Source: Escherichia coli (GTDB lineage Bacteria; Pseudomonadota; Gammaproteobacteria; Enterobacterales; Enterobacteriaceae). From it: 64,000 bases of DNA. The notes beneath the pieces are model-generated. The model did no database searches, was not told where the DNA came from, and was given only the letters and a program-made list of their open reading frames with translations. The stretch lies in NCBI GenBank assembly GCA_005400705.1, contig GCA_005400705.1_4079.1; one strand, 5' to 3'. Both the position numbers and the translations under genes were made by a program. Below, in pieces: positions 1 to 64,000 of the stretch. How positions within the stretch are numbered: position 1 is the first letter of the stretch; each line of letters opens with the position of its first letter.

Positions 1-1
1 A

Positions 2-235
2 GAGTATGTGTTAAAAGCTATCAATCCAGATTCAAGTACAGTTGAAGAAGAACTGTTCCAGATGAGCACTGTTATACCTGAAGAGGTTCTTAGTACTGTT
101 ATTTTTTGTAGTTTAATTTATCATGAATACAAAAAGAACCAGTTCGATTTCCACATGTTAGGAACGTACATCTTCAATAATTTGAATGTAGATCGTTTAA
201 AAGCATTAAATTCAGCAATGGATAAGGTGCTATAA
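2..235 (+). CDS. hypothetical protein, 5' end probably outside window; carries FQMST motif of a paralog family
   Basis: ORF runs to the window edge; the in-frame start at 8 is GTG; contains EELFQMSTV motif shared with ORFs at 1153, 1796, 5280, 16861, 17436. Confidence 0.35.
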   Translation, partial: EYVLKAINPDSSTVEEELFQMSTVIPEEVLSTVIFCSLIYHEYKKNQFDFHMLGTYIFNNLNVDRLKALNSAMDKVL

Positions 236-663
236 TGACAAGAGATGATTGTTTGTACATATGGGATATAATTGAAACTACACTTTCAAATCCAGAAAAT
301 TATAAAACACAAAAAAGACAACGACACAAAACATGGATAGATTTGTTCGTTGAGGACATACACGCAGTGACTATTTGGGATTCACCGAGGACATCAGCAT
401 CTACTCTGTTGGACAATGAATGCATTGATTGTATTAATTCCACTTTTCATCTCCACGGTACTACAATTTTTGGTACATTTCTGGATATTGAAAGTAAAGA
501 TGATATTGATTCACTTGCGTTACAATACCAAGTACTGTATAATACTAAATTAATTTACGATTTAGTACTAGCTTCTTATGTGTATAAATTAATGATGAAA
601 TATAATCATATTTCTGTTTCAGTTTATACTAAGGATATTCTTTCATTAAGAGACAAAACATGA
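235..663 (+). CDS. hypothetical protein (142 aa)
   Basis: ORF track; tight packing with neighbours on + strand. Confidence 0.5.
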   Translation: MTRDDCLYIWDIIETTLSNPENYKTQKRQRHKTWIDLFVEDIHAVTIWDSPRTSASTLLDNECIDCINSTFHLHGTTIFGTFLDIESKDDIDSLALQYQVLYNTKLIYDLVLASYVYKLMMKYNHISVSVYTKDILSLRDKT

Positions 664-1169
664 GTTTATTAAATGCACGCGAATTGGTTGAGATGTATGA
701 GATTTTGTCTTCATATAAAAATTCTCATGGAGATGTGATTCTCGACAAAAAGTTCCATGTCAGTGTTGAAAATATATCAAATATAGATATGATTTCTTTG
801 GTGGAAAGTAATAAGTCAGGTCTTGAACGCGATATCATGCGTTTGATTTATATTCCCAAACCATCATATACTAATGATAGTTCAATTAGTAATGAGACAT
901 TCATGTATAGTCCTGGTACGGATTCTACTATAGTATCGCTGTCCAATAAATCAATGGGTACTTTCCAATTCATCTATACCAGTACTGATAACATTGAAGA
1001 AATTGAATTTCAAAACAATACATTAAGTCCATGTAGTAGTGTTATAACCTTTATGTCATATCTATGGTCAACTAAAACAAGTGCTGTTGTATATAGTTCA
1101 AATTATACACAAGATAGTATTGTTGAATCATATAAAGTTCTAAAGGAATACTATGAAAATAACAAATGA
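660..1169 (+). CDS. hypothetical protein (169 aa)
   Basis: ORF track; 4-nt overlap with upstream gene. Confidence 0.5.
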   Translation: MSLLNARELVEMYEILSSYKNSHGDVILDKKFHVSVENISNIDMISLVESNKSGLERDIMRLIYIPKPSYTNDSSISNETFMYSPGTDSTIVSLSNKSMGTFQFIYTSTDNIEEIEFQNNTLSPCSSVITFMSYLWSTKTSAVVYSSNYTQDSIVESYKVLKEYYENNK

Positions 1170-1734
1170 TTTTATTAAAAGTGTAGTACACCCTATGCTT
1201 AGTATTATGAAAAAAATACAGAATCTACCGGAAGATAACGATTACAAGTTTAATCGTTTTGATTCAGATGTGTTTTGTATTGAAATTGAAATTAATAACA
1301 ATCGCAATTTACATTTAAAATTCAAAGAATCGTCAAGTCCGTACTACAACTTTGATATGAATTTTAAAATAGATACTGACATTGAAGAAAACGTAATATC
1401 AAATCATACTAGCAAAAATGGTTTTATGCATAGAACTACTATGTACAATAATAAAAATAGTATTATATCTAAATGGAATCATCAATTCACTAAAATTTGT
1501 GAAATTGTATATAGTGATTTTGGTGAAGAGAATTACTTTCAGTTAAGTACAATTCATGAACTTCCACCGTATGATTATGTTAAAACATGGTTTGATATTC
1601 ATAATATAATTGATGATGCAATCAAACTTCCATTTGGTGTGTCAATATCATATACTGCTCCTAAAACATTTGTTTTTACTGAAGATATGATTATGAAAAA
1701 GATATGGGCAATTATCCCACTTATGATGGATTAA
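1153..1734 (+). CDS. hypothetical protein, FQLST-motif paralog family
   Basis: ORF track; motif EENYFQLSTIHELPPYDY near C-terminal half. Confidence 0.5.
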   Translation: MKITNDFIKSVVHPMLSIMKKIQNLPEDNDYKFNRFDSDVFCIEIEINNNRNLHLKFKESSSPYYNFDMNFKIDTDIEENVISNHTSKNGFMHRTTMYNNKNSIISKWNHQFTKICEIVYSDFGEENYFQLSTIHELPPYDYVKTWFDIHNIIDDAIKLPFGVSISYTAPKTFVFTEDMIMKKIWAIIPLMMD

Positions 1735-1795
1735 ATTCGTACCAGGGGTTGACTCTGGTATTTTTGTATGATACATTGTCCTAAAGGAGAATTTT

Positions 1796-2347
1796 ATGAA
1801 CTACAATCATGATCTTTTTACATTATGTGCATCCAAATGTGTTGATGGATGGACAGATAAAATCAATACCATAATTCATCGATATCTGGTCTTTAGTTCT
1901 CGTGCACGAAGTGAGGGGGCTATGGATTTCAAATATACACTATCTATTGATGGTGTAACTATCCATGCAGACGAAGAACGTCTGAGCATTAATTTGTATG
2001 ATTCCTGTGTATTTGCTATTCACCAAAAGATGGGGAAAGGATGGGGTTGTAATAACATTAACTCAAAAGCTATCTTTTGGGTTGGTCACCACCAGACAGT
2101 ACTTGATCCTTCAATCAAATCTAATCTTTTATCCGATAATATGGTTTATGATTTATTGTACTCCGAAGAACAACATTTTCAGTTAAGTACATTACATGAT
2201 CTGGCACAGTACGAGGATTGTTACAAAACATTAGAACTATGCCATTCCCTTGAACTTAAAGATAAATTGATACAAGTTTACCCTTCATTCTTTCATGAAG
2301 AAGTACAAAGTACACTAGATCATATTTTATATGGATACGATAAATGA
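1796..2347 (+). CDS. hypothetical protein, FQLST-motif paralog family
   Basis: AAAGGAGA Shine-Dalgarno before ATG 1796; motif EEQHFQLSTLHDLAQYED. Confidence 0.55.
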   Translation: MNYNHDLFTLCASKCVDGWTDKINTIIHRYLVFSSRARSEGAMDFKYTLSIDGVTIHADEERLSINLYDSCVFAIHQKMGKGWGCNNINSKAIFWVGHHQTVLDPSIKSNLLSDNMVYDLLYSEEQHFQLSTLHDLAQYEDCYKTLELCHSLELKDKLIQVYPSFFHEEVQSTLDHILYGYDK

Positions 2348-2946
2348 GAAAAAGTTATCAAGAAGCTATTGACTTAATTCGTGAAGTTATCAAGGTGGCT
2401 CCTGCTGCTATTGAGTTCAAGAAGTCCATATACAAGAAGTATGGTTCAATGTCGAGTATGTGCTTTCAAAAGAAACGTAGAGCATTCACTACCCAGTACT
2501 GGAATGATTCTATCATCCTGAGCAATGAGACTCAGCGTATTTTAACACTAGAATCTGAACCTAATGAGTACGGGGAAGGGAACATTTGTGTACCTGATTA
2601 TGATGAAATTAACTTCAACTGCGGTGATTTTGAAACAACATTATTACTTCATGAGGGTTATCCAGAAGGTGATGTATTAGCTGAGTACAATCCAAAAACT
2701 AAAATTCTCAAAAGAGGAATCCAGTTCACTATTAATAACAAAGATGATGTTCAAGCAGCACTGATGCAACTGAGTACAAGTGAACCTATCACTATTAGTG
2801 TAGAAGAGTTATGGGGAATTATTTCAGTACTCAATGAGTGCTATAAAGTAAAATCATTGCGTAAACACAGCATTATATTACATACCAATATGGCAAATAT
2901 AAAATGTAAGCACATTCAAGAAATGGTGGTTCCAGATGGACTTTAA
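2344..2946 (+). CDS. hypothetical protein (200 aa)
   Basis: ORF track; ATGA overlap with upstream gene. Confidence 0.5.
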   Translation: MRKSYQEAIDLIREVIKVAPAAIEFKKSIYKKYGSMSSMCFQKKRRAFTTQYWNDSIILSNETQRILTLESEPNEYGEGNICVPDYDEINFNCGDFETTLLLHEGYPEGDVLAEYNPKTKILKRGIQFTINNKDDVQAALMQLSTSEPITISVEELWGIISVLNECYKVKSLRKHSIILHTNMANIKCKHIQEMVVPDGL

Positions 2947-3520
2947 AGAAATTGAAAGTAAATTAAAGTACTTCAAAGATATCAAACTTCTTTGGGAAAA
3001 GTATAAAGTTGATTACAATTTCAGTGATGATGACACTGTAAAAACAATTGAGATTAATATCAAAATCAAGTTCAAGAATAATAATTATGGTGAAGTAACC
3101 TTAAATCATACTGGTATATCACTCAAGGACTATGATGGTTCAACACTCGCATATTTTGACTTCACACCAGAACCAGGTGAAACACTACTTAGTGAGATAA
3201 ATTCCTATGACATGGAAGTGTTCGGCGGGAATCCGTTACTGTTCCGACTTTCTGAAGATTGGAGTGAAGAATACTACACTTACAAAGATGGTGTAGTACT
3301 TGACATTAATGGTGAAGTTGTGAATGACTTGGAAGAACGCTTGTTCCAAGAATTGTGTGTTTCAAATACTTCATATGCATACAATCATATCCTTGACATG
3401 TTTGATTTATATAGTAAAATAGATGCTGAAATGAATGCACATGGTATTCATTATCTTACAATCAACGACTATGCTCAACTTGAAACTGTAGTGAAAGCAT
3501 TGACTAAAGTACTGAAATAG
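2936..3520 (+). CDS. hypothetical protein (194 aa)
   Basis: ORF track. Confidence 0.5.
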   Translation: MDFKEIESKLKYFKDIKLLWEKYKVDYNFSDDDTVKTIEINIKIKFKNNNYGEVTLNHTGISLKDYDGSTLAYFDFTPEPGETLLSEINSYDMEVFGGNPLLFRLSEDWSEEYYTYKDGVVLDINGEVVNDLEERLFQELCVSNTSYAYNHILDMFDLYSKIDAEMNAHGIHYLTINDYAQLETVVKALTKVLK

Positions 3521-3529
3521 GAATGAAAT

Positions 3530-3943
3530 ATGAAACTGTATCATGCGAGTACTGTAAAAATTGATAACTTTTATATCCCGTATGGTGGTCTTCATATGGG
3601 AGGTAAACACAGTGCTTTGGAAGCTGCATTACGCAAGCTCAGAAGTCCACTGAACGTAGTAGACGCATGTACAGTATACTTGCATACCTTAGAAGTTGAT
3701 GTTGATAACGTGCTTCTGTGTGAAGATTTAGGCAGTGATGATGAGTGGCGTTCACTTATTGAGAATTGCACTGCTCAAGGTTATGATGCTGTTCAGTACA
3801 AAAATGATTACGAGCCAGACAATGTTCCTAGTTTTATGATTTGGGATGCATCTAAAGTTCGCATCATTGAAGTTGATGCTATGCATATGGATGAAGCTGA
3901 AATGATTATCGAAGATTTTCTTGATGAATATGAAGGTGTATAA
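3530..3943 (+). CDS. hypothetical protein (137 aa)
   Basis: ORF track; GGAATGAAATATG context. Confidence 0.5.
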   Translation: MKLYHASTVKIDNFYIPYGGLHMGGKHSALEAALRKLRSPLNVVDACTVYLHTLEVDVDNVLLCEDLGSDDEWRSLIENCTAQGYDAVQYKNDYEPDNVPSFMIWDASKVRIIEVDAMHMDEAEMIIEDFLDEYEGV

Positions 3944-4461
3944 TGATTGAACCTATGACAGTACTAGCACGTACTAAATTATTATTGAGGATTGGTGAGA
4001 TATTCACTGATATTTTGTACAGTGGGATTGATATACTTGAATTAGGCATTAAGCAACCGTGGGAATTAACCAAGTTCTCTGCGTTCCATCGTTTATCCTA
4101 TAAAGGGGAAACGGTTCTTGACTTGAACCCCAAAGCCAGATTCATGGACTATGCAGCTTTATATGGAACATGTGGAGGAATAACAAATGATTTCAAAGAA
4201 ATTAAAGTTCAAACAGCGTCACATGAATTTAATGATTTATTATATCCAGAATTTAAGTTAACAGAAGAATCATTCTTCCAGTACTCATTGATTTTAAAAG
4301 ATCTTAATGATTTAGAGTACTACAAAGAGTTAGTAGATATTTTTATTAATACACGACTTTCAAAAGATATTGTGATATTCTGGTATACAGAGCATGTTAC
4401 GGAGGAATTGCTTACTGAATTTCTTCTAAATATGACAGCTATAAAGGAGAAGTTATGTTAG
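3943..4461 (+). CDS. hypothetical protein (172 aa)
   Basis: ORF track; start overlaps upstream stop. Confidence 0.5.
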   Translation: MIEPMTVLARTKLLLRIGEIFTDILYSGIDILELGIKQPWELTKFSAFHRLSYKGETVLDLNPKARFMDYAALYGTCGGITNDFKEIKVQTASHEFNDLLYPEFKLTEESFFQYSLILKDLNDLEYYKELVDIFINTRLSKDIVIFWYTEHVTEELLTEFLLNMTAIKEKLC

Positions 4462-4928
4462 ATATTTTAGGAAACATCGACACTGCAAATTATTTTATTC
4501 AAGATGCATTGTTTAATACAGTACAACAAGGTTTAGAAGTTCACCACAATGTTTATCAGGGTGATGGATATTTTGTTGATATTATCGAGACACGTAAAAA
4601 TACATTTAATGTTAACATTACGACGCTTGGAAGACAGAACATTGCACGAATTTTAGTAAGTAAAGATGAAATAGTACTGAGATACAGTGCTAAGTTTATG
4701 TTGACTTATAAGAAAAAAACTGATATGTTCAGTACTAATTTATTTGATGAGCCATTTGACCTTGAAGATATTGAAGCTACTTTCTTTACTCAAAGTACTA
4801 TGGTAAAATACACTGATGTTCAATTTTCTGCTGATGTAATGTCAGAAACATTACAAATGATCAAGGTATTATTTTATGCATTTGAGCAATTTAGAGAAGA
4901 AAGAAACAAGGTTAACAACCACAGATGA
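4455..4928 (+). CDS. hypothetical protein (157 aa)
   Basis: ORF track; AAGGAGAAG before start. Confidence 0.5.
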   Translation: MLDILGNIDTANYFIQDALFNTVQQGLEVHHNVYQGDGYFVDIIETRKNTFNVNITTLGRQNIARILVSKDEIVLRYSAKFMLTYKKKTDMFSTNLFDEPFDLEDIEATFFTQSTMVKYTDVQFSADVMSETLQMIKVLFYAFEQFREERNKVNNHR

Positions 4929-5289
4929 ACTAATAGAGGCGATCACTAAGGAGTCAAAATACCATAAAGGTATTCGTCTATACTTTATAGATACTGGTTC
5001 GATGGAAGGTACATACATTTATGGTTCACAATCGTTGTCTTATGATGCAATGCCAAATAAACATGTTAAAATCTTTTTAGGTTCAAGTAATAAAACTTTC
5101 TTGACAATTAATGATAGCAGTGTTATTATGAATTCGTTGGGTCATGATAAGGTGGAAATTGATCTAAACACGCTGGAGGATATTGATTTTTTTCAATACG
5201 AGTGTTTAGGTGTTGACTTACATGGCATTAGTAGCGATATGATAAAATCATTAATCAAATATTTCGAAGGTGTTCATAAATGTATCTAA
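4876..5289 (+). CDS. hypothetical protein; true start uncertain (53-nt overlap with upstream ORF)
   Basis: ORF track. Confidence 0.4.
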   Translation: MHLSNLEKKETRLTTTDELIEAITKESKYHKGIRLYFIDTGSMEGTYIYGSQSLSYDAMPNKHVKIFLGSSNKTFLTINDSSVIMNSLGHDKVEIDLNTLEDIDFFQYECLGVDLHGISSDMIKSLIKYFEGVHKCI

Positions 5290-5777
5290 CTAAATCAATG
5301 AAAAATTCATTTGATAAAATCAAGAGTTGTCTTGATGGAGAAAATATTACAAGTGTTACACAAACTGCTGACCAAATTCAAAGCAGTTCAAGTGATTGCA
5401 CTGTTATTTTTGGTTTACATAGTCTGCGTTTATCAATAGTAAATAATATTGACAACACTGCTATTGTAATCACACCATGCAATATTCAAAATGAGAATGG
5501 TGTATATCTTCATCACATGGGAACAGTATTTCACATTTTCAATTCAAACGAAAACATTGTTAAGGAATACAATACTCTTAATATTGATTCAGGTGAATTA
5601 TTTCAAATGAGTACTTTGTACTCATGTAATTTTACAGATACTTCATGTATTTTGCCATTTTTCTTGGAAATTATTAAGAAAATGGAAAATTTAAAACGTG
5701 AATACAATAAAGAAATGGTTCCTGAAGCTATATTAAATATTACTAATGCTATAGAGAAGTATAATGCAGTGACTTAA
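5280..5777 (+). CDS. hypothetical protein, FQMST-motif paralog family
   Basis: ORF track; motif SGELFQMSTLYSC. Confidence 0.5.
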   Translation: MYLTKSMKNSFDKIKSCLDGENITSVTQTADQIQSSSSDCTVIFGLHSLRLSIVNNIDNTAIVITPCNIQNENGVYLHHMGTVFHIFNSNENIVKEYNTLNIDSGELFQMSTLYSCNFTDTSCILPFFLEIIKKMENLKREYNKEMVPEAILNITNAIEKYNAVT

Positions 5778-5819
5778 TAAAAACGCACATGGAGTGCATT
5801 AGAAGATCAAGGATAGATC

Positions 5820-6293
5820 ATGGAGATTAAAACTGTTGAAAATGGGAAAATTGATGACATTTTAGAGTTGGACGCATTCAAAGTTCATGATATAATGTTT
5901 AATGTGAAGGACATTATTCAATGTCTATTTTTGTGTAGCAAGACAATGCATGATTTTTTTCACAACCCAAATACTAACGTTTTTATACTAACAATCAGTA
6001 CTGAAAACTCGTTTATCATGGGTATGCCTATGAGTACAAATGAACAATATATTGATTGTGTTATTCGTAATAACGATAGTATTACGCCACAATCTGAAGT
6101 ACGTAAAAAGAAAAACACCTACACAATCAAAGATGATAAAATTATGATGTGCTGTAGTAAAGGGTTTATATTAGATAATTTTATCGTAAAAGACAGTTAT
6201 CACGACTTTAAAGTATCTGAAAATCAATCCAATGTAGTTCTTTATGCGAGTGACATAGAAAGTCTAACAGTTAAAGATCCCAGTTTGGAGTAA
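5820..6293 (+). CDS. hypothetical protein (157 aa)
   Basis: ORF track. Confidence 0.5.
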   Translation: MEIKTVENGKIDDILELDAFKVHDIMFNVKDIIQCLFLCSKTMHDFFHNPNTNVFILTISTENSFIMGMPMSTNEQYIDCVIRNNDSITPQSEVRKKKNTYTIKDDKIMMCCSKGFILDNFIVKDSYHDFKVSENQSNVVLYASDIESLTVKDPSLE

Positions 6294-6295
6294 GT

Positions 6296-6427
6296 ATGGC
6301 TAAGAAAGTAAACAATTTCGTACAGAAACACATGAATGAGTTTAACAAGCCTCAGACACATGTGGATCGTAAAAAAGAAATGAAAAATGGTAAAGTAAAA
6401 CACAAGTCGAGATTTATTCTCGACTAA
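6296..6427 (+). CDS. small basic protein (43 aa, MAKKVNNFVQKH...), below ORF-track size cutoff
   Basis: ATG at 6296 immediately after upstream stop; uninterrupted frame to TAA at 6425-6427. Confidence 0.3.
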   Translation: MAKKVNNFVQKHMNEFNKPQTHVDRKKEMKNGKVKHKSRFILD

Positions 6428-6450
6428 TTTTTTGTATAAATTTATGAGGA

Positions 6451-7305
6451 TTGTATATGTTAGACATTTCAGATTTTCTTAATTTTAAAAAGTATTCAGT
6501 ACTTGAACATATCAACGAATTTCTGAATTCTACTACACCATTTGGTATCAGTACATCAGATGTATACGATGGATATACAATCTTCCCATACAATGACTTT
6601 CAAATTTCCGTCAAAAAAGGTTTTACAAAAGAAGTTGCAATTCGTGATGTAGTAATGTATAGCGATTCTTCTATTTCTTACTGTCATGATGTGAACAAGT
6701 TTGAATCTCTTGCAACACCTAATTGTTCATACTACAAATCCCATGACACGATGATGTATAAAGAACAACATATCAATGGTGTTTCGTTCTATAAAACTAG
6801 CAGTGATAAATCATATACATCTAGAGATGATTTTGGAAAATACACATGTACTATGCACACGGATAATGAAAAAACAAATTACACTCATTCATTCGAGTCC
6901 AAATTCCAAGAGAGTGAAGTTTCAAATATCACTATACAAGAACAGGTTTCAGAAGGCATTGTATATCGTAGCACTGCATTCTTTCGCATGAAAGATATTG
7001 TCACAGGCAGACCAATGATGTACAATATTGACATATACATGAAAGGTGATATATCCGAAGTAGTGATTAGTACTGGTTATCGTGAAAAATATACAGTTAC
7101 AATGGAATCACCAGATGCATCATTAGTTCACCTCTTTAACAATTTATATACATTCCAATTCGAACTTAGTTTCGATCCAAATGAATATCAAATATTTGAT
7201 ATATTAAAAAGTAATATTATTAATAAGTTAGAATATTACTACAAGTTAGGTGGTAAGATGTGCATAGTTAATACTATGTTACATAACATAAAAGAAACAT
7301 TATAA
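6451..7305 (+). CDS. hypothetical protein (284 aa)
   Basis: ORF track; GAGGA before start; TATAAATT late-promoter-like site at 6435. Confidence 0.5.
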   Translation: MYMLDISDFLNFKKYSVLEHINEFLNSTTPFGISTSDVYDGYTIFPYNDFQISVKKGFTKEVAIRDVVMYSDSSISYCHDVNKFESLATPNCSYYKSHDTMMYKEQHINGVSFYKTSSDKSYTSRDDFGKYTCTMHTDNEKTNYTHSFESKFQESEVSNITIQEQVSEGIVYRSTAFFRMKDIVTGRPMMYNIDIYMKGDISEVVISTGYREKYTVTMESPDASLVHLFNNLYTFQFELSFDPNEYQIFDILKSNIINKLEYYYKLGGKMCIVNTMLHNIKETL

Positions 7306-7321
7306 ATCTGGAGGATTTGGT

Positions 7322-7615
7322 ATGGATACTAAATTCAAAATTATTTTTAAAACTAAGCCGTATATTCCACATACAGCAGAACGTTTTATACCACATGGTG
7401 CTGAGGAAATTATTCACCAAGATGGTACTAAGTTATACCTTGTTCCTTGTTCTTATGAACGTGCAGTAGAAATGTTGCTAATGAATGCTAGACTATGCAA
7501 AAACAAGTACATTAGTTACCTATACAATGAACATATTTTAGATTTCAATGATGAAAATATGTTCATTCTAGCAATTGAGGATTTTGATAACTGGTACAAT
7601 ATTATTAAAATCTAA
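7322..7615 (+). CDS. hypothetical protein (97 aa)
   Basis: ORF track; GGAGGA Shine-Dalgarno. Confidence 0.5.
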   Translation: MDTKFKIIFKTKPYIPHTAERFIPHGAEEIIHQDGTKLYLVPCSYERAVEMLLMNARLCKNKYISYLYNEHILDFNDENMFILAIEDFDNWYNIIKI

Positions 7616-7625
7616 TGAAAATAAT

Positions 7626-7670
7626 GTGAACATATTAGATTCTTGTGATATAATGTTCACATCTTTTTTT
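7626..7670 (+). terminator. hairpin (GTGAACAT / ATGTTCAC) followed by T-run; an extended -10 is embedded in its 3' arm
   Basis: inverted repeat 7626-7633 / 7653-7660 followed by TCTTTTTTT. Confidence 0.5.
7646..7654 (+). promoter_or_regulatory. extended -10 promoter element TGATATAAT
   Basis: exact TGnTATAAT match ~30 nt upstream of gene at 7687. Confidence 0.4.
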
Positions 7671-7686
7671 GATAACGGAGATATAG

Positions 7687-8073
7687 ATGAATACAAGTTC
7701 AGTCCTAAAAGCAATTGGTGGTGTTTTACTCATTGAAGTAAAAGGTGAGCCAAAGCTATGCTGTTTAGAAGATATGAAGAATACAAAACACTTCAGTACT
7801 GGTCAGATTTTCAATGCCATTCGTATTCTAAATGACAAATCCATTGCTGATTATGGAAAAGTTTGGCCTGTATATCAAAATGCTGATGGTGATATCAGTA
7901 CTGATTGGAAAACAATTGAGGCGGTACGACAAAGTTGTGAGAGTGATTGGGACTTCATTGTTGAAGTTTGTGATCAACTACAAGAAGATGTTCCAGAAAT
8001 TGTTGAACGAAAAGAAGTTCTAGCACGACTTGAAAAATTCCGTCACGGAACACTACAGTATGACACAATCTAA
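7687..8073 (+). CDS. hypothetical protein (128 aa)
   Basis: ORF track; AACGGAGATATAG before ATG. Confidence 0.55.
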   Translation: MNTSSVLKAIGGVLLIEVKGEPKLCCLEDMKNTKHFSTGQIFNAIRILNDKSIADYGKVWPVYQNADGDISTDWKTIEAVRQSCESDWDFIVEVCDQLQEDVPEIVERKEVLARLEKFRHGTLQYDTI

Positions 8074-8122
8074 TCTGCTTATTAAAAATATCTAATTAAC
8101 ATTATATAAAAGGAATTTAAAA

Positions 8123-8428
8123 ATGGAAGACAATGGAATGAAATTTGATATGTTTGAAGGTGTACCAGAGTTCGATTTCAACAAACTTGAAGAAGGTGAG
8201 GAATCAGAACTAGTTAGTGTTACACTTAAAGCAGATTCTAAAAAGAAATATTCATCATCAGTACGTTCACGTTCACAAGAAGAATACGAATCATTTATTG
8301 AAAGTATTCATTATGAAACATTCCATCACGCAGATGGAACTCCATATGAAGTACGTGTAACAGTACTGAAGCCTGAAGTAAATCCAATGGAAAATCTACG
8401 TCCTGTTTACTGCTGGGCAAGTCACTAA
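8123..8428 (+). CDS. hypothetical acidic protein (101 aa)
   Basis: ORF track; AAAGGAA before start; terminator follows. Confidence 0.55.
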   Translation: MEDNGMKFDMFEGVPEFDFNKLEEGEESELVSVTLKADSKKKYSSSVRSRSQEEYESFIESIHYETFHHADGTPYEVRVTVLKPEVNPMENLRPVYCWASH

Positions 8429-8436
8429 TAAACCAA

Positions 8437-8468
8437 AGGACGGGATTTGTTATCTCGTCCTTTTTTTT
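8437..8468 (+). terminator. rho-independent terminator
   Basis: stem AGGACG...CGTCCT followed by T8. Confidence 0.75.
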
Positions 8469-8480
8469 GTCTGGAGATGT

Positions 8481-9335
8481 ATGAAACTTTATCTAATCGT
8501 TGACTACAATAAGGATTATGCTGGTAACTTCACCGAAGATTCGGATGGATATTGCACATCGACTAATGTCAATGTACGTAGCAGTAGTGCTCATGAACAT
8601 GAATCTTGTAAAAATCTAAAAGATTTTATCGCATACCGAGCATTTGAAAAGAACTTCTGCCGCAGTAGATATTCGAAGTTTGAGTACCCGTTAATTGATG
8701 TTCCTGATGATTTAATGTTCCAGTTAATGCTGACTGGAGTTCAAGATTATGATTACATAGCGTATAATCATATTACTAAGAAAATTTATATTGGTACATC
8801 ATCACATGACACTTCTATGTATGCATCATGCCCAGATGATCGAATGAATGATAGAAAATCATACTATAGTGGGTCAGTTGGTTTAAATGATTCATTAAAT
8901 AAAAATTCATTCTTTGAGTATGTTTATGATTACCATCATGAGAAAAAAGAACGTGAAGATTACTGTATAGCAATTGATAGTACTAATGGTTATGAAGACG
9001 TGAAAGAAGCACTTATGCCGTACATTATTGAAAAGTACTACAAAGATTTTCAGTACTGTAGTAATTTTCTAATCAGAAATTCTATTATAATCGGTCGCCA
9101 ATCTAGTGCATACTCTCAGTACTATAATGATTCACCAGTAGCATCGGCAAATGAAATGTGTGATATTTTACAAATTCCACGTGAAGATATGGCATTCATT
9201 TTTACATCTTTTATTGAAGATGATGAGTTGTATATTAAAAATAAACACCGTTTCATGCCAAGCAAGATTGAGGTTATTCGAAGTTTTAGTGTTGATATAC
9301 TAACAAATTTCACAGAAAAAACCGAATATAACTGA
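8481..9335 (+). CDS. hypothetical protein (284 aa)
   Basis: ORF track; GGAGATG context. Confidence 0.55.
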   Translation: MKLYLIVDYNKDYAGNFTEDSDGYCTSTNVNVRSSSAHEHESCKNLKDFIAYRAFEKNFCRSRYSKFEYPLIDVPDDLMFQLMLTGVQDYDYIAYNHITKKIYIGTSSHDTSMYASCPDDRMNDRKSYYSGSVGLNDSLNKNSFFEYVYDYHHEKKEREDYCIAIDSTNGYEDVKEALMPYIIEKYYKDFQYCSNFLIRNSIIIGRQSSAYSQYYNDSPVASANEMCDILQIPREDMAFIFTSFIEDDELYIKNKHRFMPSKIEVIRSFSVDILTNFTEKTEYN

Positions 9336-9365
9336 GACAAATGATAAGTTAATGATATAATATAA

Positions 9366-9397
9366 GGTGACAACATAATATGTTAGTCACCTTTTTT
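9366..9397 (+). terminator. rho-independent terminator
   Basis: stem GGTGAC...GTCACC followed by TTTTTT. Confidence 0.7.
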
Positions 9398-9399
9398 AA

Positions 9400-9935
9400 T
9401 CCTGAAAGGTTCCCATAAGGAAATGATTAAAAGCCTAATCCACTCGAAAATGTAGAGGGTAGATGAGTAGTCCTTTCAGTACGAACAGCAGATGAAACCC
9501 GTTAGATGATGGCATAGTTTGAACCACTCACGGCAATGCGGCTGTATAAAGAACTCCAATAGGATAAAGAGAGTTCCTCGATAGACATATAAGGATCGCA
9601 CCTTACCAATTATCTAAGGGAGATTTCATAAGAAATATGCGGTCGGAATTATACAATATAGTTGCGTCCAAATTTTGTGAAATCAAATACAAGTACTGGT
9701 CATATGGTATTTGTATTATGTGTCGGGATGTTTAAGACCGACGACCGTTGCTACAAGAACCGCGATAGAGAGAAACAGAGCAACCCGCTTTCGTCTCGTA
9801 AGAGAATTCGTGATATGAACTATGTGAAGGCCACCAGCGTCAAATTTTTTTGTTCTTTCCCCTGCGGGGGGATGAAATATGCTCAAGCAAACCCCGTCAA
9901 TATTAATTAAAAGAAAATAGTACTTGTAGAATTAG
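9400..9935. other. GC-enriched ORF-free island with nested inverted repeats; candidate structured non-coding RNA
   Basis: no credible ORF; visibly higher G+C than flanks; CCTGAAAGG (9402) pairs with CCTTTCAG (9471); hairpins GTCGG...CCGAC (9722-9742) and CCCCTGCGGGG (9860-9872). Confidence 0.35.
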
Positions 9936-9937
9936 AC

Positions 9938-10558
9938 ATGCGTAGCATGATAATTCTACTGATGTTGATGCAATCAACGTCACGTATATTCATTGATGTT
10001 TCCATAGGAATAATGATGGCATTTATTAGAAAAGAAAAAACTGTTACTTATAAAACTTTGAATTTTGATGATTGCATTAATCAATCACAAGACGAAGATA
10101 TCTTTACTGGATATGTGGTTATTAAAGAAAAAGGATGCATTTCTTATATAAAGGAATTACAAAATGGAATTGAAGTGACTTCAGTTAAATTACTTCCTAC
10201 TCAAAAACCAACAATATCAAAAGCCCAGTATGGTAATTATTTTGAAGAAAGATATAGTAATAATTCAATAAGTGTTAAGGCTCATATTATTAAAGGAGAA
10301 CTAGAAGGAGAATATAGAAAATACAACCCACAAGGAAAATGTGTTTGGGTTAAATACTTCAATTCAGGATATGATGTAACATCTGAAATTATAGAATTCT
10401 TGGGTTTAAAATGTACCCCTGAGACTATTCATGATTACAAGTTCAATACTGAAGAAGAGTTTAATCTGATGATGCGTTACGGTTCACATTTTAAATTTTT
10501 ATATGAATATAACATTGACAGTAGTACTTTTGATAAGATAGTACACAACTGTCTCTAA
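9938..10558 (+). CDS. hypothetical protein with MORN/YwqK-like repeat signature
   Basis: ORF track; GEYRKYNPQGKCVWVKYFNSG resembles MORN-type repeats; start could be an internal ATG. Confidence 0.45.
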   Translation: MRSMIILLMLMQSTSRIFIDVSIGIMMAFIRKEKTVTYKTLNFDDCINQSQDEDIFTGYVVIKEKGCISYIKELQNGIEVTSVKLLPTQKPTISKAQYGNYFEERYSNNSISVKAHIIKGELEGEYRKYNPQGKCVWVKYFNSGYDVTSEIIEFLGLKCTPETIHDYKFNTEEEFNLMMRYGSHFKFLYEYNIDSSTFDKIVHNCL

Positions 10559-10574
10559 CAAAAGGAATTATATA

Positions 10575-11096
10575 ATGTCGAAGAAGGATGCTTCGAAAAA
10601 ACATTCAGTACATTTCAGTACTGGAAAAGATAACTGGACAACTCCCAAAGATTTCTTTGAAGATTTGGATGAGTTATGGGGATTTACACTTGATGCTGCT
10701 TGTGTTGATGAGACTGCATTGTGTGATAATTTTTTCACTCCAGAAGATGATTCACTATCACAGGATTGGGGAAATAATATAGTTTGGTTGAATCCACCAT
10801 ACAGTGACTTGAAAACTTGGTTATCTAAAGCAGTAGATGCATATAATAACGGGGCAACTGTAGTTATTCTTGTACCCTCAAGAACCGACACAATTGCTTT
10901 TCAGGATTATGCTGCTAAAATATGTGATTGTATTTGTTTTATTAAGGGAAGATTACGATTTGGTATACCAGAAGAACCCGATAAGAAAACAGATTCAGCA
11001 CCATTTCCTTCGTGTCTGATAGTACTGGATAAGTACTTAACCACTGCTAAAATCAATTATCTTAAATCTCTTGGGTTGGTGATGAAGAATTTATGA
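10575..11096 (+). CDS. DNA N6-adenine methyltransferase (phage Dam-like)
   Basis: AAAGGA Shine-Dalgarno; catalytic NPPY motif (VWLNPPYSD) typical of N6-adenine/N4-cytosine methyltransferases. Confidence 0.8.
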   Translation: MSKKDASKKHSVHFSTGKDNWTTPKDFFEDLDELWGFTLDAACVDETALCDNFFTPEDDSLSQDWGNNIVWLNPPYSDLKTWLSKAVDAYNNGATVVILVPSRTDTIAFQDYAAKICDCICFIKGRLRFGIPEEPDKKTDSAPFPSCLIVLDKYLTTAKINYLKSLGLVMKNL

Positions 11097-11626
11097 AAGA
11101 AACATGTGTATTAACGTTTGGTCGTATTAATCCTGTACATCGTGGACATGGTTTAGTTTTTGAAAAGGCCAAAACATTACAAGAACAGTACAATGCTGAT
11201 TTAAAAATATATCTAAGCACCAGTACTGACAATATAAAAAACCCACTCCCACCTGAACTAAAAATGTATTATACAGAGGGATTCTATCCTTCAGTGCAAG
11301 AGAACATCTACACAGAAGACAATCTGTTTGATATAATGAGAGAACTGGATGGAAAGTACTTAGATGTTCTTTTCATATGTGGTTCTGACCGTATTGATTC
11401 TTTTCAAAAAACTCTTGACATGTACAATGGTAAGTTGTATAATTTTTGTAGTATAAAAGCAATTCAGGCAGGTATTGACCGTAATGTAAGTCAATATAGC
11501 TCAACACAAATGCGTAACTTCGCAAAAAATGAAGATTTTGATAGTTTTCGTGAGTTTTTACCTGGAAATGACGAGGACTTAAAAATACAATTATTTGAAG
11601 ACGTTATAAAATACATGAGGAAATAA
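11093..11626 (+). CDS. HxGH-family nucleotidyltransferase, NMN/NaMN adenylyltransferase-like
   Basis: TFGRINPVHRGH (H/TxGH motif) and later SSTQMRN (ISSTxIR-like) typical of NadD/NMNAT-class enzymes; ATGA overlap with methyltransferase gene. Confidence 0.55.
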   Translation: MKETCVLTFGRINPVHRGHGLVFEKAKTLQEQYNADLKIYLSTSTDNIKNPLPPELKMYYTEGFYPSVQENIYTEDNLFDIMRELDGKYLDVLFICGSDRIDSFQKTLDMYNGKLYNFCSIKAIQAGIDRNVSQYSSTQMRNFAKNEDFDSFREFLPGNDEDLKIQLFEDVIKYMRK

Positions 11627-11628
11627 TT

Positions 11629-11922
11629 ATGTCAGTACTGTTCAAAACCAATCCAGTACTTTGGGATCAAAATGAGCAATCAGGATTTCGTTCCATCCAT
11701 GTTGAATACAAAGGTAATACTGTAGTTGCAATTATTGCTAACAAAACTCTAGGAAACTGGACTGCACAGGTTGTTCCTATGGGATATTCTTACACATCTG
11801 ATGAGGTTCAATTCCTGGCTGAACTATATCGTCAAGTGCCGTTTATCATTAATGTACTAGAAGGTAATGATACATTATCACATGAAGATGTGATTAATTT
11901 TCTTGGAAACTTACATGTGTGA
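11629..11922 (+). CDS. hypothetical protein (97 aa)
   Basis: ORF track; GAGGAAATAATTATG. Confidence 0.5.
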   Translation: MSVLFKTNPVLWDQNEQSGFRSIHVEYKGNTVVAIIANKTLGNWTAQVVPMGYSYTSDEVQFLAELYRQVPFIINVLEGNDTLSHEDVINFLGNLHV

Positions 11923-12202
11923 TGAAATAAATCTTACAGGATATTTTTTACAAGAATCAATGATTAAATTTAGTGATAAATTTTCAGTACTGGATGGTAT
12001 CGAAATGTGGCATGTCAAACCACTGTTCCACACTTTCAGTAAAGAGCACAAAATGTTATTGACTGAAGCCAGTAAATCAAATAACATATGTGAAATCAAA
12101 ATTGGTGTAAATGTCTATAAAGGGATGGTTATCTTTTTTGACAATAACAGCAACTACTTTTATATTGTTAAGGAGCATTACGTTGACAAATACAAATACT
12201 AA
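11903..12202 (+). CDS. hypothetical protein (99 aa)
   Basis: ORF track. Confidence 0.5.
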   Translation: METYMCDEINLTGYFLQESMIKFSDKFSVLDGIEMWHVKPLFHTFSKEHKMLLTEASKSNNICEIKIGVNVYKGMVIFFDNNSNYFYIVKEHYVDKYKY

Positions 12203-12797
12203 TACATATTTCCGTTATCTTCGCTTAGGTCTTTCCCTACGTCCGATCCGTGGAAAGTGCGATTCACTCGCTGACCTTGACTATGCATATGCATTACATC
12301 ATGAAGGTGTACAGTATGTATTGGGTGATTATGGTGAATTTGAAGAAACAAATGACAGTACTGGAATTAATGCTGGTGTAGAAAATCTTAACAACATTGC
12401 TAACAGTTCTCGCCATGACATTGTGTTACAGATTCAAAACTTTATTGAGCAGCACACAGGTAAACGTGTTTGGTGCTATGTCGGTACGGATGCACAAATG
12501 TCAATTTCATTCGGTAACGATGAAGGATATGTTGCACAGCTTATTATGGATTTTGAATCTGAAGAGAAGTTTTTAGAATTCAAAGAAAAGATTATTCAGT
12601 CACTTGTTGATATGGGTATCCCCGAAGATAAAATGCCAGAAGTCCAAAACATTGATGAATTTGTTTTGATTCCATCTGATGAGAAATATGATGCAATGTT
12701 TACTGCTCTTAATATTCCAGGAGTTATTGTGGAGTACTTTGATGATGGTGATGATAGTATCTATATCGATCTAGATGACGATGACGACGATGAATAA
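12111..12797 (+). CDS. hypothetical protein with poly-acidic C-terminus (DDGDDSIYIDLDDDDDDE); start uncertain
   Basis: ORF track; 92-nt overlap with upstream gene; no internal in-frame ATG until far downstream. Confidence 0.4.
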   Translation: MSIKGWLSFLTITATTFILLRSITLTNTNTNTYFRYLRLGLSLRPIRGKCDSLADLDYAYALHHEGVQYVLGDYGEFEETNDSTGINAGVENLNNIANSSRHDIVLQIQNFIEQHTGKRVWCYVGTDAQMSISFGNDEGYVAQLIMDFESEEKFLEFKEKIIQSLVDMGIPEDKMPEVQNIDEFVLIPSDEKYDAMFTALNIPGVIVEYFDDGDDSIYIDLDDDDDDE

Positions 12798-12803
12798 TGT
12801 ACA

Positions 12804-12831
12804 TAGCCCGACATAAGTTCGGGCTATTTTT
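12804..12831 (+). terminator. rho-independent terminator
   Basis: stem TAGCCCG...CGGGCTA followed by TTTTT. Confidence 0.75.
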
Positions 12832-12843
12832 GTAAGGGGATAT

Positions 12844-13119
12844 ATGAATTATAAAGTTCTACAATATACATACAGTGTTTTGTTTGATTTACATCACAAT
12901 GGAAGATATCTCAATACAATACGAGAAAACACATTCACTCATACTATCTGGATTAATCACTTAATAATGATACGTGAATATTTTGTTAATAGTGAGATAA
13001 TCATTCGTGGTAAAAAACAGAAGATAGAACAAGTTAATAGTTTTGGTGGTAAATTAGTACTATCATTTATAGATAGTAATACTAATGAAAGATATAGTAT
13101 AGATTTGGTGGACATATGA
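12844..13119 (+). CDS. small protein, tandem paralog array member
   Basis: AAGGGGATATATG; N-terminal YxxLxDL-type motif shared with following ORFs. Confidence 0.5.
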   Translation: MNYKVLQYTYSVLFDLHHNGRYLNTIRENTFTHTIWINHLIMIREYFVNSEIIIRGKKQKIEQVNSFGGKLVLSFIDSNTNERYSIDLVDI

Positions 13120-13382
13120 ATTATAAAGATTTCCTACTAACATACAAGATTATTCGAGATTTAGCACACGACAATGATAGCCCTAGTCTAGAAGACACAT
13201 GCACTGAAATGATTCATACAATTCGTGGTAAGATTAAAAAAAAATTCAGTACTGTTATTATTGGTGATGACCATGCAGAATTTTCTGATATAATCATTAG
13301 ACGTGATGGTAAAGTTGAGGTTCAGTACTACACTGATTTTGGATTTACCAGTATTCCGTTGGAGATATTCCCTTGGGATTAA
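13116..13382 (+). CDS. small protein, tandem paralog array member
   Basis: ATGA overlap; MNYKDFLLTYKIIRDL N-terminus similar to upstream ORF (MNYKVLQYTYSVLFDL). Confidence 0.5.
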   Translation: MNYKDFLLTYKIIRDLAHDNDSPSLEDTCTEMIHTIRGKIKKKFSTVIIGDDHAEFSDIIIRRDGKVEVQYYTDFGFTSIPLEIFPWD

Positions 13383-13684
13383 ATTTAAATGATATACAAT
13401 TCACTTATAAGATCCTATATGATTTGTATGATTTATACCTTGTTAGTAACAAAATAGGTTCACATAACTCATCCAAAGAACAACCATTTATTGATTTATA
13501 TATTGAGTACTTAGATTCAGTAGGTGAATATATAAAAAAGAATTACAGTACTTTTAACGATGGAAATGATATATTCGAGTTCTCTGGAGTTAAATCATAC
13601 AATGGGATTATCCATGTTGAATTTCTTGAAATAACCGATAGGGGATTTATCGAGATTAAAGTTGTGAAGTTGGTGAATTTATAA
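13373..13684 (+). CDS. small protein, tandem paralog array member (TTG start)
   Basis: GGAG 8 nt upstream of TTG at 13373; N-terminus LNDIQFTYKILYDLY matches next ORF. Confidence 0.45.
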   Translation: MGLNLNDIQFTYKILYDLYDLYLVSNKIGSHNSSKEQPFIDLYIEYLDSVGEYIKKNYSTFNDGNDIFEFSGVKSYNGIIHVEFLEITDRGFIEIKVVKLVNL

Positions 13685-13694
13685 GAGGTTACAT

Positions 13695-14006
13695 ATGTTA
13701 TTAAATGATATACAATTCACATACAAATTTTTGTATATCCAATACGCTACGGTTGATGCTGGAGAATATCTCTACGGTGAAATCTATCGTTCGGTATGGA
13801 TAAAGTTTTTGGATGAATTACATGAATATTACCATGATTTGTGTATAGTTCGTGATAATAAAATATACAAATTCCGCGATATTGTTAGTCATAGCGGTAA
13901 GCTACGATTGGAATTAAGTACTGATAGTGATGTTGATTGGATTGGTGTAAATTTACTGGAGTTGGAGAATGAAAAACAACTTAAAGGAAATACAAGTATT
14001 TTATAA
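13695..14006 (+). CDS. small protein, tandem paralog array member
   Basis: AGAGG before ATG; N-terminus MLLNDIQFTYKFLYIQY. Confidence 0.5.
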   Translation: MLLNDIQFTYKFLYIQYATVDAGEYLYGEIYRSVWIKFLDELHEYYHDLCIVRDNKIYKFRDIVSHSGKLRLELSTDSDVDWIGVNLLELENEKQLKGNTSIL

Positions 14007-14253
14007 ATTCTTATACTTGTCATATGTAAAAGATGAGTACTATGAAAGTGTGTATTATTTTTTATGGCAACATTACCGTACTATAGTAAGAGATTTATAT
14101 ATAGGAAAATCTATCATATCCAATGGTGAAAAATGTATATGTACTGATGTTGTTAGTTTTAATGGTTCTTTAACACTGTGTTTCAGATGCGATAATAATA
14201 GTGGGTCATTTTCATTAAACGTATATCAGTTAGAAGGAATAAATTTTGAATAA
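13969..14253 (+). CDS. small protein, tandem paralog array member
   Basis: N-terminus MKNNLKEIQVFYKFLYLSY fits family; 38-nt overlap with upstream gene. Confidence 0.45.
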   Translation: MKNNLKEIQVFYKFLYLSYVKDEYYESVYYFLWQHYRTIVRDLYIGKSIISNGEKCICTDVVSFNGSLTLCFRCDNNSGSFSLNVYQLEGINFE

Positions 14254-14446
14254 ATGTCCATATTGTAACAGTACTCAATTAGCTCGTTTCCGTTTAGATT
14301 CAGACTGGGCGACTGGTGCTGGTGATTTCTTCCCTATTAATGATGATGCGGAATACACCGAAGAACAGCACAAAGATTTTGATAAATCATGGCGACCTGA
14401 CATTGAGTGCATTTATTGCCTTAATTGTGAGCGTGTTCATGACTAA
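14246..14446 (+). CDS. small zinc-ribbon protein (CxxC...CxxC)
   Basis: CPYCNS ... CIYCLNCERV cysteine pairs. Confidence 0.5.
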   Translation: MNKCPYCNSTQLARFRLDSDWATGAGDFFPINDDAEYTEEQHKDFDKSWRPDIECIYCLNCERVHD

Positions 14447-14702
14447 AGCTGAACTAATAGTTCATACATATAAAATGATATCAAGTACTAAGTTATCATA
14501 TAGTGAAGATAATCCAGTACTGGATTATTTTGTTGAATTATTGAAAGAGCATTATATTGGTAAATCACTGATTCTTAATAATATTAATTTCACGGTAAAG
14601 GATGTAGCACCTGGAAAAAACGTACTAATAGTATGTGTTACTTCATCTGATAACCCAGTATACCCAATATCAATAATTTTTGAGATATTAGGAGATTTAT
14701 GA
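14439..14702 (+). CDS. small protein, tandem paralog array member
   Basis: ATG 14439 overlaps upstream stop; MTKAELIVHTYKMISS N-terminus fits family. Confidence 0.45.
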   Translation: MTKAELIVHTYKMISSTKLSYSEDNPVLDYFVELLKEHYIGKSLILNNINFTVKDVAPGKNVLIVCVTSSDNPVYPISIIFEILGDL

Positions 14703-14989
14703 ATATCATTTTAATGCAGAAAACATATGCTATATTGGTGAAAGATTATTCCATTACTTTCGATTCACAAGAAAGTGCTCTACATAACCTATACAAAAAC
14801 GTAACACAAGAATACAGAAATATGTTTTCTGACTTAGTAGTAGGAAGGTATTTCAGTACTAGAAAATACCCAAAACTTCAAATAGTTGATGTTTCTTTTT
14901 ATTTCAATGGTCATATTACTATTCATAGTTTAGACCAAGATTCAACAACGTACTTAAACTTTTCATTTGATGAGGTAACATTTTTATGA
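14699..14989 (+). CDS. small protein, tandem paralog array member
   Basis: ATGA overlap; MNIILMQKTYAILVKDY N-terminus. Confidence 0.5.
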   Translation: MNIILMQKTYAILVKDYSITFDSQESALHNLYKNVTQEYRNMFSDLVVGRYFSTRKYPKLQIVDVSFYFNGHITIHSLDQDSTTYLNFSFDEVTFL

Positions 14990-15148
14990 GAACAGTATTT
15001 TTTATCTGGAGTCTTTTTTCATTGGCAGTACTGACAGTATGTGGGATTTGTTTCCTTTCATCAATTAATACTTGGTATATCAATTTACTATTTCCATTTG
15101 TCTGTGTTGGTTTAGGGTTTACTTTGCATAGTGTATGTAAGGATTACA

Positions 15149-15427
15149 ATGAGAACAAATGAAGTACTTATTGCTGAAACAATGAAGATGATTTACAATA
15201 TCACGTCAGCACAGAATATGCCCTATCCAACTAAGTCTTTATTGAGGACTGTGTATCTGGGGATAGTACAGGAGTACTACAAATCCAAGCACCGAAGCAT
15301 TATTAGTGTTTATCGTGATTATGAAAGGATTCGTATTTTATTCTGGAACAAGAATCGAGTACGTTCTGAATGTGACCTAGTGGACTTTAAATTAGAGAAT
15401 CTTTATTGCTATAAACAGGGACAATAG
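15149..15427 (+). CDS. hypothetical protein (92 aa)
   Basis: AAGGA 5 nt upstream of ATG 15149 (ORF-track start at 15131 is GTG). Confidence 0.45.
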   Translation: MRTNEVLIAETMKMIYNITSAQNMPYPTKSLLRTVYLGIVQEYYKSKHRSIISVYRDYERIRILFWNKNRVRSECDLVDFKLENLYCYKQGQ

Positions 15428-15436
15428 TTTAATTCA

Positions 15437-15445
15437 TGATATAAT
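15437..15445 (+). promoter_or_regulatory. extended -10 promoter element TGATATAAT
   Basis: exact TGnTATAAT match upstream of gene at 15486. Confidence 0.4.
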
Positions 15446-15485
15446 AATGGGTAAGGAACAATAATTAACACAAGGAGTGTGTGAA

Positions 15486-16214
15486 ATGCTTGACCGTATC
15501 CGTTTCGCTACAGAGATGGCGAATGAATTAAACATGGCAAATTTCCAAATGTTAACATCAGTAATGGCTGAACATGCATGTGCTTATTCTGTAAGTGGTG
15601 TGCAGTGTGGTCAGGAGAATATGTTAGCAGATGTTTATAGTGAAGTGCAAAGTAAGCAATATAGTGTAAAGACATATAAGGATAAGTTTGTTAGTCTTTA
15701 TATGAACGAAGATATTGCCGAAGACCGTAAATTCACTGATTTTATTATTGAACGACGAGTATCAGGTGTATCTAATCCTAATGCATCAAGCGAGGAAGTT
15801 TTTGCAGAAGTACTGAAAGATATATACGAAAATGAATTAAAAAGTAAGAATCATTACAATGTACGTGAAACTAACACAGTGCTCTTGGGATATGATGAAG
15901 ACGAAGAATACTATTATTTTCGTATGACTGAAGTTCCTTTTGAATACAAATCTCCATATACAACTACAGTGAAAGAATTTACTGAAAAAAGTAAAAACTT
16001 CATGAAGCATGAAGGAAATCGTTGTAGTATAAATGGTTACGACGAAAATGGCATTCACATTTATGAATGGGTTCACCCAAATTGTCAGACATACACTCGT
16101 TGCTTGAAAAAACGTTATAATTTAGAAGAGCATGAATCATTCTATTTTAAAGTTAAGAAGCAAGGTTACACTCGCCCCGCCGATTCTGAATTGATGGGTA
16201 TGATATATTTCTAA
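15486..16214 (+). CDS. hypothetical protein (242 aa)
   Basis: AGGAG 8 nt upstream of ATG 15486 (ORF-track start 15477 is GTG). Confidence 0.5.
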   Translation: MLDRIRFATEMANELNMANFQMLTSVMAEHACAYSVSGVQCGQENMLADVYSEVQSKQYSVKTYKDKFVSLYMNEDIAEDRKFTDFIIERRVSGVSNPNASSEEVFAEVLKDIYENELKSKNHYNVRETNTVLLGYDEDEEYYYFRMTEVPFEYKSPYTTTVKEFTEKSKNFMKHEGNRCSINGYDENGIHIYEWVHPNCQTYTRCLKKRYNLEEHESFYFKVKKQGYTRPADSELMGMIYF

Positions 16215-16224
16215 GGAAACTTCT

Positions 16225-16506
16225 ATGGATTTTTATCTACACACATGGACATACGAACAATATATTACATTATATCTTGAAATTATTAACACAGAACCTA
16301 GGTGTGGTTGTTGGTTCGCAGATATCATAAAAGAGTATGCTGACGAGTTCGAGTTTGTGTATCTTGGGTCTGATATATTTGTAAAAAGTGTAGGTAAAAC
16401 CGGACGAATCACTGATATAGATTACGACACTGTTAGTGTGAATTTCTATGTTGATTTTCCTGATGCTGGCGTTGATGGTGTATATTGTCTTTATGAAATA
16501 ATTTAA
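16225..16506 (+). CDS. hypothetical small protein
   Basis: ORF track; terminator follows. Confidence 0.5.
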   Translation: MDFYLHTWTYEQYITLYLEIINTEPRCGCWFADIIKEYADEFEFVYLGSDIFVKSVGKTGRITDIDYDTVSVNFYVDFPDAGVDGVYCLYEII

Positions 16507-16514
16507 ATTCTTAG

Positions 16515-16537
16515 GCCAGCGTTTGCTGGTCTTTTTT
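16515..16537 (+). terminator. rho-independent terminator
   Basis: stem CCAGC...GCTGG followed by TCTTTTTTC. Confidence 0.65.
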
Positions 16538-16550
16538 CGCAGGTACAAAG

Positions 16551-16853
16551 ATGTTCAGTATAGATTTAATTAACAGTACTATCAAAATGTTGGCTGATTT
16601 GGTGAGACAATCAAATGGAACTTTATATTCTGCAATGTATAAAATGTTTGACCGATATATCAAGGATTGTAACATATCATTATATGGACTTGCTGTTGAT
16701 ATAGACGATTACTATGGAATTAATACTTCATATAAAACAGGAATTTTAATTGGTATTAATATAAAGATGGGGTATTTCCCTTATTACTGTATAGGATTAC
16801 CAGATAATACTTTGGTAGAATATCCAGCCAGTACTATTAAATTAAGAGGATAA
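16551..16853 (+). CDS. hypothetical protein (100 aa)
   Basis: ORF track. Confidence 0.5.
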   Translation: MFSIDLINSTIKMLADLVRQSNGTLYSAMYKMFDRYIKDCNISLYGLAVDIDDYYGINTSYKTGILIGINIKMGYFPYYCIGLPDNTLVEYPASTIKLRG

Positions 16854-16860
16854 AACTAAA

Positions 16861-17439
16861 ATGAATGTATTAGAATTAAGTACTAAGCTGATTAGTATGC
16901 GTAATGAGTGGTACGATTGGTTTTATAATGGTACTGATATGGATTTTTCAAAATATCCATTTATGGAATCAGGATGTGATGCAAGATACCGCTGGTTGAG
17001 CAAAGATTGTTCTGGTTTACATATTCTAGTTGACGATAGTGGTCAGGGAATTATAAAAGATTTACTTCAAGTTGAACAACTCGTCCATGATAATTGGTGT
17101 GATAACGATCCATACCTTGGAAATATGATTTATGTAAGTGAAGATGATTGCATATTCGTTATCCAGCGTCATGGTAATTCTATGTTTTATGTAGCAGACA
17201 GCAGTACTCCAGAAGGTGCAGCAGCCGATGGTCTTATGCCTAAGATTGATATATTGGAATTTGGATTACCTGAGCACTTCCAGATTAGTACTTTATACGA
17301 TATTCCACCACTTGAGTTCTTTGAAGAATTTAAATTGTACTACAATGATCTTCAAAAATTGAGTACTGATCGACGCATTGAAATAACTGTTAAGTACATG
17401 GACGGAACGAAATTAACTGATACGGGGATAGAATTTTGA
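16861..17439 (+). CDS. hypothetical protein, FQIST-motif paralog family
   Basis: ORF track; motif PEHFQISTLYDIPPLEF. Confidence 0.5.
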   Translation: MNVLELSTKLISMRNEWYDWFYNGTDMDFSKYPFMESGCDARYRWLSKDCSGLHILVDDSGQGIIKDLLQVEQLVHDNWCDNDPYLGNMIYVSEDDCIFVIQRHGNSMFYVADSSTPEGAAADGLMPKIDILEFGLPEHFQISTLYDIPPLEFFEEFKLYYNDLQKLSTDRRIEITVKYMDGTKLTDTGIEF

Positions 17440-18125
17440 TTAAAGATTTAGATAGAATTTTATATGTACTAAGGGGTGTAATTACATTACATCCACAAAT
17501 CAATCGAATTGAAAGTACATTTCAGTTGGAGTCAAGAGAAACTCCATATTCACATATATCAAATGTAGTTGGTTCACTCAGTACTGAAGACTCGCCTTAC
17601 GATATTTGTGTATGTGAAGTACAACCAAGTTCGGATCTTGGATTTGCTATTTTTGATAAAAATCAAAATCTCATTAGTATGTTTCAGTGCAATAATCCTT
17701 TTTGGAAAACATGCCTGTATCCAGAGTGGGCGATGCTTGATCCAACCAAGAGTACCATTAAAGTTTATGACTCTAAAAATGATGAAGTCGTTATTGATTT
17801 GGATGAGTCAATGTCAGAGGAAGAACACTTTCAGCTAATGATGATGCGTGCTATGCCTGAGTACAATGCAATGATTAACACTGTGCAATACATTAAGGAT
17901 ACTATGCCATCATTGCGTACACATGAGTTTTGTCATCCTGTATTGTATGAACATTTGGATTTAGATTTCAGTACTATTAAATTTAAAGATAGTGTTATTA
18001 GATATATCCAAGAGGTTACTAAATTTGATTTTATTAGTACTATGAACAATAATCCAAAAACTAATTTTAGGCATCAGTACAATGAATCTTTGTCCGGTGG
18101 ACGCGATACAAGTTGGTGGAAATAA
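17436..18125 (+). CDS. hypothetical protein, divergent member of FQLST family
   Basis: ORF track; motif EEEHFQLMMMRAMPEYN. Confidence 0.5.
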   Translation: MIKDLDRILYVLRGVITLHPQINRIESTFQLESRETPYSHISNVVGSLSTEDSPYDICVCEVQPSSDLGFAIFDKNQNLISMFQCNNPFWKTCLYPEWAMLDPTKSTIKVYDSKNDEVVIDLDESMSEEEHFQLMMMRAMPEYNAMINTVQYIKDTMPSLRTHEFCHPVLYEHLDLDFSTIKFKDSVIRYIQEVTKFDFISTMNNNPKTNFRHQYNESLSGGRDTSWWK

Positions 18126-18126
18126 T

Positions 18127-18390
18127 ATGAATATTAAAGATAGATTACAATTACTATACACTATTGAACAGGCTGCTTTTGAACTTGTTAATAAAATCTC
18201 CGAAGAACTTCCCAAAGGAACTATAGTTCGTGTAATTGAGAGGGATTATGAATCTGGAGAAATTGAAGAACTAGTACTAACCGTGAATAAAGTAACATAC
18301 TATGAATCTGAGTTGGCTATCCAATGTATATCGGAAGATGGTAAAATATACTATTATGACACTGGTGTAGATATAGAGGTAATAAAATGA
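18127..18390 (+). CDS. hypothetical small protein
   Basis: ATG 18127 directly after upstream stop; ORF-track start 18082 would overlap 44 nt. Confidence 0.45.
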   Translation: MNIKDRLQLLYTIEQAAFELVNKISEELPKGTIVRVIERDYESGEIEELVLTVNKVTYYESELAIQCISEDGKIYYYDTGVDIEVIK

Positions 18391-19529
18391 CCCTTTTACA
18401 AATATATGAAGATTTAATGCACTTATGTAATACAAACGATGCGTTTTTTTATGTGGATCATAAAAGTCCTGCTGGTGGTACGTATCGTGTATTCAGTTAT
18501 CGTCTAGCATCATACACTGATTTCATGCAACCAAATGCGTTGGAAACCCGTGGCTCTATGTGGGAAATTGATGAAGAAGGTGACATGATACGTTGTGCAG
18601 CACGTACAATGAAAAAGTTCTTCAATGCTTACGAGAATCCTGCTACAATGTTCCCTGCTAACACCACATGCGATGACATTGCGGTAGTGATGCCTAAGTT
18701 GGATGGTTCGATTATCAGTACTTATCGTGATAATGATGGTGAGATTCGTTGTAAATCACATACTGCATTGTATTCTGACCATGCGATTAACAGTACTCGA
18801 CTTATTAACGAGAACCAGAATTTGTACCAGTACATCGACGAAGCGGAACGTTTAGGTTACACAGTTAATATGGAGTATACAAGCCCAGAGTACCGAATTG
18901 TATTACCATATCAGGTAGAACAACTGTTTGTACTGAACGTTCGACATCGTGTGAGTGGTGAGTTGCTATGTGGTAAAGCACTACGTGATAAGTTTCCATG
19001 TCTTGCACAGTACAGTACTAATATGACTGGAAAAGATATTCATCACACTTTTCCGGTACGAAATACCTTCCGTGAAAGCGTGGAGGAAGTTCATAAAATG
19101 CTTGATATTGAGGGTTTTGTGTGCATCCTAAATAATGGGACAATGTGTAAAATAAAGACTGACTGGTACAGTTCATTACATCTTACAAAAGATAGTATTA
19201 TTATTGATTCTCATTTATATGAAGCCGTATTAAATGGTTCAAGTGATGATTTAAAACAATTGTTCAGTACTGATGAATATGCTATGCAAAAGATATTAAG
19301 AATGGAACAATTGGTATTTTCGTGCTATAATGCATTACAAGATGAAGTAGAAAGCTTCGTCAAGGAACACAAGCACTTGGAGCGAAAGGAATTCGCAATG
19401 AAGGTTCAGGAGTGTTTAACTAATGAACTGAATCGTCAGGGCTTGGCCTTTGCAATGTATAACAATAAGAAAGTTGATTACAAAGAGACTCTTATAAAAT
19501 ACATGAAAATTGTACTAAAGGATTTTTAG
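18387..19529 (+). CDS. rnlA: RNA ligase 1 (T4 gp63-like, tRNA repair)
   Basis: N-terminal region collinear with T4 Rnl1 as recalled (FFY...YR[IV]FSY...Y[ST]D...ALE.RG); similar length (380 aa); GAGGT before ATG. Confidence 0.9.
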   Translation: MTLLQIYEDLMHLCNTNDAFFYVDHKSPAGGTYRVFSYRLASYTDFMQPNALETRGSMWEIDEEGDMIRCAARTMKKFFNAYENPATMFPANTTCDDIAVVMPKLDGSIISTYRDNDGEIRCKSHTALYSDHAINSTRLINENQNLYQYIDEAERLGYTVNMEYTSPEYRIVLPYQVEQLFVLNVRHRVSGELLCGKALRDKFPCLAQYSTNMTGKDIHHTFPVRNTFRESVEEVHKMLDIEGFVCILNNGTMCKIKTDWYSSLHLTKDSIIIDSHLYEAVLNGSSDDLKQLFSTDEYAMQKILRMEQLVFSCYNALQDEVESFVKEHKHLERKEFAMKVQECLTNELNRQGLAFAMYNNKKVDYKETLIKYMKIVLKDF

Positions 19530-19559
19530 TACTATCTAGCCTAAGCACAAGGAGAAGTG

Positions 19560-19814
19560 ATGGCTAAACCTAAGTATAAAAATGACGGTTCCCTTTCTCC
19601 GACTGAGTTCAGGAAAATACAAGAAGAAATCGATGAATTACAGCACAAACGCTCAATGAAAGGTGTGAAGATAAGTAAGAAACGAATCGAGAATACCTTC
19701 GGATGTAGTAGTACTGAATACAAGAAGAAAAGGAAACCAAAAGGTGTTAAGCCGAGAATACATGATGTAACTCGCTATACATCGAAACGTGAAAATAAAT
19801 TTGATCCACTATAA
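19560..19814 (+). CDS. small lysine-rich basic protein
   Basis: GGAGA before ATG 19560 (ORF-track start at 19557 is GTG); MAKPKYK N-terminus. Confidence 0.45.
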   Translation: MAKPKYKNDGSLSPTEFRKIQEEIDELQHKRSMKGVKISKKRIENTFGCSSTEYKKKRKPKGVKPRIHDVTRYTSKRENKFDPL

Positions 19815-19823
19815 GGAGTTCAT

Positions 19824-20054
19824 ATGAAAGTTGAAGTTCAGCATAGTATTGTTCAGGATATGTCAGTAGTTAAATTTCTTTCTCTGAAAGATTACTTCAG
19901 ATGTATCAAGTTCCTAGAAGAATCTCAATTACAGTGGACCCCATTAAAGTACAGTTCATCCAATGATACAGCTAGTATTCGTTGTGATGAATCTGTACTT
20001 GTGAAAATCTCCAAACGATTTGGAGTAGGAAAAGTTAATGAGCACAGTAAGTGA
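19824..20054 (+). CDS. hypothetical small protein
   Basis: AAGGAG before ATG. Confidence 0.5.
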   Translation: MKVEVQHSIVQDMSVVKFLSLKDYFRCIKFLEESQLQWTPLKYSSSNDTASIRCDESVLVKISKRFGVGKVNEHSK

Positions 20055-20292
20055 CCTAAAATACTACAACAAAACTGCGGATACGTTTATTACTCATTTA
20101 TATGAAGAATTTAGTCGTATCCGTAAGGAATATACAGGTAAATGTATTTTATATAGTTCTTATCATAGTGGTGGAATTGAAAGTGCTTACATTACTAAAG
20201 TGAAGTTTTCTGATGACTATCAATTACTCTTTGAATTAGATGATTGTTTCGTTATTGAAGCTTGTTTGATAGTGGATGTTCTAGATAATTGA
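20038..20292 (+). CDS. hypothetical small protein
   Basis: ORF track. Confidence 0.45.
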   Translation: MSTVSDLKYYNKTADTFITHLYEEFSRIRKEYTGKCILYSSYHSGGIESAYITKVKFSDDYQLLFELDDCFVIEACLIVDVLDN

Positions 20293-20298
20293 GGACAT

Positions 20299-20613
20299 AT
20301 GAATAAAGAACTTGCATTTGAGAGGATCGAAAAGTTAAAGTACATTGAAAAGGAACTAATAAAATCTGTCGAATCAATGGTCGAAGATTACGTTTTCGAT
20401 TTTAAGAAAACATTGATTGGATGTAAAGTTAAATGCTGGGATCATACAATCAGAGAATGGTTCAGTACTATAATTCTTGATGTTAAAGTATCGCGTACTG
20501 CTATTGGTAATTTAGTAAATGGTGAATGCTTTGTATACACTGAATACAATAACGGAACAAGAAACCTTTCAAGAGGATGGCACAAACTCGAAGATGTAGA
20601 ATTCATTGAGTAA
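20299..20613 (+). CDS. hypothetical small protein
   Basis: GAGGACATATG. Confidence 0.5.
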   Translation: MNKELAFERIEKLKYIEKELIKSVESMVEDYVFDFKKTLIGCKVKCWDHTIREWFSTIILDVKVSRTAIGNLVNGECFVYTEYNNGTRNLSRGWHKLEDVEFIE

Positions 20614-20625
20614 CAAGGAGTAATA

Positions 20626-21558
20626 ATGCCAACTATTACACTAACAGTTGGATTACCTGGGTGTGGTAAAACCACATGGGCAGTTCAAGAAATTAAAAAT
20701 GCCAAATCCAAGACTATCAACATCAACCGTGATGATATTCGTGAATCTATGGCTGGGTCACATGATGCTTACAAATTCAACGATGCTAATGAGCAGTACG
20801 TAACTAATTTACAGTTCAGTGCAGCAAATTCAGCAGCAGAGAATGGTTGGAACATCATCATATCCGATACAAACCTTAAACAACATTTCCGTAATCTCTG
20901 GAAAGTATGGGCTAAAGATAATGGTTATGATTACAAAGAAAAGAACTTCTATGATGATTTTGTACCTAATGAAGACCGTGGTGCAGATGTTCATGAATTC
21001 TTTAAGATTAAAGAGTTCGTAAAACTTTGTAAGAAATATAACCTTCAGCGTGAGCGTTCAGTACAAGATAATATCATTGACACAATGGCAGATACGTACT
21101 ATTATAGTAAGGCATTGCACATTGGTTACTATGGTAATTCACGAGAAGCTGCTGTTATCGTTGATATTGACGGTACTCTTGCTCATAAATGGGGTCGTAA
21201 TCCTTACGATGAAAGTACTGTTCTTCAGGATACACCTGATGAAGAAGTTATTTTGTCTATTATCGCTGAAGCAGTTTTTCATAAACGCAAGATTATCGTC
21301 ATGAGTGGGCGTACTGAAGGGTGTCGTACTGACACCGAACAGTGGCTTAAGAATTGGGGTGTTCCTTACGATGCATTGTTTATGCGAGGCATCGATGATA
21401 AACGTCCTGATGATGTTGTTAAATTCGACCTGTACATGAAAAATGTGGTTAATCAATACGATGTTAAAAAGGTATATGATGACCGCGAAGCCGTGACGTT
21501 CATGTGGCGTAAGCTACTTGGTTTGAAGGTATTTCAAGTAGATTTTGGACGTTTTTGA
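20626..21558 (+). CDS. pseT: polynucleotide 5'-kinase / 3'-phosphatase
   Basis: P-loop GLPGCGKTT near N-terminus, NINRDD, and HAD-type VIVDIDGTLA phosphatase motif; collinear with T4 Pnk as recalled; AAGGAG Shine-Dalgarno. Confidence 0.9.
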   Translation: MPTITLTVGLPGCGKTTWAVQEIKNAKSKTININRDDIRESMAGSHDAYKFNDANEQYVTNLQFSAANSAAENGWNIIISDTNLKQHFRNLWKVWAKDNGYDYKEKNFYDDFVPNEDRGADVHEFFKIKEFVKLCKKYNLQRERSVQDNIIDTMADTYYYSKALHIGYYGNSREAAVIVDIDGTLAHKWGRNPYDESTVLQDTPDEEVILSIIAEAVFHKRKIIVMSGRTEGCRTDTEQWLKNWGVPYDALFMRGIDDKRPDDVVKFDLYMKNVVNQYDVKKVYDDREAVTFMWRKLLGLKVFQVDFGRF

Positions 21559-21577
21559 TAAAATAAATAGTGCATAT

Positions 21578-22285
21578 ATGACAAAAAGGACTTTCTATAT
21601 GCACTATTATATTATATATAAAATAACCAATTTAATTAATAATAAAATTTATATTGGTGCTCATATGACTGATGACATAAATGATGAATATATGGGTTCA
21701 GGTGTTCTGATAAAGAAATCCATTAAGAAATATGGAATTGAAAAATTCAATAAAGAAATACTTTATATTTTTGATAATAAAGAAGAAATGTATAACAAAG
21801 AAAGAGAAATTGTTAATGAACAATTTATACAAAGAAGCGACACATATAACATCAAACGTGGTGGAGAAGGTGGCTACGGCGTAATTGATAAAGAAAATTG
21901 GAAAAAACAAATATCAACGGCACAAAAGAAGCGATATTCTTCAGGTGTTGTGGCTTGGAATAAAGGTAAATCTGTATCAGAAGAAACACGTATTCAAATG
22001 AGTCAGAGGATGAAAGGTCGTTTCCCTGGAGATAAAAATCCTATGCATGGTAAACCCTGTACATATAAAATGACAGATGAAGAAAAAACATCATGGTCCA
22101 ACAATATAAAGAAATCAAACACTGGTAAAAAGAGAACTGATGTTCAAAAACAAAAATATTCTTCGGTCGCGTCAAAACGAATTTGGTTAGTTCATAAAAG
22201 TGGTAAAGTTACTAATACACAAAATGAAAATGACCCACGTTTGAATGATCCAGATTGGCAACGTGGTCAAAAGTGGAGAGAATGA
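21578..22285 (+). CDS. GIY-YIG homing endonuclease (Seg-like) with NUMOD-type DNA-binding repeats
   Basis: YIIYKITNLINNKIYIGAH (GIY-YIG motif), WNKGK and KNPMHGK repeats; start at 21578 or 21599 (ORF-track start 21545 overlaps pseT). Confidence 0.75.
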   Translation: MTKRTFYMHYYIIYKITNLINNKIYIGAHMTDDINDEYMGSGVLIKKSIKKYGIEKFNKEILYIFDNKEEMYNKEREIVNEQFIQRSDTYNIKRGGEGGYGVIDKENWKKQISTAQKKRYSSGVVAWNKGKSVSEETRIQMSQRMKGRFPGDKNPMHGKPCTYKMTDEEKTSWSNNIKKSNTGKKRTDVQKQKYSSVASKRIWLVHKSGKVTNTQNENDPRLNDPDWQRGQKWRE

Positions 22286-22310
22286 ATATTTTTATGGATT
22301 ATAATTTTTG

Positions 22311-22340
22311 AGGGATCATAATTTGGTCCCTTTTTCTTTT
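22311..22340 (+). terminator. probable rho-independent terminator
   Basis: AGGGA...TCCCT stem followed by TTTTTCTTTT. Confidence 0.5.
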
Positions 22341-22529
22341 AAGGTACATTATAGTGAATGTAACAACACAGATGTTATTGCGAAAAGACTACTTAGAAAA
22401 TATAGAAAGATTCTATAGAATGTCTTTGTATGAAAATAAACATAAAAATTATAATTTTGATAAACTACTAAATTCCAGTACTGATGATTATCTATTTTCA
22501 TCAATGTTTTATGTGAGAGGTTTATTATA

Positions 22530-22790
22530 ATGGATAAATTTCACACAGATATAACACAGATAGGTAATCTTATCAATAGTCTAATTACTGATTTAGAAGA
22601 AAAGTATTTAGGTCGAAATGTATACGTAGAAATGTATGAAACATATGGTGTTATTGATATGATTTATTACAGTGCATTGAAGTGTGAAATACGTTTAACA
22701 GTATGTTTGTTTGAAAAAAATACATTCAACAGAAGTACTGCAATTCGCCAAGTTGGAGTTGATGATATAGAATTATACGAGGAACAATGA
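22530..22790 (+). CDS. small protein, resembles tandem-array family
   Basis: ORF track. Confidence 0.5.
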   Translation: MDKFHTDITQIGNLINSLITDLEEKYLGRNVYVEMYETYGVIDMIYYSALKCEIRLTVCLFEKNTFNRSTAIRQVGVDDIELYEEQ

Positions 22791-23041
22791 TGTTTGAGCA
22801 GGACTTAGAGATATTCAAAAGTCATATTGATTACTTGACTATATTAGAAAATGATTTAACTACAAAGTACAAAGGTATTCGTGTTCTGTGCTGGTATGAT
22901 GATTGGGATTATAAACGTGAACTCACTATTGATCGAATTTATTTCAGTGACGGTGTACTAAATGTACATGGTGTAAATGATTTTGGTCATTCATATACAT
23001 ATTCTAATAATGCTAAATTTAAAAGGATCTGCAATGAATGA
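22787..23041 (+). CDS. small protein, resembles tandem-array family
   Basis: ATGA overlap. Confidence 0.5.
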   Translation: MMFEQDLEIFKSHIDYLTILENDLTTKYKGIRVLCWYDDWDYKRELTIDRIYFSDGVLNVHGVNDFGHSYTYSNNAKFKRICNE

Positions 23042-23336
23042 ATATTATCATAATTTATTCGATTACATAAAACTAATAGATGATCTTTCTTTTGAATTTC
23101 TCAGTACTGAAAAAGTTCTTGAACCTCTCTATTATGATTGTATTAGTTCACTATCTTTAGATGAAAAAGAGATATTATCAAATAATTTACCGTCAACCGT
23201 CTGTGTAATCAATGGTTCCAAGGCTGTGGTGTCTGAGGTTAATTTTCATAAATCACTTAATACAATTGTTTACAAGTTCGATAACACTTGGATCAATCAT
23301 GTAACCAGTAATATTAAATCTGTGAGATTTTTATGA
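23034..23336 (+). CDS. hypothetical small protein
   Basis: AAAAGGA 6 nt upstream of ATG 23034; ORF-track start 22977 would overlap 65 nt. Confidence 0.5.
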   Translation: MNEYYHNLFDYIKLIDDLSFEFLSTEKVLEPLYYDCISSLSLDEKEILSNNLPSTVCVINGSKAVVSEVNFHKSLNTIVYKFDNTWINHVTSNIKSVRFL

Positions 23337-23629
23337 ATATAAAAAAATTATTTGAACAAGTAAATTTATTGTACTGGTGTTCAGACGGTTCAGATAAGGA
23401 ATATAGTGAAGTTTATTTAGAACTGTTTAGAACTGAAATTCATTATATTCGAAGATACTTAATTGATAACAAAACTAAAGTACAAGTAAGATACCATAAC
23501 GGTACTTTAAAGGATGGTATAATTATTGGATTGATAGTTGCACGATGGTCTAGTAATATTAAAGTTGCAGTAAGATTAATGACTGATGATGGTGTCTACA
23601 CAATAGAAGCTAGTGAGATTATATATTAA
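23333..23629 (+). CDS. hypothetical small protein
   Basis: ATGA overlap. Confidence 0.5.
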   Translation: MNIKKLFEQVNLLYWCSDGSDKEYSEVYLELFRTEIHYIRRYLIDNKTKVQVRYHNGTLKDGIIIGLIVARWSSNIKVAVRLMTDDGVYTIEASEIIY

Positions 23630-23935
23630 ATGGATATACAAACATTCAATAAGCTAAAGTACTATGATAATGGTTTTGCATTAATAATTAACGAACTTGA
23701 TGGGATACCATACGAATATCATAATCAATTAATGAAGATAGTAAAATGTATATGTGAAGAATTAAAAAGTATGTTTAAAAATGAATATGTTTATGATTTA
23801 GGTAATAGTAGCAAAAAACTATACATAAAGAAATTCTGGGGAACGCATTGTGGTTTAATGGTCGATTTAGGTTTAAGTTTAGACGATAATTCTGAATCAT
23901 GTTCATTATATATAGATGAAATGCGAATATCATGA
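23630..23935 (+). CDS. hypothetical small protein
   Basis: ORF track. Confidence 0.5.
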   Translation: MDIQTFNKLKYYDNGFALIINELDGIPYEYHNQLMKIVKCICEELKSMFKNEYVYDLGNSSKKLYIKKFWGTHCGLMVDLGLSLDDNSESCSLYIDEMRIS

Positions 23936-23951
23936 GACGTATCAGAATTCG

Positions 23952-23960
23952 GTGATATAA
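23952..23960 (+). promoter_or_regulatory. extended -10 promoter element TGATATAAT
   Basis: exact TGnTATAAT match upstream of gene at 23993. Confidence 0.4.
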
Positions 23961-23992
23961 TTTGATTACATCACCAATGTGGAGAAGTTGAA

Positions 23993-24319
23993 GTGAATGG
24001 TTCGTTTTTAACAATTTTAGAAAAGACATCCGAGATGCTTTCTAGTTCGTTAATGCACATTTTCAGTACTAATAATTTATACAATACCCAGGTGTTAGAT
24101 TCAATTAGTAATAACTATGTGGTAAGTATATCTGATGAAATATGTCCATTTAATGCGTATACGAATTATAGTGTAGAAGAGTTTCATATATCCGAAATTC
24201 GATGTGGTTTTGGTGCTTGGTTAGTTCTAAATGAACGTTCAGGGACGTCTTTATACATCGAAGAAATTGATAAATTTATATACAAAGGAGTAGAATATGT
24301 TAACCCCAATCATTCTTAG
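23993..24319 (+). CDS. hypothetical protein (GTG start)
   Basis: GGAG 8 nt upstream of GTG 23993. Confidence 0.45.
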   Translation: MNGSFLTILEKTSEMLSSSLMHIFSTNNLYNTQVLDSISNNYVVSISDEICPFNAYTNYSVEEFHISEIRCGFGAWLVLNERSGTSLYIEEIDKFIYKGVEYVNPNHS

Positions 24320-24926
24320 CAGTGCATATGTAATCGGTATTATTATTTCTGGTATGCTTGCATATAACTATAACAGAAGTGTTCTAGGTTATGTAGTACT
24401 TGGTACAGTACTAAGTCCAGTGATTGCTATTGGTCTTCTTGTTATGCTAGGTGAGAAAAATACAAACTTCTTTATTACTAAAGAACTTGATAAAATCACC
24501 CCAGCACCAGAAACAGTTATTCCAGAAGTTAAAGAAGAAGTTAAAGAAGTTGAAGTGCAAATGCAAGTTAAAGTGTATAATACACTTGAAGAAACTGACC
24601 CTAAAGTTGTAGTGAATGTAGTTCCAGTCGTTGAAGATGTGAAACCAAAAGCTCCTAAAGCACAGAAAAATACTAAAACTGCAAAGAAAGCTCGTTACAC
24701 TAAAGGTAAGAACAAAGGTAAATCTAAGGATGAACCACAACTAGGTGTTCATGACCATACTGCACAAATTGCAACGGCAGCGACCGCAGCAGCAATCGTA
24801 ACATCACCAATCTACAACAATGATGATTACAGTGATTATAGCCGTCACAGCAGTTCTTCCTCTGATTCTTGTTCCTATGATAGCTCTAGTTCTGATTCAA
24901 GTTCATCTTCTGGAAGTTGTGATTAA
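24297..24926 (+). CDS. membrane protein with two N-terminal TM helices and Ser/Asp/Cys-rich C-terminal tail
   Basis: AAAGGAG Shine-Dalgarno; hydrophobic N-terminus; C-terminal SSSSSDSCSYDSSSSDSSSSSGSCD. Confidence 0.5.
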   Translation: MLTPIILSSAYVIGIIISGMLAYNYNRSVLGYVVLGTVLSPVIAIGLLVMLGEKNTNFFITKELDKITPAPETVIPEVKEEVKEVEVQMQVKVYNTLEETDPKVVVNVVPVVEDVKPKAPKAQKNTKTAKKARYTKGKNKGKSKDEPQLGVHDHTAQIATAATAAAIVTSPIYNNDDYSDYSRHSSSSSDSCSYDSSSSDSSSSSGSCD

Positions 24927-25255
24927 TGTCAATGAAACCACTAATTCAACATAATATTTTTTATAGGTCATTATTCAAAATTCAAGATGATTTTTATCAG
25001 ACGTTGAGTAATGATCTTATAGGTAAAACTGTACGATATTCGGAACAATACATCAAACGTATGACAAGTCAGTATATTGACCCTGAATACGAATACGACA
25101 TTGAACACATTAATCCCAATACTAGAATGAAAATCATTGAGATATTTAAGAATGGGAGAACTATAGGTGCTGAAATTGAGTACTTGAATTGTGATTGTTA
25201 CATAGATACAGAGTTGAGTTTGGATTATCTTGTTTTAGTGGATGATGAGGAATAA
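24926..25255 (+). CDS. hypothetical small protein
   Basis: ORF track. Confidence 0.5.
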   Translation: MSMKPLIQHNIFYRSLFKIQDDFYQTLSNDLIGKTVRYSEQYIKRMTSQYIDPEYEYDIEHINPNTRMKIIEIFKNGRTIGAEIEYLNCDCYIDTELSLDYLVLVDDEE

Positions 25256-25257
25256 TT

Positions 25258-25473
25258 ATGATAACATTTTTCGCAATATATGGATTTGTAGCATTTGTTA
25301 CATTTATAACCAACTTTCTAGTACTTAATTGGGGTTGTTTTAAAGATGAAATCATGATTATCATGAATCTCCAAACAGCAGCACTGATGGCTATTATTTG
25401 GCCTGTAACGTTAGTATATATTTTTATTTCACTTACCCAAGATATTATTAACAAATATAAGAGAAAGAAATAA
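25258..25473 (+). CDS. small hydrophobic membrane protein (71 aa)
   Basis: two hydrophobic segments. Confidence 0.45.
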   Translation: MITFFAIYGFVAFVTFITNFLVLNWGCFKDEIMIIMNLQTAALMAIIWPVTLVYIFISLTQDIINKYKRKK

Positions 25474-25724
25474 TGTTCAACAACGACTTATCACATTTGC
25501 GATATCTTATGTCTTTGGCTGATGATTTTATAAATGATCTGAAGCCAAAATATATTGGTCAAGAAGTACGATTAATAAACTCCAGAGGGTATGGAAAATA
25601 TATTATTACTGATATGTATATTAGTGGTGGTGAATGGCGTTTTAAAATTAATACTTATCTTAAAGATGGTTCTTTTGCTGGAACACAAGTTACTAAACAC
25701 ACTAATATTATATGGTTGGAGTAA
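25473..25724 (+). CDS. hypothetical small protein
   Basis: ORF track. Confidence 0.5.
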   Translation: MFNNDLSHLRYLMSLADDFINDLKPKYIGQEVRLINSRGYGKYIITDMYISGGEWRFKINTYLKDGSFAGTQVTKHTNIIWLE

Positions 25725-25726
25725 TA

Positions 25727-26470
25727 ATGAAACATTTCTTAGAAGTAACCGTACCTGATGATAAAGATTTATACATTGTAGGTGATTTGCATGGTAATGG
25801 TAAACTATGGGATGCTACAGTGAAAGAATTTGGTATTACACACAATGATTATGTTTTCAGTGTAGGTGATATTATCGACCGTGGAGAACAAAATTCAAAG
25901 CTCCTTTTTGAATTTTTGTTCGGAGAAAATCGTTACATGATTGCAGGTAATCATGAGATGATGTGCGTTGATTCGGAAACACTTCGAGATTGGTATCATT
26001 GTTGGATAAGTAATGGTGGTGATAAATTCCTTGATGAAGTTGGAGGAACAGGCATTCAATTCTTTCGTCAGTACTTAAAAGATCTCCCTATGATTATCCA
26101 AATCAATCACCGAGGCTTGAAGATTGGGTTAGTTCATGCTGGAGTTCCGTTGGAATATACAACATGGGAACGATTTGTTAATGGGACAAAATCACTTAGT
26201 GCTGATATAATTGATAAGTGCTTGTGGGATAGGAAAACATTCGATTATTGTAGAACGAATAATACCTATTATGCACCTAAGTTAGATGGAGTGCATTGTG
26301 TCTTTAGTGGACATACAGCAGTTACTGATCCACTCATTTATGGTAATCGCATTTGGATTGATAGTCAGTTCTTGACGGGTGACTTAACTCTCGCTACTCC
26401 ACAAAGTGGTGGGATGAGATACTTACGTAAAGAAAAAGATGAATACTCATTCAATCGTTTCAAAAGGTAA
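25727..26470 (+). CDS. Ser/Thr protein phosphatase (calcineurin-like metallophosphoesterase)
   Basis: GDLHGN, GDIIDRG and GNHE motifs in canonical order; GGAG before ATG 25727. Confidence 0.75.
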   Translation: MKHFLEVTVPDDKDLYIVGDLHGNGKLWDATVKEFGITHNDYVFSVGDIIDRGEQNSKLLFEFLFGENRYMIAGNHEMMCVDSETLRDWYHCWISNGGDKFLDEVGGTGIQFFRQYLKDLPMIIQINHRGLKIGLVHAGVPLEYTTWERFVNGTKSLSADIIDKCLWDRKTFDYCRTNNTYYAPKLDGVHCVFSGHTAVTDPLIYGNRIWIDSQFLTGDLTLATPQSGGMRYLRKEKDEYSFNRFKR

Positions 26471-26475
26471 TAATT

Positions 26476-26745
26476 ATGCATGATGTAGTTAAAAAATATT
26501 TGAATGATAGATATATTATGAAAAAATCTATTAATTCTATCCTAAAAGATCATGCTAATCAAATACGTGAGATTCTATCAAATAAACTTATTGGTTGTTC
26601 AGTTGAGTTCAATTACAAAAAGAATGTAGTGAAGATTGGAGTTATTAAACGTGTAGTTGCTGTTTATGACCAAAATGTATATGTTGAAATTGAATATGAT
26701 GGTAAATTATCACAATTAAGTACTGAAGATTTAACATTTTTATAA
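26476..26745 (+). CDS. hypothetical small protein
   Basis: ORF track. Confidence 0.5.
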   Translation: MHDVVKKYLNDRYIMKKSINSILKDHANQIREILSNKLIGCSVEFNYKKNVVKIGVIKRVVAVYDQNVYVEIEYDGKLSQLSTEDLTFL

Positions 26746-26755
26746 GGAAATAGAA

Positions 26756-26983
26756 ATGAAAGTAATTCAAGTTATGGTAGAAAAATACCAAACTGAAGAT
26801 GGTCGTATTTTTGATTCAGCTAAACAAGCTGAACACCATGAACGTATTATTTCGGGTGCACGTAAAGTGTGTCCTACATGTAATGGAACACAACAAGTAC
26901 CGTCAGAAGATTACCGCAGCTTTTATGCTTGTCCACACTGTGATGGGAAAGGCTATGTAGAAAAACAAGAGGTATGGAAATGA
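26756..26983 (+). CDS. small zinc-finger protein (CPTC...CPHC)
   Basis: two CxxC pairs; GGAAATAGAAATG. Confidence 0.5.
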   Translation: MKVIQVMVEKYQTEDGRIFDSAKQAEHHERIISGARKVCPTCNGTQQVPSEDYRSFYACPHCDGKGYVEKQEVWK

Positions 26984-27393
26984 AATTGTATTGCTTAACT
27001 AATATGTACTGTCAAGGTGTCCAAGCTGGTATTCAAGCATTCCATGCTGGTGTTAAACTAATTAAAGAATATGAAGGTACTGCTTTCAGTACTATTATTG
27101 ATGAATGGTACTATGAACACGAAACTATTGTAGTACTAAATGCTGGTGGACATGATAAATTAAATTCTTATTATAACAACCTTAGCAAACAGGGGAAAGT
27201 TCCGTTTGCCAAGTTCAATGAAGCTGGATTGAATGATGCTATTACCTGTGTAGCAGTACTGTGTACGTCTGAAATGATTGAAGACATGGCTGTTATGCGT
27301 ATGAATCTTCCTGCTGGTGATCAACTAATGCAAGTAAAATATGGTGCATTGTTTGACACACTAAAAGCAATCAGTACAATGAGGACTATTTGA
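26974..27393 (+). CDS. hypothetical protein (139 aa)
   Basis: ORF track. Confidence 0.5.
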   Translation: MEMKLYCLTNMYCQGVQAGIQAFHAGVKLIKEYEGTAFSTIIDEWYYEHETIVVLNAGGHDKLNSYYNNLSKQGKVPFAKFNEAGLNDAITCVAVLCTSEMIEDMAVMRMNLPAGDQLMQVKYGALFDTLKAISTMRTI

Positions 27394-28592
27394 TGGATTT
27401 TCCAGAGAAGTTATTTGTTGCACGTTCCTATGTAAACCACAACCAAGTTGATGGTTTTATTATCGATGCAACAAAATCACATACAAAAGCGTTTGAAACA
27501 AAGAAAGAGAGAGCAGAGTACTGGGCAAAGAAGAACAATCTTCCATCGTTATATATTGACAACGTTCCAACTACTGGATTTTGTGTAGTTGATAAATTAA
27601 CAATTCATGCACGAGAAACATATTTCACAATCCGTCACCCAGAAGGATTTGAATTTATGATTAGTGCCAAAAACATGAATGATTTAATTATCAATAACGA
27701 TATAATCAAAGGTGTTTTTGTAGACCCAATGTTTTTCAACAATAACTTAGAATTAATTAATGGTAAAACAAAAACATTTGCTAAGTTAGTTGAAAAAGAA
27801 AATAAAAAAGAACAACAAAAAGAAACTGTAGCAGGTCTTAAAGTTGGTGATGGTTTCACGTATCTCAAAGAAGATTACTATTACTGCGGTAAAGTACATG
27901 CAATTTGTATAAAGAAAACTAAAGAATTTGCATACCCCGACAAAAGTTCTGTTTATCATTTACTTTTTAACAGTACTCGTGGAACTTATGCATTGAATCA
28001 ACGTTTGGATAATTACAATCTTGAACCTCGTGCACTCTTGAATAAGAAGACTACGGCAGATGAAGAAATTAAACTTGCTAATGAATTTTGGCAAAGCTAT
28101 AGAACAAACAGACATAACCCATTAGGTGAATCTAACATTCCAGTACTGGTACACAATAAATCATTTAAAGCAAAAGACCTAAAAATTAAATATGAAGAAA
28201 TAAATGTTGATGATCTTATGAATAATGGACGTTTCAACGAGAACGTACCATTTATGACTAAAGATAATGAACAATCTTATCGCGTATTTTTTGGTGTAAG
28301 TAATAATACAACACGTAGTTATTATGGACGTAGCGGGGATTATAATATTCATTATAATGATAAATTTGAACGCTTTAGTGCATACCCAGTTCAAATTGAT
28401 GATAATGGAATTATGTCAATGGATGTTGATATTAATGAGCACACATCATTTAGTACATGGAACGGTTATCGTTCACCATTCTTTCCACCAAATGAACGTA
28501 AAACATCAAGTAGTCGTTACTACCAAGATAAGCCGTGCCACGTCCAGCTATCAATTAATAATCCACTTTATATTGGAAAGTATTATCTATAA
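27390..28592 (+). CDS. hypothetical protein (400 aa)
   Basis: ORF track; ATGA overlap. Confidence 0.55.
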   Translation: MMDFPEKLFVARSYVNHNQVDGFIIDATKSHTKAFETKKERAEYWAKKNNLPSLYIDNVPTTGFCVVDKLTIHARETYFTIRHPEGFEFMISAKNMNDLIINNDIIKGVFVDPMFFNNNLELINGKTKTFAKLVEKENKKEQQKETVAGLKVGDGFTYLKEDYYYCGKVHAICIKKTKEFAYPDKSSVYHLLFNSTRGTYALNQRLDNYNLEPRALLNKKTTADEEIKLANEFWQSYRTNRHNPLGESNIPVLVHNKSFKAKDLKIKYEEINVDDLMNNGRFNENVPFMTKDNEQSYRVFFGVSNNTTRSYYGRSGDYNIHYNDKFERFSAYPVQIDDNGIMSMDVDINEHTSFSTWNGYRSPFFPPNERKTSSSRYYQDKPCHVQLSINNPLYIGKYYL

Positions 28593-28603
28593 AGGAATAT
28601 ACA

Positions 28604-30022
28604 ATGAGCATTTTAGCAATTCTTGAAAGCATTAAAAATACTAGCAGTACTCTAGGAAAAAAAGCTATTCTTGAACAAAATAAAGATAATGTAACTTTAC
28701 AAAAAGTACTGAAATATACACTCGATCCTAGTATTGTAAGTGGGTATAAAAAGCTACCAGACGCTGATAACGTGTATCAACATATGACATTGGATGAAGC
28801 TATTGATAAACTAGAATGCATCTATAAGCGTGCATTGACGGGACATACAGGGCGTGATTTCATTGCTTCAGTACTAGGTAGTGTGAGTCCAGATGATGCT
28901 GAAGTTCTTCGTAAGATGCTTACAAAGAACTTAGATTGTGGTATTCAAGAAAAGAACTGCAATGATGTATTTGGTAAAGGATTTATTAAAGATGAACCAT
29001 ATATGCGTTGTTCTTTGCTTGATAAAAAGACTGTTAAGAACATCAACTTCAAAGGTCATGGTTATGCTGTCTCCGAGGTCAAGATGGATGGTCAGTACTT
29101 AAACCATGTAGTCATTAATGGTGCTCTTACCTCTTCCTCCCGTAATGGTAAACTATATGACTTCTTAGGTTGTCGTGATGGTGAGATGGCAGGTCTTGCA
29201 CATCAAATTCAAATGAATGATGAACGTTTTAGTAGTGGTGTCGTCTTTATGGGTGAAGGTCTAGTACTTGATAATGACGGTGAAACTATTCTTCCACGAA
29301 CAACTGGTAATGGTATCATTCAGAAGGCTGGTAAAGATAGTATTAGTCAGAATGAAGCAATGCGTACTGTATTTGTACTATGGGATGTTGTTCCGTATGA
29401 TGCATTCTGTGAAGGTACATGGAATGTAAAACGTAAAGAACGTCGCGAACTTCTTGAATCTGCCATCAATGTATTGGGTAGTGATTTTGTACGTATGGTG
29501 AAATACCGTAAGGTTCAAAACATTAAAGAAGCATTTGAGTACAATAACGAACTCATGGATCAGGGTGAAGAAGGATCAGTACTGAAATGTGAAGATGGTA
29601 TCTGGAAATCACATACATCTCCTAAGCAGTTGAAAGTAAAACTAAAAATGCAATTGGATTTGCGTATTGTTGGTTTCAACGAAGGTGAAGGTAAGCGTAA
29701 AGGTTCACTTGGTTCGTTACAACTTGAAAGTGCATGTGGCACACTGAAGGTAAATGTAGGAACAGGTATCCGTGAAAAAGATGCAGAGTGGACATTCAAA
29801 ACCATTTGGGAACGAATGCAAGAACTAATTGGTAAAGTCGTTACCGTTGAGTGCAATGAGATTGTAATCGACAAGCGTACAGGTGAACCATCACTATTTT
29901 TACCAGTGTTTATTGAATTTAGATTTGACAAAAACACTTGTGACGATTATACTCGTATCTTAGAAATTCGTGATAGTGCTGTTGAGGTGTTCTCTAACAG
30001 TATTATTGAAGCACTTAGCTAA
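28604..30022 (+). CDS. ATP-dependent DNA ligase (T4 gp30-like)
   Basis: N-terminus collinear with T4 ligase as recalled (K[KQ]AILE[QK]NKDN); adenylation motif I KxDG as VKMDGQ; AAAGGA Shine-Dalgarno. Confidence 0.9.
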   Translation: MSILAILESIKNTSSTLGKKAILEQNKDNVTLQKVLKYTLDPSIVSGYKKLPDADNVYQHMTLDEAIDKLECIYKRALTGHTGRDFIASVLGSVSPDDAEVLRKMLTKNLDCGIQEKNCNDVFGKGFIKDEPYMRCSLLDKKTVKNINFKGHGYAVSEVKMDGQYLNHVVINGALTSSSRNGKLYDFLGCRDGEMAGLAHQIQMNDERFSSGVVFMGEGLVLDNDGETILPRTTGNGIIQKAGKDSISQNEAMRTVFVLWDVVPYDAFCEGTWNVKRKERRELLESAINVLGSDFVRMVKYRKVQNIKEAFEYNNELMDQGEEGSVLKCEDGIWKSHTSPKQLKVKLKMQLDLRIVGFNEGEGKRKGSLGSLQLESACGTLKVNVGTGIREKDAEWTFKTIWERMQELIGKVVTVECNEIVIDKRTGEPSLFLPVFIEFRFDKNTCDDYTRILEIRDSAVEVFSNSIIEALS

Positions 30023-30041
30023 TCATTTATTGGAGGTAATT

Positions 30042-30833
30042 ATGAAATTTGTTGTAACATCTGACGTACACGGTGGAACTGATTACCTCCATAGCGGTGA
30101 TTACAGTGATGTAGTACTGATCATTGCTGGTGACTTTGATGAAGTGAAGCGTAGTCGTTATCGTACTGGTATCGAATCACTGTGTAAGCAGTTCAAAAAT
30201 GTAGTACTGGTTCCAGGTAATCACGAATATTATGGTTCCAATATCATCAAAACGCATAAAGTACTGTCCGATATGCAAGATGAGATTCCAAATTTCATCT
30301 TTTTGCAAAACAAATTTGTATGGCTGGATGGAGTACTGCTTGTTGGTAGTACTCTGTGGACAGACTTCGATAAAGGTAATTCTTTGACGAAGTTTGATGC
30401 TCGTCAGAAGATGAACGATTACAAACATATCCGTCATGGAACAACATCAGAGCCTTGGCGTAAGAAACTGACACCTGATGATACTGAGTTTATGCATCAC
30501 AAAGATAAACAATTTATCAAAAATTCTATTGACACAGTTCGCTTTATGCATGATAATGATTTCAAGGTCATCGTGATTACTCATCACGCACCAAGTTATC
30601 AAAGTGTTTCACCAAAATATAAAAATGATTCACTAAATGGTTGTTACTGTTCCGATATGGATCAGTACATTGAAGATTTGGGTGCTGATGTTTGGATTCA
30701 TGGTCATGTTCATAGTAGCTTTGACTACCACATTGGTAAGACACGTATCATTTGTAATCCACGAGGCTATGAATCGTATAGTGGAGCTTGTGAGAATTTT
30801 TATTACAATCCTAAATTTGTATTTGAAATTTAA
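30042..30833 (+). CDS. calcineurin-like metallophosphoesterase
   Basis: TSDVHGG, AGDFDE and PGNHEYYG motifs; GGAGG before ATG 30042 (ORF-track start 29970 overlaps ligase). Confidence 0.7.
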   Translation: MKFVVTSDVHGGTDYLHSGDYSDVVLIIAGDFDEVKRSRYRTGIESLCKQFKNVVLVPGNHEYYGSNIIKTHKVLSDMQDEIPNFIFLQNKFVWLDGVLLVGSTLWTDFDKGNSLTKFDARQKMNDYKHIRHGTTSEPWRKKLTPDDTEFMHHKDKQFIKNSIDTVRFMHDNDFKVIVITHHAPSYQSVSPKYKNDSLNGCYCSDMDQYIEDLGADVWIHGHVHSSFDYHIGKTRIICNPRGYESYSGACENFYYNPKFVFEI

Positions 30834-30845
30834 TGTGAGGATACA

Positions 30846-31229
30846 GTGTCATTGATTTATTTTGAACTACCAGAATATACCAATTATCCAAGCCGAGTTA
30901 TTTGCTCAGTTTATAGTAATGCATATCATCACTTGTTAGTGAATAGTAATAAAGCTGTGCATTATTATCGAAATAAAGAACCACGTACATTAAAGAATCG
31001 TTATGGTTTTGACCCAACTAACACTGAAGTTGAACTCTGTGATCTGTTTGGGGAAGTAATGGTGGTGTTGAAACGAGATATTCATCTTTTCCATACATAC
31101 AAACTTAATCAGTACTTTATGGAAACACTGTCTATACGTTCCCATGCTCCGATGATTAAAGTTGATTTGAATTATGTTGATGATAAATTGAAATATGATT
31201 TCATAAATTCACTTGTTTATTTGGAGTAA
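30846..31229 (+). CDS. hypothetical protein (GTG start)
   Basis: ORF track. Confidence 0.4.
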   Translation: MSLIYFELPEYTNYPSRVICSVYSNAYHHLLVNSNKAVHYYRNKEPRTLKNRYGFDPTNTEVELCDLFGEVMVVLKRDIHLFHTYKLNQYFMETLSIRSHAPMIKVDLNYVDDKLKYDFINSLVYLE

Positions 31230-31230
31230 T

Positions 31231-31635
31231 ATGAATATACGTTCAGTACGAATATTTTCATTTGTTGATATGAATGAAAAACACTCTTATGTGTTTGAAA
31301 CTGTCAATAAGTTAAATCCTCATACGGCAAAAATGATTGAAACCATGAAGATCTTGAGTTTGCATATAGAAGTTTACTATCTTCATGACGATTCTGTTTT
31401 TGTATATGATGATGGATGGTATGACGGTGTGTTTTATGATGACATTAGCACTACTGCTGATTACTACTTTCTAGTGAGTAACCCACTATTCAGTACTAAA
31501 ACTTTGTTTGACATTACCGATACAAGCGTGTATGATACAACTCATGTTGAGTTACTTAAGTTTGATCCAGTATTATTCAACAAAGAGACGGCGTATTGGA
31601 TGACTGATTTCTTTTCAAATATTCCAGTAAAATAG
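31231..31635 (+). CDS. hypothetical protein
   Basis: GGAG before ATG 31231 (ORF-track start 31213 is TTG). Confidence 0.5.
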   Translation: MNIRSVRIFSFVDMNEKHSYVFETVNKLNPHTAKMIETMKILSLHIEVYYLHDDSVFVYDDGWYDGVFYDDISTTADYYFLVSNPLFSTKTLFDITDTSVYDTTHVELLKFDPVLFNKETAYWMTDFFSNIPVK

Positions 31636-31636
31636 T

Positions 31637-31665
31637 TTGGACATTTTAAATCTTAGTGATATAAT
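31637..31665 (+). promoter_or_regulatory. sigma70-type early promoter (TTGGAC, 17 nt spacer, TGaTATAAT)
   Basis: -35-like TTGGAC 31637-31642; extended -10 31657-31665; directly upstream of clpP. Confidence 0.5.
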
Positions 31666-31699
31666 ACTCACAACAACGAAATAATAGAGGAAATTAATA

Positions 31700-32395
31700 A
31701 TGGTTGAACAATTCATGTTTGGTGGTTATGCTAATGGCGAAGTACGTAACATTTCTATTCCTTACGTAGTTGAGAAAGTTAATGGTTCAGAACGTACATA
31801 TGATCTAGCATCTCGTATGATGCAAGACCGTATCATTTTCCTTGATACTGATTTCAATGATCAAATGGCACATATCATCAAACAACAATTGGTATGGTTA
31901 GACTCACAAGGTGATTCCCCTATTACATTCTACATTAGTTCACCGGGTGGTTCAGTACACGCAGGTTTGGGTATTGCAGATGTTGCTAAGTCTTGTATTT
32001 CGCCAATTCGCACTGTAGTAATGGGCTATGCAGCATCAATGGGTTGCTATACACAATCTGTTATTGGGACTAAAGGTTTCCGTTTAGGTGGTAAACGCTC
32101 ATACTTCATGTGTCACCAAGTAAGTTCTGGTACACAAGGTCTAATTACAGACCAGAAGATTTCCCTACAACATTCTGATGCACTGAATACATTGTTGACC
32201 AAAGAAATTGCAGAAGCTGTAGGTGTATCACATGAACAATTACTAAAAGATGCTGACCGCGATTTGTGGTTAAATGCAGAAGAAGCACTTGAATATGGTG
32301 AACATGGTTTCATTGATGGTATTATTCTTGGTCCACGTAACGAAGAAGGCAAGTACTTAGTTAAGCGTCGCGGTGGTGTAGAAGAGTGGGTGTAA
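31700..32395 (+). CDS. clpP: ATP-dependent Clp protease proteolytic subunit (ClpP-like)
   Basis: SPGGSVHAGLGI, MGYAASMG (Ser nucleophile context) and downstream His as in the ClpP S14 family; AGAGG Shine-Dalgarno. Confidence 0.8.
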   Translation: MVEQFMFGGYANGEVRNISIPYVVEKVNGSERTYDLASRMMQDRIIFLDTDFNDQMAHIIKQQLVWLDSQGDSPITFYISSPGGSVHAGLGIADVAKSCISPIRTVVMGYAASMGCYTQSVIGTKGFRLGGKRSYFMCHQVSSGTQGLITDQKISLQHSDALNTLLTKEIAEAVGVSHEQLLKDADRDLWLNAEEALEYGEHGFIDGIILGPRNEEGKYLVKRRGGVEEWV

Positions 32396-32443
32396 GATAG
32401 ATTTTGATGCCTCAATATGGGGCATCATCTTTGTGGAGATTAT

Positions 32444-32734
32444 ATGAAAGTACTAGTACGTAATAATACGGAAGTAGCAAATGTATTAGAAGATTCCGAT
32501 TTTATTAATGTTGCGTTCGATCAAATTAGTGCAGTAGCACTTGAATTAAAAAATGTAGATGAATCTGAGCGTGTGCTGAATGGTTTTGCAATTGTACTTG
32601 AATTAATGAATGAAGTACTAATTAAAAAGAACATTAATCCAGTTGATGCGGTTCAACATGCAGAAGCTGTGCGTAAAGAACACGGTACATTCTCTGACAA
32701 AAAATACATTCAAACTGATGAGGTAAAAGAATAA
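32444..32734 (+). CDS. hypothetical protein
   Basis: GGAG 5 nt upstream of ATG 32444; hairpin GATGCC...GGCATC between clpP and this gene. Confidence 0.5.
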   Translation: MKVLVRNNTEVANVLEDSDFINVAFDQISAVALELKNVDESERVLNGFAIVLELMNEVLIKKNINPVDAVQHAEAVRKEHGTFSDKKYIQTDEVKE

Positions 32735-32735
32735 T

Positions 32736-33182
32736 ATGTCCAATGCACAATATAAAGATGGTTATGACGCATACAAAGCAAAAGTAGTTCTAAGTGCTGA
32801 ACAGCTAAAAATGCAGCATCCATTCTATCGTCAGGGCTATCGTGCAGCACAAGCAGAAGCAATGAAGAAAAATAATGTAACTTTCCCTACTACACTATAT
32901 GATATTCCAAAACGTCCACACATTTTTAAAGCTGAATGGACTGATATTATGGCAGCGACAAAGCGTCCACGCTTTGCTAAATTACACACCGATGAAGGTC
33001 GCTGGTTGCTAATGGGGATTATGAAAGCAGTTGAGAATCAATCTCATAAGATTGTTCGTTATAAAGATGTTGTTGCTATGGTTGATAAAGCATTTGACCT
33101 TGTACTTCAATATGGTTATGATGAAGGTGTTCTAACTGTTTCTGATTGTGAAAAATATCAGTACACCCCATATCAAAAATAA
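32736..33182 (+). CDS. hypothetical protein (148 aa)
   Basis: ORF track. Confidence 0.5.
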   Translation: MSNAQYKDGYDAYKAKVVLSAEQLKMQHPFYRQGYRAAQAEAMKKNNVTFPTTLYDIPKRPHIFKAEWTDIMAATKRPRFAKLHTDEGRWLLMGIMKAVENQSHKIVRYKDVVAMVDKAFDLVLQYGYDEGVLTVSDCEKYQYTPYQK

Positions 33183-33192
33183 TATTGTGAAA

Positions 33193-33224
33193 AGGAATCC
33201 TATCATGGGATTCCTATTTTTATT
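33193..33224 (+). terminator. rho-independent terminator
   Basis: stem AGGAATCC...GGATTCCT followed by ATTTTTATT. Confidence 0.75.
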
Positions 33225-33302
33225 GCTGTATATCAATTTTCCATTGATCATATTTTGATCTATATGAGCTAAATACCCAAGGAATCATTGTTACTAGGGT
33301 AG

Positions 33303-33857
33303 GTGAATATGCAGCAATATAATTTAACTGAAGAACAAAGTGATATTTTTTACCATCATATGTTTTTAATTGATGAATTTGCTTTAAAAATTAATTCTGA
33401 AGCAATTGATATATTGAAGAAATGGTATAGTTGTTATAATAAAAACAAAAAGTGGTATTGGTTTAATAGAAATATAAAATCATTTCTAAAAACAATCACA
33501 TACACTGATAGTATTGAGTTAATACATAGTTCTATTGGATATAGTTACTTAACTAAACACAACAGTACTATGATGTTATCAGGGTTTAAAGTTGAAAGAA
33601 TTTCCAAGTTAACAGGTTTGTCATTAGAAACAATTCTATATGATATTGAGAAAATTTGGAAAACTATAGAATTAATGCATAAAAATATGTCATTCATATA
33701 TAGAAATTATGATATATTCACTGATGTACGACAATATCATAATAAACCGTATGTATTGGATGAAAAGTACTATAATCATATGGAAGTTTGTTCTAAACTC
33801 GTTGATGATTGGAATCTAGAGGGACATAATGAAATACACACACCTAAGTATAGATGA
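33303..33857 (+). CDS. hypothetical protein with possible helix-turn-helix segment
   Basis: ORF track; ISKLTGLSLETI resembles an HTH; very AT-rich region. Confidence 0.4.
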   Translation: MNMQQYNLTEEQSDIFYHHMFLIDEFALKINSEAIDILKKWYSCYNKNKKWYWFNRNIKSFLKTITYTDSIELIHSSIGYSYLTKHNSTMMLSGFKVERISKLTGLSLETILYDIEKIWKTIELMHKNMSFIYRNYDIFTDVRQYHNKPYVLDEKYYNHMEVCSKLVDDWNLEGHNEIHTPKYR

Positions 33858-34353
33858 TACTAATATCTGGTTAGATAACATAATCAAGACATTAGAATTA
33901 ATTAAACTTACATTACAAAAAACTACAGATATTGAAATTAATATTAAAAAAGAAATATTAAACTATTATCATAGAAACAAATATAGCACGTTTATCTCTA
34001 AATTAATTTATGGATTATATGATATTGAAGATATTTGCATCGGTTACAGTACTGGTATTTGCTTCACTGTTAATGGTTTAAAAAATGATTTAAATTTCAG
34101 ACTTTCCGATGAAGAGCAAAAGTTTCGTAGATTTTGTGATAATATTATGGATACAGATAAAATTACATTTGTTATTGAATTAAATCAAACGTGGTCTACA
34201 TATGCAGATAAACCATTTGAAATTAATGAAACAGATGTGTTAAACTATATTCGAGTTATGAAAATTCATGATTTGTGTAAAAACGCATTGTTAAGTATTG
34301 GAGCTTATAATGAAACATACGACTTGGTTGAAGATAGCAGAAGTAGTTGCTGA
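33829..34353 (+). CDS. hypothetical protein
   Basis: ORF track; overlaps start of cd. Confidence 0.4.
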   Translation: MKYTHLSIDDTNIWLDNIIKTLELIKLTLQKTTDIEINIKKEILNYYHRNKYSTFISKLIYGLYDIEDICIGYSTGICFTVNGLKNDLNFRLSDEEQKFRRFCDNIMDTDKITFVIELNQTWSTYADKPFEINETDVLNYIRVMKIHDLCKNALLSIGAYNETYDLVEDSRSSC

Positions 34354-34789
34354 GGAAAGTAAATGTATTTCACAAAAAGTTGGTTGTGTTATTGTTAAAA
34401 ATAACCGAGTATTGAGTACTGGTTACAATGGTACTCCATCAAAACAACCAAATTGCTGTGATGTGAATCAACACTTAGTCAATGATGGGCGTTTTCAAGA
34501 CTGGGTTAGTGATGAAGCAAAGCATGAACATCATGAGTGGAGTAATATTCATGAAATCCATGCTGAAATGAACGCTTTACTCTATAGTTCTCCTACTGAA
34601 CGTCAAGGTGCTACTCTTTACACAACACTACAACCATGTTATACTTGTTCTAAGTTGATCGCAGGTAGTGGGATTTCACGTGTAATTTATCTCAAAAATT
34701 ATCCTCGTACACCACCAGAAGCTATTAAAGTACTGGAAGATGCTGGAATTATTGTTAATTGCATTTATGATAAGGGTCTTGATAAATGA
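34310..34789 (+). CDS. cd: dCMP deaminase
   Basis: HAEMNAL and PCYTCSK zinc-binding motifs; N-terminus collinear with T4 Cd as recalled; GGAG before ATG 34310. Confidence 0.85.
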   Translation: MKHTTWLKIAEVVAEESKCISQKVGCVIVKNNRVLSTGYNGTPSKQPNCCDVNQHLVNDGRFQDWVSDEAKHEHHEWSNIHEIHAEMNALLYSSPTERQGATLYTTLQPCYTCSKLIAGSGISRVIYLKNYPRTPPEAIKVLEDAGIIVNCIYDKGLDK

Positions 34790-35043
34790 CAGTAATAATT
34801 ATTATTGCTTTTCTAATAACAGTGTTTTTCATTTTTATGTTATATATAGTTGCTATGGATGAACCTAATACTTCTTTTCGAAATTATGAAGTTCGTTTTT
34901 CTGCACAAAATAATAAGTACTATATTGTAAACTGTATACACCGTAGTGAGAAAAGGGTAACAAGTAGATTTGGATTTACCATTTATTATAAAGACCGAGT
35001 AGAAGCTGATATGATTTGTCAGAAGCTTAATACTGTAGAATAA
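34786..35043 (+). CDS. small membrane protein
   Basis: ATGA overlap with cd; hydrophobic N-terminus. Confidence 0.5.
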   Translation: MTVIIIIAFLITVFFIFMLYIVAMDEPNTSFRNYEVRFSAQNNKYYIVNCIHRSEKRVTSRFGFTIYYKDRVEADMICQKLNTVE

Positions 35044-35071
35044 AAAAAGGAGCCGTATGGCTCCTTTTTTG
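35042..35071. terminator. bidirectional rho-independent terminator between convergent genes
   Basis: A-run, stem GGAGCC...GGCTCC, T-run. Confidence 0.8.
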
Positions 35072-35449
35072 TTAACCAGGGAGGTTACAATAATACAAAT
35101 CCCAAGGGTGATATTTCATCGCACCAGTACTCAATTTAATTTTATGAAACTGGAATGATTCGGCAAATGCACTATCGTCAATCTTAATACAAAAAGTGTT
35201 TTTGGCTAGAGTTGGTGCAATTTCCAATGCTGTTTTAGATGCATCTAATCTGATTTTATCTTTATCAAAACTTGTTATAGTTACAAAACGATAAACATTA
35301 AAATCAGTGTCGATAAGATCGTAAACACAACTAGAACGTTGATTAAAGATGTTCAAGTTATATTTCAATTCACCGTTTATATTAGCTGCGGTTACACAAA
35401 ACCCGCCGATATTGAATGGTAGTTTACCTTGTGCTGCGATAGCTTTCAT
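35072..35449 (-). CDS. hypothetical protein (125 aa), only credible minus-strand gene in window
   Basis: no overlapping + gene; AAGGAAA before its ATG on the minus strand; convergent with upstream gene at bidirectional terminator. Confidence 0.6.
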   Translation of the reverse strand: MKAIAAQGKLPFNIGGFCVTAANINGELKYNLNIFNQRSSCVYDLIDTDFNVYRFVTITSFDKDKIRLDASKTALEIAPTLAKNTFCIKIDDSAFAESFQFHKIKLSTGAMKYHPWDLYYCNLPG

Positions 35450-35519
35450 ATTTTATTTCCTTTTTTAAATATAAGTATGAAATATATTTGTTTTTTACAT
35501 CAGATGCACCATGAACTAG

Positions 35520-35548
35520 TTGACAAAACATCAGTGGTATGATATGAT
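35520..35548 (+). promoter_or_regulatory. sigma70-type promoter (TTGACA, 17 nt spacer, TGaTATGAT)
   Basis: consensus -35 TTGACA at 35520-35525 and extended -10 at 35540-35548. Confidence 0.5.
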
Positions 35549-35675
35549 CTGTTATAAACTGTACACCTTAAGTTTTATTTTTTAAAAATTTGAGTTAAGT
35601 ACAGAAAAAGTTTGACTTAAGTGTTTAAGTACTATATTATTTATATCTTCCTAAACAAAATTGAGGACTTGTTAT

Positions 35676-36284
35676 ATGAAAAGACTATGGCTTGAAGTGA
35701 TACAAGCAGCAATGTTTCTATTGTTAATAAATTTTCCAGCCAGTGCTGGTATTGAAAGTAAAAATGTGATAAAGTATAATCCTGAAACCCGAAATGTATA
35801 TTTCATATCAGATATTACAGATGGGTCACTCAAGAGAATGATAGAGTTGTATGATAAAGAACACTATGATACCATCACAATTACATCTCCTGGTGGTGAT
35901 TTTGATGCAGGTATTCGAATGGCAAACTTTGTTAGAGACAATGGGATAAATTTAATTGTTTCTAGGTATTGCAATTCAGCATGTACTGTGGTATTCTTTA
36001 GTGTATCTCCCGAAAAGCGATATATGACAAATCGCTCAGTACTGGGTCTTCATAACATTTCGATTAAAAGTAATGTTACTGATGGTGATAATTCATTTGT
36101 ATCTGTAAGACAGCTATCAACTTTTACCGAAGAAATGGCAACAAAGGTAGGTTTCCTTTTTTCACTATATGCAGCAAATGGAATCCCACCAGAAGTACTA
36201 TTTAGAGTTAGTCGTTCTCGTGGTGAAGATGTTGTAATATTAACAAAACCAGAACTGGTTTTTTACGGTTCAGTCAAACAATAA
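35676..36284 (+). CDS. secreted/periplasmic ClpP-class (SPGG-motif) serine protease-like protein
   Basis: signal-peptide-like MKRLWLEVIQAAMFLLLINFPASA; ITSPGGDFDAG ... CNSACT follows ClpP spacing; ATG 35676 with GAGGA upstream (ORF-track start 35661 is TTG). Confidence 0.55.
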   Translation: MKRLWLEVIQAAMFLLLINFPASAGIESKNVIKYNPETRNVYFISDITDGSLKRMIELYDKEHYDTITITSPGGDFDAGIRMANFVRDNGINLIVSRYCNSACTVVFFSVSPEKRYMTNRSVLGLHNISIKSNVTDGDNSFVSVRQLSTFTEEMATKVGFLFSLYAANGIPPEVLFRVSRSRGEDVVILTKPELVFYGSVKQ

Positions 36285-36354
36285 AAATAATTAAAATAAC
36301 AGGATGATTATGATGTACTTCCTTTGTTATTAATTATATTGAGATTATATAACT

Positions 36355-36615
36355 ATGACAAACATCCAAAACTTGACATCTATTATTTTTTATGCTACTG
36401 TAGTAATGTATGCTACAGTTATTTTTCTAACAGTTTTCATTTACAAAGATTATCGCAATGGCTTTATTGATCCAACTACAATGAAGTTCAATTCAAAATT
36501 CGAAGCAATAATTTATTATGTACTATCAACTTCATACTTGGTGTGCCTAATGTTGTTAGGAGCACTAATTTATATCTTATACACAACATTATTTGCAATT
36601 GGAGCTATTTTATGA
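36355..36615 (+). CDS. small two-TM membrane protein
   Basis: two long hydrophobic segments. Confidence 0.5.
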   Translation: MTNIQNLTSIIFYATVVMYATVIFLTVFIYKDYRNGFIDPTTMKFNSKFEAIIYYVLSTSYLVCLMLLGALIYILYTTLFAIGAIL

Positions 36616-37205
36616 CCTGTATTATTGCACACACTAACGGAGTAAGTTCTTTTATTGCTGGGGATAAGTTAGGAAGCAATGGATTTACAAAAACTGTTCA
36701 AACTGAACCAAAGGTATTCGAGAAAGAATTTATCAAGTTACATGATGATGGACTAACAAGAACTAAAGAAGTAATGGCATTGGGTTATACTACATCATTT
36801 CGTATGGGTCAGTTGTTAAATTATAACCTTAATTTACCTGAACAAGATGCTAGTCAAACATTTTCACAATATTTGGTTCTTAAAGTTATTCCAATTATTC
36901 GTCAAATGTTTAAAGAAGAATGGGGTGCACGAGATGCATCACAAGATGTAGGTGGTGGACAATTTATCATTCTCCACAATCATACAATCTATGAAGTTCA
37001 AGAAGACTTTTCAGTACTACAACCTAAAACAAGAATTACCGCAGTAGGTAGTGGGACATATCATGCAATTGCAGCAATGCAAGCATATATTGAAGTTGAG
37101 AACGAATCTAAAAAACCACTACACGAACGTATCAAATCAATTTTTAAAATTGTTAGTGATAATGTAACAAGCGTAAGCGAAGAGTTTGATGTTTTAAAAT
37201 ATTAA
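36612..37205 (+). CDS. HslV / proteasome beta-subunit-like Ntn hydrolase
   Basis: MTCIIAHTNGVSSFIAGD (Thr2 then IAGD) and AVGSGTYHAIAAMQA parallel HslV N-terminus and GSGG region; GGAG before ATG 36612. Confidence 0.55.
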   Translation: MTCIIAHTNGVSSFIAGDKLGSNGFTKTVQTEPKVFEKEFIKLHDDGLTRTKEVMALGYTTSFRMGQLLNYNLNLPEQDASQTFSQYLVLKVIPIIRQMFKEEWGARDASQDVGGGQFIILHNHTIYEVQEDFSVLQPKTRITAVGSGTYHAIAAMQAYIEVENESKKPLHERIKSIFKIVSDNVTSVSEEFDVLKY

Positions 37206-37232
37206 AAGTACTAATATTATAAGAGAGAATAG

Positions 37233-37427
37233 ATGATGGCATACACAATTTATGAATGGGTTTTGAGTTTTTTTATAGTTTTTTCTATTGTTGTAATTTA
37301 TAACCATGCTAAATGCTTATATAGGGACTTGAAATCCAATGGTTATCACAAAGATAATAATTTTATGTATGCCTATCATATTGGAATCATTCTGTTATTA
37401 TCAATATATTTAATTGTTTTTTTATAA
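37233..37427 (+). CDS. small two-TM membrane protein
   Basis: hydrophobic segments. Confidence 0.45.
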   Translation: MMAYTIYEWVLSFFIVFSIVVIYNHAKCLYRDLKSNGYHKDNNFMYAYHIGIILLLSIYLIVFL

Positions 37428-37436
37428 GGATTGAAT

Positions 37437-38189
37437 ATGATATCAGAAAAATTTATAAGCAATGAAGGTAAAAAGCGATTACTGATTATATCAGGTGCAG
37501 GACTTTCTGTTGAAAGTGGTATGGAACCTTTTCGATTTGATGATGGTTTGTGGGATACATTTAAAATTAATGATGTATGTAACATTGCGAGTTTAACTAC
37601 AAAATATCATGTTGTTCATTCTTTCTATAATACATTACGTGTAAAATTGGGACAATGCGAACCGAATGCAATGCATTATTTTATAAAATCGTTAGAAGAT
37701 CAATATGGTGATTGCTTCCTTCATATGACTTCTAACATGGACGATCTTTATACTCGTATTGGTGGTCATGAGCTTAAACTTCATGGAAACTTGTGTGAAG
37801 TTATTGAAAATTATAGTATCAATTCCGATGATTATAATGTTATTAACTGCGGATACGAACCATACATACCAAAACATGATGTTTTTGCTAAACCAAATGT
37901 AGTAATGATTGGAGAATATCATCGTTATGTTGATGGTATTCGCTTACCAATTTACGAAGAACGAAATAATGTGTTGAAATCTCTTAATGAAAATGATACA
38001 GTTATTGTAATTGGTAGTAGCGATACAGTACTGGTATGGTCGAGATTAGCAGCAGCATTGCCATGTTATAGTGTTAATGTTAACATTCGTAAAAATGATA
38101 ATGATTTTTTGTTTAATGAAAAAGTTATCAAGCCAGCAACCAAAGCAATACCGCATCTAGAGACTATAATTAAGGAACGTATGAAATGA
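37437..38189 (+). CDS. Sir2-family (sirtuin/CobB-like) NAD-dependent protein
   Basis: GAGLSVESGMEPFRFDDGLW, TSNMDDLYTRIG and LHG align with CobB GAGISAESGI / TQNIDNLH / HG motifs; AAGGA before ATG 37437. Confidence 0.75.
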   Translation: MISEKFISNEGKKRLLIISGAGLSVESGMEPFRFDDGLWDTFKINDVCNIASLTTKYHVVHSFYNTLRVKLGQCEPNAMHYFIKSLEDQYGDCFLHMTSNMDDLYTRIGGHELKLHGNLCEVIENYSINSDDYNVINCGYEPYIPKHDVFAKPNVVMIGEYHRYVDGIRLPIYEERNNVLKSLNENDTVIVIGSSDTVLVWSRLAAALPCYSVNVNIRKNDNDFLFNEKVIKPATKAIPHLETIIKERMK

Positions 38190-38737
38190 GTGTTAAAGAA
38201 GTTCCCTTTGGTGAATATGGCACACGTGCAAATTTTGTATTTTGTTATTTCTTTGCAAGAAAATGCAACCCTTACAAAAACTATGAGTTGAATGATATAC
38301 CAGAAGTAAATTTAGTATTACTGCAATTACGATGGGATGGTCTTCTTGGTGGATGTGGTGGAACCGTAGAAAGTACTGATATCTCACTAGAAGATGCGTT
38401 GTGTCGTGAAGTTCAAGAAGAAATGGATTACAATATTTTTGTTTCCCATCTTCGACCACTCAAAACTTTTGAAATTTACCCAGGTGCAAACAGTCATAGT
38501 TTTAGCTATGAAGTGAGCTATGACGAGTTGAAACACATTAGAGATGGATACACTAATGCTAAACATGCAAGTGCAGAAGTTGCTGGTGTAAATTTATGTC
38601 ATATTTCTCGTTATTCTAAGGGACAAAATCGAGAAGCGGGATATCATAATCTTATGACACAGAACTTCATCGGTACAGCAAAACAAGAATTGGAGTATCT
38701 GGTTCAAAAAGAAAACTTACTAATTAGTTATCTATAG
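38186..38737 (+). CDS. Nudix-like hydrolase (divergent Nudix box)
   Basis: GGCGGTVESTDISLEDALCREVQEEMDY carries the REVQEE core with non-canonical spacing; ATGA overlap with Sir2 gene. Confidence 0.5.
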   Translation: MSVKEVPFGEYGTRANFVFCYFFARKCNPYKNYELNDIPEVNLVLLQLRWDGLLGGCGGTVESTDISLEDALCREVQEEMDYNIFVSHLRPLKTFEIYPGANSHSFSYEVSYDELKHIRDGYTNAKHASAEVAGVNLCHISRYSKGQNREAGYHNLMTQNFIGTAKQELEYLVQKENLLISYL

Positions 38738-38746
38738 GAGTTTAAC

Positions 38747-39067
38747 ATGTCTTACTCAATGTTTTTGGATGATATTCGTGATGCAAATCTATATTATCCA
38801 AACCAAGATATGGTGGTATGTCGTGACTTTAAAAGTGCATGTGAATATGTTATTGAAAATGGAATTCCAGCATTTGTATCATTCGACCATGACTTGGGTG
38901 ATGTGAGCGAAGACGAAAAGACTGGATATTCTTTTGCTAAGTTTCTTATTGATTATATGTTTGATAATAATATTAAAGAACCGTTTGAGTACTTTGTTCA
39001 CAGTAGTAATCCTGTTGGTAAAATTAATATTGAAACATACTTAAACAATGGATTTAACGCATTATGA
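38747..39067 (+). CDS. receiver-like (CheY-fold-like) small protein
   Basis: FLDDIRD acidic pair, VSFDHDLGD, HSSNPVGK: pattern similar to receiver / cyclic-phosphate-processing receiver domains; from memory. Confidence 0.4.
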   Translation: MSYSMFLDDIRDANLYYPNQDMVVCRDFKSACEYVIENGIPAFVSFDHDLGDVSEDEKTGYSFAKFLIDYMFDNNIKEPFEYFVHSSNPVGKINIETYLNNGFNAL

Positions 39068-39366
39068 TTCAAACACACATCAAAAGTCTTATTTGTACTG
39101 TTCTGTTAGGTGCAGGAGTTCTTTGGTTCGGACAGTATCACGAGAACACTAAGCGTACCAACATTCACTACAATACCGCAGAAGTTGTTAGTTTAGGACA
39201 ATGTAGCGAGTCCAAATGTTCATTTATGTATAAAACCCAAAGTGGTGAAGTACGTAATGGACTATCAAGAGAACCAGTTTCAATTGGTCAACTTGTTTAC
39301 CAGGAGTGCTGGGAAGAAAAGGTTCGAGGTTCACGTTGCTATGTTGAATACGAACCAAATATGTAA
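39064..39366 (+). CDS. small protein with N-terminal TM helix
   Basis: ATGA overlap; LICTVLLGAGVLWFG hydrophobic segment. Confidence 0.5.
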   Translation: MIQTHIKSLICTVLLGAGVLWFGQYHENTKRTNIHYNTAEVVSLGQCSESKCSFMYKTQSGEVRNGLSREPVSIGQLVYQECWEEKVRGSRCYVEYEPNM

Positions 39367-39426
39367 TAATCCGAGTCAATAACATTAGTCGAGTGCAAGG
39401 ATGTACTCATAACTCAAGGATGTTTT

Positions 39427-40866
39427 ATGAAAAAATATACAATTGACACAAACGTACTACTATCTGACCCGAATGCATCTATTGCTTTTGATGGTGCTGC
39501 AATCATTCTACCATTTACAGTACTGGAAGAATTAGATTCGATTAAGAGTCGTAATGTAGATGTTTCACGCGATGCTCGTGTTGCTATTCGTAACATTGAA
39601 GCAATTATTGCAGATGCATCACATGACGAGATTAGTAGTACTGGTGTTAATATTGCTGATGTTCATACCAATATGAATCCTGATAGCAAATTGTTTGTTA
39701 TTACAAACGAAGAAGCTGAGGCACTAATTCGTACTAAAGGTACAGAAGAGAAAGTTCAAACCCTTCTCAAAAGTACTGTACCTGATGATAAAATCATTCT
39801 GGTAGCTTTAGCAACAGAATCAGTACTGGTAACTCGTGATATCAACATGCGTATCAAAGCACTAAGTTATGGTGTCGAGGTACAAGATTATCGCCATGAT
39901 ATTGTTATTGGTGATAGTGATTTGATTCACATTGGTCAACACCATCTGGAAATCAATTTTTGGGAAGTATACAGCAACTTAACCAATACTAATATTCAAT
40001 CCGAACAAGTTGGTCGTCGTTTGTATCATTACATTTCTAAAAGCTTGATTGAACATCTGCTTCCACAAAATCTATGCATCGGTGATTATCTATATGATGA
40101 TGCTGACGTATTATTTGTGTACGAAGGACAATCAGCAATTGAGGAAGATGATGGAACACTAACACCAGAAGATATTTTGGTATTCCAAGATATTGGACAA
40201 TCAGTAGCTTTACGTGCTAAAGTATGGGATATTAAAGCAAAGAATATCCAACAAGCACTCGCCATCAACAGTATTCTCGATCCTGATGTACATCTAACAG
40301 TACTGCTAGGTTCTGCTGGTACTGGTAAAACACTAATTACGATTGCTACTGCATTAGAATTAGTACTGGAAAAATGTAAATACGACCGAATCATCTTCTC
40401 TAAAACTCAAGACTCACAGTTTGAAGATATTGGTTTCTTGCCAGGTTCAGAAGCAGAAAAAGTGATTCCATTCTGTGGAGCCGCAATTGACGCGTTAGAG
40501 TTTCTTCATAAAGATGATGCTAACCCACAAGGTAGTATTGAAGAGATTATGAAACGTAATGTTATTCAATTTAAAGCACTAAACTTTGTACGTGGACGTT
40601 CATTCACCAACACTATTCTAGTAGTTGATGAATTCCAAAACATTACACCTGCACAAGCCAAAACAATCTTGACACGAGCAGGATTAAACTGTAAAGTAGT
40701 AATTATGGGTAACTTGAGTCAGATTGACAGTAAGTTTATTAGTCCTGTTAACAGTGGTTTGACATATGTAACTGAGAAGTTTAAAGATTGGGCAGGTTGT
40801 CGTGTCATCGAACTTGAAGGTGTTGTTCGCTCACCACTAGCTGAATTTGCTGAAGAAAATATGTAA
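39427..40866 (+). CDS. phoH: PIN-domain + PhoH-like ATPase
   Basis: N-terminal YTIDTNVLL..LEELD (PIN-like); Walker A GSAGTGKT; Walker B VVDEFQN. Confidence 0.85.
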   Translation: MKKYTIDTNVLLSDPNASIAFDGAAIILPFTVLEELDSIKSRNVDVSRDARVAIRNIEAIIADASHDEISSTGVNIADVHTNMNPDSKLFVITNEEAEALIRTKGTEEKVQTLLKSTVPDDKIILVALATESVLVTRDINMRIKALSYGVEVQDYRHDIVIGDSDLIHIGQHHLEINFWEVYSNLTNTNIQSEQVGRRLYHYISKSLIEHLLPQNLCIGDYLYDDADVLFVYEGQSAIEEDDGTLTPEDILVFQDIGQSVALRAKVWDIKAKNIQQALAINSILDPDVHLTVLLGSAGTGKTLITIATALELVLEKCKYDRIIFSKTQDSQFEDIGFLPGSEAEKVIPFCGAAIDALEFLHKDDANPQGSIEEIMKRNVIQFKALNFVRGRSFTNTILVVDEFQNITPAQAKTILTRAGLNCKVVIMGNLSQIDSKFISPVNSGLTYVTEKFKDWAGCRVIELEGVVRSPLAEFAEENM

Positions 40867-40870
40867 TATT

Positions 40871-40893
40871 GTATGGGACATTATGTCCCATAC
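40871..40893 (+). other. perfect hairpin GTATGGGAC-N5-GTCCCATAC (no clear U-tract)
   Basis: inverted repeat read directly; immediately precedes an extended -10. Confidence 0.5.
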
Positions 40894-40894
40894 A

Positions 40895-40903
40895 TGATAT
40901 AAT
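40895..40903 (+). promoter_or_regulatory. extended -10 promoter element TGATATAAT
   Basis: exact TGnTATAAT match upstream of small basic protein gene. Confidence 0.4.
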
Positions 40904-40934
40904 GTTGTTATCATAATACAGAAGGAGATATAAA

Positions 40935-41123
40935 ATGGCTAAACAACCTAAGAAAAAAGAACCAGTAGCAAAAGTTAAGAAAGAGAAAGTTATTCAATCT
41001 AAAGAACAACGTATGTACGAACAACGTAAGAGTGAAACCCTATCCGGTCTACAAGCTCTACGCAAACAAGGTGTACTAACTCGTGCACAGTACCGTGAAC
41101 TAGTAGCTCAGAAAGGTTTTTGA
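40935..41123 (+). CDS. small lysine-rich basic protein (62 aa), apparently monocistronic
   Basis: GGAGATATAAAATG; own promoter upstream and terminator downstream. Confidence 0.55.
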   Translation: MAKQPKKKEPVAKVKKEKVIQSKEQRMYEQRKSETLSGLQALRKQGVLTRAQYRELVAQKGF

Positions 41124-41227
41124 TTCATTTGAAGACATATTGTGGAGTTCTTAATAAATACTTTTATAAGAATAATAATACTTTTTATTAAATTAAAAAG
41201 AACTCCATGTGTTATTTCAGTTTTTCG

Positions 41228-41255
41228 TCCCTGTCTTTTGGCAGGGATTTTTTTA
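41228..41255 (+). terminator. rho-independent terminator
   Basis: stem TCCCTG...CAGGGA followed by T7. Confidence 0.7.
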
Positions 41256-41350
41256 TATCTATATCTTGACAAAAGGAACAAATAATGAGAACATGTACTA
41301 AAGGAAGAATGACTTTCCATTAGGTTATTTTAACTTAAAGGAGATTTCAT

Positions 41351-41908
41351 ATGTTTTTTGACCAAACATTTACGTTGTATCACGATTCTGGTAAAGTTGA
41401 GATTGTAGACGATCTACTTCAATACATTGCTGACCATCAAGGGATAGATCGTTTCCACAGTAAGATGAAATTTGATTTAGCAGAATTCAACAAAAAGAAT
41501 CGTGAAACTTTTTGGAAGAACCGTTTCTATTACGAAATGTTCCCAGAAGAGTTTGTGGGTTATTATCTTTGTACTGAAAAAGGATTACTTGTATCTCCTG
41601 ATTTACTTATGGGTGAATACATGATACTCTATAATGAGTACTGGGAACATAAACGTAAAGCTCGTGATACGGAATGGCGACATAAGCGTTCGTATATGTA
41701 CAAACATAACCACTCCCGATACAAGCGTCCTAAGACTCAGCAAGAGCGTCGTATGGCTTGTGCAGTACTGAAGGATGAGGGGGAACCTGATATACGTGGA
41801 AGACGTAAGATGCGTTCATTACCATCGTATTGGGACGATATCAGAACAAGACATAGTACTGGCTGGAAATACAGTACTAAACGTAAACATCAATACAAAG
41901 GGAGCTAA
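41351..41908 (+). CDS. hypothetical protein with Arg/Lys-rich C-terminal half
   Basis: AAGGAG before ATG. Confidence 0.5.
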   Translation: MFFDQTFTLYHDSGKVEIVDDLLQYIADHQGIDRFHSKMKFDLAEFNKKNRETFWKNRFYYEMFPEEFVGYYLCTEKGLLVSPDLLMGEYMILYNEYWEHKRKARDTEWRHKRSYMYKHNHSRYKRPKTQQERRMACAVLKDEGEPDIRGRRKMRSLPSYWDDIRTRHSTGWKYSTKRKHQYKGS

Positions 41909-41926
41909 TGCTCCCTAATTTTATAG

Positions 41927-42265
41927 GTGAACTTTATGAACAAAATTGACGTTACTGTAGTGATTGGTTATATTGAAATTGAACCGTGTGGCATTGATAC
42001 CTTTATTGACACTCTTAATAAGTATCGTGCTGAATATAACGGTCCCATTAGTCTTTCACCCGACGGTGGTTACGGCGGTTTTCATGGATACAATGTAATT
42101 TGGACCAGAGAAGAAACTGACGAAGAATATAATACACGAATTGAAGCTGAATCTAAAAGATGTGAAGAAATTGAACGTCAAGAAATGAAACACTTAATGA
42201 ACAAGAAATCATTAAGTACCGAAGAGAAATCTAAACTGCTAAAATACATCAAGGATTACATGTAA
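41927..42265 (+). CDS. hypothetical protein (112 aa)
   Basis: ORF track. Confidence 0.5.
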   Translation: MNFMNKIDVTVVIGYIEIEPCGIDTFIDTLNKYRAEYNGPISLSPDGGYGGFHGYNVIWTREETDEEYNTRIEAESKRCEEIERQEMKHLMNKKSLSTEEKSKLLKYIKDYM

Positions 42266-42915
42266 TGAAAAATGTAACTCAAGAAAAGATTCTGTACCTT
42301 GCAAAGTACAATGGTGGTTTCAATATCATTAGCCGTGAGTACAGTGGTAATTTGGCTAAGTTGATTGACAGTTTGTTAGAATTTGATTTCATTAAATGGG
42401 GAACTAATGAACTTTGGTACGAATATGCTGGTCAGAAATGGGAAAGTGATTATGATAATGCAATACATTCATACACTATCACCAAAGCAGGTGAAGTTCG
42501 ATTAGCCATTATGCGTTGTGCATATACTTACAAAAATCATAAAGGTGAAGAAAAACATATTCGCAGAAATGAAGAGCTATTACTTCTCATGGAAGCAGCA
42601 AAAGTTACAATGCATGATTTGTTCCACCACCCACGTTGGTATGAAAATCTAACAAAAGCAGAGTACAAAGCTTTACGTTACATTGATGAACAAAACAACA
42701 CCCCAGTTGAAGTTGATGATGTTAGTGATGATGAACTAAGCCTCAAAAATGTATTTGAAAGTACCAGTACTGAAAGTATTACAGACATTTCTGTACAGAT
42801 GGCACTAAAAGCAATGGAACTTTTCAAGACACAATATGAAGGACACAGTGCTGAAGAAGTAGAGCGTGAGTTCATCACACGCGTACAGATTGCATTGTTC
42901 CAATCGAAAAAGTAG
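42265..42915 (+). CDS. hypothetical protein (216 aa)
   Basis: ORF track. Confidence 0.5.
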   Translation: MKNVTQEKILYLAKYNGGFNIISREYSGNLAKLIDSLLEFDFIKWGTNELWYEYAGQKWESDYDNAIHSYTITKAGEVRLAIMRCAYTYKNHKGEEKHIRRNEELLLLMEAAKVTMHDLFHHPRWYENLTKAEYKALRYIDEQNNTPVEVDDVSDDELSLKNVFESTSTESITDISVQMALKAMELFKTQYEGHSAEEVEREFITRVQIALFQSKK

Positions 42916-43122
42916 GATGATATGAAATATGAACATCAGTGATGGGTTATCATATAAAGAAGCAGGTAAAGATGGTGTCAAAGGTGAAGCTGTAGATCTT
43001 TGCATTTGTGCACTTGACATGTTCGCTTTGTAATGCGATAATATGAGTTCAGAAGAGATGGAACGTGAGTTCCTTACTTACATGAATGTTAAACTAGCCA
43101 AATGGCGTAAATCAATTCAATA
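42916..43122 (+). pseudogene. degenerate duplicate of the 3' end of the upstream gene, split across two frames
   Basis: translations ...AVDLCICALDMFAL* and MSSEEMEREFLTYMNVKLAKWRKSIQ* resemble upstream C-terminus ...ISVQMALKAMELF...SAEEVEREFITRVQIALFQSKK. Confidence 0.3.
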
Positions 43123-43132
43123 GGTATTTTAA

Positions 43133-44104
43133 ATGAAAACTAAAATTATTTCTGAACAAAAAATTGGCAATACTACAGTACTGAATCTTGAAGTTCAAGG
43201 TCTTAGTAATGTTCGTTCTCTTACGGTTTGTACTCAGAGAGATGATTTGACTGATTTCTATAGCTCAGAATACATGTCAGAAGAACCTTGGGGTATGGGA
43301 TGGTTGGACGGTAGTAGTTATATCAGTTCACGTTATAGTTTTGGTTCTCATGAAAATATTGAACAATTAAAAAATGAGTATATTAAACTCAGTGATACTA
43401 TTGAAATGAAAGAAGAAGATTGTGTAGAACTTTTCATTTTTGAATTCGATGCCGGAAATGGTAATTCATTACTAGTAAGTAATATTGAAGAACATTTAAT
43501 GTATCATGAAATTGAAGATGTAGATTTTGAAAGTATTAAAAATGTTGTTCATATGGTTGGTGGTAGTATTACTGATGATTCAGATATCGGTCATAATATT
43601 TCACTGTGCTTAATTTCTCATCCAAAAACTCGTGGTTTTAAAGTTCCACAAGATGAAACTTACGTGTCTGAAACTGCTGATGAAGGAATTTATCCTTGGA
43701 ATGATTATGTAGAATACTATGGTCATTTCTGTTCTGATACAAAAGAACTGAAAAAAGGCGAACAATATTTTGATATGTTCCGTGCTGCACAGCGTTTAGT
43801 ACTGAATAATACTGAACTATTTCCTGATCGCGGCGAAGAAAATATGATTGATATTATCTTCAAGAACTATGATTATGTACAGAACATTCCTGATAATGTT
43901 CATTTGGAATATGTTCACGGTTCTTCAAACAAATTCTATAATATTGAATTGAATGCTCCAGTGTGTGAAGTAATTATTGAGTACGGTGCTATTGGTAAAA
44001 CCAGTACTACTGATGGTGAAGAATTCGAAACTATTGAAGAAGCACGTAAGTTCTTCGAGAAGAAAGTAATTTCCAAAATTAAAAGTGGTTATAGCCCAAA
44101 ATGA
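43133..44104 (+). CDS. hypothetical protein with WGR-like C-terminal domain
   Basis: C-terminus SSNKFYNIELN...EYGAIG...EEFETIEEARKFFEKKVISKIKSGY follows the WGR-domain pattern with WGR replaced by EYG. Confidence 0.45.
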   Translation: MKTKIISEQKIGNTTVLNLEVQGLSNVRSLTVCTQRDDLTDFYSSEYMSEEPWGMGWLDGSSYISSRYSFGSHENIEQLKNEYIKLSDTIEMKEEDCVELFIFEFDAGNGNSLLVSNIEEHLMYHEIEDVDFESIKNVVHMVGGSITDDSDIGHNISLCLISHPKTRGFKVPQDETYVSETADEGIYPWNDYVEYYGHFCSDTKELKKGEQYFDMFRAAQRLVLNNTELFPDRGEENMIDIIFKNYDYVQNIPDNVHLEYVHGSSNKFYNIELNAPVCEVIIEYGAIGKTSTTDGEEFETIEEARKFFEKKVISKIKSGYSPK

Positions 44105-44481
44105 AAATCACACGCTTTGGTAAAACCTTTGAACTAAACATTGTTTCTGTTTATAAAAAAGGAAAATCAGGAAAGTTAAGCACTGATAATATTAGATTTG
44201 TTATTAGTGATTATTATGATATGTTTAATCAGGCATTTGAAGAAAATAAATTTGGTTTGATTTTATGTAAACCACAAAAACCGGAATTAGGTATTTTGGA
44301 TTTAAGAACTGATAAGTCTGATTTTATTGGTAATCTTGATATTATTGAATTTAAAGTTGATATATCAAAAGAACATTTTAGAGTTAAAAACTATAATTAT
44401 TACAAAGTTGATATTAATTCTATCGAAGTACAAAACGTACTTGATGAACTTATCAGTAATAATTCGTGTTTTACTAAATGA
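44101..44481 (+). CDS. hypothetical protein (126 aa)
   Basis: ATGA overlap. Confidence 0.5.
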   Translation: MKITRFGKTFELNIVSVYKKGKSGKLSTDNIRFVISDYYDMFNQAFEENKFGLILCKPQKPELGILDLRTDKSDFIGNLDIIEFKVDISKEHFRVKNYNYYKVDINSIEVQNVLDELISNNSCFTK

Positions 44482-44493
44482 GAAAAAAATATC

Positions 44494-44727
44494 ATGAAAA
44501 ATATATTCATTACATTAACAATATTTGTATCCATTATTCTCTGTGGTTGTGCTCCTAAAGTTGATGAGATGGATGCTGAAATCATCCGTCAAGGTTTAAC
44601 AAAACTAAATCACCAAGGAACACTATACGCATGTCATACTATGCGTCATGGGCAAGATCTTAATCTCATGTGCAGGAAGATTGTGAATCGCAAACGTCTT
44701 AATACTGTTCCGAAGGATGCACAATGA
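44494..44727 (+). CDS. putative small lipoprotein (77 aa)
   Basis: MKNIFITLTIFVSIILCGCAPK: signal peptide with lipobox-like LCGC. Confidence 0.5.
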   Translation: MKNIFITLTIFVSIILCGCAPKVDEMDAEIIRQGLTKLNHQGTLYACHTMRHGQDLNLMCRKIVNRKRLNTVPKDAQ

Positions 44728-44894
44728 AAGAAGTAATTGACTACAAATGTAAAAATTGTGGCAAAGATAAGGGTAAGCATTCAGTACAAGGGATGGCTTG
44801 CCCGAATCCAGGTCGTGGTAATTTCAGCGGGTTCAGTACTGAAAAGTCTTACGAACCGGATCATACCAAACCTGTAATGGGTTATAAATTATGA
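44724..44894 (+). CDS. small zinc-ribbon-like protein (56 aa), below ORF-track cutoff
   Basis: ATG 44724 overlapping upstream stop; CKNCG and MACPNPG; ends in ATGA overlap with next gene. Confidence 0.4.
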   Translation: MKEVIDYKCKNCGKDKGKHSVQGMACPNPGRGNFSGFSTEKSYEPDHTKPVMGYKL

Positions 44895-45250
44895 GTGATT
44901 ATGTAGCATTTCTTCATCGCTTTGGAGAAGCTAAAGAAAAACATATTATCCGTATGCCATTATATGGTGAAAAAGACTGGTACAAAAGTACTATAAGTGT
45001 AGGTGCATTTCGTGACCGTGAAGCTGGATTCTTTCTGGGTAAGCAACATGAACGAGAGGTACTTTGCTCACTGTGGCGTTTGGATGAATGGGATAGTGAG
45101 AACGTAAGAACTGCTGAATCAATGCTGGCTATTGTTGGTATTGCGAACTATCAGCACCCATATGACCTATTACCTACATTTGAACATGCTTCTTTGTTTG
45201 ATTTTTACAAAGCAGTAGGGTATGATTATAAAAAGAAACGTTACATTTAA
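44891..45250 (+). CDS. hypothetical protein (119 aa)
   Basis: ORF track. Confidence 0.5.
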   Translation: MSDYVAFLHRFGEAKEKHIIRMPLYGEKDWYKSTISVGAFRDREAGFFLGKQHEREVLCSLWRLDEWDSENVRTAESMLAIVGIANYQHPYDLLPTFEHASLFDFYKAVGYDYKKKRYI

Positions 45251-45296
45251 TATCAGTACTACCACAGTGGGCAGTACTTTTTAATTGGAGATTACT

Positions 45297-45911
45297 ATGA
45301 CTACATCTGAAAAGTACTGGTGGATTTTGGCTCATCCTAAATTCATAAACAAAGATATGGTTCCAGCTAGGATTGATATAGAACCTCATGATGTGTGTCC
45401 AATGACAAATCGAATTGAAGATTTCAAAGCATTGAATACAAAGACTCAATTTTGGGTAGAATTTCTTTCACCAATGTATATTGAGCAAGACGACGAATGG
45501 GTACAAGCACATGATTATCAATTGGATTGTGGTGGTGATACGTATGAAGAGGCGATTGATAAATTATACAAAAATGTGCTAAACACATATGGTGATTACA
45601 CCCAACAAGAAGCAGATAACACATTTAATAAGATCCATGCATTCAAATCTACTCCATCAATTTTTAATCCTACTAAAACTGTTTGGGAGGAACGACACAG
45701 TTGGAGTTCATGTGTAATCGATGAAGAAACCAAAGAAAAAATCATCGATGATATAAAAAATTTAAAAAATACGATAGAAGCCTTGCGTGAATTCATAATG
45801 TCTTGTACAATAGAACAACAGAAAGAGGCAAAGATACATTTGGAGAGTGAAGAATGTAAACTTTGGGTTCTAGAGAAATCTATTGAAAAGGGTATAGACT
45901 TAGACTTATGA
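45297..45911 (+). CDS. hypothetical protein
   Basis: GGAG 6 nt upstream of ATG 45297 (ORF-track start 45285 is TTG). Confidence 0.5.
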   Translation: MTTSEKYWWILAHPKFINKDMVPARIDIEPHDVCPMTNRIEDFKALNTKTQFWVEFLSPMYIEQDDEWVQAHDYQLDCGGDTYEEAIDKLYKNVLNTYGDYTQQEADNTFNKIHAFKSTPSIFNPTKTVWEERHSWSSCVIDEETKEKIIDDIKNLKNTIEALREFIMSCTIEQQKEAKIHLESEECKLWVLEKSIEKGIDLDL

Positions 45912-46276
45912 ATAGTAAATTGGAGAAACTAATCGAAGAATTACGCCAGATGCCACCTATTGAACAAGTAGGAAATTACAAACGGTATCGTGTTATTGCT
46001 CGTGCACTTGATAAAAAAGGTAGAGTACTGGCAACTCGCACAAATTCTTATACACAGACTCACCCAGTACAGAAGGGTTTCGCCATTCGTGCTGGGCGAC
46101 CGCAAGGTGAGTTTCTTCATGCTGAAATTTCATGTTTACTGGCTGCTCGTGCTGATGTTCATACTTTACTGATTGCACGGATAAGTAAAGATGGAATTCC
46201 TGTTCCGGCTAAACCATGTGAAATTTGCTCATTAGCAATAAAAGAATATGGGGTGAAAGAGATTATCCACACATGA
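45908..46276 (+). CDS. small cytidine/deoxycytidylate-deaminase-fold zinc enzyme
   Basis: HAEISCLL and PCEICS (H[AC]E ... PCxxC) zinc-binding signature; ATGA overlap. Confidence 0.6.
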   Translation: MNSKLEKLIEELRQMPPIEQVGNYKRYRVIARALDKKGRVLATRTNSYTQTHPVQKGFAIRAGRPQGEFLHAEISCLLAARADVHTLLIARISKDGIPVPAKPCEICSLAIKEYGVKEIIHT

Positions 46277-46494
46277 AAATTGAAAGATATGCTAAGCATA
46301 CTGTTGGGTGTGTAAATGATATATTCTATTATTATATTTTTGCACCTGAACTACGTTTTCAAATCACAACATACAATGATGGCAGATTTAAAGATACAAA
46401 CTTCCTCATAACCGACTTAGCAAAGTATGCGAATACAGAACATTTTAATCATTTAGTATTTGTGTACTGTATACCAAACCCAAATAAAAAGTAG
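46273..46494 (+). CDS. hypothetical small protein
   Basis: ATG 46273 overlaps upstream stop (ATGA); ORF-track start 46225 lies inside the deaminase gene. Confidence 0.4.
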   Translation: MKIERYAKHTVGCVNDIFYYYIFAPELRFQITTYNDGRFKDTNFLITDLAKYANTEHFNHLVFVYCIPNPNKK

Positions 46495-46504
46495 GAGATT
46501 AAAA

Positions 46505-46864
46505 ATGGCTAAAACAATTTCTTTAAAAAATGAAAATGTAGGACAACGCAAAGATGGTTTCTTTGGTTTTTCTTGGACAACATTATTCTTTGGACCGTTC
46601 CCTGCATTGTTTCGTGGTGACTTTATTACGTTCATCGGTGCATTCGTAATTTACTTCATCCTCAACGCAGTGTCATTTTGGATTGTGGGTACAATTGCAA
46701 TGGTTGTATGGGCATTTCTTTATAATAAGTACTACACCGTGAATCTCATCAAGAATGGGTATAAATTCAATGGCACACATGAAGAAAATGCTGAAGCTGC
46801 AATGGCTTTGCAAATTGATTTGAATAAAAACAACACAGTTGATAAAAATAAAGATCCTGAATAA
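46505..46864 (+). CDS. membrane protein
   Basis: AGGAG before ATG 46505; several hydrophobic segments. Confidence 0.5.
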   Translation: MAKTISLKNENVGQRKDGFFGFSWTTLFFGPFPALFRGDFITFIGAFVIYFILNAVSFWIVGTIAMVVWAFLYNKYYTVNLIKNGYKFNGTHEENAEAAMALQIDLNKNNTVDKNKDPE

Positions 46865-47083
46865 ATGGAAAAATACGATATAATTTACGATTATTATGGT
46901 AAGGCTTATATGAAGTGTGGGCGTTATGTTGAACTCTCTAATAGAGAATCAATAGACCCCCACACTCTTATAACAATTCATAATTCGTACTATAAAAAAG
47001 TTACAATAGCTAATTTTGCAACATACGTAAATAATCCTTTATTTCCTTACATTATTCAGTACTACTGTAGAGTTATCAAATAA
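46865..47083 (+). CDS. hypothetical small protein
   Basis: ORF track. Confidence 0.45.
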   Translation: MEKYDIIYDYYGKAYMKCGRYVELSNRESIDPHTLITIHNSYYKKVTIANFATYVNNPLFPYIIQYYCRVIK

Positions 47084-47094
47084 GGTAAAAAGAA

Positions 47095-47505
47095 ATGTTA
47101 GCTGATGAATTTATGTCACTAAGTATCAAGATATTTGATATACTAGGTGATGAAACAGATTTCAATCTAAGCGACAAAGATATTCCATTGGAAGATGGTG
47201 GATACTTTTTTGCGATTGGAACTACGTATAATCTGGATCTTTCAAAGCCTATCAGTGATGATAGTGATTATAATGCAACAACATATTTTGATTTCCAGCT
47301 TGATGGACATAAAGAGCGTTTACTAACGTACAGACGTAAAGGTAGTTTCAATAGAACCGAGATTACAATAATGGATTTTGAAAAACGCATTGAACTAGCT
47401 AAGAAACATCCATTCATCAGTACTCATACATTTAATAGACTAATCGATCTATTAGATAATTATCCATATACAATCCGAGGGTCGTTACGTTTAAATGCAG
47501 AATGA
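47095..47505 (+). CDS. hypothetical protein (136 aa)
   Basis: ORF track. Confidence 0.5.
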   Translation: MLADEFMSLSIKIFDILGDETDFNLSDKDIPLEDGGYFFAIGTTYNLDLSKPISDDSDYNATTYFDFQLDGHKERLLTYRRKGSFNRTEITIMDFEKRIELAKKHPFISTHTFNRLIDLLDNYPYTIRGSLRLNAE

Positions 47506-47680
47506 AATCTTCAAAAAAGAATACGATGGTGAAAGTCTCTATGATATTCAAAGAGACGTACATGAAGCATTCGATTCAAGATTTAACCCATTAGCTGAAC
47601 AAATCCCACAAGATGAGTTTGGTTTTCAGGAAGGCACTTTCACAGTGACTATTACATGGAGTCCAGATGAGACTAGCTAA
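47495..47680 (+). CDS. hypothetical small protein
   Basis: ORF track. Confidence 0.4.
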   Translation: MQNEIFKKEYDGESLYDIQRDVHEAFDSRFNPLAEQIPQDEFGFQEGTFTVTITWSPDETS

Positions 47681-47783
47681 ACTTGTCATAGGTTGTAGTG
47701 CACTTGCTGCATATATGCTTTTTTCCGCACCAACCAATGTATTACTGTTAATTTGGGCAGTTGTTATATTAGCAGTACTTTAA

Positions 47784-47806
47784 AGCACCCTAGTGGTGCT
47801 TTTTCT
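47784..47806 (+). terminator. rho-independent terminator
   Basis: stem AGCACC...GGTGCT followed by TTTTCT. Confidence 0.65.
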
Positions 47807-47875
47807 ATTTGTGCAAATAAAAACCAATGTGACTTTTCCTTGATATAGGTCAAGAGAAATAACCTGTTCTGACGC

Positions 47876-47881
47876 TATAAT
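47876..47881 (+). promoter_or_regulatory. -10-like TATAAT upstream of nrdD
   Basis: TATAAT hexamer; no convincing -35. Confidence 0.3.
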
Positions 47882-47942
47882 GTTGTCTGGTGATATTAAA
47901 TATCTTCACCCCCAGATGATTTCAAAATACAAGGAATGTACA

Positions 47943-49748
47943 ATGCAATTAGATAAATTATATACTGACGTAACGAATTTCCTCAATCAGAGCAATACTG
48001 ATCTTACCAACGAAAATGCGAACAAAGATGCGAAATGCGTCAATACACACAGGGATTTACTTGCAGGTATCCTATCTAAGCATTATTCACAAGATGTTAT
48101 TCCAAATGAGCTAATGCAGTGGCATAATGATGGTTATGGTCATATTCATGATTTAGACTACTATATCAGCCCATTAACCAACTGTTGCTTAGTTAACTAC
48201 CCAGATATGCTAAAAAATGGATTTACCATTGGTTGTGCCAAAATTGAAGAACCAAAGAGTTTTAGTGTAGCATGTACAGTACTGACACAGATTGTACAAG
48301 CTGTAGCTAGTTCCCAATACGGCGGTCAATCGTTGGCTCACATTGATGTCGGTTTAGAACCTTACGTTCAAAAGTCATGGGATAAGCTGTTAGAAAAACA
48401 AAAGAAATATAATCTAAGTGATGAGTTCATTGAAGAAGAATTACGAAAAGAAGTATACGATGGATGTCAAACATTACTTTACCAGACTAATTCAATGATT
48501 AGCACTAATGGACAAGCTGCATTCATTTCTCTTAGTTTAGGGCTTAATACTTCTAAATTTGGTAAATTAATCACTGAACAGTACTTAAAAGTTCATGAGA
48601 ATGGTTTAGGTAAAGATAAGATTACTCCAGTGTTTCCTAAAGTAATTTTCTTTTTACAAGATGGTATAAACATGAATACCAATGATAGTAATTATGACCT
48701 TAAACAGTTAGCTATGCGTTGTGCATCAAAACGAATCTACCCAGACTTTGTTTCAGTTCCATTAAATCACAAAGTGACGGGAAGTAGTAGTACTGCTGTA
48801 ACACCGATGGGATGTCGTTCATTCTTAGGAAAATGGGAAGATTCAAATGGAAATGAACAATACAACGGTCGTTTCAATTTAGGTGTGGTTTCTATCAATT
48901 TACCTCTAATTGCTCTTGAGAGTGATTCTGATGGAGAGTTTTTTGATAAGATAGACGAGCATATGAATATTGCATATCGTGCTCAGATGAACCGTGTGGA
49001 GCGTTTAAAAGGCACTAAAGCGAAGCAGAATCCAATTTTGTTCATGGAAGGTGCATTAGCACGTTTAGGTGCAGAAGAAACCATTGACAAGCTATTTTAC
49101 AATGGTTATGCTAGTATTAGTATTGGTTATGTTGGTCTTGTTGAATGTTCAGAAATCCTCACTGGTTCTATCAGTAAGGAGTTTTGTATGTCAGTACTGA
49201 ATTATATGAAAGTAAAATGTGATGAGTTCAAAAAAGAAAGTAATATTGCTTTTAGTCTATATGGAACTCCAGCAGAGTCGCTTTGTTATAAATTTGCACG
49301 TTGCATTGAAGCAAAATATCCTTCAGTACTAAAACGTGATTACATCACAAATTCCTTCCATCAACCAGTATGGGTAGAAAGTTCTCCATTTGATAAATGG
49401 AGTTATGAAGAAGGGTTTGCTTACCTAAGTAACGGTGGAAACATCAGTTATGTTGAATCTCCAAACTTAGCAAACAACATTCAAGCACTTGAAACATTAG
49501 TTAACTATGCGTACACTAAGATACCATATTTTGGTATTAACCAACCAGTTGACCATTGTTATGAATGTGGCTTCCAGGGTGAGTTCAGTGTAGATAAACA
49601 TGGTTTCCACTGTCCTGTATGTGATAATCGTAATGAGAAGACAATCTCAGTGATTCGTCGTGTTTCTGGGTACTTGGGTAATCCTTCTTCGCGTGGCTTC
49701 AATAAAGGCAAGCAACAAGAGTGTTGTGAGCGTATTCAGCACAAATAA
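47943..49748 (+). CDS. nrdD: anaerobic ribonucleoside-triphosphate reductase (class III)
   Basis: C-terminal zinc ribbon CYECG...CPVCD and glycyl-radical motif RRVSGYLGN; AAGGAA before ATG 47943 (ORF-track start 47880 overlaps the -10). Confidence 0.9.
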   Translation: MQLDKLYTDVTNFLNQSNTDLTNENANKDAKCVNTHRDLLAGILSKHYSQDVIPNELMQWHNDGYGHIHDLDYYISPLTNCCLVNYPDMLKNGFTIGCAKIEEPKSFSVACTVLTQIVQAVASSQYGGQSLAHIDVGLEPYVQKSWDKLLEKQKKYNLSDEFIEEELRKEVYDGCQTLLYQTNSMISTNGQAAFISLSLGLNTSKFGKLITEQYLKVHENGLGKDKITPVFPKVIFFLQDGINMNTNDSNYDLKQLAMRCASKRIYPDFVSVPLNHKVTGSSSTAVTPMGCRSFLGKWEDSNGNEQYNGRFNLGVVSINLPLIALESDSDGEFFDKIDEHMNIAYRAQMNRVERLKGTKAKQNPILFMEGALARLGAEETIDKLFYNGYASISIGYVGLVECSEILTGSISKEFCMSVLNYMKVKCDEFKKESNIAFSLYGTPAESLCYKFARCIEAKYPSVLKRDYITNSFHQPVWVESSPFDKWSYEEGFAYLSNGGNISYVESPNLANNIQALETLVNYAYTKIPYFGINQPVDHCYECGFQGEFSVDKHGFHCPVCDNRNEKTISVIRRVSGYLGNPSSRGFNKGKQQECCERIQHK

Positions 49749-49756
49749 GGTAAATT

Positions 49757-50089
49757 ATGGATTTAAAGCCAATTGTGGTTAACAAATACAAAGAACCGTA
49801 TGATGTGTATATTGGACGTGGGTCTAAATGGGGAAACCCATTTACCCATATTAAAGATAAACAAACCAAAGCCGAGTTCATTGTTAGTACAAGAGAAGAA
49901 TCAATTGAAAAATTCAGAGAATACATTATTGAACGTATTTCTTGTGGAGAAGTTAAGATTGATGAATTACTTGAACTCGCAGGGAAACGCCTTGGTTGTT
50001 TCTGTAAACCAAAATCATGTCACGGCGATGTTCTTGTCGAAATAGTGAGTGCAATATTAGATGAATTACCAGACGATAATCAAGGATGA
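49757..50089 (+). CDS. hypothetical protein between nrdD and nrdG
   Basis: ORF track; GRGSKWGNPF motif. Confidence 0.5.
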   Translation: MDLKPIVVNKYKEPYDVYIGRGSKWGNPFTHIKDKQTKAEFIVSTREESIEKFREYIIERISCGEVKIDELLELAGKRLGCFCKPKSCHGDVLVEIVSAILDELPDDNQG

Positions 50090-50531
50090 TTTAGTAAATG
50101 GAGAGGGCGTTCGCTGCTCTTTATTTGTTAGTGGGTGTTCGCACGGATGTGATGGTTGCTTCAATGAAGAAGCATGGGATTACAGAAGTGGTCAATTGTT
50201 CAGTACTGAAACAGTTGAGATTATACTACAGGAACTAAAAAAACCATATGTTAGTGGTTTGTCACTTCTAGGCGGCGATCCATTAATGAAAAAGAATATA
50301 GATGAAGTTTTAAATCTATGCAAAGTAGTTAAAGAAACTTATCCTAGTAAAACTATTTGGTGCTGGAGTGGGTATACTTTAGATGAGATTATGAAAAATC
50401 ATGCTAAAGATATACTTCAGTACTTAGATGTATTAGTTGATGGTAAGTTTATTGAGTCCGAAAAGAATTTAAAATTACCTTTTCGTGGTTCAAATAATCA
50501 AAGAATACTATATAAAAATAAAGATTTTTAG
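50061..50531 (+). CDS. nrdG: anaerobic ribonucleotide reductase activating protein (radical SAM)
   Basis: CSHGCDGCFN radical-SAM cysteine cluster; adjacency to nrdD. Confidence 0.85.
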   Translation: MNYQTIIKDDLVNGEGVRCSLFVSGCSHGCDGCFNEEAWDYRSGQLFSTETVEIILQELKKPYVSGLSLLGGDPLMKKNIDEVLNLCKVVKETYPSKTIWCWSGYTLDEIMKNHAKDILQYLDVLVDGKFIESEKNLKLPFRGSNNQRILYKNKDF

Positions 50532-50533
50532 CA

Positions 50534-50558
50534 TAAGCACCCGTTGGGTGCTTTTTTA
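50534..50558 (+). terminator. rho-independent terminator
   Basis: stem AAGCACCC...GGGTGCTT followed by TTTTTT. Confidence 0.75.
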
Positions 50559-50564
50559 TTATGT

Positions 50565-50572
50565 ATATAAAT
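50565..50572 (+). promoter_or_regulatory. T4-type late promoter TATAAATA
   Basis: exact TATAAATA ~35 nt upstream of first tail-fibre-like gene. Confidence 0.45.
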
Positions 50573-50607
50573 ACATTAACTAATATCTAATTTATAAGGG
50601 ATATATA

Positions 50608-53304
50608 ATGTCAAAGAAAATATATGGTGGCTTAGATGTCACACATAATGTGACAGTTAATGGTAAAAGAACAATTCAAGGAATAAATGAACAAGTTTTT
50701 GATTCCAACGGTAACTTGGAATTAGATACTTATTCCAGAGATGAAGTACTAGATATAGTAAGTATGATACCAATCTCCCATTATGGTTCACAAAACTATC
50801 TACCTGCGGGTGTTTCTGGGGATTTCAATGGTGCATCAGAAAACCAGTCACAACGTAGAAATAAAATTTTATTAGAAAACGATGGTACACTAGTGCTTTT
50901 ACGTAGTGGGACAAACGGTAGTGTTGAGGGATTATTTTATTCATATTTGGCTAACGCATTATCAGTTGATGACATGAGCCGTACAATTAACACCAGTCGT
51001 CAATACAAGCCTGGGTTTTTTGGTTCAAATAGAGTTGCGATTGGTTTATACAATACTGATCCAAATATTTTACTCGGTAGATATATTGATACTTCTAACA
51101 GTACTAATGGTTTGTTCATATCAATTACCAATGGTACATTAGATGATAAATTGCATACTGGTTTTTTCGTTAACCAAGCAGATATATCACCGGAAGGTGG
51201 TATTGAATATGCTATGATGGCAGAAGATGGTTCTATATATGTTTTTAACGTACTTAATGAAAATAACCAACTACAATTAGTTGTTGTTAAAGTTGTTTAT
51301 AATATAAGCAATGGTACTTATACTGCAACTCGAATTACTGGATGGACTACTAAAACATTTTATAACACGACATATTCTGCACAAAATAATATGGTTATTA
51401 CTAATCAGGTAACATCAACAAATATTGCTGATAAACCTTATGCTTATGTCCCACAAAATCTACGCGGTATTGGGATTTACATGACATCAATTGATTTATA
51501 TGTTGCACAGCAGCCAGGAACGCAGAATTTCCGCTTTAGAATGAACGGGGATGCTTGGTTTACAATGGCAACATATAATACACGTCCACAGCATAGTTAC
51601 AGTTTTGTGTTCAATATGAGTACTAAACAATGTACATTAGATGCAGGTAACGATATTGGTTCATATCAAGCACCATTAGTTATAACTAATACTGGTTCGG
51701 CATTAGTTCCTACTGGTAACGTTTTAAATAACGATCCATTGTATAACCATGCAAATGCAAGAAACATTTATAGTTCATATTTTTATTTGAATTCTGGTGA
51801 AGCTTTTTGTACTGCATGTCCAAACTTAGCAGAACCATTACTTATGCAAAAAGCTAAGTTTCCTATTCAAATAGTTTATAGTATGCTGAATGTCCGTGCT
51901 GTACTTTCTACTGACTTCAAAGGTGGTATAGTTCGCCCGTCTTTTGGTTCAGCGGTTGGTTCATTTATTAATGGTGTAGAATTACTACCAGATAACAGTA
52001 CTAAACAATATTCACGTGCATCAGGTAGTGGTGGATTTAGACCATCATATGCAGTTCATAAAAGTACTCCTAATTTTACATTTAAATCATTATCTTTAGG
52101 AACAATACAAGGTTATGAACCTACAGTTGAACGTGCTAATGTTGATGATAATGCAAATAATAGAATTTTTATTAGTAGTATTTCTGGGTCAACTGTCACA
52201 ACCAATGGTGGTATTTTTATGGTTGGGCAACGTTATTCACAATCATTATCCTATGATAAAAACTTAAATGGCACAGGAATTATAAGCGTTACACAATCAG
52301 TACTGGACAATTTTAGAAATACTGAATATGCCAAAGTTCTAAGTGATTGGAATTTATCAGCACAAGCATACCGTGATATGACACTATTTGTTCCACAACA
52401 AACAGACATTCCAGCTTTTGTTATGTTGAGTACAATTACTAATGATTATAGAAACTATATTAGAATTGCTGAAGTTAATGTCAATACTAGAGTTGGTAAT
52501 ATTACATCTATTACATTTAAGCGTTTAGTACTTGAGAATACGTATGGTAATAACTTTACACCAACTGGGAATGGTTCGATTGCATCTTCTTCTGTTGGTT
52601 TGACCATATATGATGGTGGTTCATTCTACTTCATTGGTGGTTCTGACCCATTATCACATCCAACAATAGGTAATACTGCAACTCATCAATTTAGAGCATA
52701 TGTAACTAAATCAACTGCACAATTTACAAGTTTTATAATTACTGGATCTCATGCCAGTTATGAACAAGGAAGTCAACCAGCAGCATTACCTGGTATTGGT
52801 TTTGGAATTTTTGAACCAATGGATTACTCAAATAAAATGACATTCAAAAAATATGGAACAACGATTGCAGACTATAATAACTGGACTGCACAAGGTAGCC
52901 CAATTAACGTAGTATCCCAGGACGTTGCTCAAGGGTTTATTGTATATTTTACAGAGGAAACACCAGTTATTCTTTCAGGTAAGTCATTTTCACTACCAGT
53001 TTCAAATATTGATTTGAGAACTATTAAGTCTAATCCAGCAAATACAACATTTTATGTATATGTTAAATTGGAACAAGGATTGGCAAACTATTACATAACT
53101 ACTGATGTTATTTCTGAAACAGGAACAACTGCATATAATATTTTTTGGATAGGTACAATTCAAACTAATGCAATTCAAATCGAAACAATTAATATACAAA
53201 AACGTTCCCGTTTAGATATATTTGGTGCTTCACTTGAATCAGCAGGTTCATCGTTCCCAGTTAGCTACGGTCTACCATCACAAACAGGAACCATAAACTG
53301 GTAA
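50608..53304 (+). CDS. tail-fibre-like / receptor-binding structural protein, paralog 1 (898 aa)
   Basis: AAGGG before ATG; long Asn/Thr/Ser/Gly-rich sequence; conserved N-terminal block (DGTLVLLRSGTNGS) and C-terminal tail (GSSFPVSYGLPSQTGTINW) shared with next two genes. Confidence 0.5.
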   Translation: MSKKIYGGLDVTHNVTVNGKRTIQGINEQVFDSNGNLELDTYSRDEVLDIVSMIPISHYGSQNYLPAGVSGDFNGASENQSQRRNKILLENDGTLVLLRSGTNGSVEGLFYSYLANALSVDDMSRTINTSRQYKPGFFGSNRVAIGLYNTDPNILLGRYIDTSNSTNGLFISITNGTLDDKLHTGFFVNQADISPEGGIEYAMMAEDGSIYVFNVLNENNQLQLVVVKVVYNISNGTYTATRITGWTTKTFYNTTYSAQNNMVITNQVTSTNIADKPYAYVPQNLRGIGIYMTSIDLYVAQQPGTQNFRFRMNGDAWFTMATYNTRPQHSYSFVFNMSTKQCTLDAGNDIGSYQAPLVITNTGSALVPTGNVLNNDPLYNHANARNIYSSYFYLNSGEAFCTACPNLAEPLLMQKAKFPIQIVYSMLNVRAVLSTDFKGGIVRPSFGSAVGSFINGVELLPDNSTKQYSRASGSGGFRPSYAVHKSTPNFTFKSLSLGTIQGYEPTVERANVDDNANNRIFISSISGSTVTTNGGIFMVGQRYSQSLSYDKNLNGTGIISVTQSVLDNFRNTEYAKVLSDWNLSAQAYRDMTLFVPQQTDIPAFVMLSTITNDYRNYIRIAEVNVNTRVGNITSITFKRLVLENTYGNNFTPTGNGSIASSSVGLTIYDGGSFYFIGGSDPLSHPTIGNTATHQFRAYVTKSTAQFTSFIITGSHASYEQGSQPAALPGIGFGIFEPMDYSNKMTFKKYGTTIADYNNWTAQGSPINVVSQDVAQGFIVYFTEETPVILSGKSFSLPVSNIDLRTIKSNPANTTFYVYVKLEQGLANYYITTDVISETGTTAYNIFWIGTIQTNAIQIETINIQKRSRLDIFGASLESAGSSFPVSYGLPSQTGTINW

Positions 53305-53315
53305 AGGATTACATA

Positions 53316-53903
53316 ATGGCATATAAAATAAGAGCAGACCTTAAGGCAATGCAACAAGTTACAGTTCAGGGTAAAAGTACTGGTCTTGGTGTATTAGGTA
53401 ATAATATGACTTATTACCCAACAAATTCAAATGGGGAATGTACATTCCCCTCTATTACCAAAGATGAAGTTAACTTTATTGTCAATGGATTACCACTTAC
53501 ACAATACGGAGAATTGTATGATGACGCTAGTCTAAATATTACTTCATCAGGCTATAGTCTTACATTTAATAGACAGATACCATCATTTATTGGTGGTTAT
53601 CTTTATAAATTTCCAGCAGTTTCTATTTTTGCTTCAACTGTTTCATCTGGAACACAAACACAATACGTATATGCAACGTTAGTTCTCGGTGAACCAATTT
53701 ATAAAATATCACCAACACAAATACAAGAATCTGAAATTATAATGTTTATTGGAACACTGACCGTTGGTACAAGTGGTATTACAAATATAAACATTAATAA
53801 AGTATCCAGATTTAGTACATATAGACCTAGTGTTACACAAAAAGGTTCTTCATTCCCAGTCAGTACTGGAAAACCATCAGAAACTGGTACAATTGGTTGG
53901 TAA
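53316..53903 (+). CDS. short paralog of tail-fibre-like family (195 aa)
   Basis: AAAGGA before ATG; C-terminus GSSFPVSTGKPSETGTIGW. Confidence 0.5.
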   Translation: MAYKIRADLKAMQQVTVQGKSTGLGVLGNNMTYYPTNSNGECTFPSITKDEVNFIVNGLPLTQYGELYDDASLNITSSGYSLTFNRQIPSFIGGYLYKFPAVSIFASTVSSGTQTQYVYATLVLGEPIYKISPTQIQESEIIMFIGTLTVGTSGITNININKVSRFSTYRPSVTQKGSSFPVSTGKPSETGTIGW

Positions 53904-53919
53904 ATTAAGGAAAAGAAAG

Positions 53920-56649
53920 ATGTCATCAAAACGAATTATAGGAAGTGCCGAGATCCTTGGGAACTTGGCAATTGGACAAAGGTACGCTATGCGTACTTTT
54001 AATGGAACCTCACCGAATGCCAATACTGGAATTGTTCAATATCCAATATATAAGCGTTCAGAAGTTCAAAGTATTTTAGATATGTTGCCTATATCACGTG
54101 TAGGAGAAATGGATTACTTACCATTAAACGTAAGTGGATCGTATGAAGGTGCTACACCTATGTCAAGTGACCAAGTAGTTCAGCCAACAATTATTGAAGA
54201 TGATGGAACCGCCGTTGTTCTGCGTAGCGGAACCAATGGTAGTACTAAAGGTTTTTATTATTCATTTATACGAGATCTCCGAAATATAACTATGATTTCA
54301 CAAGAAAGTGTTATTTCAACCAATTCAATGTATAAACCTTCAATTATGAGTAGTACTGAAAATATTAAGTATTTTATTGGCTCTAATGGTTATGAGATGC
54401 TTGGATGTTTAAGTACTGAAGATAATTATATTTTTACTATAACCAATGGCACATTTAACGAAATATCACATATTCATGCTAAAGTTCCAAGTACTTCTTT
54501 TGGTAATGATATGCCAATATATACACATATTGTTGGGACAAAGGTTTATATTTGGTGTAAAGATAAAAGTGTTTCTAATTTAGGATTAGCACTTTCAATT
54601 TATACAGTAGAGCTAAGTGATGTGAAAGCAAGCTCAATGGCATCATTAACAAAAGTTACTGGGTTATCAGGTCAAACTGTTCGAAACACAAGTTATTCTG
54701 CATCTAATAACATAAGAGTGTTCGATAAATTATATAGTGTTGGTACTAGCTCGGATTCATTATTCGAAGTTACATCACCAGTATCACGTGTAGAATTTTC
54801 AGACTATACAGACTTTAACATTCAAGCCAACGTTAGTCCTGATTTATCAAAAATACGTGTAACTTTATATCCAACACATCGAATGGTTACACCTTTGTAT
54901 ATTTCAACAGTTTATGGTACTGGAATAAGTTTTGTTTATAATATAAACTCAAAATCTATGTCACTAGATGGTAGTGCTCGTGCACCTGCAACTGTTTCAT
55001 ATAATAATGGATTTCAAGTTTCTAACCCATTTGAAATTAATATGGTCAACTTCACAGGGACAACTGCTGCTGGTGTATTAGGAAACGCAGGTGGTTTATG
55101 TCAAACTAAAGATGGTTTGGTATTTGCATCTAAATTTAGATGGAGTTCAACTGAATTTTATGGTCTACAACGATATAAGGTTAGTGGGACACCGTTTGAT
55201 TCATGGGTTGCCAGTACTAGAACCGCAAGTAACGTTATAAATGCAAACGTTTTACCAGTTTTTGGTAGTGCTGTTGGTGCAAACCTTTTAGGTGTACGTT
55301 TCATCGATAATAGAAAAATATTATTAGCATGTTCTGGTACGTATGATGATGTAACATATAATTATAATAATACTGTTTTTTCTGAAATAGGTTCACAACC
55401 AACATATCAATATAACTCAGTTCAAAATAATACTACATTAAATGGTTTTGCACCACAATCTAATCGTAAACAAATAGGCGATGATTTTACATACACTGCT
55501 ATGATTTCTCTTGTTGATACCGATGGTAGTGTTAGATGCTATGGAACATCATTCATTGAAGGTGTATATAAAACAAGTGGTGGATTATTAAACCCAGATA
55601 CTTTAGAATTTGATGAAACATATACAATAGAACCAACGGTATTAGAATCATTAAAACAAGATATTTTTGCTAATCTAGGAAACTCTGGCATTGTTGGTAC
55701 ACTATCTGGACAAATTGTATTATATTATGTACCTGATAATACTTTTTCTAAATCCATCGCAGTAGTTTCAGCATATAATCTTAACAATAACCAAGGTTAT
55801 GCAATCTATGCCGAAGTTGATGTTGTATTATCTGGAACTAACATAACTTCAGCTACATTGGTGAGTACTAGATATGAGACACTTAGTTCTGTTACAGGAA
55901 TTATTACTGAAGCATATATGAAACGTTGTACTGGTCTAACAGTTGCAAAATATTCAGGATTTGGTTACATTGGTGTTGATGCTGTTCATCAATTTTCACA
56001 ACCAGGTAATGCACAATTTAAGATGATGATAGCTAAAACAGTAGATGGTGTCATAACATCAAATCGTTTTTTATCATCTAGTTACATCCAACTTGGTGCA
56101 GCATATCAACATGGTGTTATTCCTGGTGTTGGTTTTGGATATTACAATTTTCAAGATTCTGACTATCAAACCAAATCTGTATTCAGCGTTTTTGGTACAA
56201 CATCTGCTGAAATGGATGGTTTAATTAGTGGAAATGGTAGCGTTAAAGAAAAGATTGTGGTAGTATCACAAGACGTTGCACAAGGATTCTCAGTGTACTT
56301 TACACGTGAAGTTCCGGTGTTTTTAGGTGGAATTTTCGACAGACTACCTATACAAAGTGTTGATTTAAGTACTGTAAAAAGTAACCCAGCTAATACTACG
56401 TTCTATTTGTATATACAAATGAACAGGAATACTAAGAAGGCGTCATATGTTATTAGTACTGAAACAATTGATGAATCTTTAACTAGCACTTACATTGGTA
56501 AGATAGTTACTGGAACTTCAGGAATAACTTCAATTGATACAGAAAAAGTAACTCGTTTTTTGACATATCGTCCAAGTACAACGAAACGTGGTTCAGCGAT
56601 ACCTGCCAGTACTGGTGTACCATCAGGTCCAGGTACACGTTGGAAATAA
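53920..56649 (+). CDS. tail-fibre-like / receptor-binding structural protein, paralog 2 (909 aa)
   Basis: AAGGA before ATG 53920 (ORF-track start 53830 overlaps upstream gene); DGTAVVLRSGTNGS and C-terminus GSAIPASTGVPSGPGT. Confidence 0.5.
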   Translation: MSSKRIIGSAEILGNLAIGQRYAMRTFNGTSPNANTGIVQYPIYKRSEVQSILDMLPISRVGEMDYLPLNVSGSYEGATPMSSDQVVQPTIIEDDGTAVVLRSGTNGSTKGFYYSFIRDLRNITMISQESVISTNSMYKPSIMSSTENIKYFIGSNGYEMLGCLSTEDNYIFTITNGTFNEISHIHAKVPSTSFGNDMPIYTHIVGTKVYIWCKDKSVSNLGLALSIYTVELSDVKASSMASLTKVTGLSGQTVRNTSYSASNNIRVFDKLYSVGTSSDSLFEVTSPVSRVEFSDYTDFNIQANVSPDLSKIRVTLYPTHRMVTPLYISTVYGTGISFVYNINSKSMSLDGSARAPATVSYNNGFQVSNPFEINMVNFTGTTAAGVLGNAGGLCQTKDGLVFASKFRWSSTEFYGLQRYKVSGTPFDSWVASTRTASNVINANVLPVFGSAVGANLLGVRFIDNRKILLACSGTYDDVTYNYNNTVFSEIGSQPTYQYNSVQNNTTLNGFAPQSNRKQIGDDFTYTAMISLVDTDGSVRCYGTSFIEGVYKTSGGLLNPDTLEFDETYTIEPTVLESLKQDIFANLGNSGIVGTLSGQIVLYYVPDNTFSKSIAVVSAYNLNNNQGYAIYAEVDVVLSGTNITSATLVSTRYETLSSVTGIITEAYMKRCTGLTVAKYSGFGYIGVDAVHQFSQPGNAQFKMMIAKTVDGVITSNRFLSSSYIQLGAAYQHGVIPGVGFGYYNFQDSDYQTKSVFSVFGTTSAEMDGLISGNGSVKEKIVVVSQDVAQGFSVYFTREVPVFLGGIFDRLPIQSVDLSTVKSNPANTTFYLYIQMNRNTKKASYVISTETIDESLTSTYIGKIVTGTSGITSIDTEKVTRFLTYRPSTTKRGSAIPASTGVPSGPGTRWK

Positions 56650-56655
56650 ATTTAA

Positions 56656-56684
56656 AGCTCGTCTATTGACGGGCTTTTCTTTTA
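56656..56684 (+). terminator. rho-independent terminator
   Basis: stem AGCTCGTC...GACGGGCT (one G-U pair) followed by TTTTCTTTT. Confidence 0.65.
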
Positions 56685-56688
56685 TGTG

Positions 56689-56694
56689 TATAAT
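56689..56694 (+). promoter_or_regulatory. -10-like TATAAT
   Basis: GTGTATAATTG upstream of gene at 56717. Confidence 0.3.
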
Positions 56695-56716
56695 TGAATA
56701 AAAATAGGAGGAAATT

Positions 56717-57283
56717 ATGGTCAAATCTTTATTACCGCCACCAAAACGTCACAAAATCAAAGAAATGAAAGAACAACGTACATTAAAGATGTACATCAAT
56801 TTAGTTAAGTTACTGTGTAAAAGTCCATCGCTCAAAGCAGAGTTTAAAACTGATGATGACCGCAAAGCACTAATTGAGATGAAGTATATGCTCAGTAAAA
56901 TGTCCTTTTACAAATTTGTAAAAGAATACGCATCTGACCCATTTAGTCCTCGTTGGAGAGCCAAACCAAGAGAGTATTTTTACGGTGGTTCATATACGGA
57001 TATCATTCAAGACACAGTGATGGGAGTTGAATTTGAAATCGATTATGATCCGAATGGTGTGGAAAGCTGGCCGATTGAGAAACGTTTACCAAGTGAAGAA
57101 GAAATTTATGTTTATGCAAGAAAACTTTCAAATTTCAGTTCAAGAATTACTCTAGGCAATTTAGATTCATTTATTATTTTCTATACACGTGTTGGTGTAG
57201 ATAAAATGGTAACTAAACTCAATGAACTTTCATTACAACAAAAACAGATTAATGCATACAAAGACATTACTGATTTATACTAA
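56717..57283 (+). CDS. hypothetical protein, first of three tandem paralogs
   Basis: GGAGGAAATTATG; shared block KSPSLKAEFKTDDDRKALIEMKYMLSK. Confidence 0.55.
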   Translation: MVKSLLPPPKRHKIKEMKEQRTLKMYINLVKLLCKSPSLKAEFKTDDDRKALIEMKYMLSKMSFYKFVKEYASDPFSPRWRAKPREYFYGGSYTDIIQDTVMGVEFEIDYDPNGVESWPIEKRLPSEEEIYVYARKLSNFSSRITLGNLDSFIIFYTRVGVDKMVTKLNELSLQQKQINAYKDITDLY

Positions 57284-57289
57284 TGAGGA

Positions 57290-57811
57290 ATGGATATGTT
57301 TTTTGGATCAGTTGGAAAACAAAACAGTACTTTAATTTGGCATGAAATTATCTTTAAAATTATATCTAAAAGCTACTCACTAAAGGATATTATTACCACA
57401 GATAATGATAGACGTATCCTGTTAGATGCAAAATATAAATTGAGCAAACACCCTTTACTTTCTTTAATCATTGATTACGTTAATGATTATGAATCTAGTC
57501 GTTGGAAGTGGGAAGACGGCGGTTTATTTCGTGGAAAAACATTCTACGGTGCGGAACGATATGTTTTCAGTGATACATCAAATGGCGTTAAGTTTGCTAT
57601 TAGAAACTTTAACTCCAAAGAAAATGATTATCTTGAAAGTGGAGTGAAAGTATATATCGATAATAATAGCAATGTACTAACATATGACGAATCACTAATT
57701 ATGTTACAAATAATGCGTGGAGTTGAAGGTGTAAGAAACAACCTTACTAAATTGAAAATCCAGCAAAATGATATACATAATAGACAGAAAATTAAGGGTT
57801 TATATAAATGA
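57290..57811 (+). CDS. hypothetical protein, second of three tandem paralogs
   Basis: shared block KSYSLKDIITTDNDRRILLDAKYKLSK; start 57290 or 57296. Confidence 0.5.
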   Translation: MDMFFGSVGKQNSTLIWHEIIFKIISKSYSLKDIITTDNDRRILLDAKYKLSKHPLLSLIIDYVNDYESSRWKWEDGGLFRGKTFYGAERYVFSDTSNGVKFAIRNFNSKENDYLESGVKVYIDNNSNVLTYDESLIMLQIMRGVEGVRNNLTKLKIQQNDIHNRQKIKGLYK

Positions 57812-58317
57812 TTTCATTTTTCAAAAAGAAACAAAAAGTTGATGAAACCGGATTAGAATCGTTTCTGTGGACTCTTATCATCAAAAAAAGCCCATTGATG
57901 AAAGAATATGCTATCAATGATGCTAATAGAAAAACTATCATTGAATACAAATATGAATTATCTAAATGTGATCCAATTGTTTATCACTTTGCGAAGTACT
58001 GTTCAAAAAATTTATCGGATATCACAATCGACCACGAGTCAGTCCCGATGAGTTTTCCTTATGGTGATTGGGTAGATACTTTTGATATTTTTGATGGGTC
58101 AAATGGTTTCAGTTTCTTTTACTCGTCAAATAAAGCAAATGTTCGTATTAAAACAGACATAGGTTGGACACAGCATAGCTCAAATAAAGAAGATTATAAT
58201 TTATTAGCTGACGTATACCGAAGTGTGAAGAATTCAAAGGATATTGATGAAAGAATTAAAAAGCAAAATCGTATATCTTTATCACTTGAAACATACAAGT
58301 CAAAGTATGGTGGTTAA
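57808..58317 (+). CDS. hypothetical protein, third of three tandem paralogs
   Basis: shared block KKSPLMKEYAINDANRKTIIEYKYELSK; ATGA overlap. Confidence 0.5.
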   Translation: MISFFKKKQKVDETGLESFLWTLIIKKSPLMKEYAINDANRKTIIEYKYELSKCDPIVYHFAKYCSKNLSDITIDHESVPMSFPYGDWVDTFDIFDGSNGFSFFYSSNKANVRIKTDIGWTQHSSNKEDYNLLADVYRSVKNSKDIDERIKKQNRISLSLETYKSKYGG

Positions 58318-58319
58318 CT

Positions 58320-58721
58320 ATGACTACAGTTGATGATATCTATAGCACTATACGCAATATGAGTACAGATAGAAAAGTATTTGGCGATAAAGAAAAATCT
58401 AAGTGTTATGGTATTGATTCTTTTGATATAATTTCTTATGAGTACAATACAAGTGGAAATAGTTCACTGAATATCGTCTGTCCTCGTGACCCAGAAAATA
58501 ATTTTATGTATGTTGAAATTAATAATGATGGAATGTTTTTTACAAAAGTTTTCAAAGGTGGAATTAATTACGAACCTATTGAATGTATGAATGAAGAAAC
58601 TTTCTTTCAAGAAGATACAATTATCAATTTAGGTTTTAGTTTTGATGATTATAAAACATTAGAACATGACTTTAATCGTTATTATAATGGTTTCTTAAAG
58701 GAGTTAACAATTTATCTATGA
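58320..58721 (+). CDS. hypothetical protein (133 aa)
   Basis: ORF track. Confidence 0.5.
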   Translation: MTTVDDIYSTIRNMSTDRKVFGDKEKSKCYGIDSFDIISYEYNTSGNSSLNIVCPRDPENNFMYVEINNDGMFFTKVFKGGINYEPIECMNEETFFQEDTIINLGFSFDDYKTLEHDFNRYYNGFLKELTIYL

Positions 58722-59950
58722 ATAACCAATATATTGAACAAACAATAGTGAAACACTTGGCTGGGTCACAAGCCTACGGAACCAGTACACCTGAAAGTGA
58801 TACTGATTATCGTGGTATTTTTCTTGCTAATAAAGAATTTATTCTTACACCCTTCTATAAGGTCAAAGAGGTAGCTGATAAAAGCGAAGAAGATACTAAA
58901 TTCTATGAGTTGAATCAGTATTTAAAATTATACACTGAAGCTAACCCTAATATTCTTGAATCACTTTGGGTTGAACCTGAACACATTGTTGAAAGTACTG
59001 AAATTTATGACTATCTTCGTTCATTTAACCAAAAACTTCTTAGTTCCAAGATTGCATTTTCATATACTGGTTATGCATATAATCAGATTAAGCGTATGAC
59101 AAATCATCACGGTTGGATGGATAAAGAGCGTATTGCTGAAAAACGATTAAATGAGATTTTAGAAGAACACCCTGTCGATGAGGTTCTTGCGTGGATGTAT
59201 GATTCATTCCCACAGTATCTTGTTGAACGTTTAGATACATCCAACTTACATCCATTTAATGCTAAAAAGATTGATTTTGAAAAATATATGCGTGATACAT
59301 CATTGCAGTTAGTTTCGAAAAATCCATTAAAGCAATATCATTTCGTAAGATTAGTGCATAACTACACTACTGAAAAAATTCTTGATCGTGATTTCAATTT
59401 ATTGAATTTTAATAATGGTTATGAACTAATTCATTACGGAGAAAACATTTTTGCGATTGTTAAGAATCCTAATGAAAGCACTATTAACCATGATGGTTCA
59501 TTGCGTTATTTTTCAAAAGAACGTAGTACTGAAGAGTTGAAAACCAAACCAGAACTAATTGTAAAATTTAACGAAAAAGAATATCAGGAGAATAGTGAGA
59601 ATAGGAAAAGTTATCATAAATGGAAAGAAAATCGTAATGCCAAACGTGCTATTTTAGAATCACAACACGGATACGATTGTAAACATGCTATGCACACAAT
59701 CCGACTTTTGAATAGTGCAGAAGAAGCATTACAAAGTGGAATTATTCAAGTTAAACGACCAGATGCACAAATGTTGATGGATATTCGTAATGGTAAATGG
59801 AAGTATGAAGAAGTATTAGAATATTTCGATGATAAAGTACAATACATTCGTGATGTTCTATATAAGAAATCAGTACTTCCTAAAAAACCAAACATCAAGT
59901 TAGCATCAAAAATTATCATTGATATTAGAGAAATGCAATGGTATAAGTAA
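58718..59950 (+). CDS. Pol-beta-superfamily nucleotidyltransferase-domain protein (410 aa)
   Basis: N-terminal GSQAYGTSTPESDTDYRGIF = G[SG]x9-13Dh[DE]h nucleotidyltransferase signature; ATGA overlap. Confidence 0.55.
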   Translation: MNNQYIEQTIVKHLAGSQAYGTSTPESDTDYRGIFLANKEFILTPFYKVKEVADKSEEDTKFYELNQYLKLYTEANPNILESLWVEPEHIVESTEIYDYLRSFNQKLLSSKIAFSYTGYAYNQIKRMTNHHGWMDKERIAEKRLNEILEEHPVDEVLAWMYDSFPQYLVERLDTSNLHPFNAKKIDFEKYMRDTSLQLVSKNPLKQYHFVRLVHNYTTEKILDRDFNLLNFNNGYELIHYGENIFAIVKNPNESTINHDGSLRYFSKERSTEELKTKPELIVKFNEKEYQENSENRKSYHKWKENRNAKRAILESQHGYDCKHAMHTIRLLNSAEEALQSGIIQVKRPDAQMLMDIRNGKWKYEEVLEYFDDKVQYIRDVLYKKSVLPKKPNIKLASKIIIDIREMQWYK

Positions 59951-60027
59951 CATACATGAGTATAATGGTACTAAAAATGCCATTATACTCGATAAATACT
60001 CAATATAAATTAACGCAAGGATTAAGT

Positions 60028-60156
60028 ATGGCACAACAAATTTTCACAGATATCCACACTACCGGAGTTATTAAATTTCAAAATAATTTTTCAGGTGCAA
60101 CTGGTGTAGACATTAAAAATGATGGTTTTAACATTGTCAGTACTCGGATCTATTGA
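60028..60156 (+). CDS. short ORF, possibly the N-terminal part of a frameshifted gene continuing at 60119
   Basis: AAGGA 7 nt upstream of ATG 60028; TATAAATT late-promoter-like site at 60005; ORF-track variant starts at 59956. Confidence 0.3.
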   Translation: MAQQIFTDIHTTGVIKFQNNFSGATGVDIKNDGFNIVSTRIY

Positions 60157-60655
60157 TGGTGAAGATAGTTCTCTTAGTGATTCTGTGATTGCATCATTCG
60201 GAACTAATAAAAACAGTTCTTTTATTATATCTGGATGGACTGGAATGACTGATTCTGAAAATAATGTTAAGATAAAAGCTAAATCTACTAACGAGAATCA
60301 TGAAACAGAATGGGTAACATTATATGATAGTGCAAGTAATAAGTTATATAATGTACTAAGTTCTAATAACATTTTAATTAATCCACTGTCGGGTAATGCT
60401 GTTTTTAATATTAATTTATCTGATAGAAATACTACTATTTCGATTGGTGCGGCTCCTACTGAAGTTTATTCAATTACCATCCTATTAACACAACAAACAG
60501 GTTCAAACCTAGTTAATTGGGGTTCTAATGTTAAATGGTCATATAACAGACCAGTTGTTCTTTCTTATGAAATTGGTGAAAAAGATATTATTTCATTAGA
60601 AACATATGATAAAGGAGTTACATGGTACGGTGCATTAATTAGAGCAGGAGTATGA
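60119..60655 (+). CDS. probable virion structural protein (Ser/Asn/Thr-rich)
   Basis: ORF track; start overlaps upstream ORF by 38 nt in a different frame. Confidence 0.45.
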   Translation: MMVLTLSVLGSIDGEDSSLSDSVIASFGTNKNSSFIISGWTGMTDSENNVKIKAKSTNENHETEWVTLYDSASNKLYNVLSSNNILINPLSGNAVFNINLSDRNTTISIGAAPTEVYSITILLTQQTGSNLVNWGSNVKWSYNRPVVLSYEIGEKDIISLETYDKGVTWYGALIRAGV

Positions 60656-60656
60656 T

Positions 60657-63446
60657 ATGTTAAACAATAATATTGATAATATTGTACAACTTCTTTATGG
60701 GCATCACAAATTTATTGAAAGAAATACTGGTGATACAATAGACCCAACAGTACAACATTATGTGGTGAACAATCAGGGTGTTTTGGCGAACAACCGTCAT
60801 TTTATTAACTATTCTGCAATGGAAGGTCAACCAAACGGTGACGGAACAACAGAAGGTCAAAGTCTATTAATTTTAGGATACATTTATGCGTATCTGGCAA
60901 CAAATGATCCAATGTTTTTAGATAAGGCAAAGTGGTATTGGGACGCATATCATCAGTACTTTTATGCTGGACGTGAATTACCAGATCCACCTACACCACT
61001 ACAATGTAACTGGATAGTTAATGCCAAAGAACCTATATTGGCTAACTGGCCTTTAGCTGATGATGGCTGGCCCACACATGGTGGTTTCAAGGGTGTAGAA
61101 TTTACATTTACAAATGGACAATGTAAAATACCACATGGTGCACCTTATTATGGTCAGTTCTTGGATAAAGTAACATTTGCATTCAAAGGTGCTTTAGCAT
61201 GGAACCAAATAAATGCGTCAGTAAAAGCATTATTACCAGATGGTAGTGTTGATTGGGATACACCAGGTGAACAATATGATGTTGACTGGATTATCGATTT
61301 CATGGGTAGAAAAATCGACTGGGATGGTAATATTTTAGCAGAAGGTTTTGACGAATCTGAAAAAGGAACTGTTCAATTAAAGAATACAACAATTAATGGT
61401 GTATATAAATTAAATTTTGCAAATCGTCAACCAGTAGAATATGGTGGTGTGATAATTCAACGAAATGAAATGCAACACAACCGCCCTCTTCATGTTCCAA
61501 TTGATTTGGAATTTGCTGATAACGCATCAGATGCAGAATTATGGTTTAGTGATGCTTCTTATTTGTTATATAAAATAACAAAAGAAAGAAAACATTATTT
61601 GGGTTGGAAATGTTCACTACTAACGTGTTATGCTTATGGTGATATTGACTCCAGAGATAAATTTTTCAGACAAAGTACAATTGTAACCACACCATTCACT
61701 GATGGTATTTCCTATGAATATTTTTATCCTAGTGATGCTATTGCTAAGTTTGGTAGAAATTCTCTAGGATATATTACTATCAGGCAAGACCAAAGTGCAC
61801 AAAGTACTATGGAACAACAAGCTATTTGGTTCAGGGTCAATGCTGATTCTAAATTACTTGTAGACTATGGTGGTGTATGTGATGATGGTAAGCCGTTATC
61901 ATTTAAACCAGTACTGGAATTGTCAAAAACAAAAAATGACCATGATGTTGTTCGTTATCGTTGTGGCTTACCGGAAAGTAAAGACCAAAATATCACACAT
62001 TCATTAACACCTTTAAGTGCATTTGTTAGAGAAAAGAAAGCAGATGGTTCCCCTTATATAATTGCTGATAGTAGAATTGTTGTTCCTTATGGTGCAGCTA
62101 CATCCGAAATGATATATAGTACTGATATATTAGTTACACGCCGAGATACCATTAATCAGTTAGTTTGTGGTGAAGATGATGGTGCTGTTATTGGATTTTG
62201 GCTATTAGCAACAAATAAGTCTGAAGTTAAATCTTTTACATATCGTTCATATGAAGATGATTACAATATAAGAATTGTAGATGATAATGGTTGGAGATGG
62301 TGGTGGATGATTCCTGCAACACACGGGGAATGGACTACAATCACACTAAGTTCCGATACATTACGTTTATCTGGGTATCAGCCAAATCATCCAAGTTCTG
62401 ACCCAAGACCAGATGCACCAGTTTATAGTGAGCTAGAAGATATTACTATTTTACCTGATACAACCCCAGTAGATGGTGTTGCTGCAATAATTGATTGGTA
62501 TTGTATTAATGACATTCCAGAATTATATACGGATGCTGATGGTGATGACTATACTATGACATTTTCAATAACAATTGCAGGTGAATCACCATATACTGCA
62601 CAGTTAGGGGATTGTGTAATCAAAGATTATTTGTTAAACTCATTGCATTACACACCAGGAACAATACCATTTTCTAACATCACTGACCCGTATGCGAACC
62701 AGTATTCAGGATGGCGTGGTTTACCGTATCCAGGTTATCAATATCCTGTGATATATTGTTTTAAAGACCAGCCAGTAGATAACACACGCTTAGGAAACAT
62801 GTTAAGCTTTATGAAAGATTCCCAAACATGGTTTACTCAACAATTCGGTACTGTTGGTCCGTGTGCACAAGCATATGTTTGGAACCGCTGGGATAACTTA
62901 AAGTATGGTGAACCAGATACATTTACTATGCTACATTGGGGTGATCAAGCATGGAGTGGGTATGAACCACGTGCGTTCTTTGGGGCTGCCAGAGCATGGC
63001 AAGAACTCGCAGAGAGAGGAATTGAACCACCAGCAGATCTTGTTGAATTTTGTGAGAATTGGATTCACTTTTTAATTCAATTTCAAAAAGATAATGATGG
63101 TCGTTCACCAACAATCTTCAATAAAGATGGCACAGTTGAAGGTCCAGATTGGGACTTTACGGGTCATATGTGTGGGTTGTGGTTAGCTGGGGCTTGTGCT
63201 GCTGGGTTGGCTGGATGTAAAATAGAAGGTCTAACAACACTCGCTGATAACTTAGTTCTCGAACTTCAAAAGAATTATGTTATTGTAAATCCAGGTTCAC
63301 CAATGAATGGTTCATGGAGTCCAGCAGTTAGAGAAGGTACTGATAATGGTATGTTTTTTGGTTTCTGGGCAGGTGAGAATATGCGTGGATTGGGATTATA
63401 CTCAATGTACCGCTTAAACACACCAAATCGTTTCCGTGATTTATAA
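60657..63446 (+). CDS. large Trp-rich protein (929 aa); possible carbohydrate-active or tail-associated protein
   Basis: GCAGGAG before ATG; C-terminal third is Trp/Gly/aromatic-rich in a way reminiscent of glycoside-hydrolase toroid domains; weak inference. Confidence 0.5.
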   Translation: MLNNNIDNIVQLLYGHHKFIERNTGDTIDPTVQHYVVNNQGVLANNRHFINYSAMEGQPNGDGTTEGQSLLILGYIYAYLATNDPMFLDKAKWYWDAYHQYFYAGRELPDPPTPLQCNWIVNAKEPILANWPLADDGWPTHGGFKGVEFTFTNGQCKIPHGAPYYGQFLDKVTFAFKGALAWNQINASVKALLPDGSVDWDTPGEQYDVDWIIDFMGRKIDWDGNILAEGFDESEKGTVQLKNTTINGVYKLNFANRQPVEYGGVIIQRNEMQHNRPLHVPIDLEFADNASDAELWFSDASYLLYKITKERKHYLGWKCSLLTCYAYGDIDSRDKFFRQSTIVTTPFTDGISYEYFYPSDAIAKFGRNSLGYITIRQDQSAQSTMEQQAIWFRVNADSKLLVDYGGVCDDGKPLSFKPVLELSKTKNDHDVVRYRCGLPESKDQNITHSLTPLSAFVREKKADGSPYIIADSRIVVPYGAATSEMIYSTDILVTRRDTINQLVCGEDDGAVIGFWLLATNKSEVKSFTYRSYEDDYNIRIVDDNGWRWWWMIPATHGEWTTITLSSDTLRLSGYQPNHPSSDPRPDAPVYSELEDITILPDTTPVDGVAAIIDWYCINDIPELYTDADGDDYTMTFSITIAGESPYTAQLGDCVIKDYLLNSLHYTPGTIPFSNITDPYANQYSGWRGLPYPGYQYPVIYCFKDQPVDNTRLGNMLSFMKDSQTWFTQQFGTVGPCAQAYVWNRWDNLKYGEPDTFTMLHWGDQAWSGYEPRAFFGAARAWQELAERGIEPPADLVEFCENWIHFLIQFQKDNDGRSPTIFNKDGTVEGPDWDFTGHMCGLWLAGACAAGLAGCKIEGLTTLADNLVLELQKNYVIVNPGSPMNGSWSPAVREGTDNGMFFGFWAGENMRGLGLYSMYRLNTPNRFRDL

Positions 63447-63477
63447 CTTGACATAGAAAAAGTAATTATGTATAATT

Positions 63478-63507
63478 AGAGAACTTCATATGGAGTTCTC
63501 TTTTTTA
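63478..63507 (+). terminator. rho-independent terminator
   Basis: stem AGAGAACT...AGTTCTCT followed by TTTTTT. Confidence 0.75.
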
Positions 63508-63519
63508 TAAGGTGATAAA

Positions 63520-63939
63520 ATGTTAAATGAACGTATTAAAAATGCACTACATGTATTGAACCAAGAAGTTAATTCTATCGATAAAAGTACTGACCGTTAT
63601 AAAGTAATGCATGAAATCAAACAAGAATTGGAATCTATTAATAAGGGAGAATGGTGGTATCTTCAGCCCGAATATCAAACTCGTGAATTAAACGATGTTG
63701 AAAAAGAAATTGTCAAATTCATCACTACTCGTTACTGTGATACATCAGAGAATGATGTATCAGCGAACTTCAATCTTACTAAATTGGAAGTAGAAGAAAA
63801 ATTCAATTTTGATTGGCTTGATTGGCTTGAAATGGTGATGGAACTAGAAGAAAAATTCAATGTTGAAGTTGATGAAAAGTTCGAGAATAATGAAACTAAG
63901 CTGTATGAACTAGCAGAACATATTCAAAACATGTTGTAA
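63520..63939 (+). CDS. hypothetical acidic protein (139 aa)
   Basis: ORF track; contains near-duplicated EEKFNFDW / EEKFNVEVDEKFE segments. Confidence 0.5.
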   Translation: MLNERIKNALHVLNQEVNSIDKSTDRYKVMHEIKQELESINKGEWWYLQPEYQTRELNDVEKEIVKFITTRYCDTSENDVSANFNLTKLEVEEKFNFDWLDWLEMVMELEEKFNVEVDEKFENNETKLYELAEHIQNML

Positions 63940-64000
63940 ACCTATACAATTGTATGCTCTAAATAATATCATCAACTATAGGAGATATTATTATGAGTAT

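What the first reader, a model, noticed from the sequence alone, without database searches (positions are those of the whole stretch)
56717..58317. Three tandem paralogous genes immediately upstream of the nucleotidyltransferase
The three ORFs (188, 173, 169 aa) share a conserved N-terminal region (K[SK][PY]SLK...D.[DN]R[KR].L[IL][ED].KY.LSK) and diverge after it. Tandem triplication directly after the tail-fibre block and before the nucleotidyltransferase could mean fibre-assembly chaperones matched to the fibre paralogs, or diversified early effectors.
Basis: seen in the sequence. Interest (0 to 1): 0.45.

Follow-up and report, generated by a model that had tools for sequence, protein, structure and literature searches.

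The report
Fast-evolving early gene trio in jumbo phage
Three neighbouring genes of a giant E. coli virus are real copies of one another. They are probably not tail-fibre helpers but early-made, non-virion proteins of unknown function that evolve and are swapped between viruses as one block at the head of an RNA-repair operon.

Summary
ORFs A (56717-57283), B (57296/57290-57811) and C (57808-58317) are 121Q gp502-504 of an Asteriusvirus jumbo coliphage. They are true paralogs (A-B E=4e-16 over full length; C by profile).

The fibre-chaperone reading is not supported:
- A conserved terminator with an embedded sigma70-type promoter separates the trio from the late (TATAAATA) fibre genes.
- Copy number (2-4) does not track fibre number.
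- The proteins are absent from the phAPEC6 virion proteome.
- Their divergence is decoupled from the fibres.

The trio heads a tightly coupled operon ending in a conserved RlaP RNA-repair nucleotidyltransferase. In relatives, Thg1 and DUF4326 genes are interleaved with the copies. The cassette is a discrete recombining module: 27-37% aa identity to JNE01 (flanks 60-87%) but 90-95% nt identity to Turkey3 (flanks 72-81%). It is under purifying selection.

Best reading: early cytoplasmic host-interaction or counter-defence factors working as a type-1/type-2 pair. The function is untested. Interest is moderate to low.

The parts
56654..56677 (+). Intrinsic terminator hairpin (10 bp stem, then a T-run) that ends the late fibre-like gene block gp499-501
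   Evidence: Scan; sequence; annotated as a terminator in the G17 record. The hairpin is conserved, with compensatory arm changes, in L008, L010, L011, L014 and Turkey3 and in JNE01 and Muenster.
56666..56694 (+). Sigma70-type promoter TTGACG-17-TATAAT (11/12). The -35 lies in the loop and 3' arm of the terminator hairpin.
   Evidence: An equivalent promoter (11-12 of 12 matches) lies upstream of the first copy in every relative examined. Strong sigma70-type sites in the window are strand-biased, 15 on + vs 2 on -.
56706..56711 (+). AGGAGG Shine-Dalgarno of ORF A
   Evidence: Read from the sequence.
56717..57283 (+). Paralog A (188 aa; 121Q gp502; type 1; phrog_18641)
   Evidence: dN/dS 0.215 vs Turkey3.
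57296..57811 (+). Paralog B (171 aa from the favoured ATG; 173 aa from ATG 57290; 121Q gp503; type 1; phrog_18641)
   Evidence: AF2 model pLDDT 89.6. dN/dS 0.184.
57808..58317 (+). Paralog C (169 aa; 121Q gp504; type 2; phrog_7868). Its start overlaps B's stop as ATGA.
   Evidence: dN/dS 0.093.
58320..58721 (+). gp505, an unrelated acidic (pI 4.4) 133-aa protein in the same operon. It is strongly conserved (58-60% identity across genera, dN/dS 0.015).
58718..59950 (+). RlaP-family Pol-beta nucleotidyltransferase (gp506). Its start overlaps the gp505 stop as ATGA.
   Evidence: Pfam PF10127, 59 bits vs cut-off 23; phrog_388; 73-74% identity across genera.
50566..50573 (+). TATAAATA, a T4-type late-promoter-like motif 35 nt upstream of the fibre-like gene gp499. 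It is the only such site on the + strand of the window.
   Evidence: The motif class was checked on MS-verified structural genes of phAPEC6.
50608..56649 (+). Fibre-like paralog trio: gp499 (50608-53304), gp500 (53316-53903) and gp501 (about 53920-56649). This is the 'tail-fibre block' upstream of the cassette.
   Evidence: paralogy. gp499 was detected in the phAPEC6 virion as gp323c.
60004..60011 (+). TATAAATT, a late-promoter-like motif ahead of gp507 (virion protein) and the gp508/gp509 fibre genes
   Evidence: gp507 (= phAPEC6 gp315c) and gp509 (= gp314c) are in the virion. The whole module is absent in Turkey3.

Best explanation
The three ORFs are genuine protein-coding paralogs of one small family (phrog_18641 + phrog_7868) that is confined to Rak2-like jumbo phages and has no recognisable solved fold.

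Shown:
- They form the promoter-proximal part of a tightly packed operon, A-B-C-gp505-RlaP nucleotidyltransferase. It is driven by a conserved sigma70-type promoter embedded in the terminator of the preceding late fibre genes.
- They are absent from the virion proteome of a 99.5%-identical phage.
- Every related genome keeps at least one 'type 1' copy (A/B-like) followed by one 'type 2' copy (C-like).
- The cassette evolves and recombines as a discrete unit, much faster than the fibre genes and the NTase, while under purifying selection.

Inferred:
- They are early or middle, cytoplasmic, basic alpha/beta proteins that act on a rapidly changing partner.
- That partner is most plausibly a host component, which would make them counter-defence or host-takeover factors.
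- Type 1 and type 2 probably work as a non-redundant pair. The conserved N-terminal helical motif and C-terminal helix would form the common scaffold, and the variable beta-rich middle the specificity surface.

More speculative: the operon partners are RNA-repair enzymes (RlaP; Thg1 and an S1-domain protein in relatives). The target may therefore be host RNA/tRNA-directed immunity. The paralogs could neutralise the nucleases while the NTase repairs the damage.
For: Paralogy and family:
-.
- Narrow distribution: 38 clusters among 1.84e9 representatives; phage hits only in Asteriusvirus, Alcyoneusvirus and relatives.
- Confident model with no structural relative.

Operon:
- ATGA overlaps and 2-6 nt gaps between genes.
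- The family always lies 1-4 genes upstream of RlaP, on the same strand.

Timing class:
- Conserved terminator-embedded sigma70 promoter.
- TATAAATA-type motifs lie ahead of fibre and structural genes instead.
- The phage encodes a late sigma factor.
- These phages use host RNAP (PMC7824862, PMC11895373).

Non-virion status: phAPEC6 MS lists gp323c, gp314c and gp315c but not gp321c, gp320c or gp319c.

Fast, modular evolution:
- 27-37% aa identity to JNE01 vs 60-87% for neighbours.
- dS 0.14-0.44 vs 1.1-4.6 against Turkey3, with omega 0.09-0.21.
- Sharp boundaries at about 56650 and 58310.

Type 1 / type 2 retention.

RNA-repair context:
- RlaP biochemistry (PMC12776372).
- RlaP, Thg1 and DUF4326 are treated as conflict systems in jumbo phages (PMC7824862).
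- Thg1 and DUF4326 are interleaved with family copies.
Against: - There is no experimental datum on expression, localisation, partners or phenotype.
- Promoter class is inferred from sequence motifs only. Read-through from the late promoter at 50566 is possible. The operon also lacks a terminator before the downstream fibre genes gp507-509.
- Conserved gene order within one phage clade could be phylogenetic inertia rather than functional linkage.
- The recombination boundary at the C/gp505 junction shows that the cassette does not co-evolve with gp505 or the NTase.
- Absence from a virion MS list is weak negative evidence.
- Pairing of type 1 with type 2 is inferred from co-retention only.
Confidence: 0.4

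Rival explanations
1. Tail-fibre or tail-spike assembly chaperones, one per fibre paralog, encoded next to their clients.
For: - The cassette sits directly after a trio of fibre-like paralogs in most relatives, and other fibre genes follow the NTase in 121Q.
- Three copies face three fibre-like genes in this window.
- Chaperones are also absent from virions, so one search is neutral.
Against: - A conserved terminator plus its own sigma70-type promoter separates the cassette from the fibres, while the fibres carry late-type motifs.
- There are 2-4 copies with a constant fibre-like trio (L014 has 2, L010 has 4). Klebsiella phages with many unrelated depolymerase fibres have 2.
- Cassette divergence is decoupled from fibre divergence in both directions.
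- No hit to Tfa, gp38, gp57 or any other Pfam family at E<=1.
- phAPEC6 has a separate putative fibre-assembly protein, Gp220.
- The downstream fibre module gp507-509 is absent in Turkey3 while the cassette is retained.
Confidence: 0.1
2. Nucleic-acid-binding regulators. A basic N-terminal tail plus a three/four-helix N-domain with an HTH-like 'KY.LSK.TLY.LLK' segment would bind DNA or RNA to reprogramme transcription early in infection.
For: - pI 8.7-9.2 with a basic N-terminus.
- The helix-turn-helix-like H38-52/H57-65 pair in the model.
- Singleton PHROG hits to a 'transcriptional regulator', a 'transcriptional activator' and the C-terminal part of an HNH endonuclease family.
Against: - No Pfam HTH family is hit by any of the 31 members, even at E<=10.
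- The PHROG hits are each 1 of 31 members.
- Rapid diversification of the middle domain is more typical of protein-protein arms races than of operator recognition.
Confidence: 0.15
3. Dedicated accessory or specificity subunits of the RlaP nucleotidyltransferase (and Thg1). They would act as RNA-substrate adaptors that direct repair to particular damaged tRNAs.
For: - Invariable operon linkage to RlaP across the whole family, with translational coupling along the operon.
- Thg1 is inserted between copies in one lineage.
- The proteins are basic.
- RlaP acts on damaged RNA 3' ends (PMC12776372).
Against: - The NTase is 73-82% conserved while the paralogs drop to 25-37%, and the recombination boundary falls between C and gp505. 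There is therefore no co-evolution with the enzyme.
- Bacterial RlaP works alone in vitro (PMC12776372).
- Phages such as PVP-SE1 have the NTase, according to annotation notes, but the family was not found outside Rak2-like phages.
Confidence: 0.15

Closest known systems
PHROG families phrog_18641 and phrog_7868 (unknown function); 121Q gp502-504; RaK2 ORF001/002; phAPEC6 gp321c-319c
   Same: These are the same proteins or direct homologues. All 31 aligned family members match phrog_7868 and 25 match phrog_18641. The gene order is the same in all Rak2-like phages.
   Different: Nothing differs in identity. The databases split the family in two and give no function, fold, timing or evolutionary description.
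Phage tail-fibre assembly chaperones (T4 gp38/gp57A, lambda/P2/Mu Tfa)
   Same: Small non-virion proteins encoded next to fibre genes.
   Different: - No sequence similarity.
- Separate sigma70-type transcription unit behind a terminator.
- No co-variation with the fibres, and copy number does not match.
Hyperplastic early accessory or anti-defence gene cassettes of large lytic phages (for example the T4 early-region 'plasticity' genes such as the Stp/PrrC-related functions, and anti-CRISPR/anti-restriction loci)
   Same: - Early-type promoter.
- Small soluble proteins.
- Tandem paralogs.
- Extreme divergence and cassette-like exchange between otherwise syntenic genomes.
- Proximity to RNA-repair genes.
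   Different: - No homology to any characterised member.
- No host target is known.
- The position is strictly conserved rather than floating.
XRCC4/PAXX/SAS-6 'beta-head plus long helix' architecture

Membership tests
phrog_18641 / phrog_7868 (Rak2-like phage family of unknown function) | Full-length match to the family HMMs | tested here: met
   A 1.3e-79 and B 3.4e-85 to phrog_18641; C 5.6e-58 to phrog_7868; cross-hits between the two. 31/31 and 25/31 family members match.
Tail-fibre assembly chaperones (Tfa/Caudo_TAP, T4 gp38, gp57A) | Sequence membership in a known chaperone family | tested here: not met
   No Pfam family at E<=1 for A, B or C. No annotated PHROG hit.
Tail-fibre assembly chaperones (Tfa/Caudo_TAP, T4 gp38, gp57A) | Co-transcription with the client fibre gene in a late operon | tested here: not met
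   A conserved terminator and sigma70-type promoter lie between the fibres and the cassette. The late TATAAATA motif sits ahead of the fibres only. This rests on sequence motifs, not transcript data.
Tail-fibre assembly chaperones (Tfa/Caudo_TAP, T4 gp38, gp57A) | Co-variation with, and copy number matched to, the client fibres | tested here: not met
   There are 2-4 copies against a constant fibre-like trio, and 2 copies with unrelated Klebsiella fibres. Identity patterns are decoupled.
Tail-fibre assembly chaperones (Tfa/Caudo_TAP, T4 gp38, gp57A) | Required for fibre folding or trimerisation | not testable with these tools
   Needs co-expression or a deletion mutant.
RlaP (PF10127) Pol-beta nucleotidyltransferase: applies to the neighbouring gp506, not to the paralogs | Pfam match above the gathering score, and the G[GS]...DxD NTase motif | tested here: met
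   59.2 bits vs cut-off 23. The motif 'GSQAYGTSTPESDTDYRG' is in the translation. The paralogs themselves do not match RlaP.
Helix-turn-helix DNA-binding proteins | Match to an HTH profile, or significant structural match of the N-domain | tested here: not met
XRCC4/PAXX/SAS-6 superfamily | Significant structural superposition of head plus stalk | tested here: not met
Known anti-defence proteins or defence-system components (Acr, PADLOC families) | Sequence or structure match | tested here: not met
Early (host sigma70-transcribed) phage genes | Transcript appears early, from the predicted promoter | not testable with these tools
   Only the promoter sequence and its conservation could be examined. 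No RNA-seq for this phage group was found.

The most novel reading that the evidence does not exclude
A structurally novel protein family, specific to Rak2-like jumbo phages, that forms a hypervariable cassette exchanged between phages as a unit. Its type-1/type-2 pairs would be a new class of early counter-defence factors. For example, they could inhibit host tRNA- or RNA-targeting immune nucleases. In that case they would be functionally teamed with the RlaP/Thg1 RNA-repair enzymes of the same operon: inhibit the attacker, then repair the damage.
Probability: 0.2. Interest if true: 0.65.

Novelty: new member of a known kind. Interest (0 to 1): 0.35.

Why it matters
Most of the ~550 genes of Rak2-like jumbo phages have no known function. 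These phages are being considered for therapy against E. coli and Klebsiella.

This work separates the trio from the fibre genes and places it in an early, RNA-repair-linked operon. It shows the trio is a discrete module, either fast-evolving or swapped between lineages. That turns three 'hypothetical proteins' into a concrete, testable candidate for host-range or counter-defence determinants.

It also gives two practical by-products:
- A sequence rule that separates sigma70-type from late (TATAAATA) promoters in this phage group.
- A conserved terminator-embedded promoter design.

If the function proves mundane, the result still removes a tempting but wrong annotation (fibre chaperones).

Tried and rejected
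1. gp505 as a fourth paralog. It aligned loosely in A1, but the family HMM gives E~2 and hhalign gives 0.15% probability. Rejected.

2. The ~150-aa ORF family between gp505 and the NTase in relatives as remote kin. hhalign gives 1.2%. Rejected.

3. P0020, a 2111-aa hit with 8 matched stretches. It is an RTX-type GGxGxD repeat protein, so this is a compositional artefact.

5. PADLOC DUF2290 hit of ORF A. Only 1 of 31 members hits it, so it is a chance match.

6. HNH-endonuclease and transcription-regulator PHROG hits. These are singletons.

7. The HTH idea from reading the motif. No Pfam support.

8. Searches that returned nothing or could not run:
- The search for related loci with the 31-sequence alignment failed because no stretch was conserved enough. 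The look-up of encoding contigs was used instead.
- The AFDB50 fold library was unavailable.
- The word-indexed protein searches returned only close relatives.

9. Rfam, tRNA and DNA-repeat searches of the region found nothing.

10. Literature. No promoter map, transcriptome or functional data were found for this gene set.

Full report
**Source and identity**

The window is 99.5% identical to Escherichia phages 121Q, G17, phAPEC6, BF17 and Sharanji (genus Asteriusvirus, Rak2-like jumbo myoviruses of about 350 kb). The three ORFs are:
- 121Q gp502, gp503 and gp504
- G17_00421, G17_00420 and G17_00419
- phAPEC6 gp321c, gp320c and gp319c

All are annotated 'hypothetical protein'.

**1. The observation**

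The ORFs lie at 56717-57283 (A, 188 aa), 57290-57811 (B, 173 aa) and 57808-58317 (C, 169 aa).

- A and B align over their full length: 30% identity, E=4e-16.
- C aligns to A and B by BLASTP only through the N-terminal motif: E=9e-5 and 3e-4.
- Profiles join all three end to end. A and B belong to phrog_18641 and C to phrog_7868, with cross-hits (B to phrog_7868 over residues 10-173, E=6e-12).
- A family HMM finds exactly these three in the window. gp505 scores E~2.
- No DNA-level repeat links the copies, so the duplications are old.

- Homology is full-length, not N-terminal only. The C-terminal helix and a terminal Tyr are conserved.
- B probably starts at 57296, giving 171 aa.
- An unrelated 133-aa gene (gp505) lies between C and the nucleotidyltransferase.

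**2. The family**

An exhaustive HMMER search of 1.84 billion representatives found only 38 clusters. Nearly all are standalone proteins of 150-200 aa. One long hit is an RTX-repeat artefact.

tblastn against 50,697 phage records finds the family only in Asteriusvirus, Alcyoneusvirus (RaK2, K64-1, Muenster) and allied jumbo phages. Foldseek against BFVD adds only uncharacterized proteins of related Yersinia phages.

No Pfam, NCBIfam, PADLOC or PDB-sequence match is systematic.

With a 31-sequence alignment, AlphaFold2 gives a confident model of B (pLDDT 89.6, pTM 0.81):
- four N-terminal helices (residues 17-65) that carry the motif L(L/I)xKS..L...D..RR.(I/L)I..KY.LSK
- a four-stranded, sequence-variable beta region (72-123)
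- a 40-residue C-terminal helix (132-171) ending in the invariant Tyr

**3. Transcriptional context**

The stop codon of the fibre-like gene gp501 (56649) is followed by:
- a 10-bp-stem terminator (56654-56677)
- a sigma70-type promoter, TTGACG-17-TATAAT (56666-56694, 11/12), whose -35 lies in the hairpin loop and 3' arm
- an AGGAGG ribosome-binding site
- the ATG of ORF A

The same terminator-embedded promoter (11-12 of 12 matches) precedes the first family copy in JNE01, Turkey3 and four metagenomic relatives. The hairpin arms differ but stay complementary, even though the downstream proteins share only ~20-30% identity. In the Klebsiella phages the terminator and a TTGACA-17-TAAAAT promoter are separate but both present.

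Strong sigma70-type sites in the window are strand-biased, 15 vs 2.

By contrast, the only TATAAATA on the + strand of the window lies at 50566, between a terminator and gp499. TATAAATT lies ahead of gp507.

In the phAPEC6 structural module:
- All three TATAAATA sites are 25-45 nt upstream of genes: the virion protein gp238, baseplate-region gp242, and the EndoVII gene.
- Other MS-verified virion genes carry ATAAATA variants.
- Non-structural genes have TATAAT -10 boxes.
- The phage encodes a 'sigma factor for late transcription'.

I infer that the fibre genes are late and the paralog operon is host-sigma70 driven (early or middle). This rests on motifs. No transcriptome exists for this group. 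A distant relative, PA5oct, uses TTGAC/TATAAT promoters at mapped TSSs.

**4. Operon and synteny**

A, B, C, gp505 and the NTase are packed with 2-12 nt gaps. ATGA stop/start overlaps occur at the B/C and gp505/NTase junctions.

gp506 is an RlaP-family Pol-beta NTase (PF10127, 59 bits vs cut-off 23). RlaP enzymes add one or two nucleotides to 3' ends of damaged RNA and restore tRNA function after repair (PMC12776372). In jumbo phages they are interpreted as counter-measures to host attacks on tRNA (PMC7824862).

In every contig long enough to judge, family members lie 1-4 genes upstream of an RlaP gene on the same strand. In some lineages Thg1 (a 3'-5' tRNA-repair polymerase) or DUF4326 is interleaved with the copies, and an S1-domain protein follows the NTase.

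Copy number is as follows:

| Phage or locus | Family copies |
|---|---|
| 121Q, JNE01, L011 | 3 |
| Muenster, RCIP0023, RaK2, L008, L014, L017 | 2 |
| L010 | 4 |

A neighbour-joining tree groups the first copies (type 1: A, B and orthologues) apart from the last copy (type 2: C and orthologues). Each genome keeps at least one of each type, in that order.

**5. Evolution**

Amino-acid identity to the window's proteins:

| Comparison | A | B | C | Neighbouring genes |
|---|---|---|---|---|
| JNE01 | 27% | 37% | 35% | 60-87% |
| Muenster (Klebsiella) | 26% | 25% | 31% | NTase 73%, gp505 58% |

Against Turkey3 the pattern reverses:
- The paralogs are 90-95% identical at the DNA level (dS 0.14-0.44).
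- The flanking genes are 72-81% identical (dS 1.1-4.6).
- dN/dS is 0.215 for A, 0.184 for B and 0.093 for C.

These dN/dS values mean the genes are constrained, real genes.

Sliding windows place both discontinuities at the same two points: about 56650 (terminator/promoter) and about 58310 (the C/gp505 junction). The trio is therefore one discrete module with deeply divergent 'alleles' that are exchanged by recombination. Its history is decoupled from both the fibres and the NTase.

**6. Virion status**

The phAPEC6 structural proteome (62 proteins) contains the neighbours gp323c (= gp499), gp314c (= gp509) and gp315c (= gp507). It does not contain gp321c, gp320c, gp319c, gp318c or gp316c. The RaK2 paper does not list ORF001/002 among virion proteins. 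It also notes that ~10% of RaK2 genes are paralogues, so tandem paralogy in itself is ordinary in these genomes.

**7. Interpretation**

The fibre-chaperone idea fails the tests that could be run:
- separate transcription unit and promoter class
- no copy-number match
- no co-variation
- no family match
- a separate putative assembly protein elsewhere in the genome (Gp220)
- fibre modules that come and go around a stable cassette (gp507-509 are absent in Turkey3)

The 'diversified early effectors' idea fits the promoter class, non-virion status, basic soluble nature, type-1/type-2 retention and cassette-like hyper-divergence.

I therefore favour early cytoplasmic host-interaction or counter-defence factors. 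They would have a common scaffold and a variable specificity surface, and they may be linked to the RNA-repair function of the operon.

Confidence:
- about 0.65 that they are non-structural early/middle accessory proteins rather than chaperones
- about 0.25 for a specific counter-defence role with an RNA-immunity connection
- 0.4 for the composite statement

Rivals are nucleic-acid-binding regulators (0.15), RlaP adaptor subunits (0.15) and fibre chaperones (0.1).

**8. Novelty and score**

The genes are already in GenBank and PHROGs as unknowns. Paralog arrays and hyperplastic early cassettes are a known kind of phage feature. What is new here:
- the two PHROGs are unified into one family
- the fold is confident and appears novel
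- the timing class is assigned
- the type-1/type-2 structure is recognised
- the sharply bounded recombining-module behaviour is shown

This is a new member of a known kind. Interest is moderate to low (0.35), and would rise to about 0.65 if a counter-defence role against RNA-targeting immunity were shown.

Noticed in passing
window 56654-56694; also L008:6940-6985, L010:4858-4915, L011:5770-5815, L014:6438-6480, L019:7655-7700: A bifunctional terminator-promoter element. The -35 hexamer TTGACA/G sits in the loop and 3' arm of the terminator hairpin, and the T-run is followed by the TATAAT -10. It is conserved across very divergent jumbo phages, with compensatory changes in the hairpin arms.
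   Followed up: partly
window 63448-63501: A perfect sigma70 consensus promoter (TTGACA-17-TATAAT, 12/12) lies immediately upstream of, and abuts, a terminator hairpin (63478-63501) after the fibre gene gp509. Transcripts starting here would begin inside the hairpin and escape termination. This is another overlapping terminator/promoter design.
   Followed up: no
window 50566-50573 and 60004-60011; L018 1396, 6046, 12085: TATAAATA (T4-type late promoter consensus) occurs once on the + strand of the 64-kb window, just ahead of the virion fibre-like gene gp499. A 7/8 variant precedes gp507. In the phAPEC6 structural module all three copies lie 25-45 nt upstream of late or structural genes. This suggests a T4-like late promoter for Asteriusvirus, which encodes a late sigma factor (phAPEC6 gp237c).
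   Followed up: partly
window 59951-63446 (gp507-gp509) vs L019 (Turkey3) 10960-10971: The fibre module downstream of the NTase (the 42-aa virion protein gp507 and the fibre proteins gp508/gp509) is entirely absent in phage Turkey3, where the NTase is followed directly by the gp510 homologue. The late fibre modules behave as insertions in an otherwise early-type region.
   Followed up: partly
window 58320-58721 (gp505): A small, very acidic protein (pI 4.4, net charge -11). It is extremely constrained (dN/dS 0.015; 58-60% identity between E. coli and Klebsiella phages), has no family annotation (phrog_22376), and is translationally coupled to the RlaP NTase. It could be an NTase partner or a nucleic-acid mimic.
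   Followed up: partly
L003:9908-10357, L004:9869-10333, L008:9193-9648, L014:8236-8694, L017:1399-1839: A ~150-aa family with invariant PRWSC..H and other Cys/His/Trp residues sits between gp505 and the NTase in most relatives. It is missing from the window and from 121Q-type phages.
   Followed up: partly
L010:5466-6245 and L009:418-1197; L010:6716-7030; L014:9929-10411: In some metagenomic relatives a Thg1-family gene and a DUF4326 gene are interleaved with the paralog copies, and an S1 RNA-binding-domain protein follows the NTase. In the window, DUF4326 (121Q gp497) instead lies between NrdD and NrdG, upstream of the fibre-like trio.
   Followed up: partly
window 53316-56649; L006 (phAPEC6) 4305-7718: The start of gp501 is annotated inconsistently: GTG 53830 as the longest ORF, 53920 in G17, and about 53989 in 121Q. 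The phAPEC6 record annotates neither gp500 nor gp501, with only a 114-nt ORF in that 3.4-kb stretch, despite 99.5% DNA identity. This is a likely annotation gap that would also hide them from that phage's MS search database.
   Followed up: no
window 50608-56649: gp499, gp500 and gp501 are themselves paralogs. gp499 vs gp501 gives 27.5% identity over 945 aa (E=8e-62). The 195-aa gp500 matches the N- and C-terminal parts of both. gp499 is virion-associated in phAPEC6.
   Followed up: partly
window 12844-14253: Another small tandem paralog set: ORFs of 91, 103 and 94 aa, with BLASTP E of 2e-5 to 2e-6 between them. It lies next to the cytidylyltransferase and methyltransferase genes.
   Followed up: no
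window 20454-23625: A T4-like RNA ligase (121Q gp438) and a polynucleotide kinase (gp443) lie about 35 kb upstream of the RlaP NTase in the same co-directional early-type block. The phage therefore carries a dispersed tRNA-repair toolkit.
   Followed up: no

Follow-up and report, generated by a model that had tools for sequence, protein, structure and literature searches.

The gene at positions 58718-59950 of the window, a 64,000-nucleotide stretch of Asteriusvirus jumbo coliphage DNA (99.5% DNA identity to phage 121Q), encodes a nucleotidyltransferase (NTase) that profile comparisons place in the RlaP family (RNA-ligase-associated Pol-beta, PF10127) as a long-form member. The protein has a two-domain architecture and carries the catalytic residues of the family. 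We consider it fairly probable that it extends RNA 3'-OH ends and thereby restores nucleotides on nuclease-damaged tRNA before ligation. This role is not a new idea, having been proposed in 2016 and 2021 and biochemically supported with bacterial enzymes in 2025, and the gene described here adds no new concept to it.

Family assignment and domain architecture

The NTase frame matches PHROG 388 over its full length (E=3e-76) and PF10127 at a score far beyond the 23-bit cut-off (59.2 bits, E=6e-16), has 844 homologues at E<=1e-5, and is matched by tblastn in 690 phage records; thus, it is not a chance frame. It is gene 506 of 121Q, already listed as "nucleotidyltransferase" in RefSeq (NC_025447), and the protein is 100% identical to the PBECO4 orthologue. 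Both the 410-aa frame and the G16-S17...D28-x-D30 motif noticed in the original prediction, the latter situated in GSQAYGTSTPESDTDYRGIF (residues 16-35, nt 58763-58822), proved to be real. The gene and its parts are as follows.

58718-59950, plus strand: RlaP-family nucleotidyltransferase gene, 410 aa, ATG start
58718-59110, plus strand: N-terminal Pol-beta catalytic domain, residues 1-131 (Pfam residues 13-131)
58763-58768, plus strand: G16-S17, catalytic domain
58799-58801, plus strand: D28, catalytic domain
58805-58807, plus strand: D30, catalytic domain
58892-58894, plus strand: D59, predicted third catalytic carboxylate
59111-59632, plus strand: insertion of about 175 residues (132-305) between the domains, delimited by hhalign and alignment gaps
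59633-59947, plus strand: C-terminal helical (HEPN/KNTase_C-like) domain with K322, H326, R329, E336, R347, D349, R357 and G359

G16, D28 and D30 do not vary among 12 divergent RlaPs and 43 close homologues, and at least 90% of these sequences also have S17 and D59. Hence D59, judged by its conservation, is the third acidic residue that the original prediction had left to be identified. The AF2 model (pLDDT 91.9, pTM 0.82) comprises an NTase core and a helical domain, the beta-alpha-beta core being formed by strands 6-15, 30-37, 51-54 and 60-64 and helix 16-20.

The PF10127 alignment covers only residues 13-131 (model positions 24-144 of 249), that is, the N-terminal half, and the homology of the C-terminal part emerged from profile-profile comparison (hhalign). 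For this, bacterial RlaPs were located through plasmid tblastn. The profile of 43 NTase sequences was aligned to the Deinococcus gobiensis RlaP, which sits in a Hen1-RlaP-RlaP-Pnkp RNA-repair operon, with probability 99.3% (E=1e-20) over residues 12-131 and 322-405, and the family profile was aligned to a 253-aa Bacillus RlaP with probability 99.8% (E=1e-27); PF10127 covers both of these bacterial proteins over their whole length. [quoted passage not shown] Searches of NCBIfam and PADLOC with the NTase gave no meaningful match, and neither did a PDB sequence search with the single sequence, the 43-sequence profile or the middle fragment, the PDB set being without an RlaP structure. The Pol-beta superfamily had been predicted correctly, whereas the "unknown specificity" of the enzyme is an outdated description: its bacterial relatives PfRlaP and PaRlaP add one or two NMP to RNA 3'-OH, and not to DNA or protein (bioRxiv 10.64898/2025.12.29.696909). 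RNA 3'-end modification, which was among the candidate functions initially listed, is what family members in bacteria do.

The bacterial enzymes (PfRlaP and PaRlaP of Pseudomonas RtcB operons, and the RlaPs of the Hen1-RlaP-RlaP-Pnkp operon of Deinococcus gobiensis P2) are about 250 aa long, whereas the phage protein has some 175 additional residues between the domains, and hhalign against short bacterial RlaPs leaves out residues ~132-305. The insertion consists of a helical segment (~135-200) found in jumbo-phage versions only, a beta-rich subdomain (~205-285, by secondary structure of the AF2 model), and a helix bearing the W302-K-x2-R306-N motif. Longer bacterial RlaPs, those of Hymenobacter (364 aa) and Deferribacter (338 aa), also possess the beta part. 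The isolated middle fragment matched nothing in Pfam or, by sequence, in the PDB, and the isolated C-terminal fragment matched nothing in Pfam. The insertion is without a known counterpart and could alter the substrate of the NTase. In the PfRlaP crystal structure the terminal helix packs on the NTase domain; the model of the phage protein ends in a long helix (393-409).

It was originally stated that the catalytic motif is followed by about 330 residues with no obvious motif. This did not hold, as there is a strongly conserved C-terminal block that comprises W302-K-x2-R306-N-x2-R310 and D320-x-K322-H-A-M-H326-x2-R329-L-L, followed by E336, R347-P-D349 and R357-x-G359. K322 and R329 are invariant across the 12 divergent family members.

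The fold and these residues bear on two other readings of the protein. The closest solved structures named for it are kanamycin nucleotidyltransferase, MNT-HEPN and the Hailong protein HalB, and it might be an enzyme of the minimal-NTase/HEPN or HalB type that transfers AMP to a protein, alters a small molecule or synthesizes short oligonucleotides de novo, for example interfering with host defence (Hailong, the MNT-HEPN toxin system). We regard this as improbable. The Foldseek matches are weak (E>=0.02, TM 0.2-0.3) and the fold is common to the whole superfamily, while sequence profiles place the protein specifically in RlaP and a PADLOC search yielded no match. The HEPN-like fold is present, but without a conserved R-x4-6-H RNase motif, the histidine of the sole R-x6-H (R310...H317) being at a variable position; moreover, bacterial RlaP labels no protein (bioRxiv 10.64898/2025.12.29.696909). 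The other reading, put forward in the original prediction, is that of a cGAS/DncV-like (CD-NTase) or OAS-like enzyme making or mimicking nucleotide second messengers. Apart from the generic G[SG]...DxD motif that suggested it, the evidence points away from such an enzyme: no PADLOC model (CBASS cyclase) matches, the CdnD structures 7to3 and 7ljl are found at Foldseek E=1-3 with TM ~0.1, and the C-terminal domain is a HEPN-like bundle homologous to RlaP and not of the PAP/OAS1 type. We thus consider it extremely improbable.

Genomic neighbourhood and transcription

The region around the gene contains the following features.

56654-56694, plus strand: terminator-like hairpin (56654-56677) with a T-run behind it, and a sigma-70-type promoter, TTGACG-17-TATAAT (56666-56694), which it overlaps
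56717-57283, 57290-57811 and 57808-58317, plus strand: three tandem paralogous genes (phrog_18641, phrog_7868)
58320-58721, plus strand: 133-aa ORF (phrog_22376), its stop overlapping the NTase start as ATGA
60119-63446, directly after the NTase gene: 'tail fiber' and 'tail protein' genes (PHROG)
63448-63501, plus strand: strong sigma-70-type promoter, TTGACA-17-TATAAT (12/12), and a hairpin with a T-run

The -10 element noted earlier at 56689 is part of a strong sigma-70-type site (TATAAT at 56689-56694) that matches at 11 of 12 positions and is followed by an AGGAGG ribosome-binding site 7 nt before the ATG at 56717. TTGAC-N18-TATAAT occurs three times in the window, always on the coding strand, against 0.2 expected. 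The transcription unit to which the NTase gene belongs probably begins at the 56654-56694 site and probably ends at 63448-63501.

The three tandem paralogues upstream, also noticed originally, were confirmed by BLASTP for the first pair (E=4e-16) and more weakly for the third gene (E=3e-4 over 43 aa), where cross-hits between phrog_18641 and phrog_7868 support the relationship. The same array precedes the NTase gene in 14 Rak2-like loci. The 133-aa ORF is not paralogous to the three genes before it.

The original prediction set the gene apart from late structural operons. Since the tail-fibre genes follow and there is no terminator-like site between them and the NTase stop (59950), this separation is unproven. 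Two weak terminator-like sites lie inside the tail genes (60536-60553 and 60784-60799), and the next strong hairpin is at 63478-63501. In the stretch separating the NTase gene from the tail-fibre genes, a candidate T4-type late promoter (TATAAATA) was rejected, as it matched at only 7 of 8 positions; in the window this motif is depleted (2 occurrences against 12.9 expected). A literature search found no Asteriusvirus transcriptome.

RNA-repair partners and possible mechanism

The window also encodes two enzymes that we presume to be the repair partners of the NTase.

18387-19529, plus strand, about 39 kb upstream of the NTase gene: T4 Rnl1-type RNA ligase (PF09511 E=9e-16, PF20819 E=7e-17), 121Q gene 438, annotated RNA ligase
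20626-21558, plus strand: T4-type polynucleotide kinase-phosphatase, Pnkp (PF25109 E=3e-40, P-loop kinase domain), 121Q gene 443, annotated polynucleotide kinase

As the ligase and the kinase are 37-40 kb upstream, the operon association that gave the family its name is absent in this phage, and the immediate neighbours of the NTase are genes without an assigned function and tail-fibre genes. The phage NTase shares with bacterial RlaPs a genome containing an RNA ligase and Pnkp, but not an operon with either of them. At a larger scale, RlaP and RNA ligases are distributed alike among jumbo phages, and RlaP is the commonest repair nucleotidyltransferase of these phages (Iyer et al. 2021, PMC7824862). 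Besides a CCA-adding enzyme (gene 539), 121Q has at least seven annotated tRNA genes in the part of its genome outside positions 300-348 kb; no tRNA genes were found in the 64-kb window, and Rfam at gathering thresholds found nothing there.

For the phage enzyme we infer the tRNA substrate, the nucleotides added, the metal, the timing of expression and the biological role; the mechanism might be the following. D28, D30 and D59 would coordinate a pair of divalent metal ions (probably Mn2+), with G16-S17 binding the triphosphate of the NTP. The conserved basic face of the C-terminal domain (K322, R329, R347 and R357) would grip the RNA at its 3' end within the interdomain cleft, probably with help from the inserted beta subdomain, and one or two nucleotides would be added to the 3'-OH without a template. 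In this manner the NTase could put back nucleotides that RloC-type host anticodon nucleases took from tRNAs, after which Pnkp and Rnl1 of the phage would mend and rejoin the tRNA so that it functions again. The bacterial enzymes PfRlaP and PaRlaP prefer Mn2+ and the 5' half of cleaved tRNA (bioRxiv 10.64898/2025.12.29.696909). If this role is true, the NTase would be the answer of the phage to host nucleases that trim their tRNA target besides cutting it, a kind of damage that ligation by itself does not reverse.

Homologues in other phages

T4 NrdC.11 (the RB14 orthologue was compared) is homologous to the NTase over its full length (97.8% probability in hhalign, with E=1e-12 over 274 columns). 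It has a middle insertion and the C-terminal D-x-K...R block, matches PF10127 over its N-terminal half only, and is encoded away from rnlA and pseT, as the NTase is from the ligase and kinase genes. It differs in being 336 aa long and ~26% identical, and neither the helical insert of the jumbo-phage proteins (~135-200) nor the W-K-x2-R-N motif is present in it. It is listed as a protein of unknown function (bioRxiv 10.64898/2025.12.29.696909), and we found no functional work on it in a literature search.

Members of PHROG 388 are found in Vequintavirinae (CR8, rV5-like), KLEP7, Vibrio phages and many environmental T4-like phages. They are full-length matches with 31-47% identity and identical invariant residues, but are about 350 aa long, without the 65-residue helical insert. 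Their neighbourhoods also differ from that of the NTase, containing either a CCA-adding enzyme or UvsX, gp32 and UvsW. We surveyed 80 viral loci from IMG/VR, 75 of which were informative. In none of the 80 was a tRNA gene found less than 10 kb from the homologue, which speaks against the tRNA-repair role.

The first type of neighbourhood, which also fits tRNA repair, suggests that the NTase could act at the acceptor (3') end of tRNA together with a CCA-adding enzyme, and not in anticodon-loop repair before ligation; it might, for instance, restore 3' ends that have been shortened past the CCA, or mark tRNAs of the phage or the host. A class-II CCA-adding enzyme is encoded upstream on the same strand in KLEP7 (adjacent), CR8 (~2 kb) and Vibrio phage 496E54-1 (0.5 kb), and a CCA-adding enzyme is likewise found 9-2726 bp upstream in 11 of the 80 IMG/VR loci. 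A Pth2 peptidyl-tRNA hydrolase is encoded near the homologue in KLEP7 and a HisRS-like gene in CR8, and bacterial RlaP also labels full-length RNA of tRNA size (bioRxiv 10.64898/2025.12.29.696909). The NTase itself has no Pfam match to PF01743, the head domain of class II CCA-adding enzymes and poly(A) polymerases. We hold action at the acceptor end to be unlikely, as the separate CCA-adding enzyme of Asteriusvirus (121Q gene 539) is 16 kb distant from the NTase gene, most loci do not show the linkage, which may stem from common descent where it occurs, and in vitro the bacterial enzyme acts preferentially on the end left by anticodon-loop cleavage rather than on the acceptor end (bioRxiv 10.64898/2025.12.29.696909).

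In the second type, the homologue directly follows a RecA/UvsX-like gene (46 of the 75 informative loci; median gap 103 bp), with gp32 upstream in 43 and UvsW downstream in 34; the NTases of this group are 40-100% identical to each other. This recombination setting counts against an RNA-repair role. The NTase might, then, work on nucleic-acid 3' ends in phage DNA replication or recombination and not on tRNA; RNA primers or R-loop RNA, which it would lengthen, or the ends of DNA could be its substrates. In agreement with this, bacterial RlaP efficiently uses dATP on RNA 3' ends (bioRxiv 10.64898/2025.12.29.696909), and one Asteriusvirus genome paper puts the protein among DNA-repair genes (PMC11895373). 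However, bacterial RlaPs are inactive on DNA 3' ends (bioRxiv 10.64898/2025.12.29.696909), the position in the recombination module could be synteny inherited within one large clade, RecA, UvsY and UvsW of Asteriusvirus are encoded elsewhere (121Q genes 7-10), and both the catalytic and the RNA-binding domain of the NTase have their homologues in RlaPs encoded in RNA-repair operons. Such a function thus seems to us quite unlikely.

A tentative suggestion, for which we see a small chance, is that long-form phage RlaPs, with their beta subdomain and, in jumbo phages, the helical insert, differ in specificity from the characterised bacterial enzymes. They may restore the nucleotide taken away by RloC-type nucleases in a manner specific for the tRNA shape, in coordination with the phage CCA-adding enzyme. 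Alternatively, they may extend RNA 3' ends (primers, R-loop RNA) in recombination-dependent replication, a possibility raised by the gp32-UvsX-NTase-UvsW gene order of most environmental relatives.

Identification and family assignment

The gene at issue is an open reading frame of the following location in the ORF listing.

58718-59950, + strand, nucleotidyltransferase (NTase), 410 aa

As the original prediction had it, the peptide GSQAYGTSTPESDTDYRGIF belongs to this frame, constituting residues 16-35 of the protein. The ORF is a real gene, because PHROG 388 ('nucleotidyltransferase') covers the whole protein (E = 3e-76), the RlaP family PF10127 matches it with 59.2 bits (curated cut-off, 23), and homologues are found both in a large protein collection (n = 844 at E <= 1e-5) and among phage records with a tblastn match (n = 690). 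A 133-aa ORF precedes it, and the stop codon of that ORF and the NTase start overlap in an ATGA. Across the 4.1 kb surrounding the gene, the sequence is 99.5% identical to the Asteriusvirus 121Q, an Escherichia phage of 348.5 kb, and the PBECO4 protein is 100% identical to the NTase. RefSeq labels gene 506 of 121Q, which is the NTase gene, 'nucleotidyltransferase', as do several other Asteriusvirus records; therefore the existence and general class of the gene are already on record, and the family to which this annotated gene belongs is a defined one.

PF10127 aligns to residues 13-131 only (model positions 24-144 of 249), and in a tblastn search against plasmids the bacterial relatives match in two pieces, an N-terminal and a C-terminal one. 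One relative is encoded on a Deinococcus gobiensis plasmid in a Hen1 - NTase - NTase - Pnkp operon, a type that is the classical bacterial setting of RNA repair; the second is a 253-aa Bacillus thuringiensis plasmid protein. PF10127 matches both over the entire length of the protein (E = 6e-42 and 2e-21, respectively), and in profile-profile comparison both align with the 43-sequence NTase alignment (D. gobiensis, probability 99.3%, E = 1e-20; B. thuringiensis, 99.8%, E = 1e-27). The columns aligned with both bacterial RlaPs are NTase residues ~7-131 and then ~310/322-405, the middle being skipped. The T4-type NrdC.11, represented by the 336-aa RB14 orthologue, is homologous to the NTase over the full length (probability 97.8%), and, as in the NTase, its PF10127 match is confined to the N-terminal half. 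Judged by these sequence matches, membership in the RlaP family is close to certain.

Across 12 phage and bacterial members, residues G16, G21, S27, D28, D30, L83, Q123, K322 and R329 are invariant, while S17, D59, E81 and G341 are conserved in at least 90% of the same alignment. Since D59 is conserved, it is the third catalytic carboxylate, which the original prediction had left to be located. Together, the alignments establish at the sequence level both the family and its predicted catalytic residues. In 43 close homologues 14 residues are invariant (W302, R306, N307, R310, E314, D320, K322, H326, R329, E336, R347, D349, R357 and G359), so the earlier description of some 330 residues with no obvious motif does not hold.

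Predicted architecture

AlphaFold2 with the family alignment yielded a confident model (mean pLDDT 91.9, pTM 0.82) with four parts.

residues 1-~110, beta-alpha-beta NTase core
residues ~112-200, long helix and, after it, a helical segment
residues ~205-285, beta-rich subdomain
residues 286-409, six-helix C-terminal domain

Among predicted viral structures, 28 match the model at E <= 0.001, and most of those named in the table read 'nucleotidyltransferase'. Compared with the RlaPs of ~250 aa, the NTase carries an insertion at residues ~132-305, for which no sequence match was found in Pfam or PDB. The beta part of the insertion is common to the ~350-aa PHROG-388 proteins and to long bacterial forms from Hymenobacter (364 aa) and Deferribacter (338 aa), the latter encoded 2.6 kb away from RtcB, and the helical segment ~135-200 is present only in the jumbo-phage versions (43- and 12-sequence alignments). 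NrdC.11 also has a middle insertion at this site, although the residues there align weakly. Tandem RlaP pairs were seen on Deinococcus gobiensis plasmid P2 (locus L093), in the order Hen1 - RlaP (304 aa) - RlaP (264 aa) - Pnkp, and on a Hymenobacter plasmid (locus L096), where a 260-aa short RlaP is directly followed by the adjoining 364-aa long form with the phage-type beta insertion.

The original prediction had also named cGAS/CD-NTase- and OAS-like enzymes. Signalling of this kind was rejected: the type of C-terminal domain does not fit, there was no PADLOC hit, and no CD-NTase structure came below E = 1 (TM about 0.1). An enzyme of the MNT-HEPN toxin-antitoxin type was rejected as well, the conserved R-x4-6-H motif being absent from the 43-homologue alignment. 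A HalB-like oligonucleotide synthase, or an enzyme modifying proteins or small molecules, has a low probability, weak fold similarity being its sole basis.

Possible role in tRNA repair

RlaP was reportedly named by Burroughs and Aravind after its linkage to RNA ligases. No other repair NTase is as prevalent in jumbo phages, where RlaP and the RNA ligases have matching distributions, and it has been predicted to restore nucleotides lost to RloC-like nucleases before ligation (Iyer et al. 2021, PMC7824862). Two Pseudomonas RlaPs extend an RNA 3'-OH by one or two NMP or dNMP, are inactive on DNA and protein, prefer Mn2+, favour the 5' half of cleaved tRNA, and improve aminoacylation of a repaired tRNA from which one nucleotide had been lost; T4 NrdC.11 falls in a separate sequence cluster of unknown function (December 2025 preprint, 10.64898/2025.12.29.696909). 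With jumbo-phage predictions published and bacterial biochemistry recently added, the remaining interest lies in the phage long-form RlaP and its varied neighbourhoods.

Most likely, the NTase is a two-metal Pol-beta enzyme with D28, D30 and D59 as catalytic residues and G16-S17 binding the triphosphate; conserved basic residues of the helical lobe, and probably the inserted subdomain too, would position the RNA 3' end, and one or two untemplated nucleotides would be added to its 3'-OH. During infection, the enzyme would most plausibly rebuild tRNA ends that anticodon nucleases of the host have trimmed, after which the phage Pnkp and Rnl1 could reseal them. From the biochemistry of the family and the genes present we infer which substrate and metal are used, how many nucleotides are added, when the enzyme acts and what its biological role is, and hold the complete mechanism with the tRNA-repair role to be moderately probable.

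The presumed partners are located 1.1 kb apart.

18387-19529, T4 Rnl1-type RNA ligase (PF09511 + PF20819)
20626-21558, T4-type Pnkp (PF25109 + P-loop kinase domain)

Between them they are predicted to cover both steps, healing and sealing, of T4-style tRNA repair. Phage 121Q further encodes a CCA-adding enzyme (gene 539) and a metallophosphoesterase, and has seven annotated tRNA genes within the stretch read; across the 64 kb window no tRNA genes or Rfam families at the gathering threshold were found. All components of the putative T4-style repair pathway are encoded, but dispersed. The GC skew is positive in all 2-kb bins of the window, and the annotated 121Q genes in the corresponding stretches read (200-251 kb) are all on the + strand, except the short genes 471 and 472.

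Gene neighbourhoods in relatives

We fetched 80 IMG/VR viral loci with the family alignment, 75 of them informative. In 46 of the 75, a RecA/UvsX-like gene directly precedes the NTase homologue (median gap 103 bp), the order in this group (L026-L090, e.g. L026, L027, L030) being gp32 - UvsX/RecA - NTase - two small ORFs - UvsW. The module is one of DNA recombination and not of RNA repair; such a position does not fit neatly with a tRNA role, and is the main observation of that kind. A role tied to recombination is therefore kept as a rival explanation, although the position may be synteny inherited within one broad clade, the NTases of which share 40-100% identity.

The tRNA-related role is supported by linkage to a class-II CCA-adding enzyme, whose gene precedes the homologue by 9-2726 bp in the same orientation in 11 loci (L025, L044, L045, L047, L053, L064, L071, L074, L080, L082, L088) and is linked in the same way in phages KLEP7 (L002), CR8 (L003) and Vibrio 496E54-1 (L004). 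None of the 80 IMG/VR loci has a tRNA gene within 10 kb of the NTase homologue. The CCA enzyme of KLEP7 appears in the annotation as two neighbouring ORFs, and this phage also encodes Pth2, a peptidyl-tRNA hydrolase, and a metallophosphoesterase near the NTase homologue. A further 14 loci have the Rak2-like arrangement, that is, a 939-aa ORF, a paralogue array and the NTase.

Transcription and local context

The following features of the window were noted.

11415-11443, coding strand, strong sigma-70-type promoter TTGAC-N18-TATAAT
53830-56649, 939-aa protein of unknown function (phrog_3573)
56654-56677, terminator-like hairpin and T-run overlapping the next promoter
56666-56694, coding strand, sigma-70-type promoter TTGACG-17-TATAAT, its -35 element inside the hairpin
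56717-58317, three paralogous genes of ~170-190 aa (phrog_18641 twice, phrog_7868 once)
60119-60655, 'tail fiber protein' gene (PHROGs class)
60657-63446, 'tail protein' gene (PHROGs class)
63448-63501, coding strand, 12-of-12 sigma-70-type promoter with a strong hairpin 3' of the -10 element
63520-63939, 139-aa ORF directly after that promoter, weakly similar to acyl carrier protein

The window contains three TTGAC-N18-TATAAT sites, each of them on the coding strand, versus 0.2 expected. Two of the three strong promoters (56654-56694 and 63448-63501) are fused to terminator-like hairpins and together resemble terminator/promoter punctuation at either end of a 6.8-kb unit. Overall, the original observation holds; its interpretation was right in part and is by now out of date. 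The -10 that it placed at 56689 is real, being that of the promoter at 56666-56694, and the tandem paralogues do follow, succeeded by the 133-aa ORF and the NTase. Host-type (sigma-70) promoters are the early promoters of T4, and by this analogy the one upstream of the NTase is probably early.

The paralogues and the 939-aa protein have no Pfam match. The array precedes the NTase in all 14 Rak2-like loci (L011-L024; 43 copies). A second paralogue family (~162 aa) is located downstream in 13 of these loci (30 copies), and relatives of the 939-aa protein are upstream in 13, often in two copies (24 in total); genes 499 and 501 of 121Q are similar to it in size.

That the NTase stands outside a structural operon, as was proposed, is unproven. 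No terminator-like site was found between its stop (59950) and the tail genes (60119 on), the only sites before 63448-63501 being two weak 5-pair hairpins within the tail genes (60536-60553, 60784-60799), and therefore the NTase may share a transcript with the tail-fibre genes. On the other side, in at least six genomes (nucleotide-search rows H20-H25) the Asteriusvirus similarity stops at the NTase stop codon or within 90 bp beyond it (query positions 3351-3442 of 4101, window ~59950-60041). The tail-fibre cassette (60119-63446) is thus exchangeable, with the NTase in the conserved upstream block, which hints at a module boundary 3' of the gene.

Of the T4 late-promoter octamer TATAAATA the window has fewer copies than expected (2 vs 12.9 +/- 3.8), at least two copies being present in 100 of 100 shuffles. 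The 139-aa ORF matches phrog_5934 (E = 8e-7) and, below the cut-off of 32, Pfam PP-binding_2 (18.3 bits). Between the NTase and the tail-fibre genes there is a 7-of-8 version of the octamer, TATAAATT, ~16 nt 5' of the ATG at 60028.

Follow-up and report, generated by a model that had tools for sequence, protein, structure and literature searches.

Most known phage proteins that degrade glycans are hypervariable beta-helix tailspikes which define a narrow host range. In several well-described phages, including CBA120 (TSP1-4), G7C (gp63.1/gp66), and K1-5/K1E (adaptor and endosialidase), an enzyme acting on host glycans is carried by a separate or modular virion anchor. Closer to the protein studied here are phi92 gp141, rV5 gp42, and PVP-SE1 gp050 (PHROG 2871), which are homologous to it over the full length (about 57% identity for phi92-like proteins and 31% for rV5), and phi92 gp140 and rV5 gp43, small dock-domain partners which, like gp508 of the present locus, are encoded directly upstream of the enzyme-like gene. 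Both rV5 gp42 and gp43 have been detected in virions by mass spectrometry (MS) (PMC3606486), and phi92 Gp141 is labelled as a predicted 'Glycosidase' in a review table (PMC5380687). This is the sole functional label that was found for the family, for which no enzymatic activity has been reported. It is said to go back to Schwarzer 2012. The 2026 paper on the cryo-EM structure of phi92 does not mention gp141, the Sharanji paper contains no discussion of the gp509 protein, and the Ghequire tailocin paper proved irrelevant to it. With regard to enzymes outside phages, GH8 (clan GH-M; E. coli BcsZ, C. thermocellum CelA, and Listeria PssZ) comprises inverting endo-beta-1,4-glycanases, and GH76 comprises retaining alpha-1,6-mannanases.

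The window analyzed here (the whole 64,000-nucleotide stretch of DNA) contains near its end a 929-aa open reading frame (ORF), whose limits had been given exactly in a first-pass annotation (from the ATG at 60657 to the last nucleotide of the stop codon at 63446, plus strand); both peptides quoted there could be located in the translation, WFTQQFGTVGPCAQAYVWNRWD at residue 725 and GLWLAGACAAGLAG at residue 840. The ORF and its flanking signals are as follows.

60646..60650, plus strand: Shine-Dalgarno motif AGGAG, recognized from the sequence, 6 nt 5' of the ATG of the 929-aa ORF
60657..63446, plus strand: 929-aa virion protein, ortholog of 121Q gp509 and phAPEC6 gp314c, predicted six-hairpin barrel with CBM-like insertions
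63478..63501, plus strand: intrinsic-terminator-like hairpin (10-bp stem, then a T-run), 32 nt past the stop of the 929-aa ORF

The stop codon of the preceding gene, gp508 (60653-60655), sits between AGGAG and the ATG, and the hairpin likely marks the end of the transcription unit. The ORF is genuine and belongs to a 121Q-type jumbo coliphage. Its product shares 99.9% identity with gp509 of PBECO4/121Q (annotated as "tail protein"; the name gp509 is used below). Compared with the other long plus-strand ORFs in the window, the protein is enriched in Trp (3.34% versus 1.27%; 31 observed and 11.8 expected, p = 2e-6), Gly (8.2% versus 5.7%, p = 0.0014), and also Pro (5.7% versus 3.0%, p = 1e-5). 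The earlier description of a Trp-, Tyr-, and Gly-rich protein is thus borne out for Trp and Gly, whereas Tyr is at the reference level (5.60% versus 5.58%, p = 0.51).

gp509 belongs, by sequence, to a widespread and already known family of phage tail proteins. It matches PHROG 2871 ('tail protein') over residues 2-926 (hmmscan E = 0, 1505 bits), full-length homologs occur in 531 phage records, with 520 records reaching a query coverage of at least 80% in tblastn, and a search of 1.84 billion representatives yielded 383 clusters. Identity is 43-57% among phages of Escherichia, Salmonella, Klebsiella, Erwinia, and Pseudomonas, and about 31-33% for the farther relatives in rV5-type and Vibrio phages. 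The full-length protein gave no match in Pfam (E up to 10), NCBIfam, or the PDB sequences (phmmer). The proposal that the product is associated with the virion agrees with published MS of orthologs, which covers not only rV5 but also phAPEC6, where eight unique peptides (PMC7247149; 13% coverage) revealed the near-identical gp314c in virions. Since phages of widely differing Proteobacteria share the protein at 43-57% identity, its substrate would more likely be a conserved or common glycan than a strain-specific capsule or O-antigen; enzymes that degrade receptors are seldom so well conserved from host to host, which argues against an enzymatic role of this kind.

Structure prediction assigned gp509 a twelve-helix (alpha/alpha)6 six-hairpin barrel as in the six-hairpin glycosidase superfamily, with a GH8-type protein as the best structural match, in line with the likeness to alpha/alpha-toroid glycoside hydrolases noted at first pass for the C-terminal third. 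In the model, two loops between barrel helices are expanded into CBM-like beta-jelly-roll domains, so that the layout is the following.

60657..60962, plus strand: barrel segment A, residues 1-102, predicted helices 6-22, 65-82, and 85-102; holds TTEGQS
60963..61526, plus strand: insertion 1, residues 103-290, beta-rich (strands 120-274), leading from an outer to an inner barrel helix and ending in the conserved HNRP loop
61527..61637, plus strand: barrel segment B, residues 291-327, predicted helices 291-308 and 311-327; NASDAELW (289-296) spans its start
61638..62780, plus strand: insertion 2, residues 328-708, several predicted beta-sandwich domains with the conserved loops TDGISY (348-353), IPFSN (670-674), and WxGxPYPGYQxP (686-697)
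62781..63443, plus strand: barrel segment C, residues 709-929, predicted helices 709-730, 769-787, 793-812, 836-851, 859-872, and 902-920

A beta-sandwich jelly-roll fold of about 130 residues, as expected for a CBM of type B, is present in the model, and the region comprising both insertions (residues 103-708) matches CBMs, the output leaving the matching sub-domain unspecified. The parallel beta-helix catalytic domain of classical trimeric tailspike depolymerases is absent from gp509. The enrichment in Trp is compatible with glycan binding, without being evidence for it.

Conservation was counted in 25 divergent homologs, down to 20% identity. P277, Q695, and Q723 are invariant (25/25), and Q68 (24/25), D292 (23/25), E66 (22/25), R772 (22/25), E907 (21/25, plus two with Asp), and W296 (20/25) are retained in most; the E294 position within NASDAELW is Glu in 16 of the 25. 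Barrel segment C contributes the conserved residues Q723, R772, H837, and E907. E66, D292, and E907 lie at or beside predicted helix starts (65, 291, and 902), and the topology suggests that they share a common pocket. Their codons are listed below.

60852-60854, plus strand: codon of E66 (TTEGQS), candidate general acid, from conservation and likeness to a motif of the GH8 enzyme BcsZ
61530-61532, plus strand: codon of D292, candidate catalytic or -1-subsite residue, from conservation and resemblance to SNSASDGDVW of BcsZ
63375-63377, plus strand: codon of E907, from conservation

E907 and D746 are candidates for the catalytic base. In two divergent homologs (P0167 and P0172), E66, D292, R772, E907, D746, and H837 have been lost jointly. 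A protein of this layout could also be a non-catalytic glycan-binding adhesin or a structural tail decoration, with barrel and CBM-like domains that attach to a conserved surface sugar for reversible adsorption or build a peripheral tail structure; we regard this as possible but rather doubtful, since E66, D292, and E907 are retained at the frequencies given above, within GH8-like catalytic motifs. Active six-hairpin enzymes of clans GH-L, GH-M, and GH-O keep carboxylates at the N-termini of inner helices, and the strict conservation of such carboxylates in gp509 would be typical of an active enzyme rather than an adhesin.

The likeness to GH8 is an agreement at the motif level only: TTEGQS and SDAELW of gp509 match TSEGQS and SDGDVW of BcsZ in the same order, an arrangement that appeared in none of 20,000 shuffles in a post hoc test. 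The Glu of TSEGQ in BcsZ, which corresponds in the motif to E66 in T65-E66-G67-Q68, has been mutated in PDB entry 3qxq. The GH8 signature A-[ST]-D-[AG]-D (PROSITE) is represented by ASDGD in BcsZ and by A-S-D-A-E-L-W in gp509, with Glu instead of Asp at the second acidic position. For the catalytic base Asp of BcsZ (Y-D-A-I-R, mutated in PDB 7f82), no counterpart motif was recognized in gp509. Neither the full protein nor any of 14 barrel-only constructs matched Pfam PF01270 (GH8) at E up to 10, and hhalign gave no significant match either to a GH8 profile built from 16 sequences (probability 1.0%, E = 0.052, 21 columns) or to BcsZ alone (probability 0.2%), the power of the profile comparison being limited because the GH8 profile is low in diversity (58-84% identity). 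When a barrel-only profile was searched against PDB sequences with hmmsearch, GH76 structures were found (4v1r, E = 6.6e-5; 4c1s, 3.9e-4; CtGH76, 0.035-0.049) in short hairpin-repeat alignments, which depend largely on the generic repeat Y-x-A-T-x-D-x-x-Y-L. HMMER aligned the D292 region with 'ATDDTGWW' of CtGH76, in which the catalytic Asp-Asp pair falls on D292-A293, followed immediately by E294. The 14 barrel-only constructs also gave scattered weak Pfam matches (GH127 in 2 of the 14, GH47 at E = 0.07). Overall, profile searches place gp509 in none of GH8, GH76, or any Pfam family.

The same fold might serve another chemistry, such as that of an AGE-type epimerase or isomerase, a GH88/GH105-like unsaturated-uronyl hydrolase trimming the products of lyase tailspikes, or a retaining GH76-like mannanase. 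We consider this improbable: gp509 has D-A-E in place of the Asp-Asp pair of GH76, its best structural match is of GH8 type, H837 is less conserved than the carboxylates and replaced by Trp in rV5 gp42, and an epimerase would have no evident use on a virion. GH8-like inverting chemistry with E66 as general acid would be the most likely for gp509.

The genes upstream of gp509 may explain how such a protein is mounted on the particle, and comprise the following elements.

60028..60156, plus strand: gp507, 42-aa ORF, identical in extent to residues 1-41 (putative virion anchor) of the adaptor that relatives encode in one ORF
60119..60655, plus strand: gp508, frame 2, adaptor linker and conserved C-terminal 'dock' domain; PHROG 32568, with cross-matches to 9017/7760/27998
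60142..60156, plus strand: frame junction ACT CGG ATC TAT TGA, candidate +1 frameshift site at CGG (60145-60147), stop codon at 60154-60156

gp508 matches PHROG 32568 with E = 4e-119, and its C-terminal ~100 aa cross-match PHROGs 7760, 9017, and 27998 ('tail fiber protein'). A dock-domain protein is encoded directly upstream of the gp509-type gene in all seven contexts examined (121Q, phi92, rV5, SE4, KLB28, ECO319P1, and an Enterobacter prophage), and the dock domain ends every upstream partner in the six contexts other than 121Q, while the N-terminal part differs in type (Tail_spike_N, phage_tail_N, or major tail protein). Elsewhere the gp509-type module is fused directly to a P2 gpI, Tal, or J-like protein. 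In P0141 and P0192 it follows a weak N-terminal match to DUF7941 (below the Pfam threshold), and two family members have C-terminal domains of the N4 gp65 type. Gene adjacency and domain conservation suggest a physical contact between the dock domain and gp509. N4 gp65 itself was rejected as a gp509 homolog. The BASEL paper describes a conserved tail fibre of Vequintavirinae that is a homolog of N4 gp64 and contains a sugar-deacetylase domain; its identification with the gp509 family was also rejected, as hhalign and BLASTP of N4 gp64 were null. N4 gp64 matches phi92 gp142, the product of a neighbour gene (tblastn 2e-31), and no homolog of it was found in the 64-kb window.

The arrangement of these genes also bears on the idea that gp509 is a peptidoglycan-degrading penetration enzyme (virion-associated lysin). 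The peptidoglycan backbone is beta-1,4-linked, the linkage type of GH8-like enzymes, and is the sole glycan common to all hosts of the family, which would explain the conservation across hosts; moreover, one distant member forms a fusion with a tail-tip protein of Tal type, and lysins are found at such a position. In most phages, however, the gp509-type protein is associated with an external adaptor of tail-fibre or tailspike type or with the wedge periphery, not with the tube or needle. No peptidoglycan hydrolase is known to have a six-hairpin barrel fold. Furthermore, the virions of 121Q-type phages contain lysozyme-type proteins of their own, for example gp241 in phAPEC6 (PMC7247149), and a lysin role appears very improbable.

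The adaptor gene itself is divided between two frames. The single ORFs of L013 and L014 (207 and 209 aa) correspond to gp507 in residues 1-41 and to gp508 from G10 in the remainder, and alignment with them revealed one extra nucleotide in the adaptor gene of the window. The length of this gene is constant in 19 genome records, down to 93.4% identity, the two-frame arrangement and the junction are shared with JNE01 (about 75% identity), and the junction is invariant in five genomes. Relative to G17, substitutions in gp508 are distributed 5/1/34 over the three codon positions, and the three substitutions in the gp507 frame among relatives are all synonymous, as expected if the two-frame arrangement is under purifying selection. 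CGG is rare: ORFs of 150 aa or more use it for 1 of 533 Arg codons, and it makes up 5 of the 19,440 codons in ORFs of 100 aa or more. A stop codon follows two codons after it at the junction, suggesting that this conserved rare codon is a candidate +1 frameshift site. No SD-like stimulator was detected at the junction, and dual-frame coding alone could explain its conservation. The predicted trans-frame peptide is NDGFNIVSTGSIDGEDSSLSDSVIASFGTNK, and that of the zero frame is NDGFNIVSTR. The gp507 counterpart of phAPEC6, gp315c, was found in virions by MS with 69% coverage (PMC7247149); gp508 was beyond the reach of that search because it is left unannotated in phAPEC6.

Taken together, gp509 is probably a virion-associated, adaptor-docked accessory glycan hydrolase of the tail, a barrel with CBM-like insertions, so that the early suggestion of a virion polysaccharide depolymerase or baseplate component is supported, with catalysis as its conjectural part. 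The jelly-roll domains would hold a host surface glycan chain above the central pocket of the barrel, where E66, D292, and E907, aided by Q68, Q695, Q723, and R772, would cut the glycosidic bond. gp509 would not bind the virion by itself and would be carried by the upstream gp507/gp508 product, whose conserved C-terminal domain may dock gp509 and whose N-terminus may anchor to the particle, presumably at the tail of 121Q. It is conceivable, though on balance unlikely, that the family as a whole is an unclassified glycoside hydrolase family (six-hairpin barrel, GH8-like motifs, and inserted CBMs) that moves as a portable dock-plus-enzyme cassette between tails of myo-, sipho-, and podovirus type, prophages, and jumbo phages and attacks a glycan common to many Proteobacteria, and that in 121Q-type phages a programmed +1 frameshift at a hungry CGG sets the amount of functional adaptor and hence the enzyme load per virion. 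If active, the gp509 family would represent a conserved adsorption step and a CAZy-type family that is new, possibly usable as a broad-spectrum enzyme against biofilms or envelope glycans; the dock domain would provide an existing attachment point for loading cargo onto different virions, and the two-frame adaptor gene, if confirmed, would enlarge the small set of frameshifts known from phage structural genes by a +1 case. The gp140-gp141 pair might also explain an unassigned peripheral density of phi92 (fibre II).

In comparison with the known systems, the 121Q-type pair differs from those of phi92 and rV5 in being located outside the main tail/baseplate module, in a neighbourhood of nucleotidyltransferase, ACP-like, and spanin genes, and in having an adaptor gene split into two frames. 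Similar to the adaptor-mounted tailspikes, rV5 gp43 bears a TSP1/Gp66-type N-terminal domain (PF18668); unlike these tailspikes, gp509 is predicted to be a six-hairpin barrel instead of a trimeric beta-helix, its conserved docking element is the C-terminal domain of the small partner gp508, and the family is conserved across hosts rather than hypervariable and lacks a Pfam or NCBIfam model. Compared with GH8 enzymes, gp509 carries about 570 residues of beta domains inserted in two loops. In chimalliviruses, DUF7941 proteins with carbohydrate-binding and glycoside hydrolase domains (Goslar gp86, gp92, and gp161) have been proposed in a preprint to be located on peripheral baseplate filaments and to serve host recognition (bioRxiv 10.64898/2026.04.21.720040); the weak matches of P0141 and P0192 point to a likeness with these proteins, whereas 121Q-type phages use a dock-domain adaptor for what may be a comparable arrangement.

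The 929-aa open reading frame was borne out on the + strand, with its ATG at 60657, a stop codon ending at 63446 and an AGGAG ribosome-binding site six bases 5' of the ATG. It belongs to a short cassette with the following features:

60028-60655: adaptor gene, read as gp507 followed by gp508, with the frame junction at 60142-60156
60657-63446 (+): gp509, the 929-aa protein
63478-63501: intrinsic-terminator-like hairpin closing the gp507-gp509 cassette

The window DNA is 98-99% identical to the Asteriusvirus jumbo coliphages 121Q, PBECO4, phAPEC6 and G17, and the ORF is 121Q gp509, annotated as 'tail protein', whose PBECO4 ortholog is 99.9% identical. Measured against the window's other long + strand ORFs, gp509 is rich in Trp (3.34% versus 1.27%, p = 2e-6), Gly (8.2% versus 5.7%, p = 0.0014) and Pro (5.7% versus 3.0%, p = 1e-5), and is not enriched in Tyr (5.60% versus 5.58%, p = 0.51), so that the richness described in the first-pass annotation was confirmed for Trp and Gly and not for Tyr. 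Both peptides quoted there are found in the protein, at residues 725 and 840.

PHROGs assigned gp509 to phrog_2871 ('tail protein', E = 0), and no match was returned by Pfam, NCBIfam or a PDB sequence search. Full-length homologs were detected by tblastn in 520 phage records, with identities of ~57% in phi92-like phages, 41-48% in Klebsiella, Pseudomonas, Erwinia and Salmonella phages (SPN3US-like jumbo phages among them), ~33% in Vibrio phages and ~31% in rV5-like phages. An exhaustive search of 1.84 billion cluster representatives yielded 383 clusters matching the family HMM, among which were prophage copies in Enterobacter, E. coli, Pseudomonas, Zymomonas and Gluconobacter. In line with the virion association first proposed, published proteomics found orthologs in particles: 105-kDa gp314c was identified by 8 unique peptides in mass spectrometry of phAPEC6 virions (PMC7247149), and gp42 was detected in rV5 together with its partner gp43 (PMC3606486). 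The sole functional label found in the literature for this family is 'Glycosidase', given to phi92 Gp141 in a review table citing Schwarzer 2012 (PMC5380687). Some orthologs (e.g., that of JNE01, L016 1116-1719) are labelled 'tail formation protein (GpI)'; 121Q-type gp509 has no gpI domain, and the label was probably carried over from relatives that have the module as a P2 gpI fusion (such as the homolog P0068).

An AlphaFold2 model of gp509 built from 39 homologs was confident (pLDDT 86.2, pTM 0.81). Its barrel helices are drawn from residues 6-102, 291-327 and 709-920 and are broken up by two beta-rich insertions (~103-290 and 328-708); the alpha/alpha toroid suspected earlier is thus upheld, although not restricted to the C-terminal third as had been suggested. 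The helix order puts both insertions in loops that lead from outer helices into the inner helices that follow. In six-hairpin enzymes these loops form the active-site face, and the topology therefore suggests that both insertions lie on this face of the barrel. As modelled, the protein is a barrel of glycosidase type whose loops have been enlarged into CBM-like domains.

Over 25 aligned full-length homologs, down to 20% identity, conservation among polar residues was highest at eight positions: D542, Q695 and Q723 are present in all 25, Q68 in 24, D292 in 23, E66 and R772 in 22 each, and E907 in 21 (with Asp in 2). E66 and E907 are located in the first turn of helices starting at 65 and 902, and D292 is one residue past the helix start at 291. 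In two divergent, full-length metagenomic homologs (P0167 and P0172), E66, D292, R772, E907, D746 and H837 are all replaced while the architecture is kept. Such joint loss is as expected for one functional site, and shows that the scaffold can persist without it; these two are probably catalytically dead variants. In addition, GTTEGQSLL...ATND and DNASDAELWF of gp509 parallel, in the same order, TTSEGQSYGMF...AAND and SNSASDGDVWM of E. coli BcsZ, a bona fide GH8 enzyme whose Glu matching E66 is the residue mutated in PDB 3qxq. In a post hoc test, both motifs occurred in order in 0 of 20,000 shuffles of gp509.

GH8 was not found by Pfam on barrel-only constructs (the family minus its insertions, alignment A2), and hhalign of the family was significant neither against BcsZ (probability 0.2%) nor against a 16-sequence GH8 profile (probability 1%). 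The barrel-only profile matched GH76 mannanases in PDB (E = 6.6e-5 and 3.9e-4) through alignments of short generic hairpin-repeat stretches. As GH8 had no profile support and GH76 was reached only via a generic repeat, gp509 was filed by fold in the six-hairpin glycosidase superfamily, with GH8-like catalytic motifs. The alternative that gp509 has the same fold and a different chemistry seems improbable to us.

Directly upstream of the gp509-family gene, a small protein is encoded in each of the seven contexts examined.

Proteins encoded directly upstream of gp509-family genes
121Q: gp508
phi92: gp140
rV5: gp43, N-terminal TSP1/Gp66 tailspike-type domain
Salmonella phage SE4: gp52
KLB28 (lambda-like siphovirus): MVRI021, N-terminal lambda-Stf-type phage_tail_N domain
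ECO319P1: gene 00097
Enterobacter prophage: 560-aa protein, N-terminal major-tail-protein domain

These proteins have in common a C-terminal domain of ~100 residues, here called the dock domain (PHROGs 9017, 7760, 32568 and 27998 cross-match), and differ in their N-termini; Kropinski and colleagues observed that the N-terminus of rV5 gp43 resembles that of the P22 tailspike (PMC3606486). Elsewhere, the gp509-type module is fused to the P2 baseplate protein gpI (gene order V-W-J-I), to a Tal-type tail-tip protein placed after Dit, or to a J-like protein, or it sits after weak, sub-threshold matches to DUF7941, which the Goslar preprint places in peripheral baseplate filaments bearing glycoside hydrolase domains; in the homologs P0120 and P0144, N4 gp65-type domains come after the module. 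The simplest reading is that dock domain and enzyme form a portable cassette whose swappable anchor sets its place on the particle, and gene adjacency together with domain conservation suggests that the dock domain physically holds the enzyme. As far as testable, the first-pass annotation is supported in its carbohydrate-active fold and virion presence, and needs correcting on attachment as well as on Tyr content and toroid location.

In the Enterobacter prophage (L011 8319-13348), the enzyme gene is flanked by two major-tail-protein paralogs, of which the 560-aa one combines a tube-protein N-terminus with the dock domain and the other, of 156 aa, is simply a tube protein, suggesting that a variant of the tail-tube protein presents the enzyme in this element. 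A 2026 cryo-EM paper on phi92 left fibre II unassigned, screened only fibre-shaped proteins (gp140 included) and nowhere mentions gp141; the gp140-gp141 pair (L006 14239-17588) is a candidate for unassigned peripheral density.

The adaptor is a single ORF of 207-209 aa in L013 and L014, two metagenomic relatives whose large protein is 75-80% identical. In the window, its residues 1-41 come from gp507 (60028-60156) and the remainder from gp508 in the +1 frame, with one extra nucleotide relative to these relatives at AGT ACT C GGA TCT. Sequencing error as the cause was rejected by conservation across genomes: the adaptor region shows 0 length changes over 641 nt in 19 genome records (down to 93.4% identity), the junction is identical in five genomes, and JNE01, although only ~75% identical in nucleotides, shares the ACT CGG ATC junction, where a stop again comes two codons later. 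Substitutions upstream of the junction are all synonymous in the gp507 frame, and those downstream are distributed 5/1/34 by codon position. This phage hardly uses CGG: among its ORFs of 150 aa or more it makes up 1 of 533 Arg codons, and among those of 100 aa or longer 5 of 19,440 codons. When S-T is read, the C skipped and GGA taken next, the resulting FNIVST-GSIDGEDSSLSDS aligns gap-free to FNISST-GTITGTDSFLSDS of L013. A split gene with internal initiation is a possible alternative; no Shine-Dalgarno sequence was seen before the internal ATGs when the sequence was read by eye. The conserved junction, the rare CGG, the gap-free trans-frame alignment and the lack of an internal Shine-Dalgarno make a programmed +1 frameshift at a hungry CGG codon a serious candidate, and dual-frame coding alone could explain the nucleotide conservation. 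In phAPEC6 virions, the gp507 peptide was reported at 69% coverage (PMC7247149), which by our own calculation equals the first two tryptic peptides; gp508 is unannotated in phAPEC6, so the published search could not detect it.

The cassette of 121Q-type phages is located apart from the main tail module. Its neighbours in the window are as follows:

53830-56649 (+): 939-aa ORF, 121Q gp501, PHROG 3573 (unknown function)
56717-58721 (+): four small ORFs in a row (188, 173, 169 and 133 aa)
58718-59950: RlaP-family nucleotidyltransferase (Pfam E = 6e-16)
63448-63501: stretch directly after the gp509 stop, holding a sigma-70 consensus (TTGACA, 17 nt, TATAAT; 12/12)
63520-63939: 139-aa protein weakly similar to acyl carrier proteins (PHROG 5934, 8e-7; below the Pfam cutoff)

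Non-structural genes thus flank the cassette, placing it outside the main morphogenesis module. The terminator-like hairpin is strong and lies immediately 3' of the sigma-70 consensus, with the ACP-like gene next at 63520. No Pfam or NCBIfam match was found for gp501, which by position and size appears to correspond to phAPEC6 gp323c (98.6 kDa), of which 4 peptides were detected in virions. Lying 4 kb upstream of gp509, gp501 is another large structural protein that is still uncharacterised. The translations show D-x-x-R-K/R-x-L/I-I/L-x-x-K-Y-x-L-S-K in the N-terminal half of each of the 188-, 173- and 169-aa ORFs, which look like paralogs.

The explanation that we rate most likely, and as fairly probable, is that gp509 is an adaptor-docked, virion-borne glycan hydrolase, in which the CBM-like domains would feed host surface polysaccharide into a GH8-like pocket where E66 is probably the general acid. 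Conservation of the family among phages of unrelated Proteobacteria is unusually high, which leads us to think that it targets a common glycan, not a capsule or O-antigen specific to a strain; that gp509 is a penetration enzyme degrading peptidoglycan is very unlikely. The BASEL paper tied ECA recognition to a tail fibre that is conserved in Vequintavirinae, has a deacetylase domain and is homologous to N4 gp64. The identification of this fibre, by position, with rV5 gp42 was rejected, as N4 gp64 has no similarity to the gp509 family and matches phi92 gp142, the product of the gene next to gp141; the tie to ECA can hence not be carried over to gp509.

Biochemically the family is still uncharacterised, and it has yet to be classified; its dock cassette and the split adaptor are of moderate interest. 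Compared with known systems, gp509 is outside GH8, GH76 and every profile-defined family: it has D-A-E where GH76 has a catalytic Asp-Asp pair, and shares motif resemblance with GH8 without profile-level membership. It is no new kind of protein and joins an already catalogued tail-protein family, in which a listing as predicted glycosidase has long existed for one ortholog.
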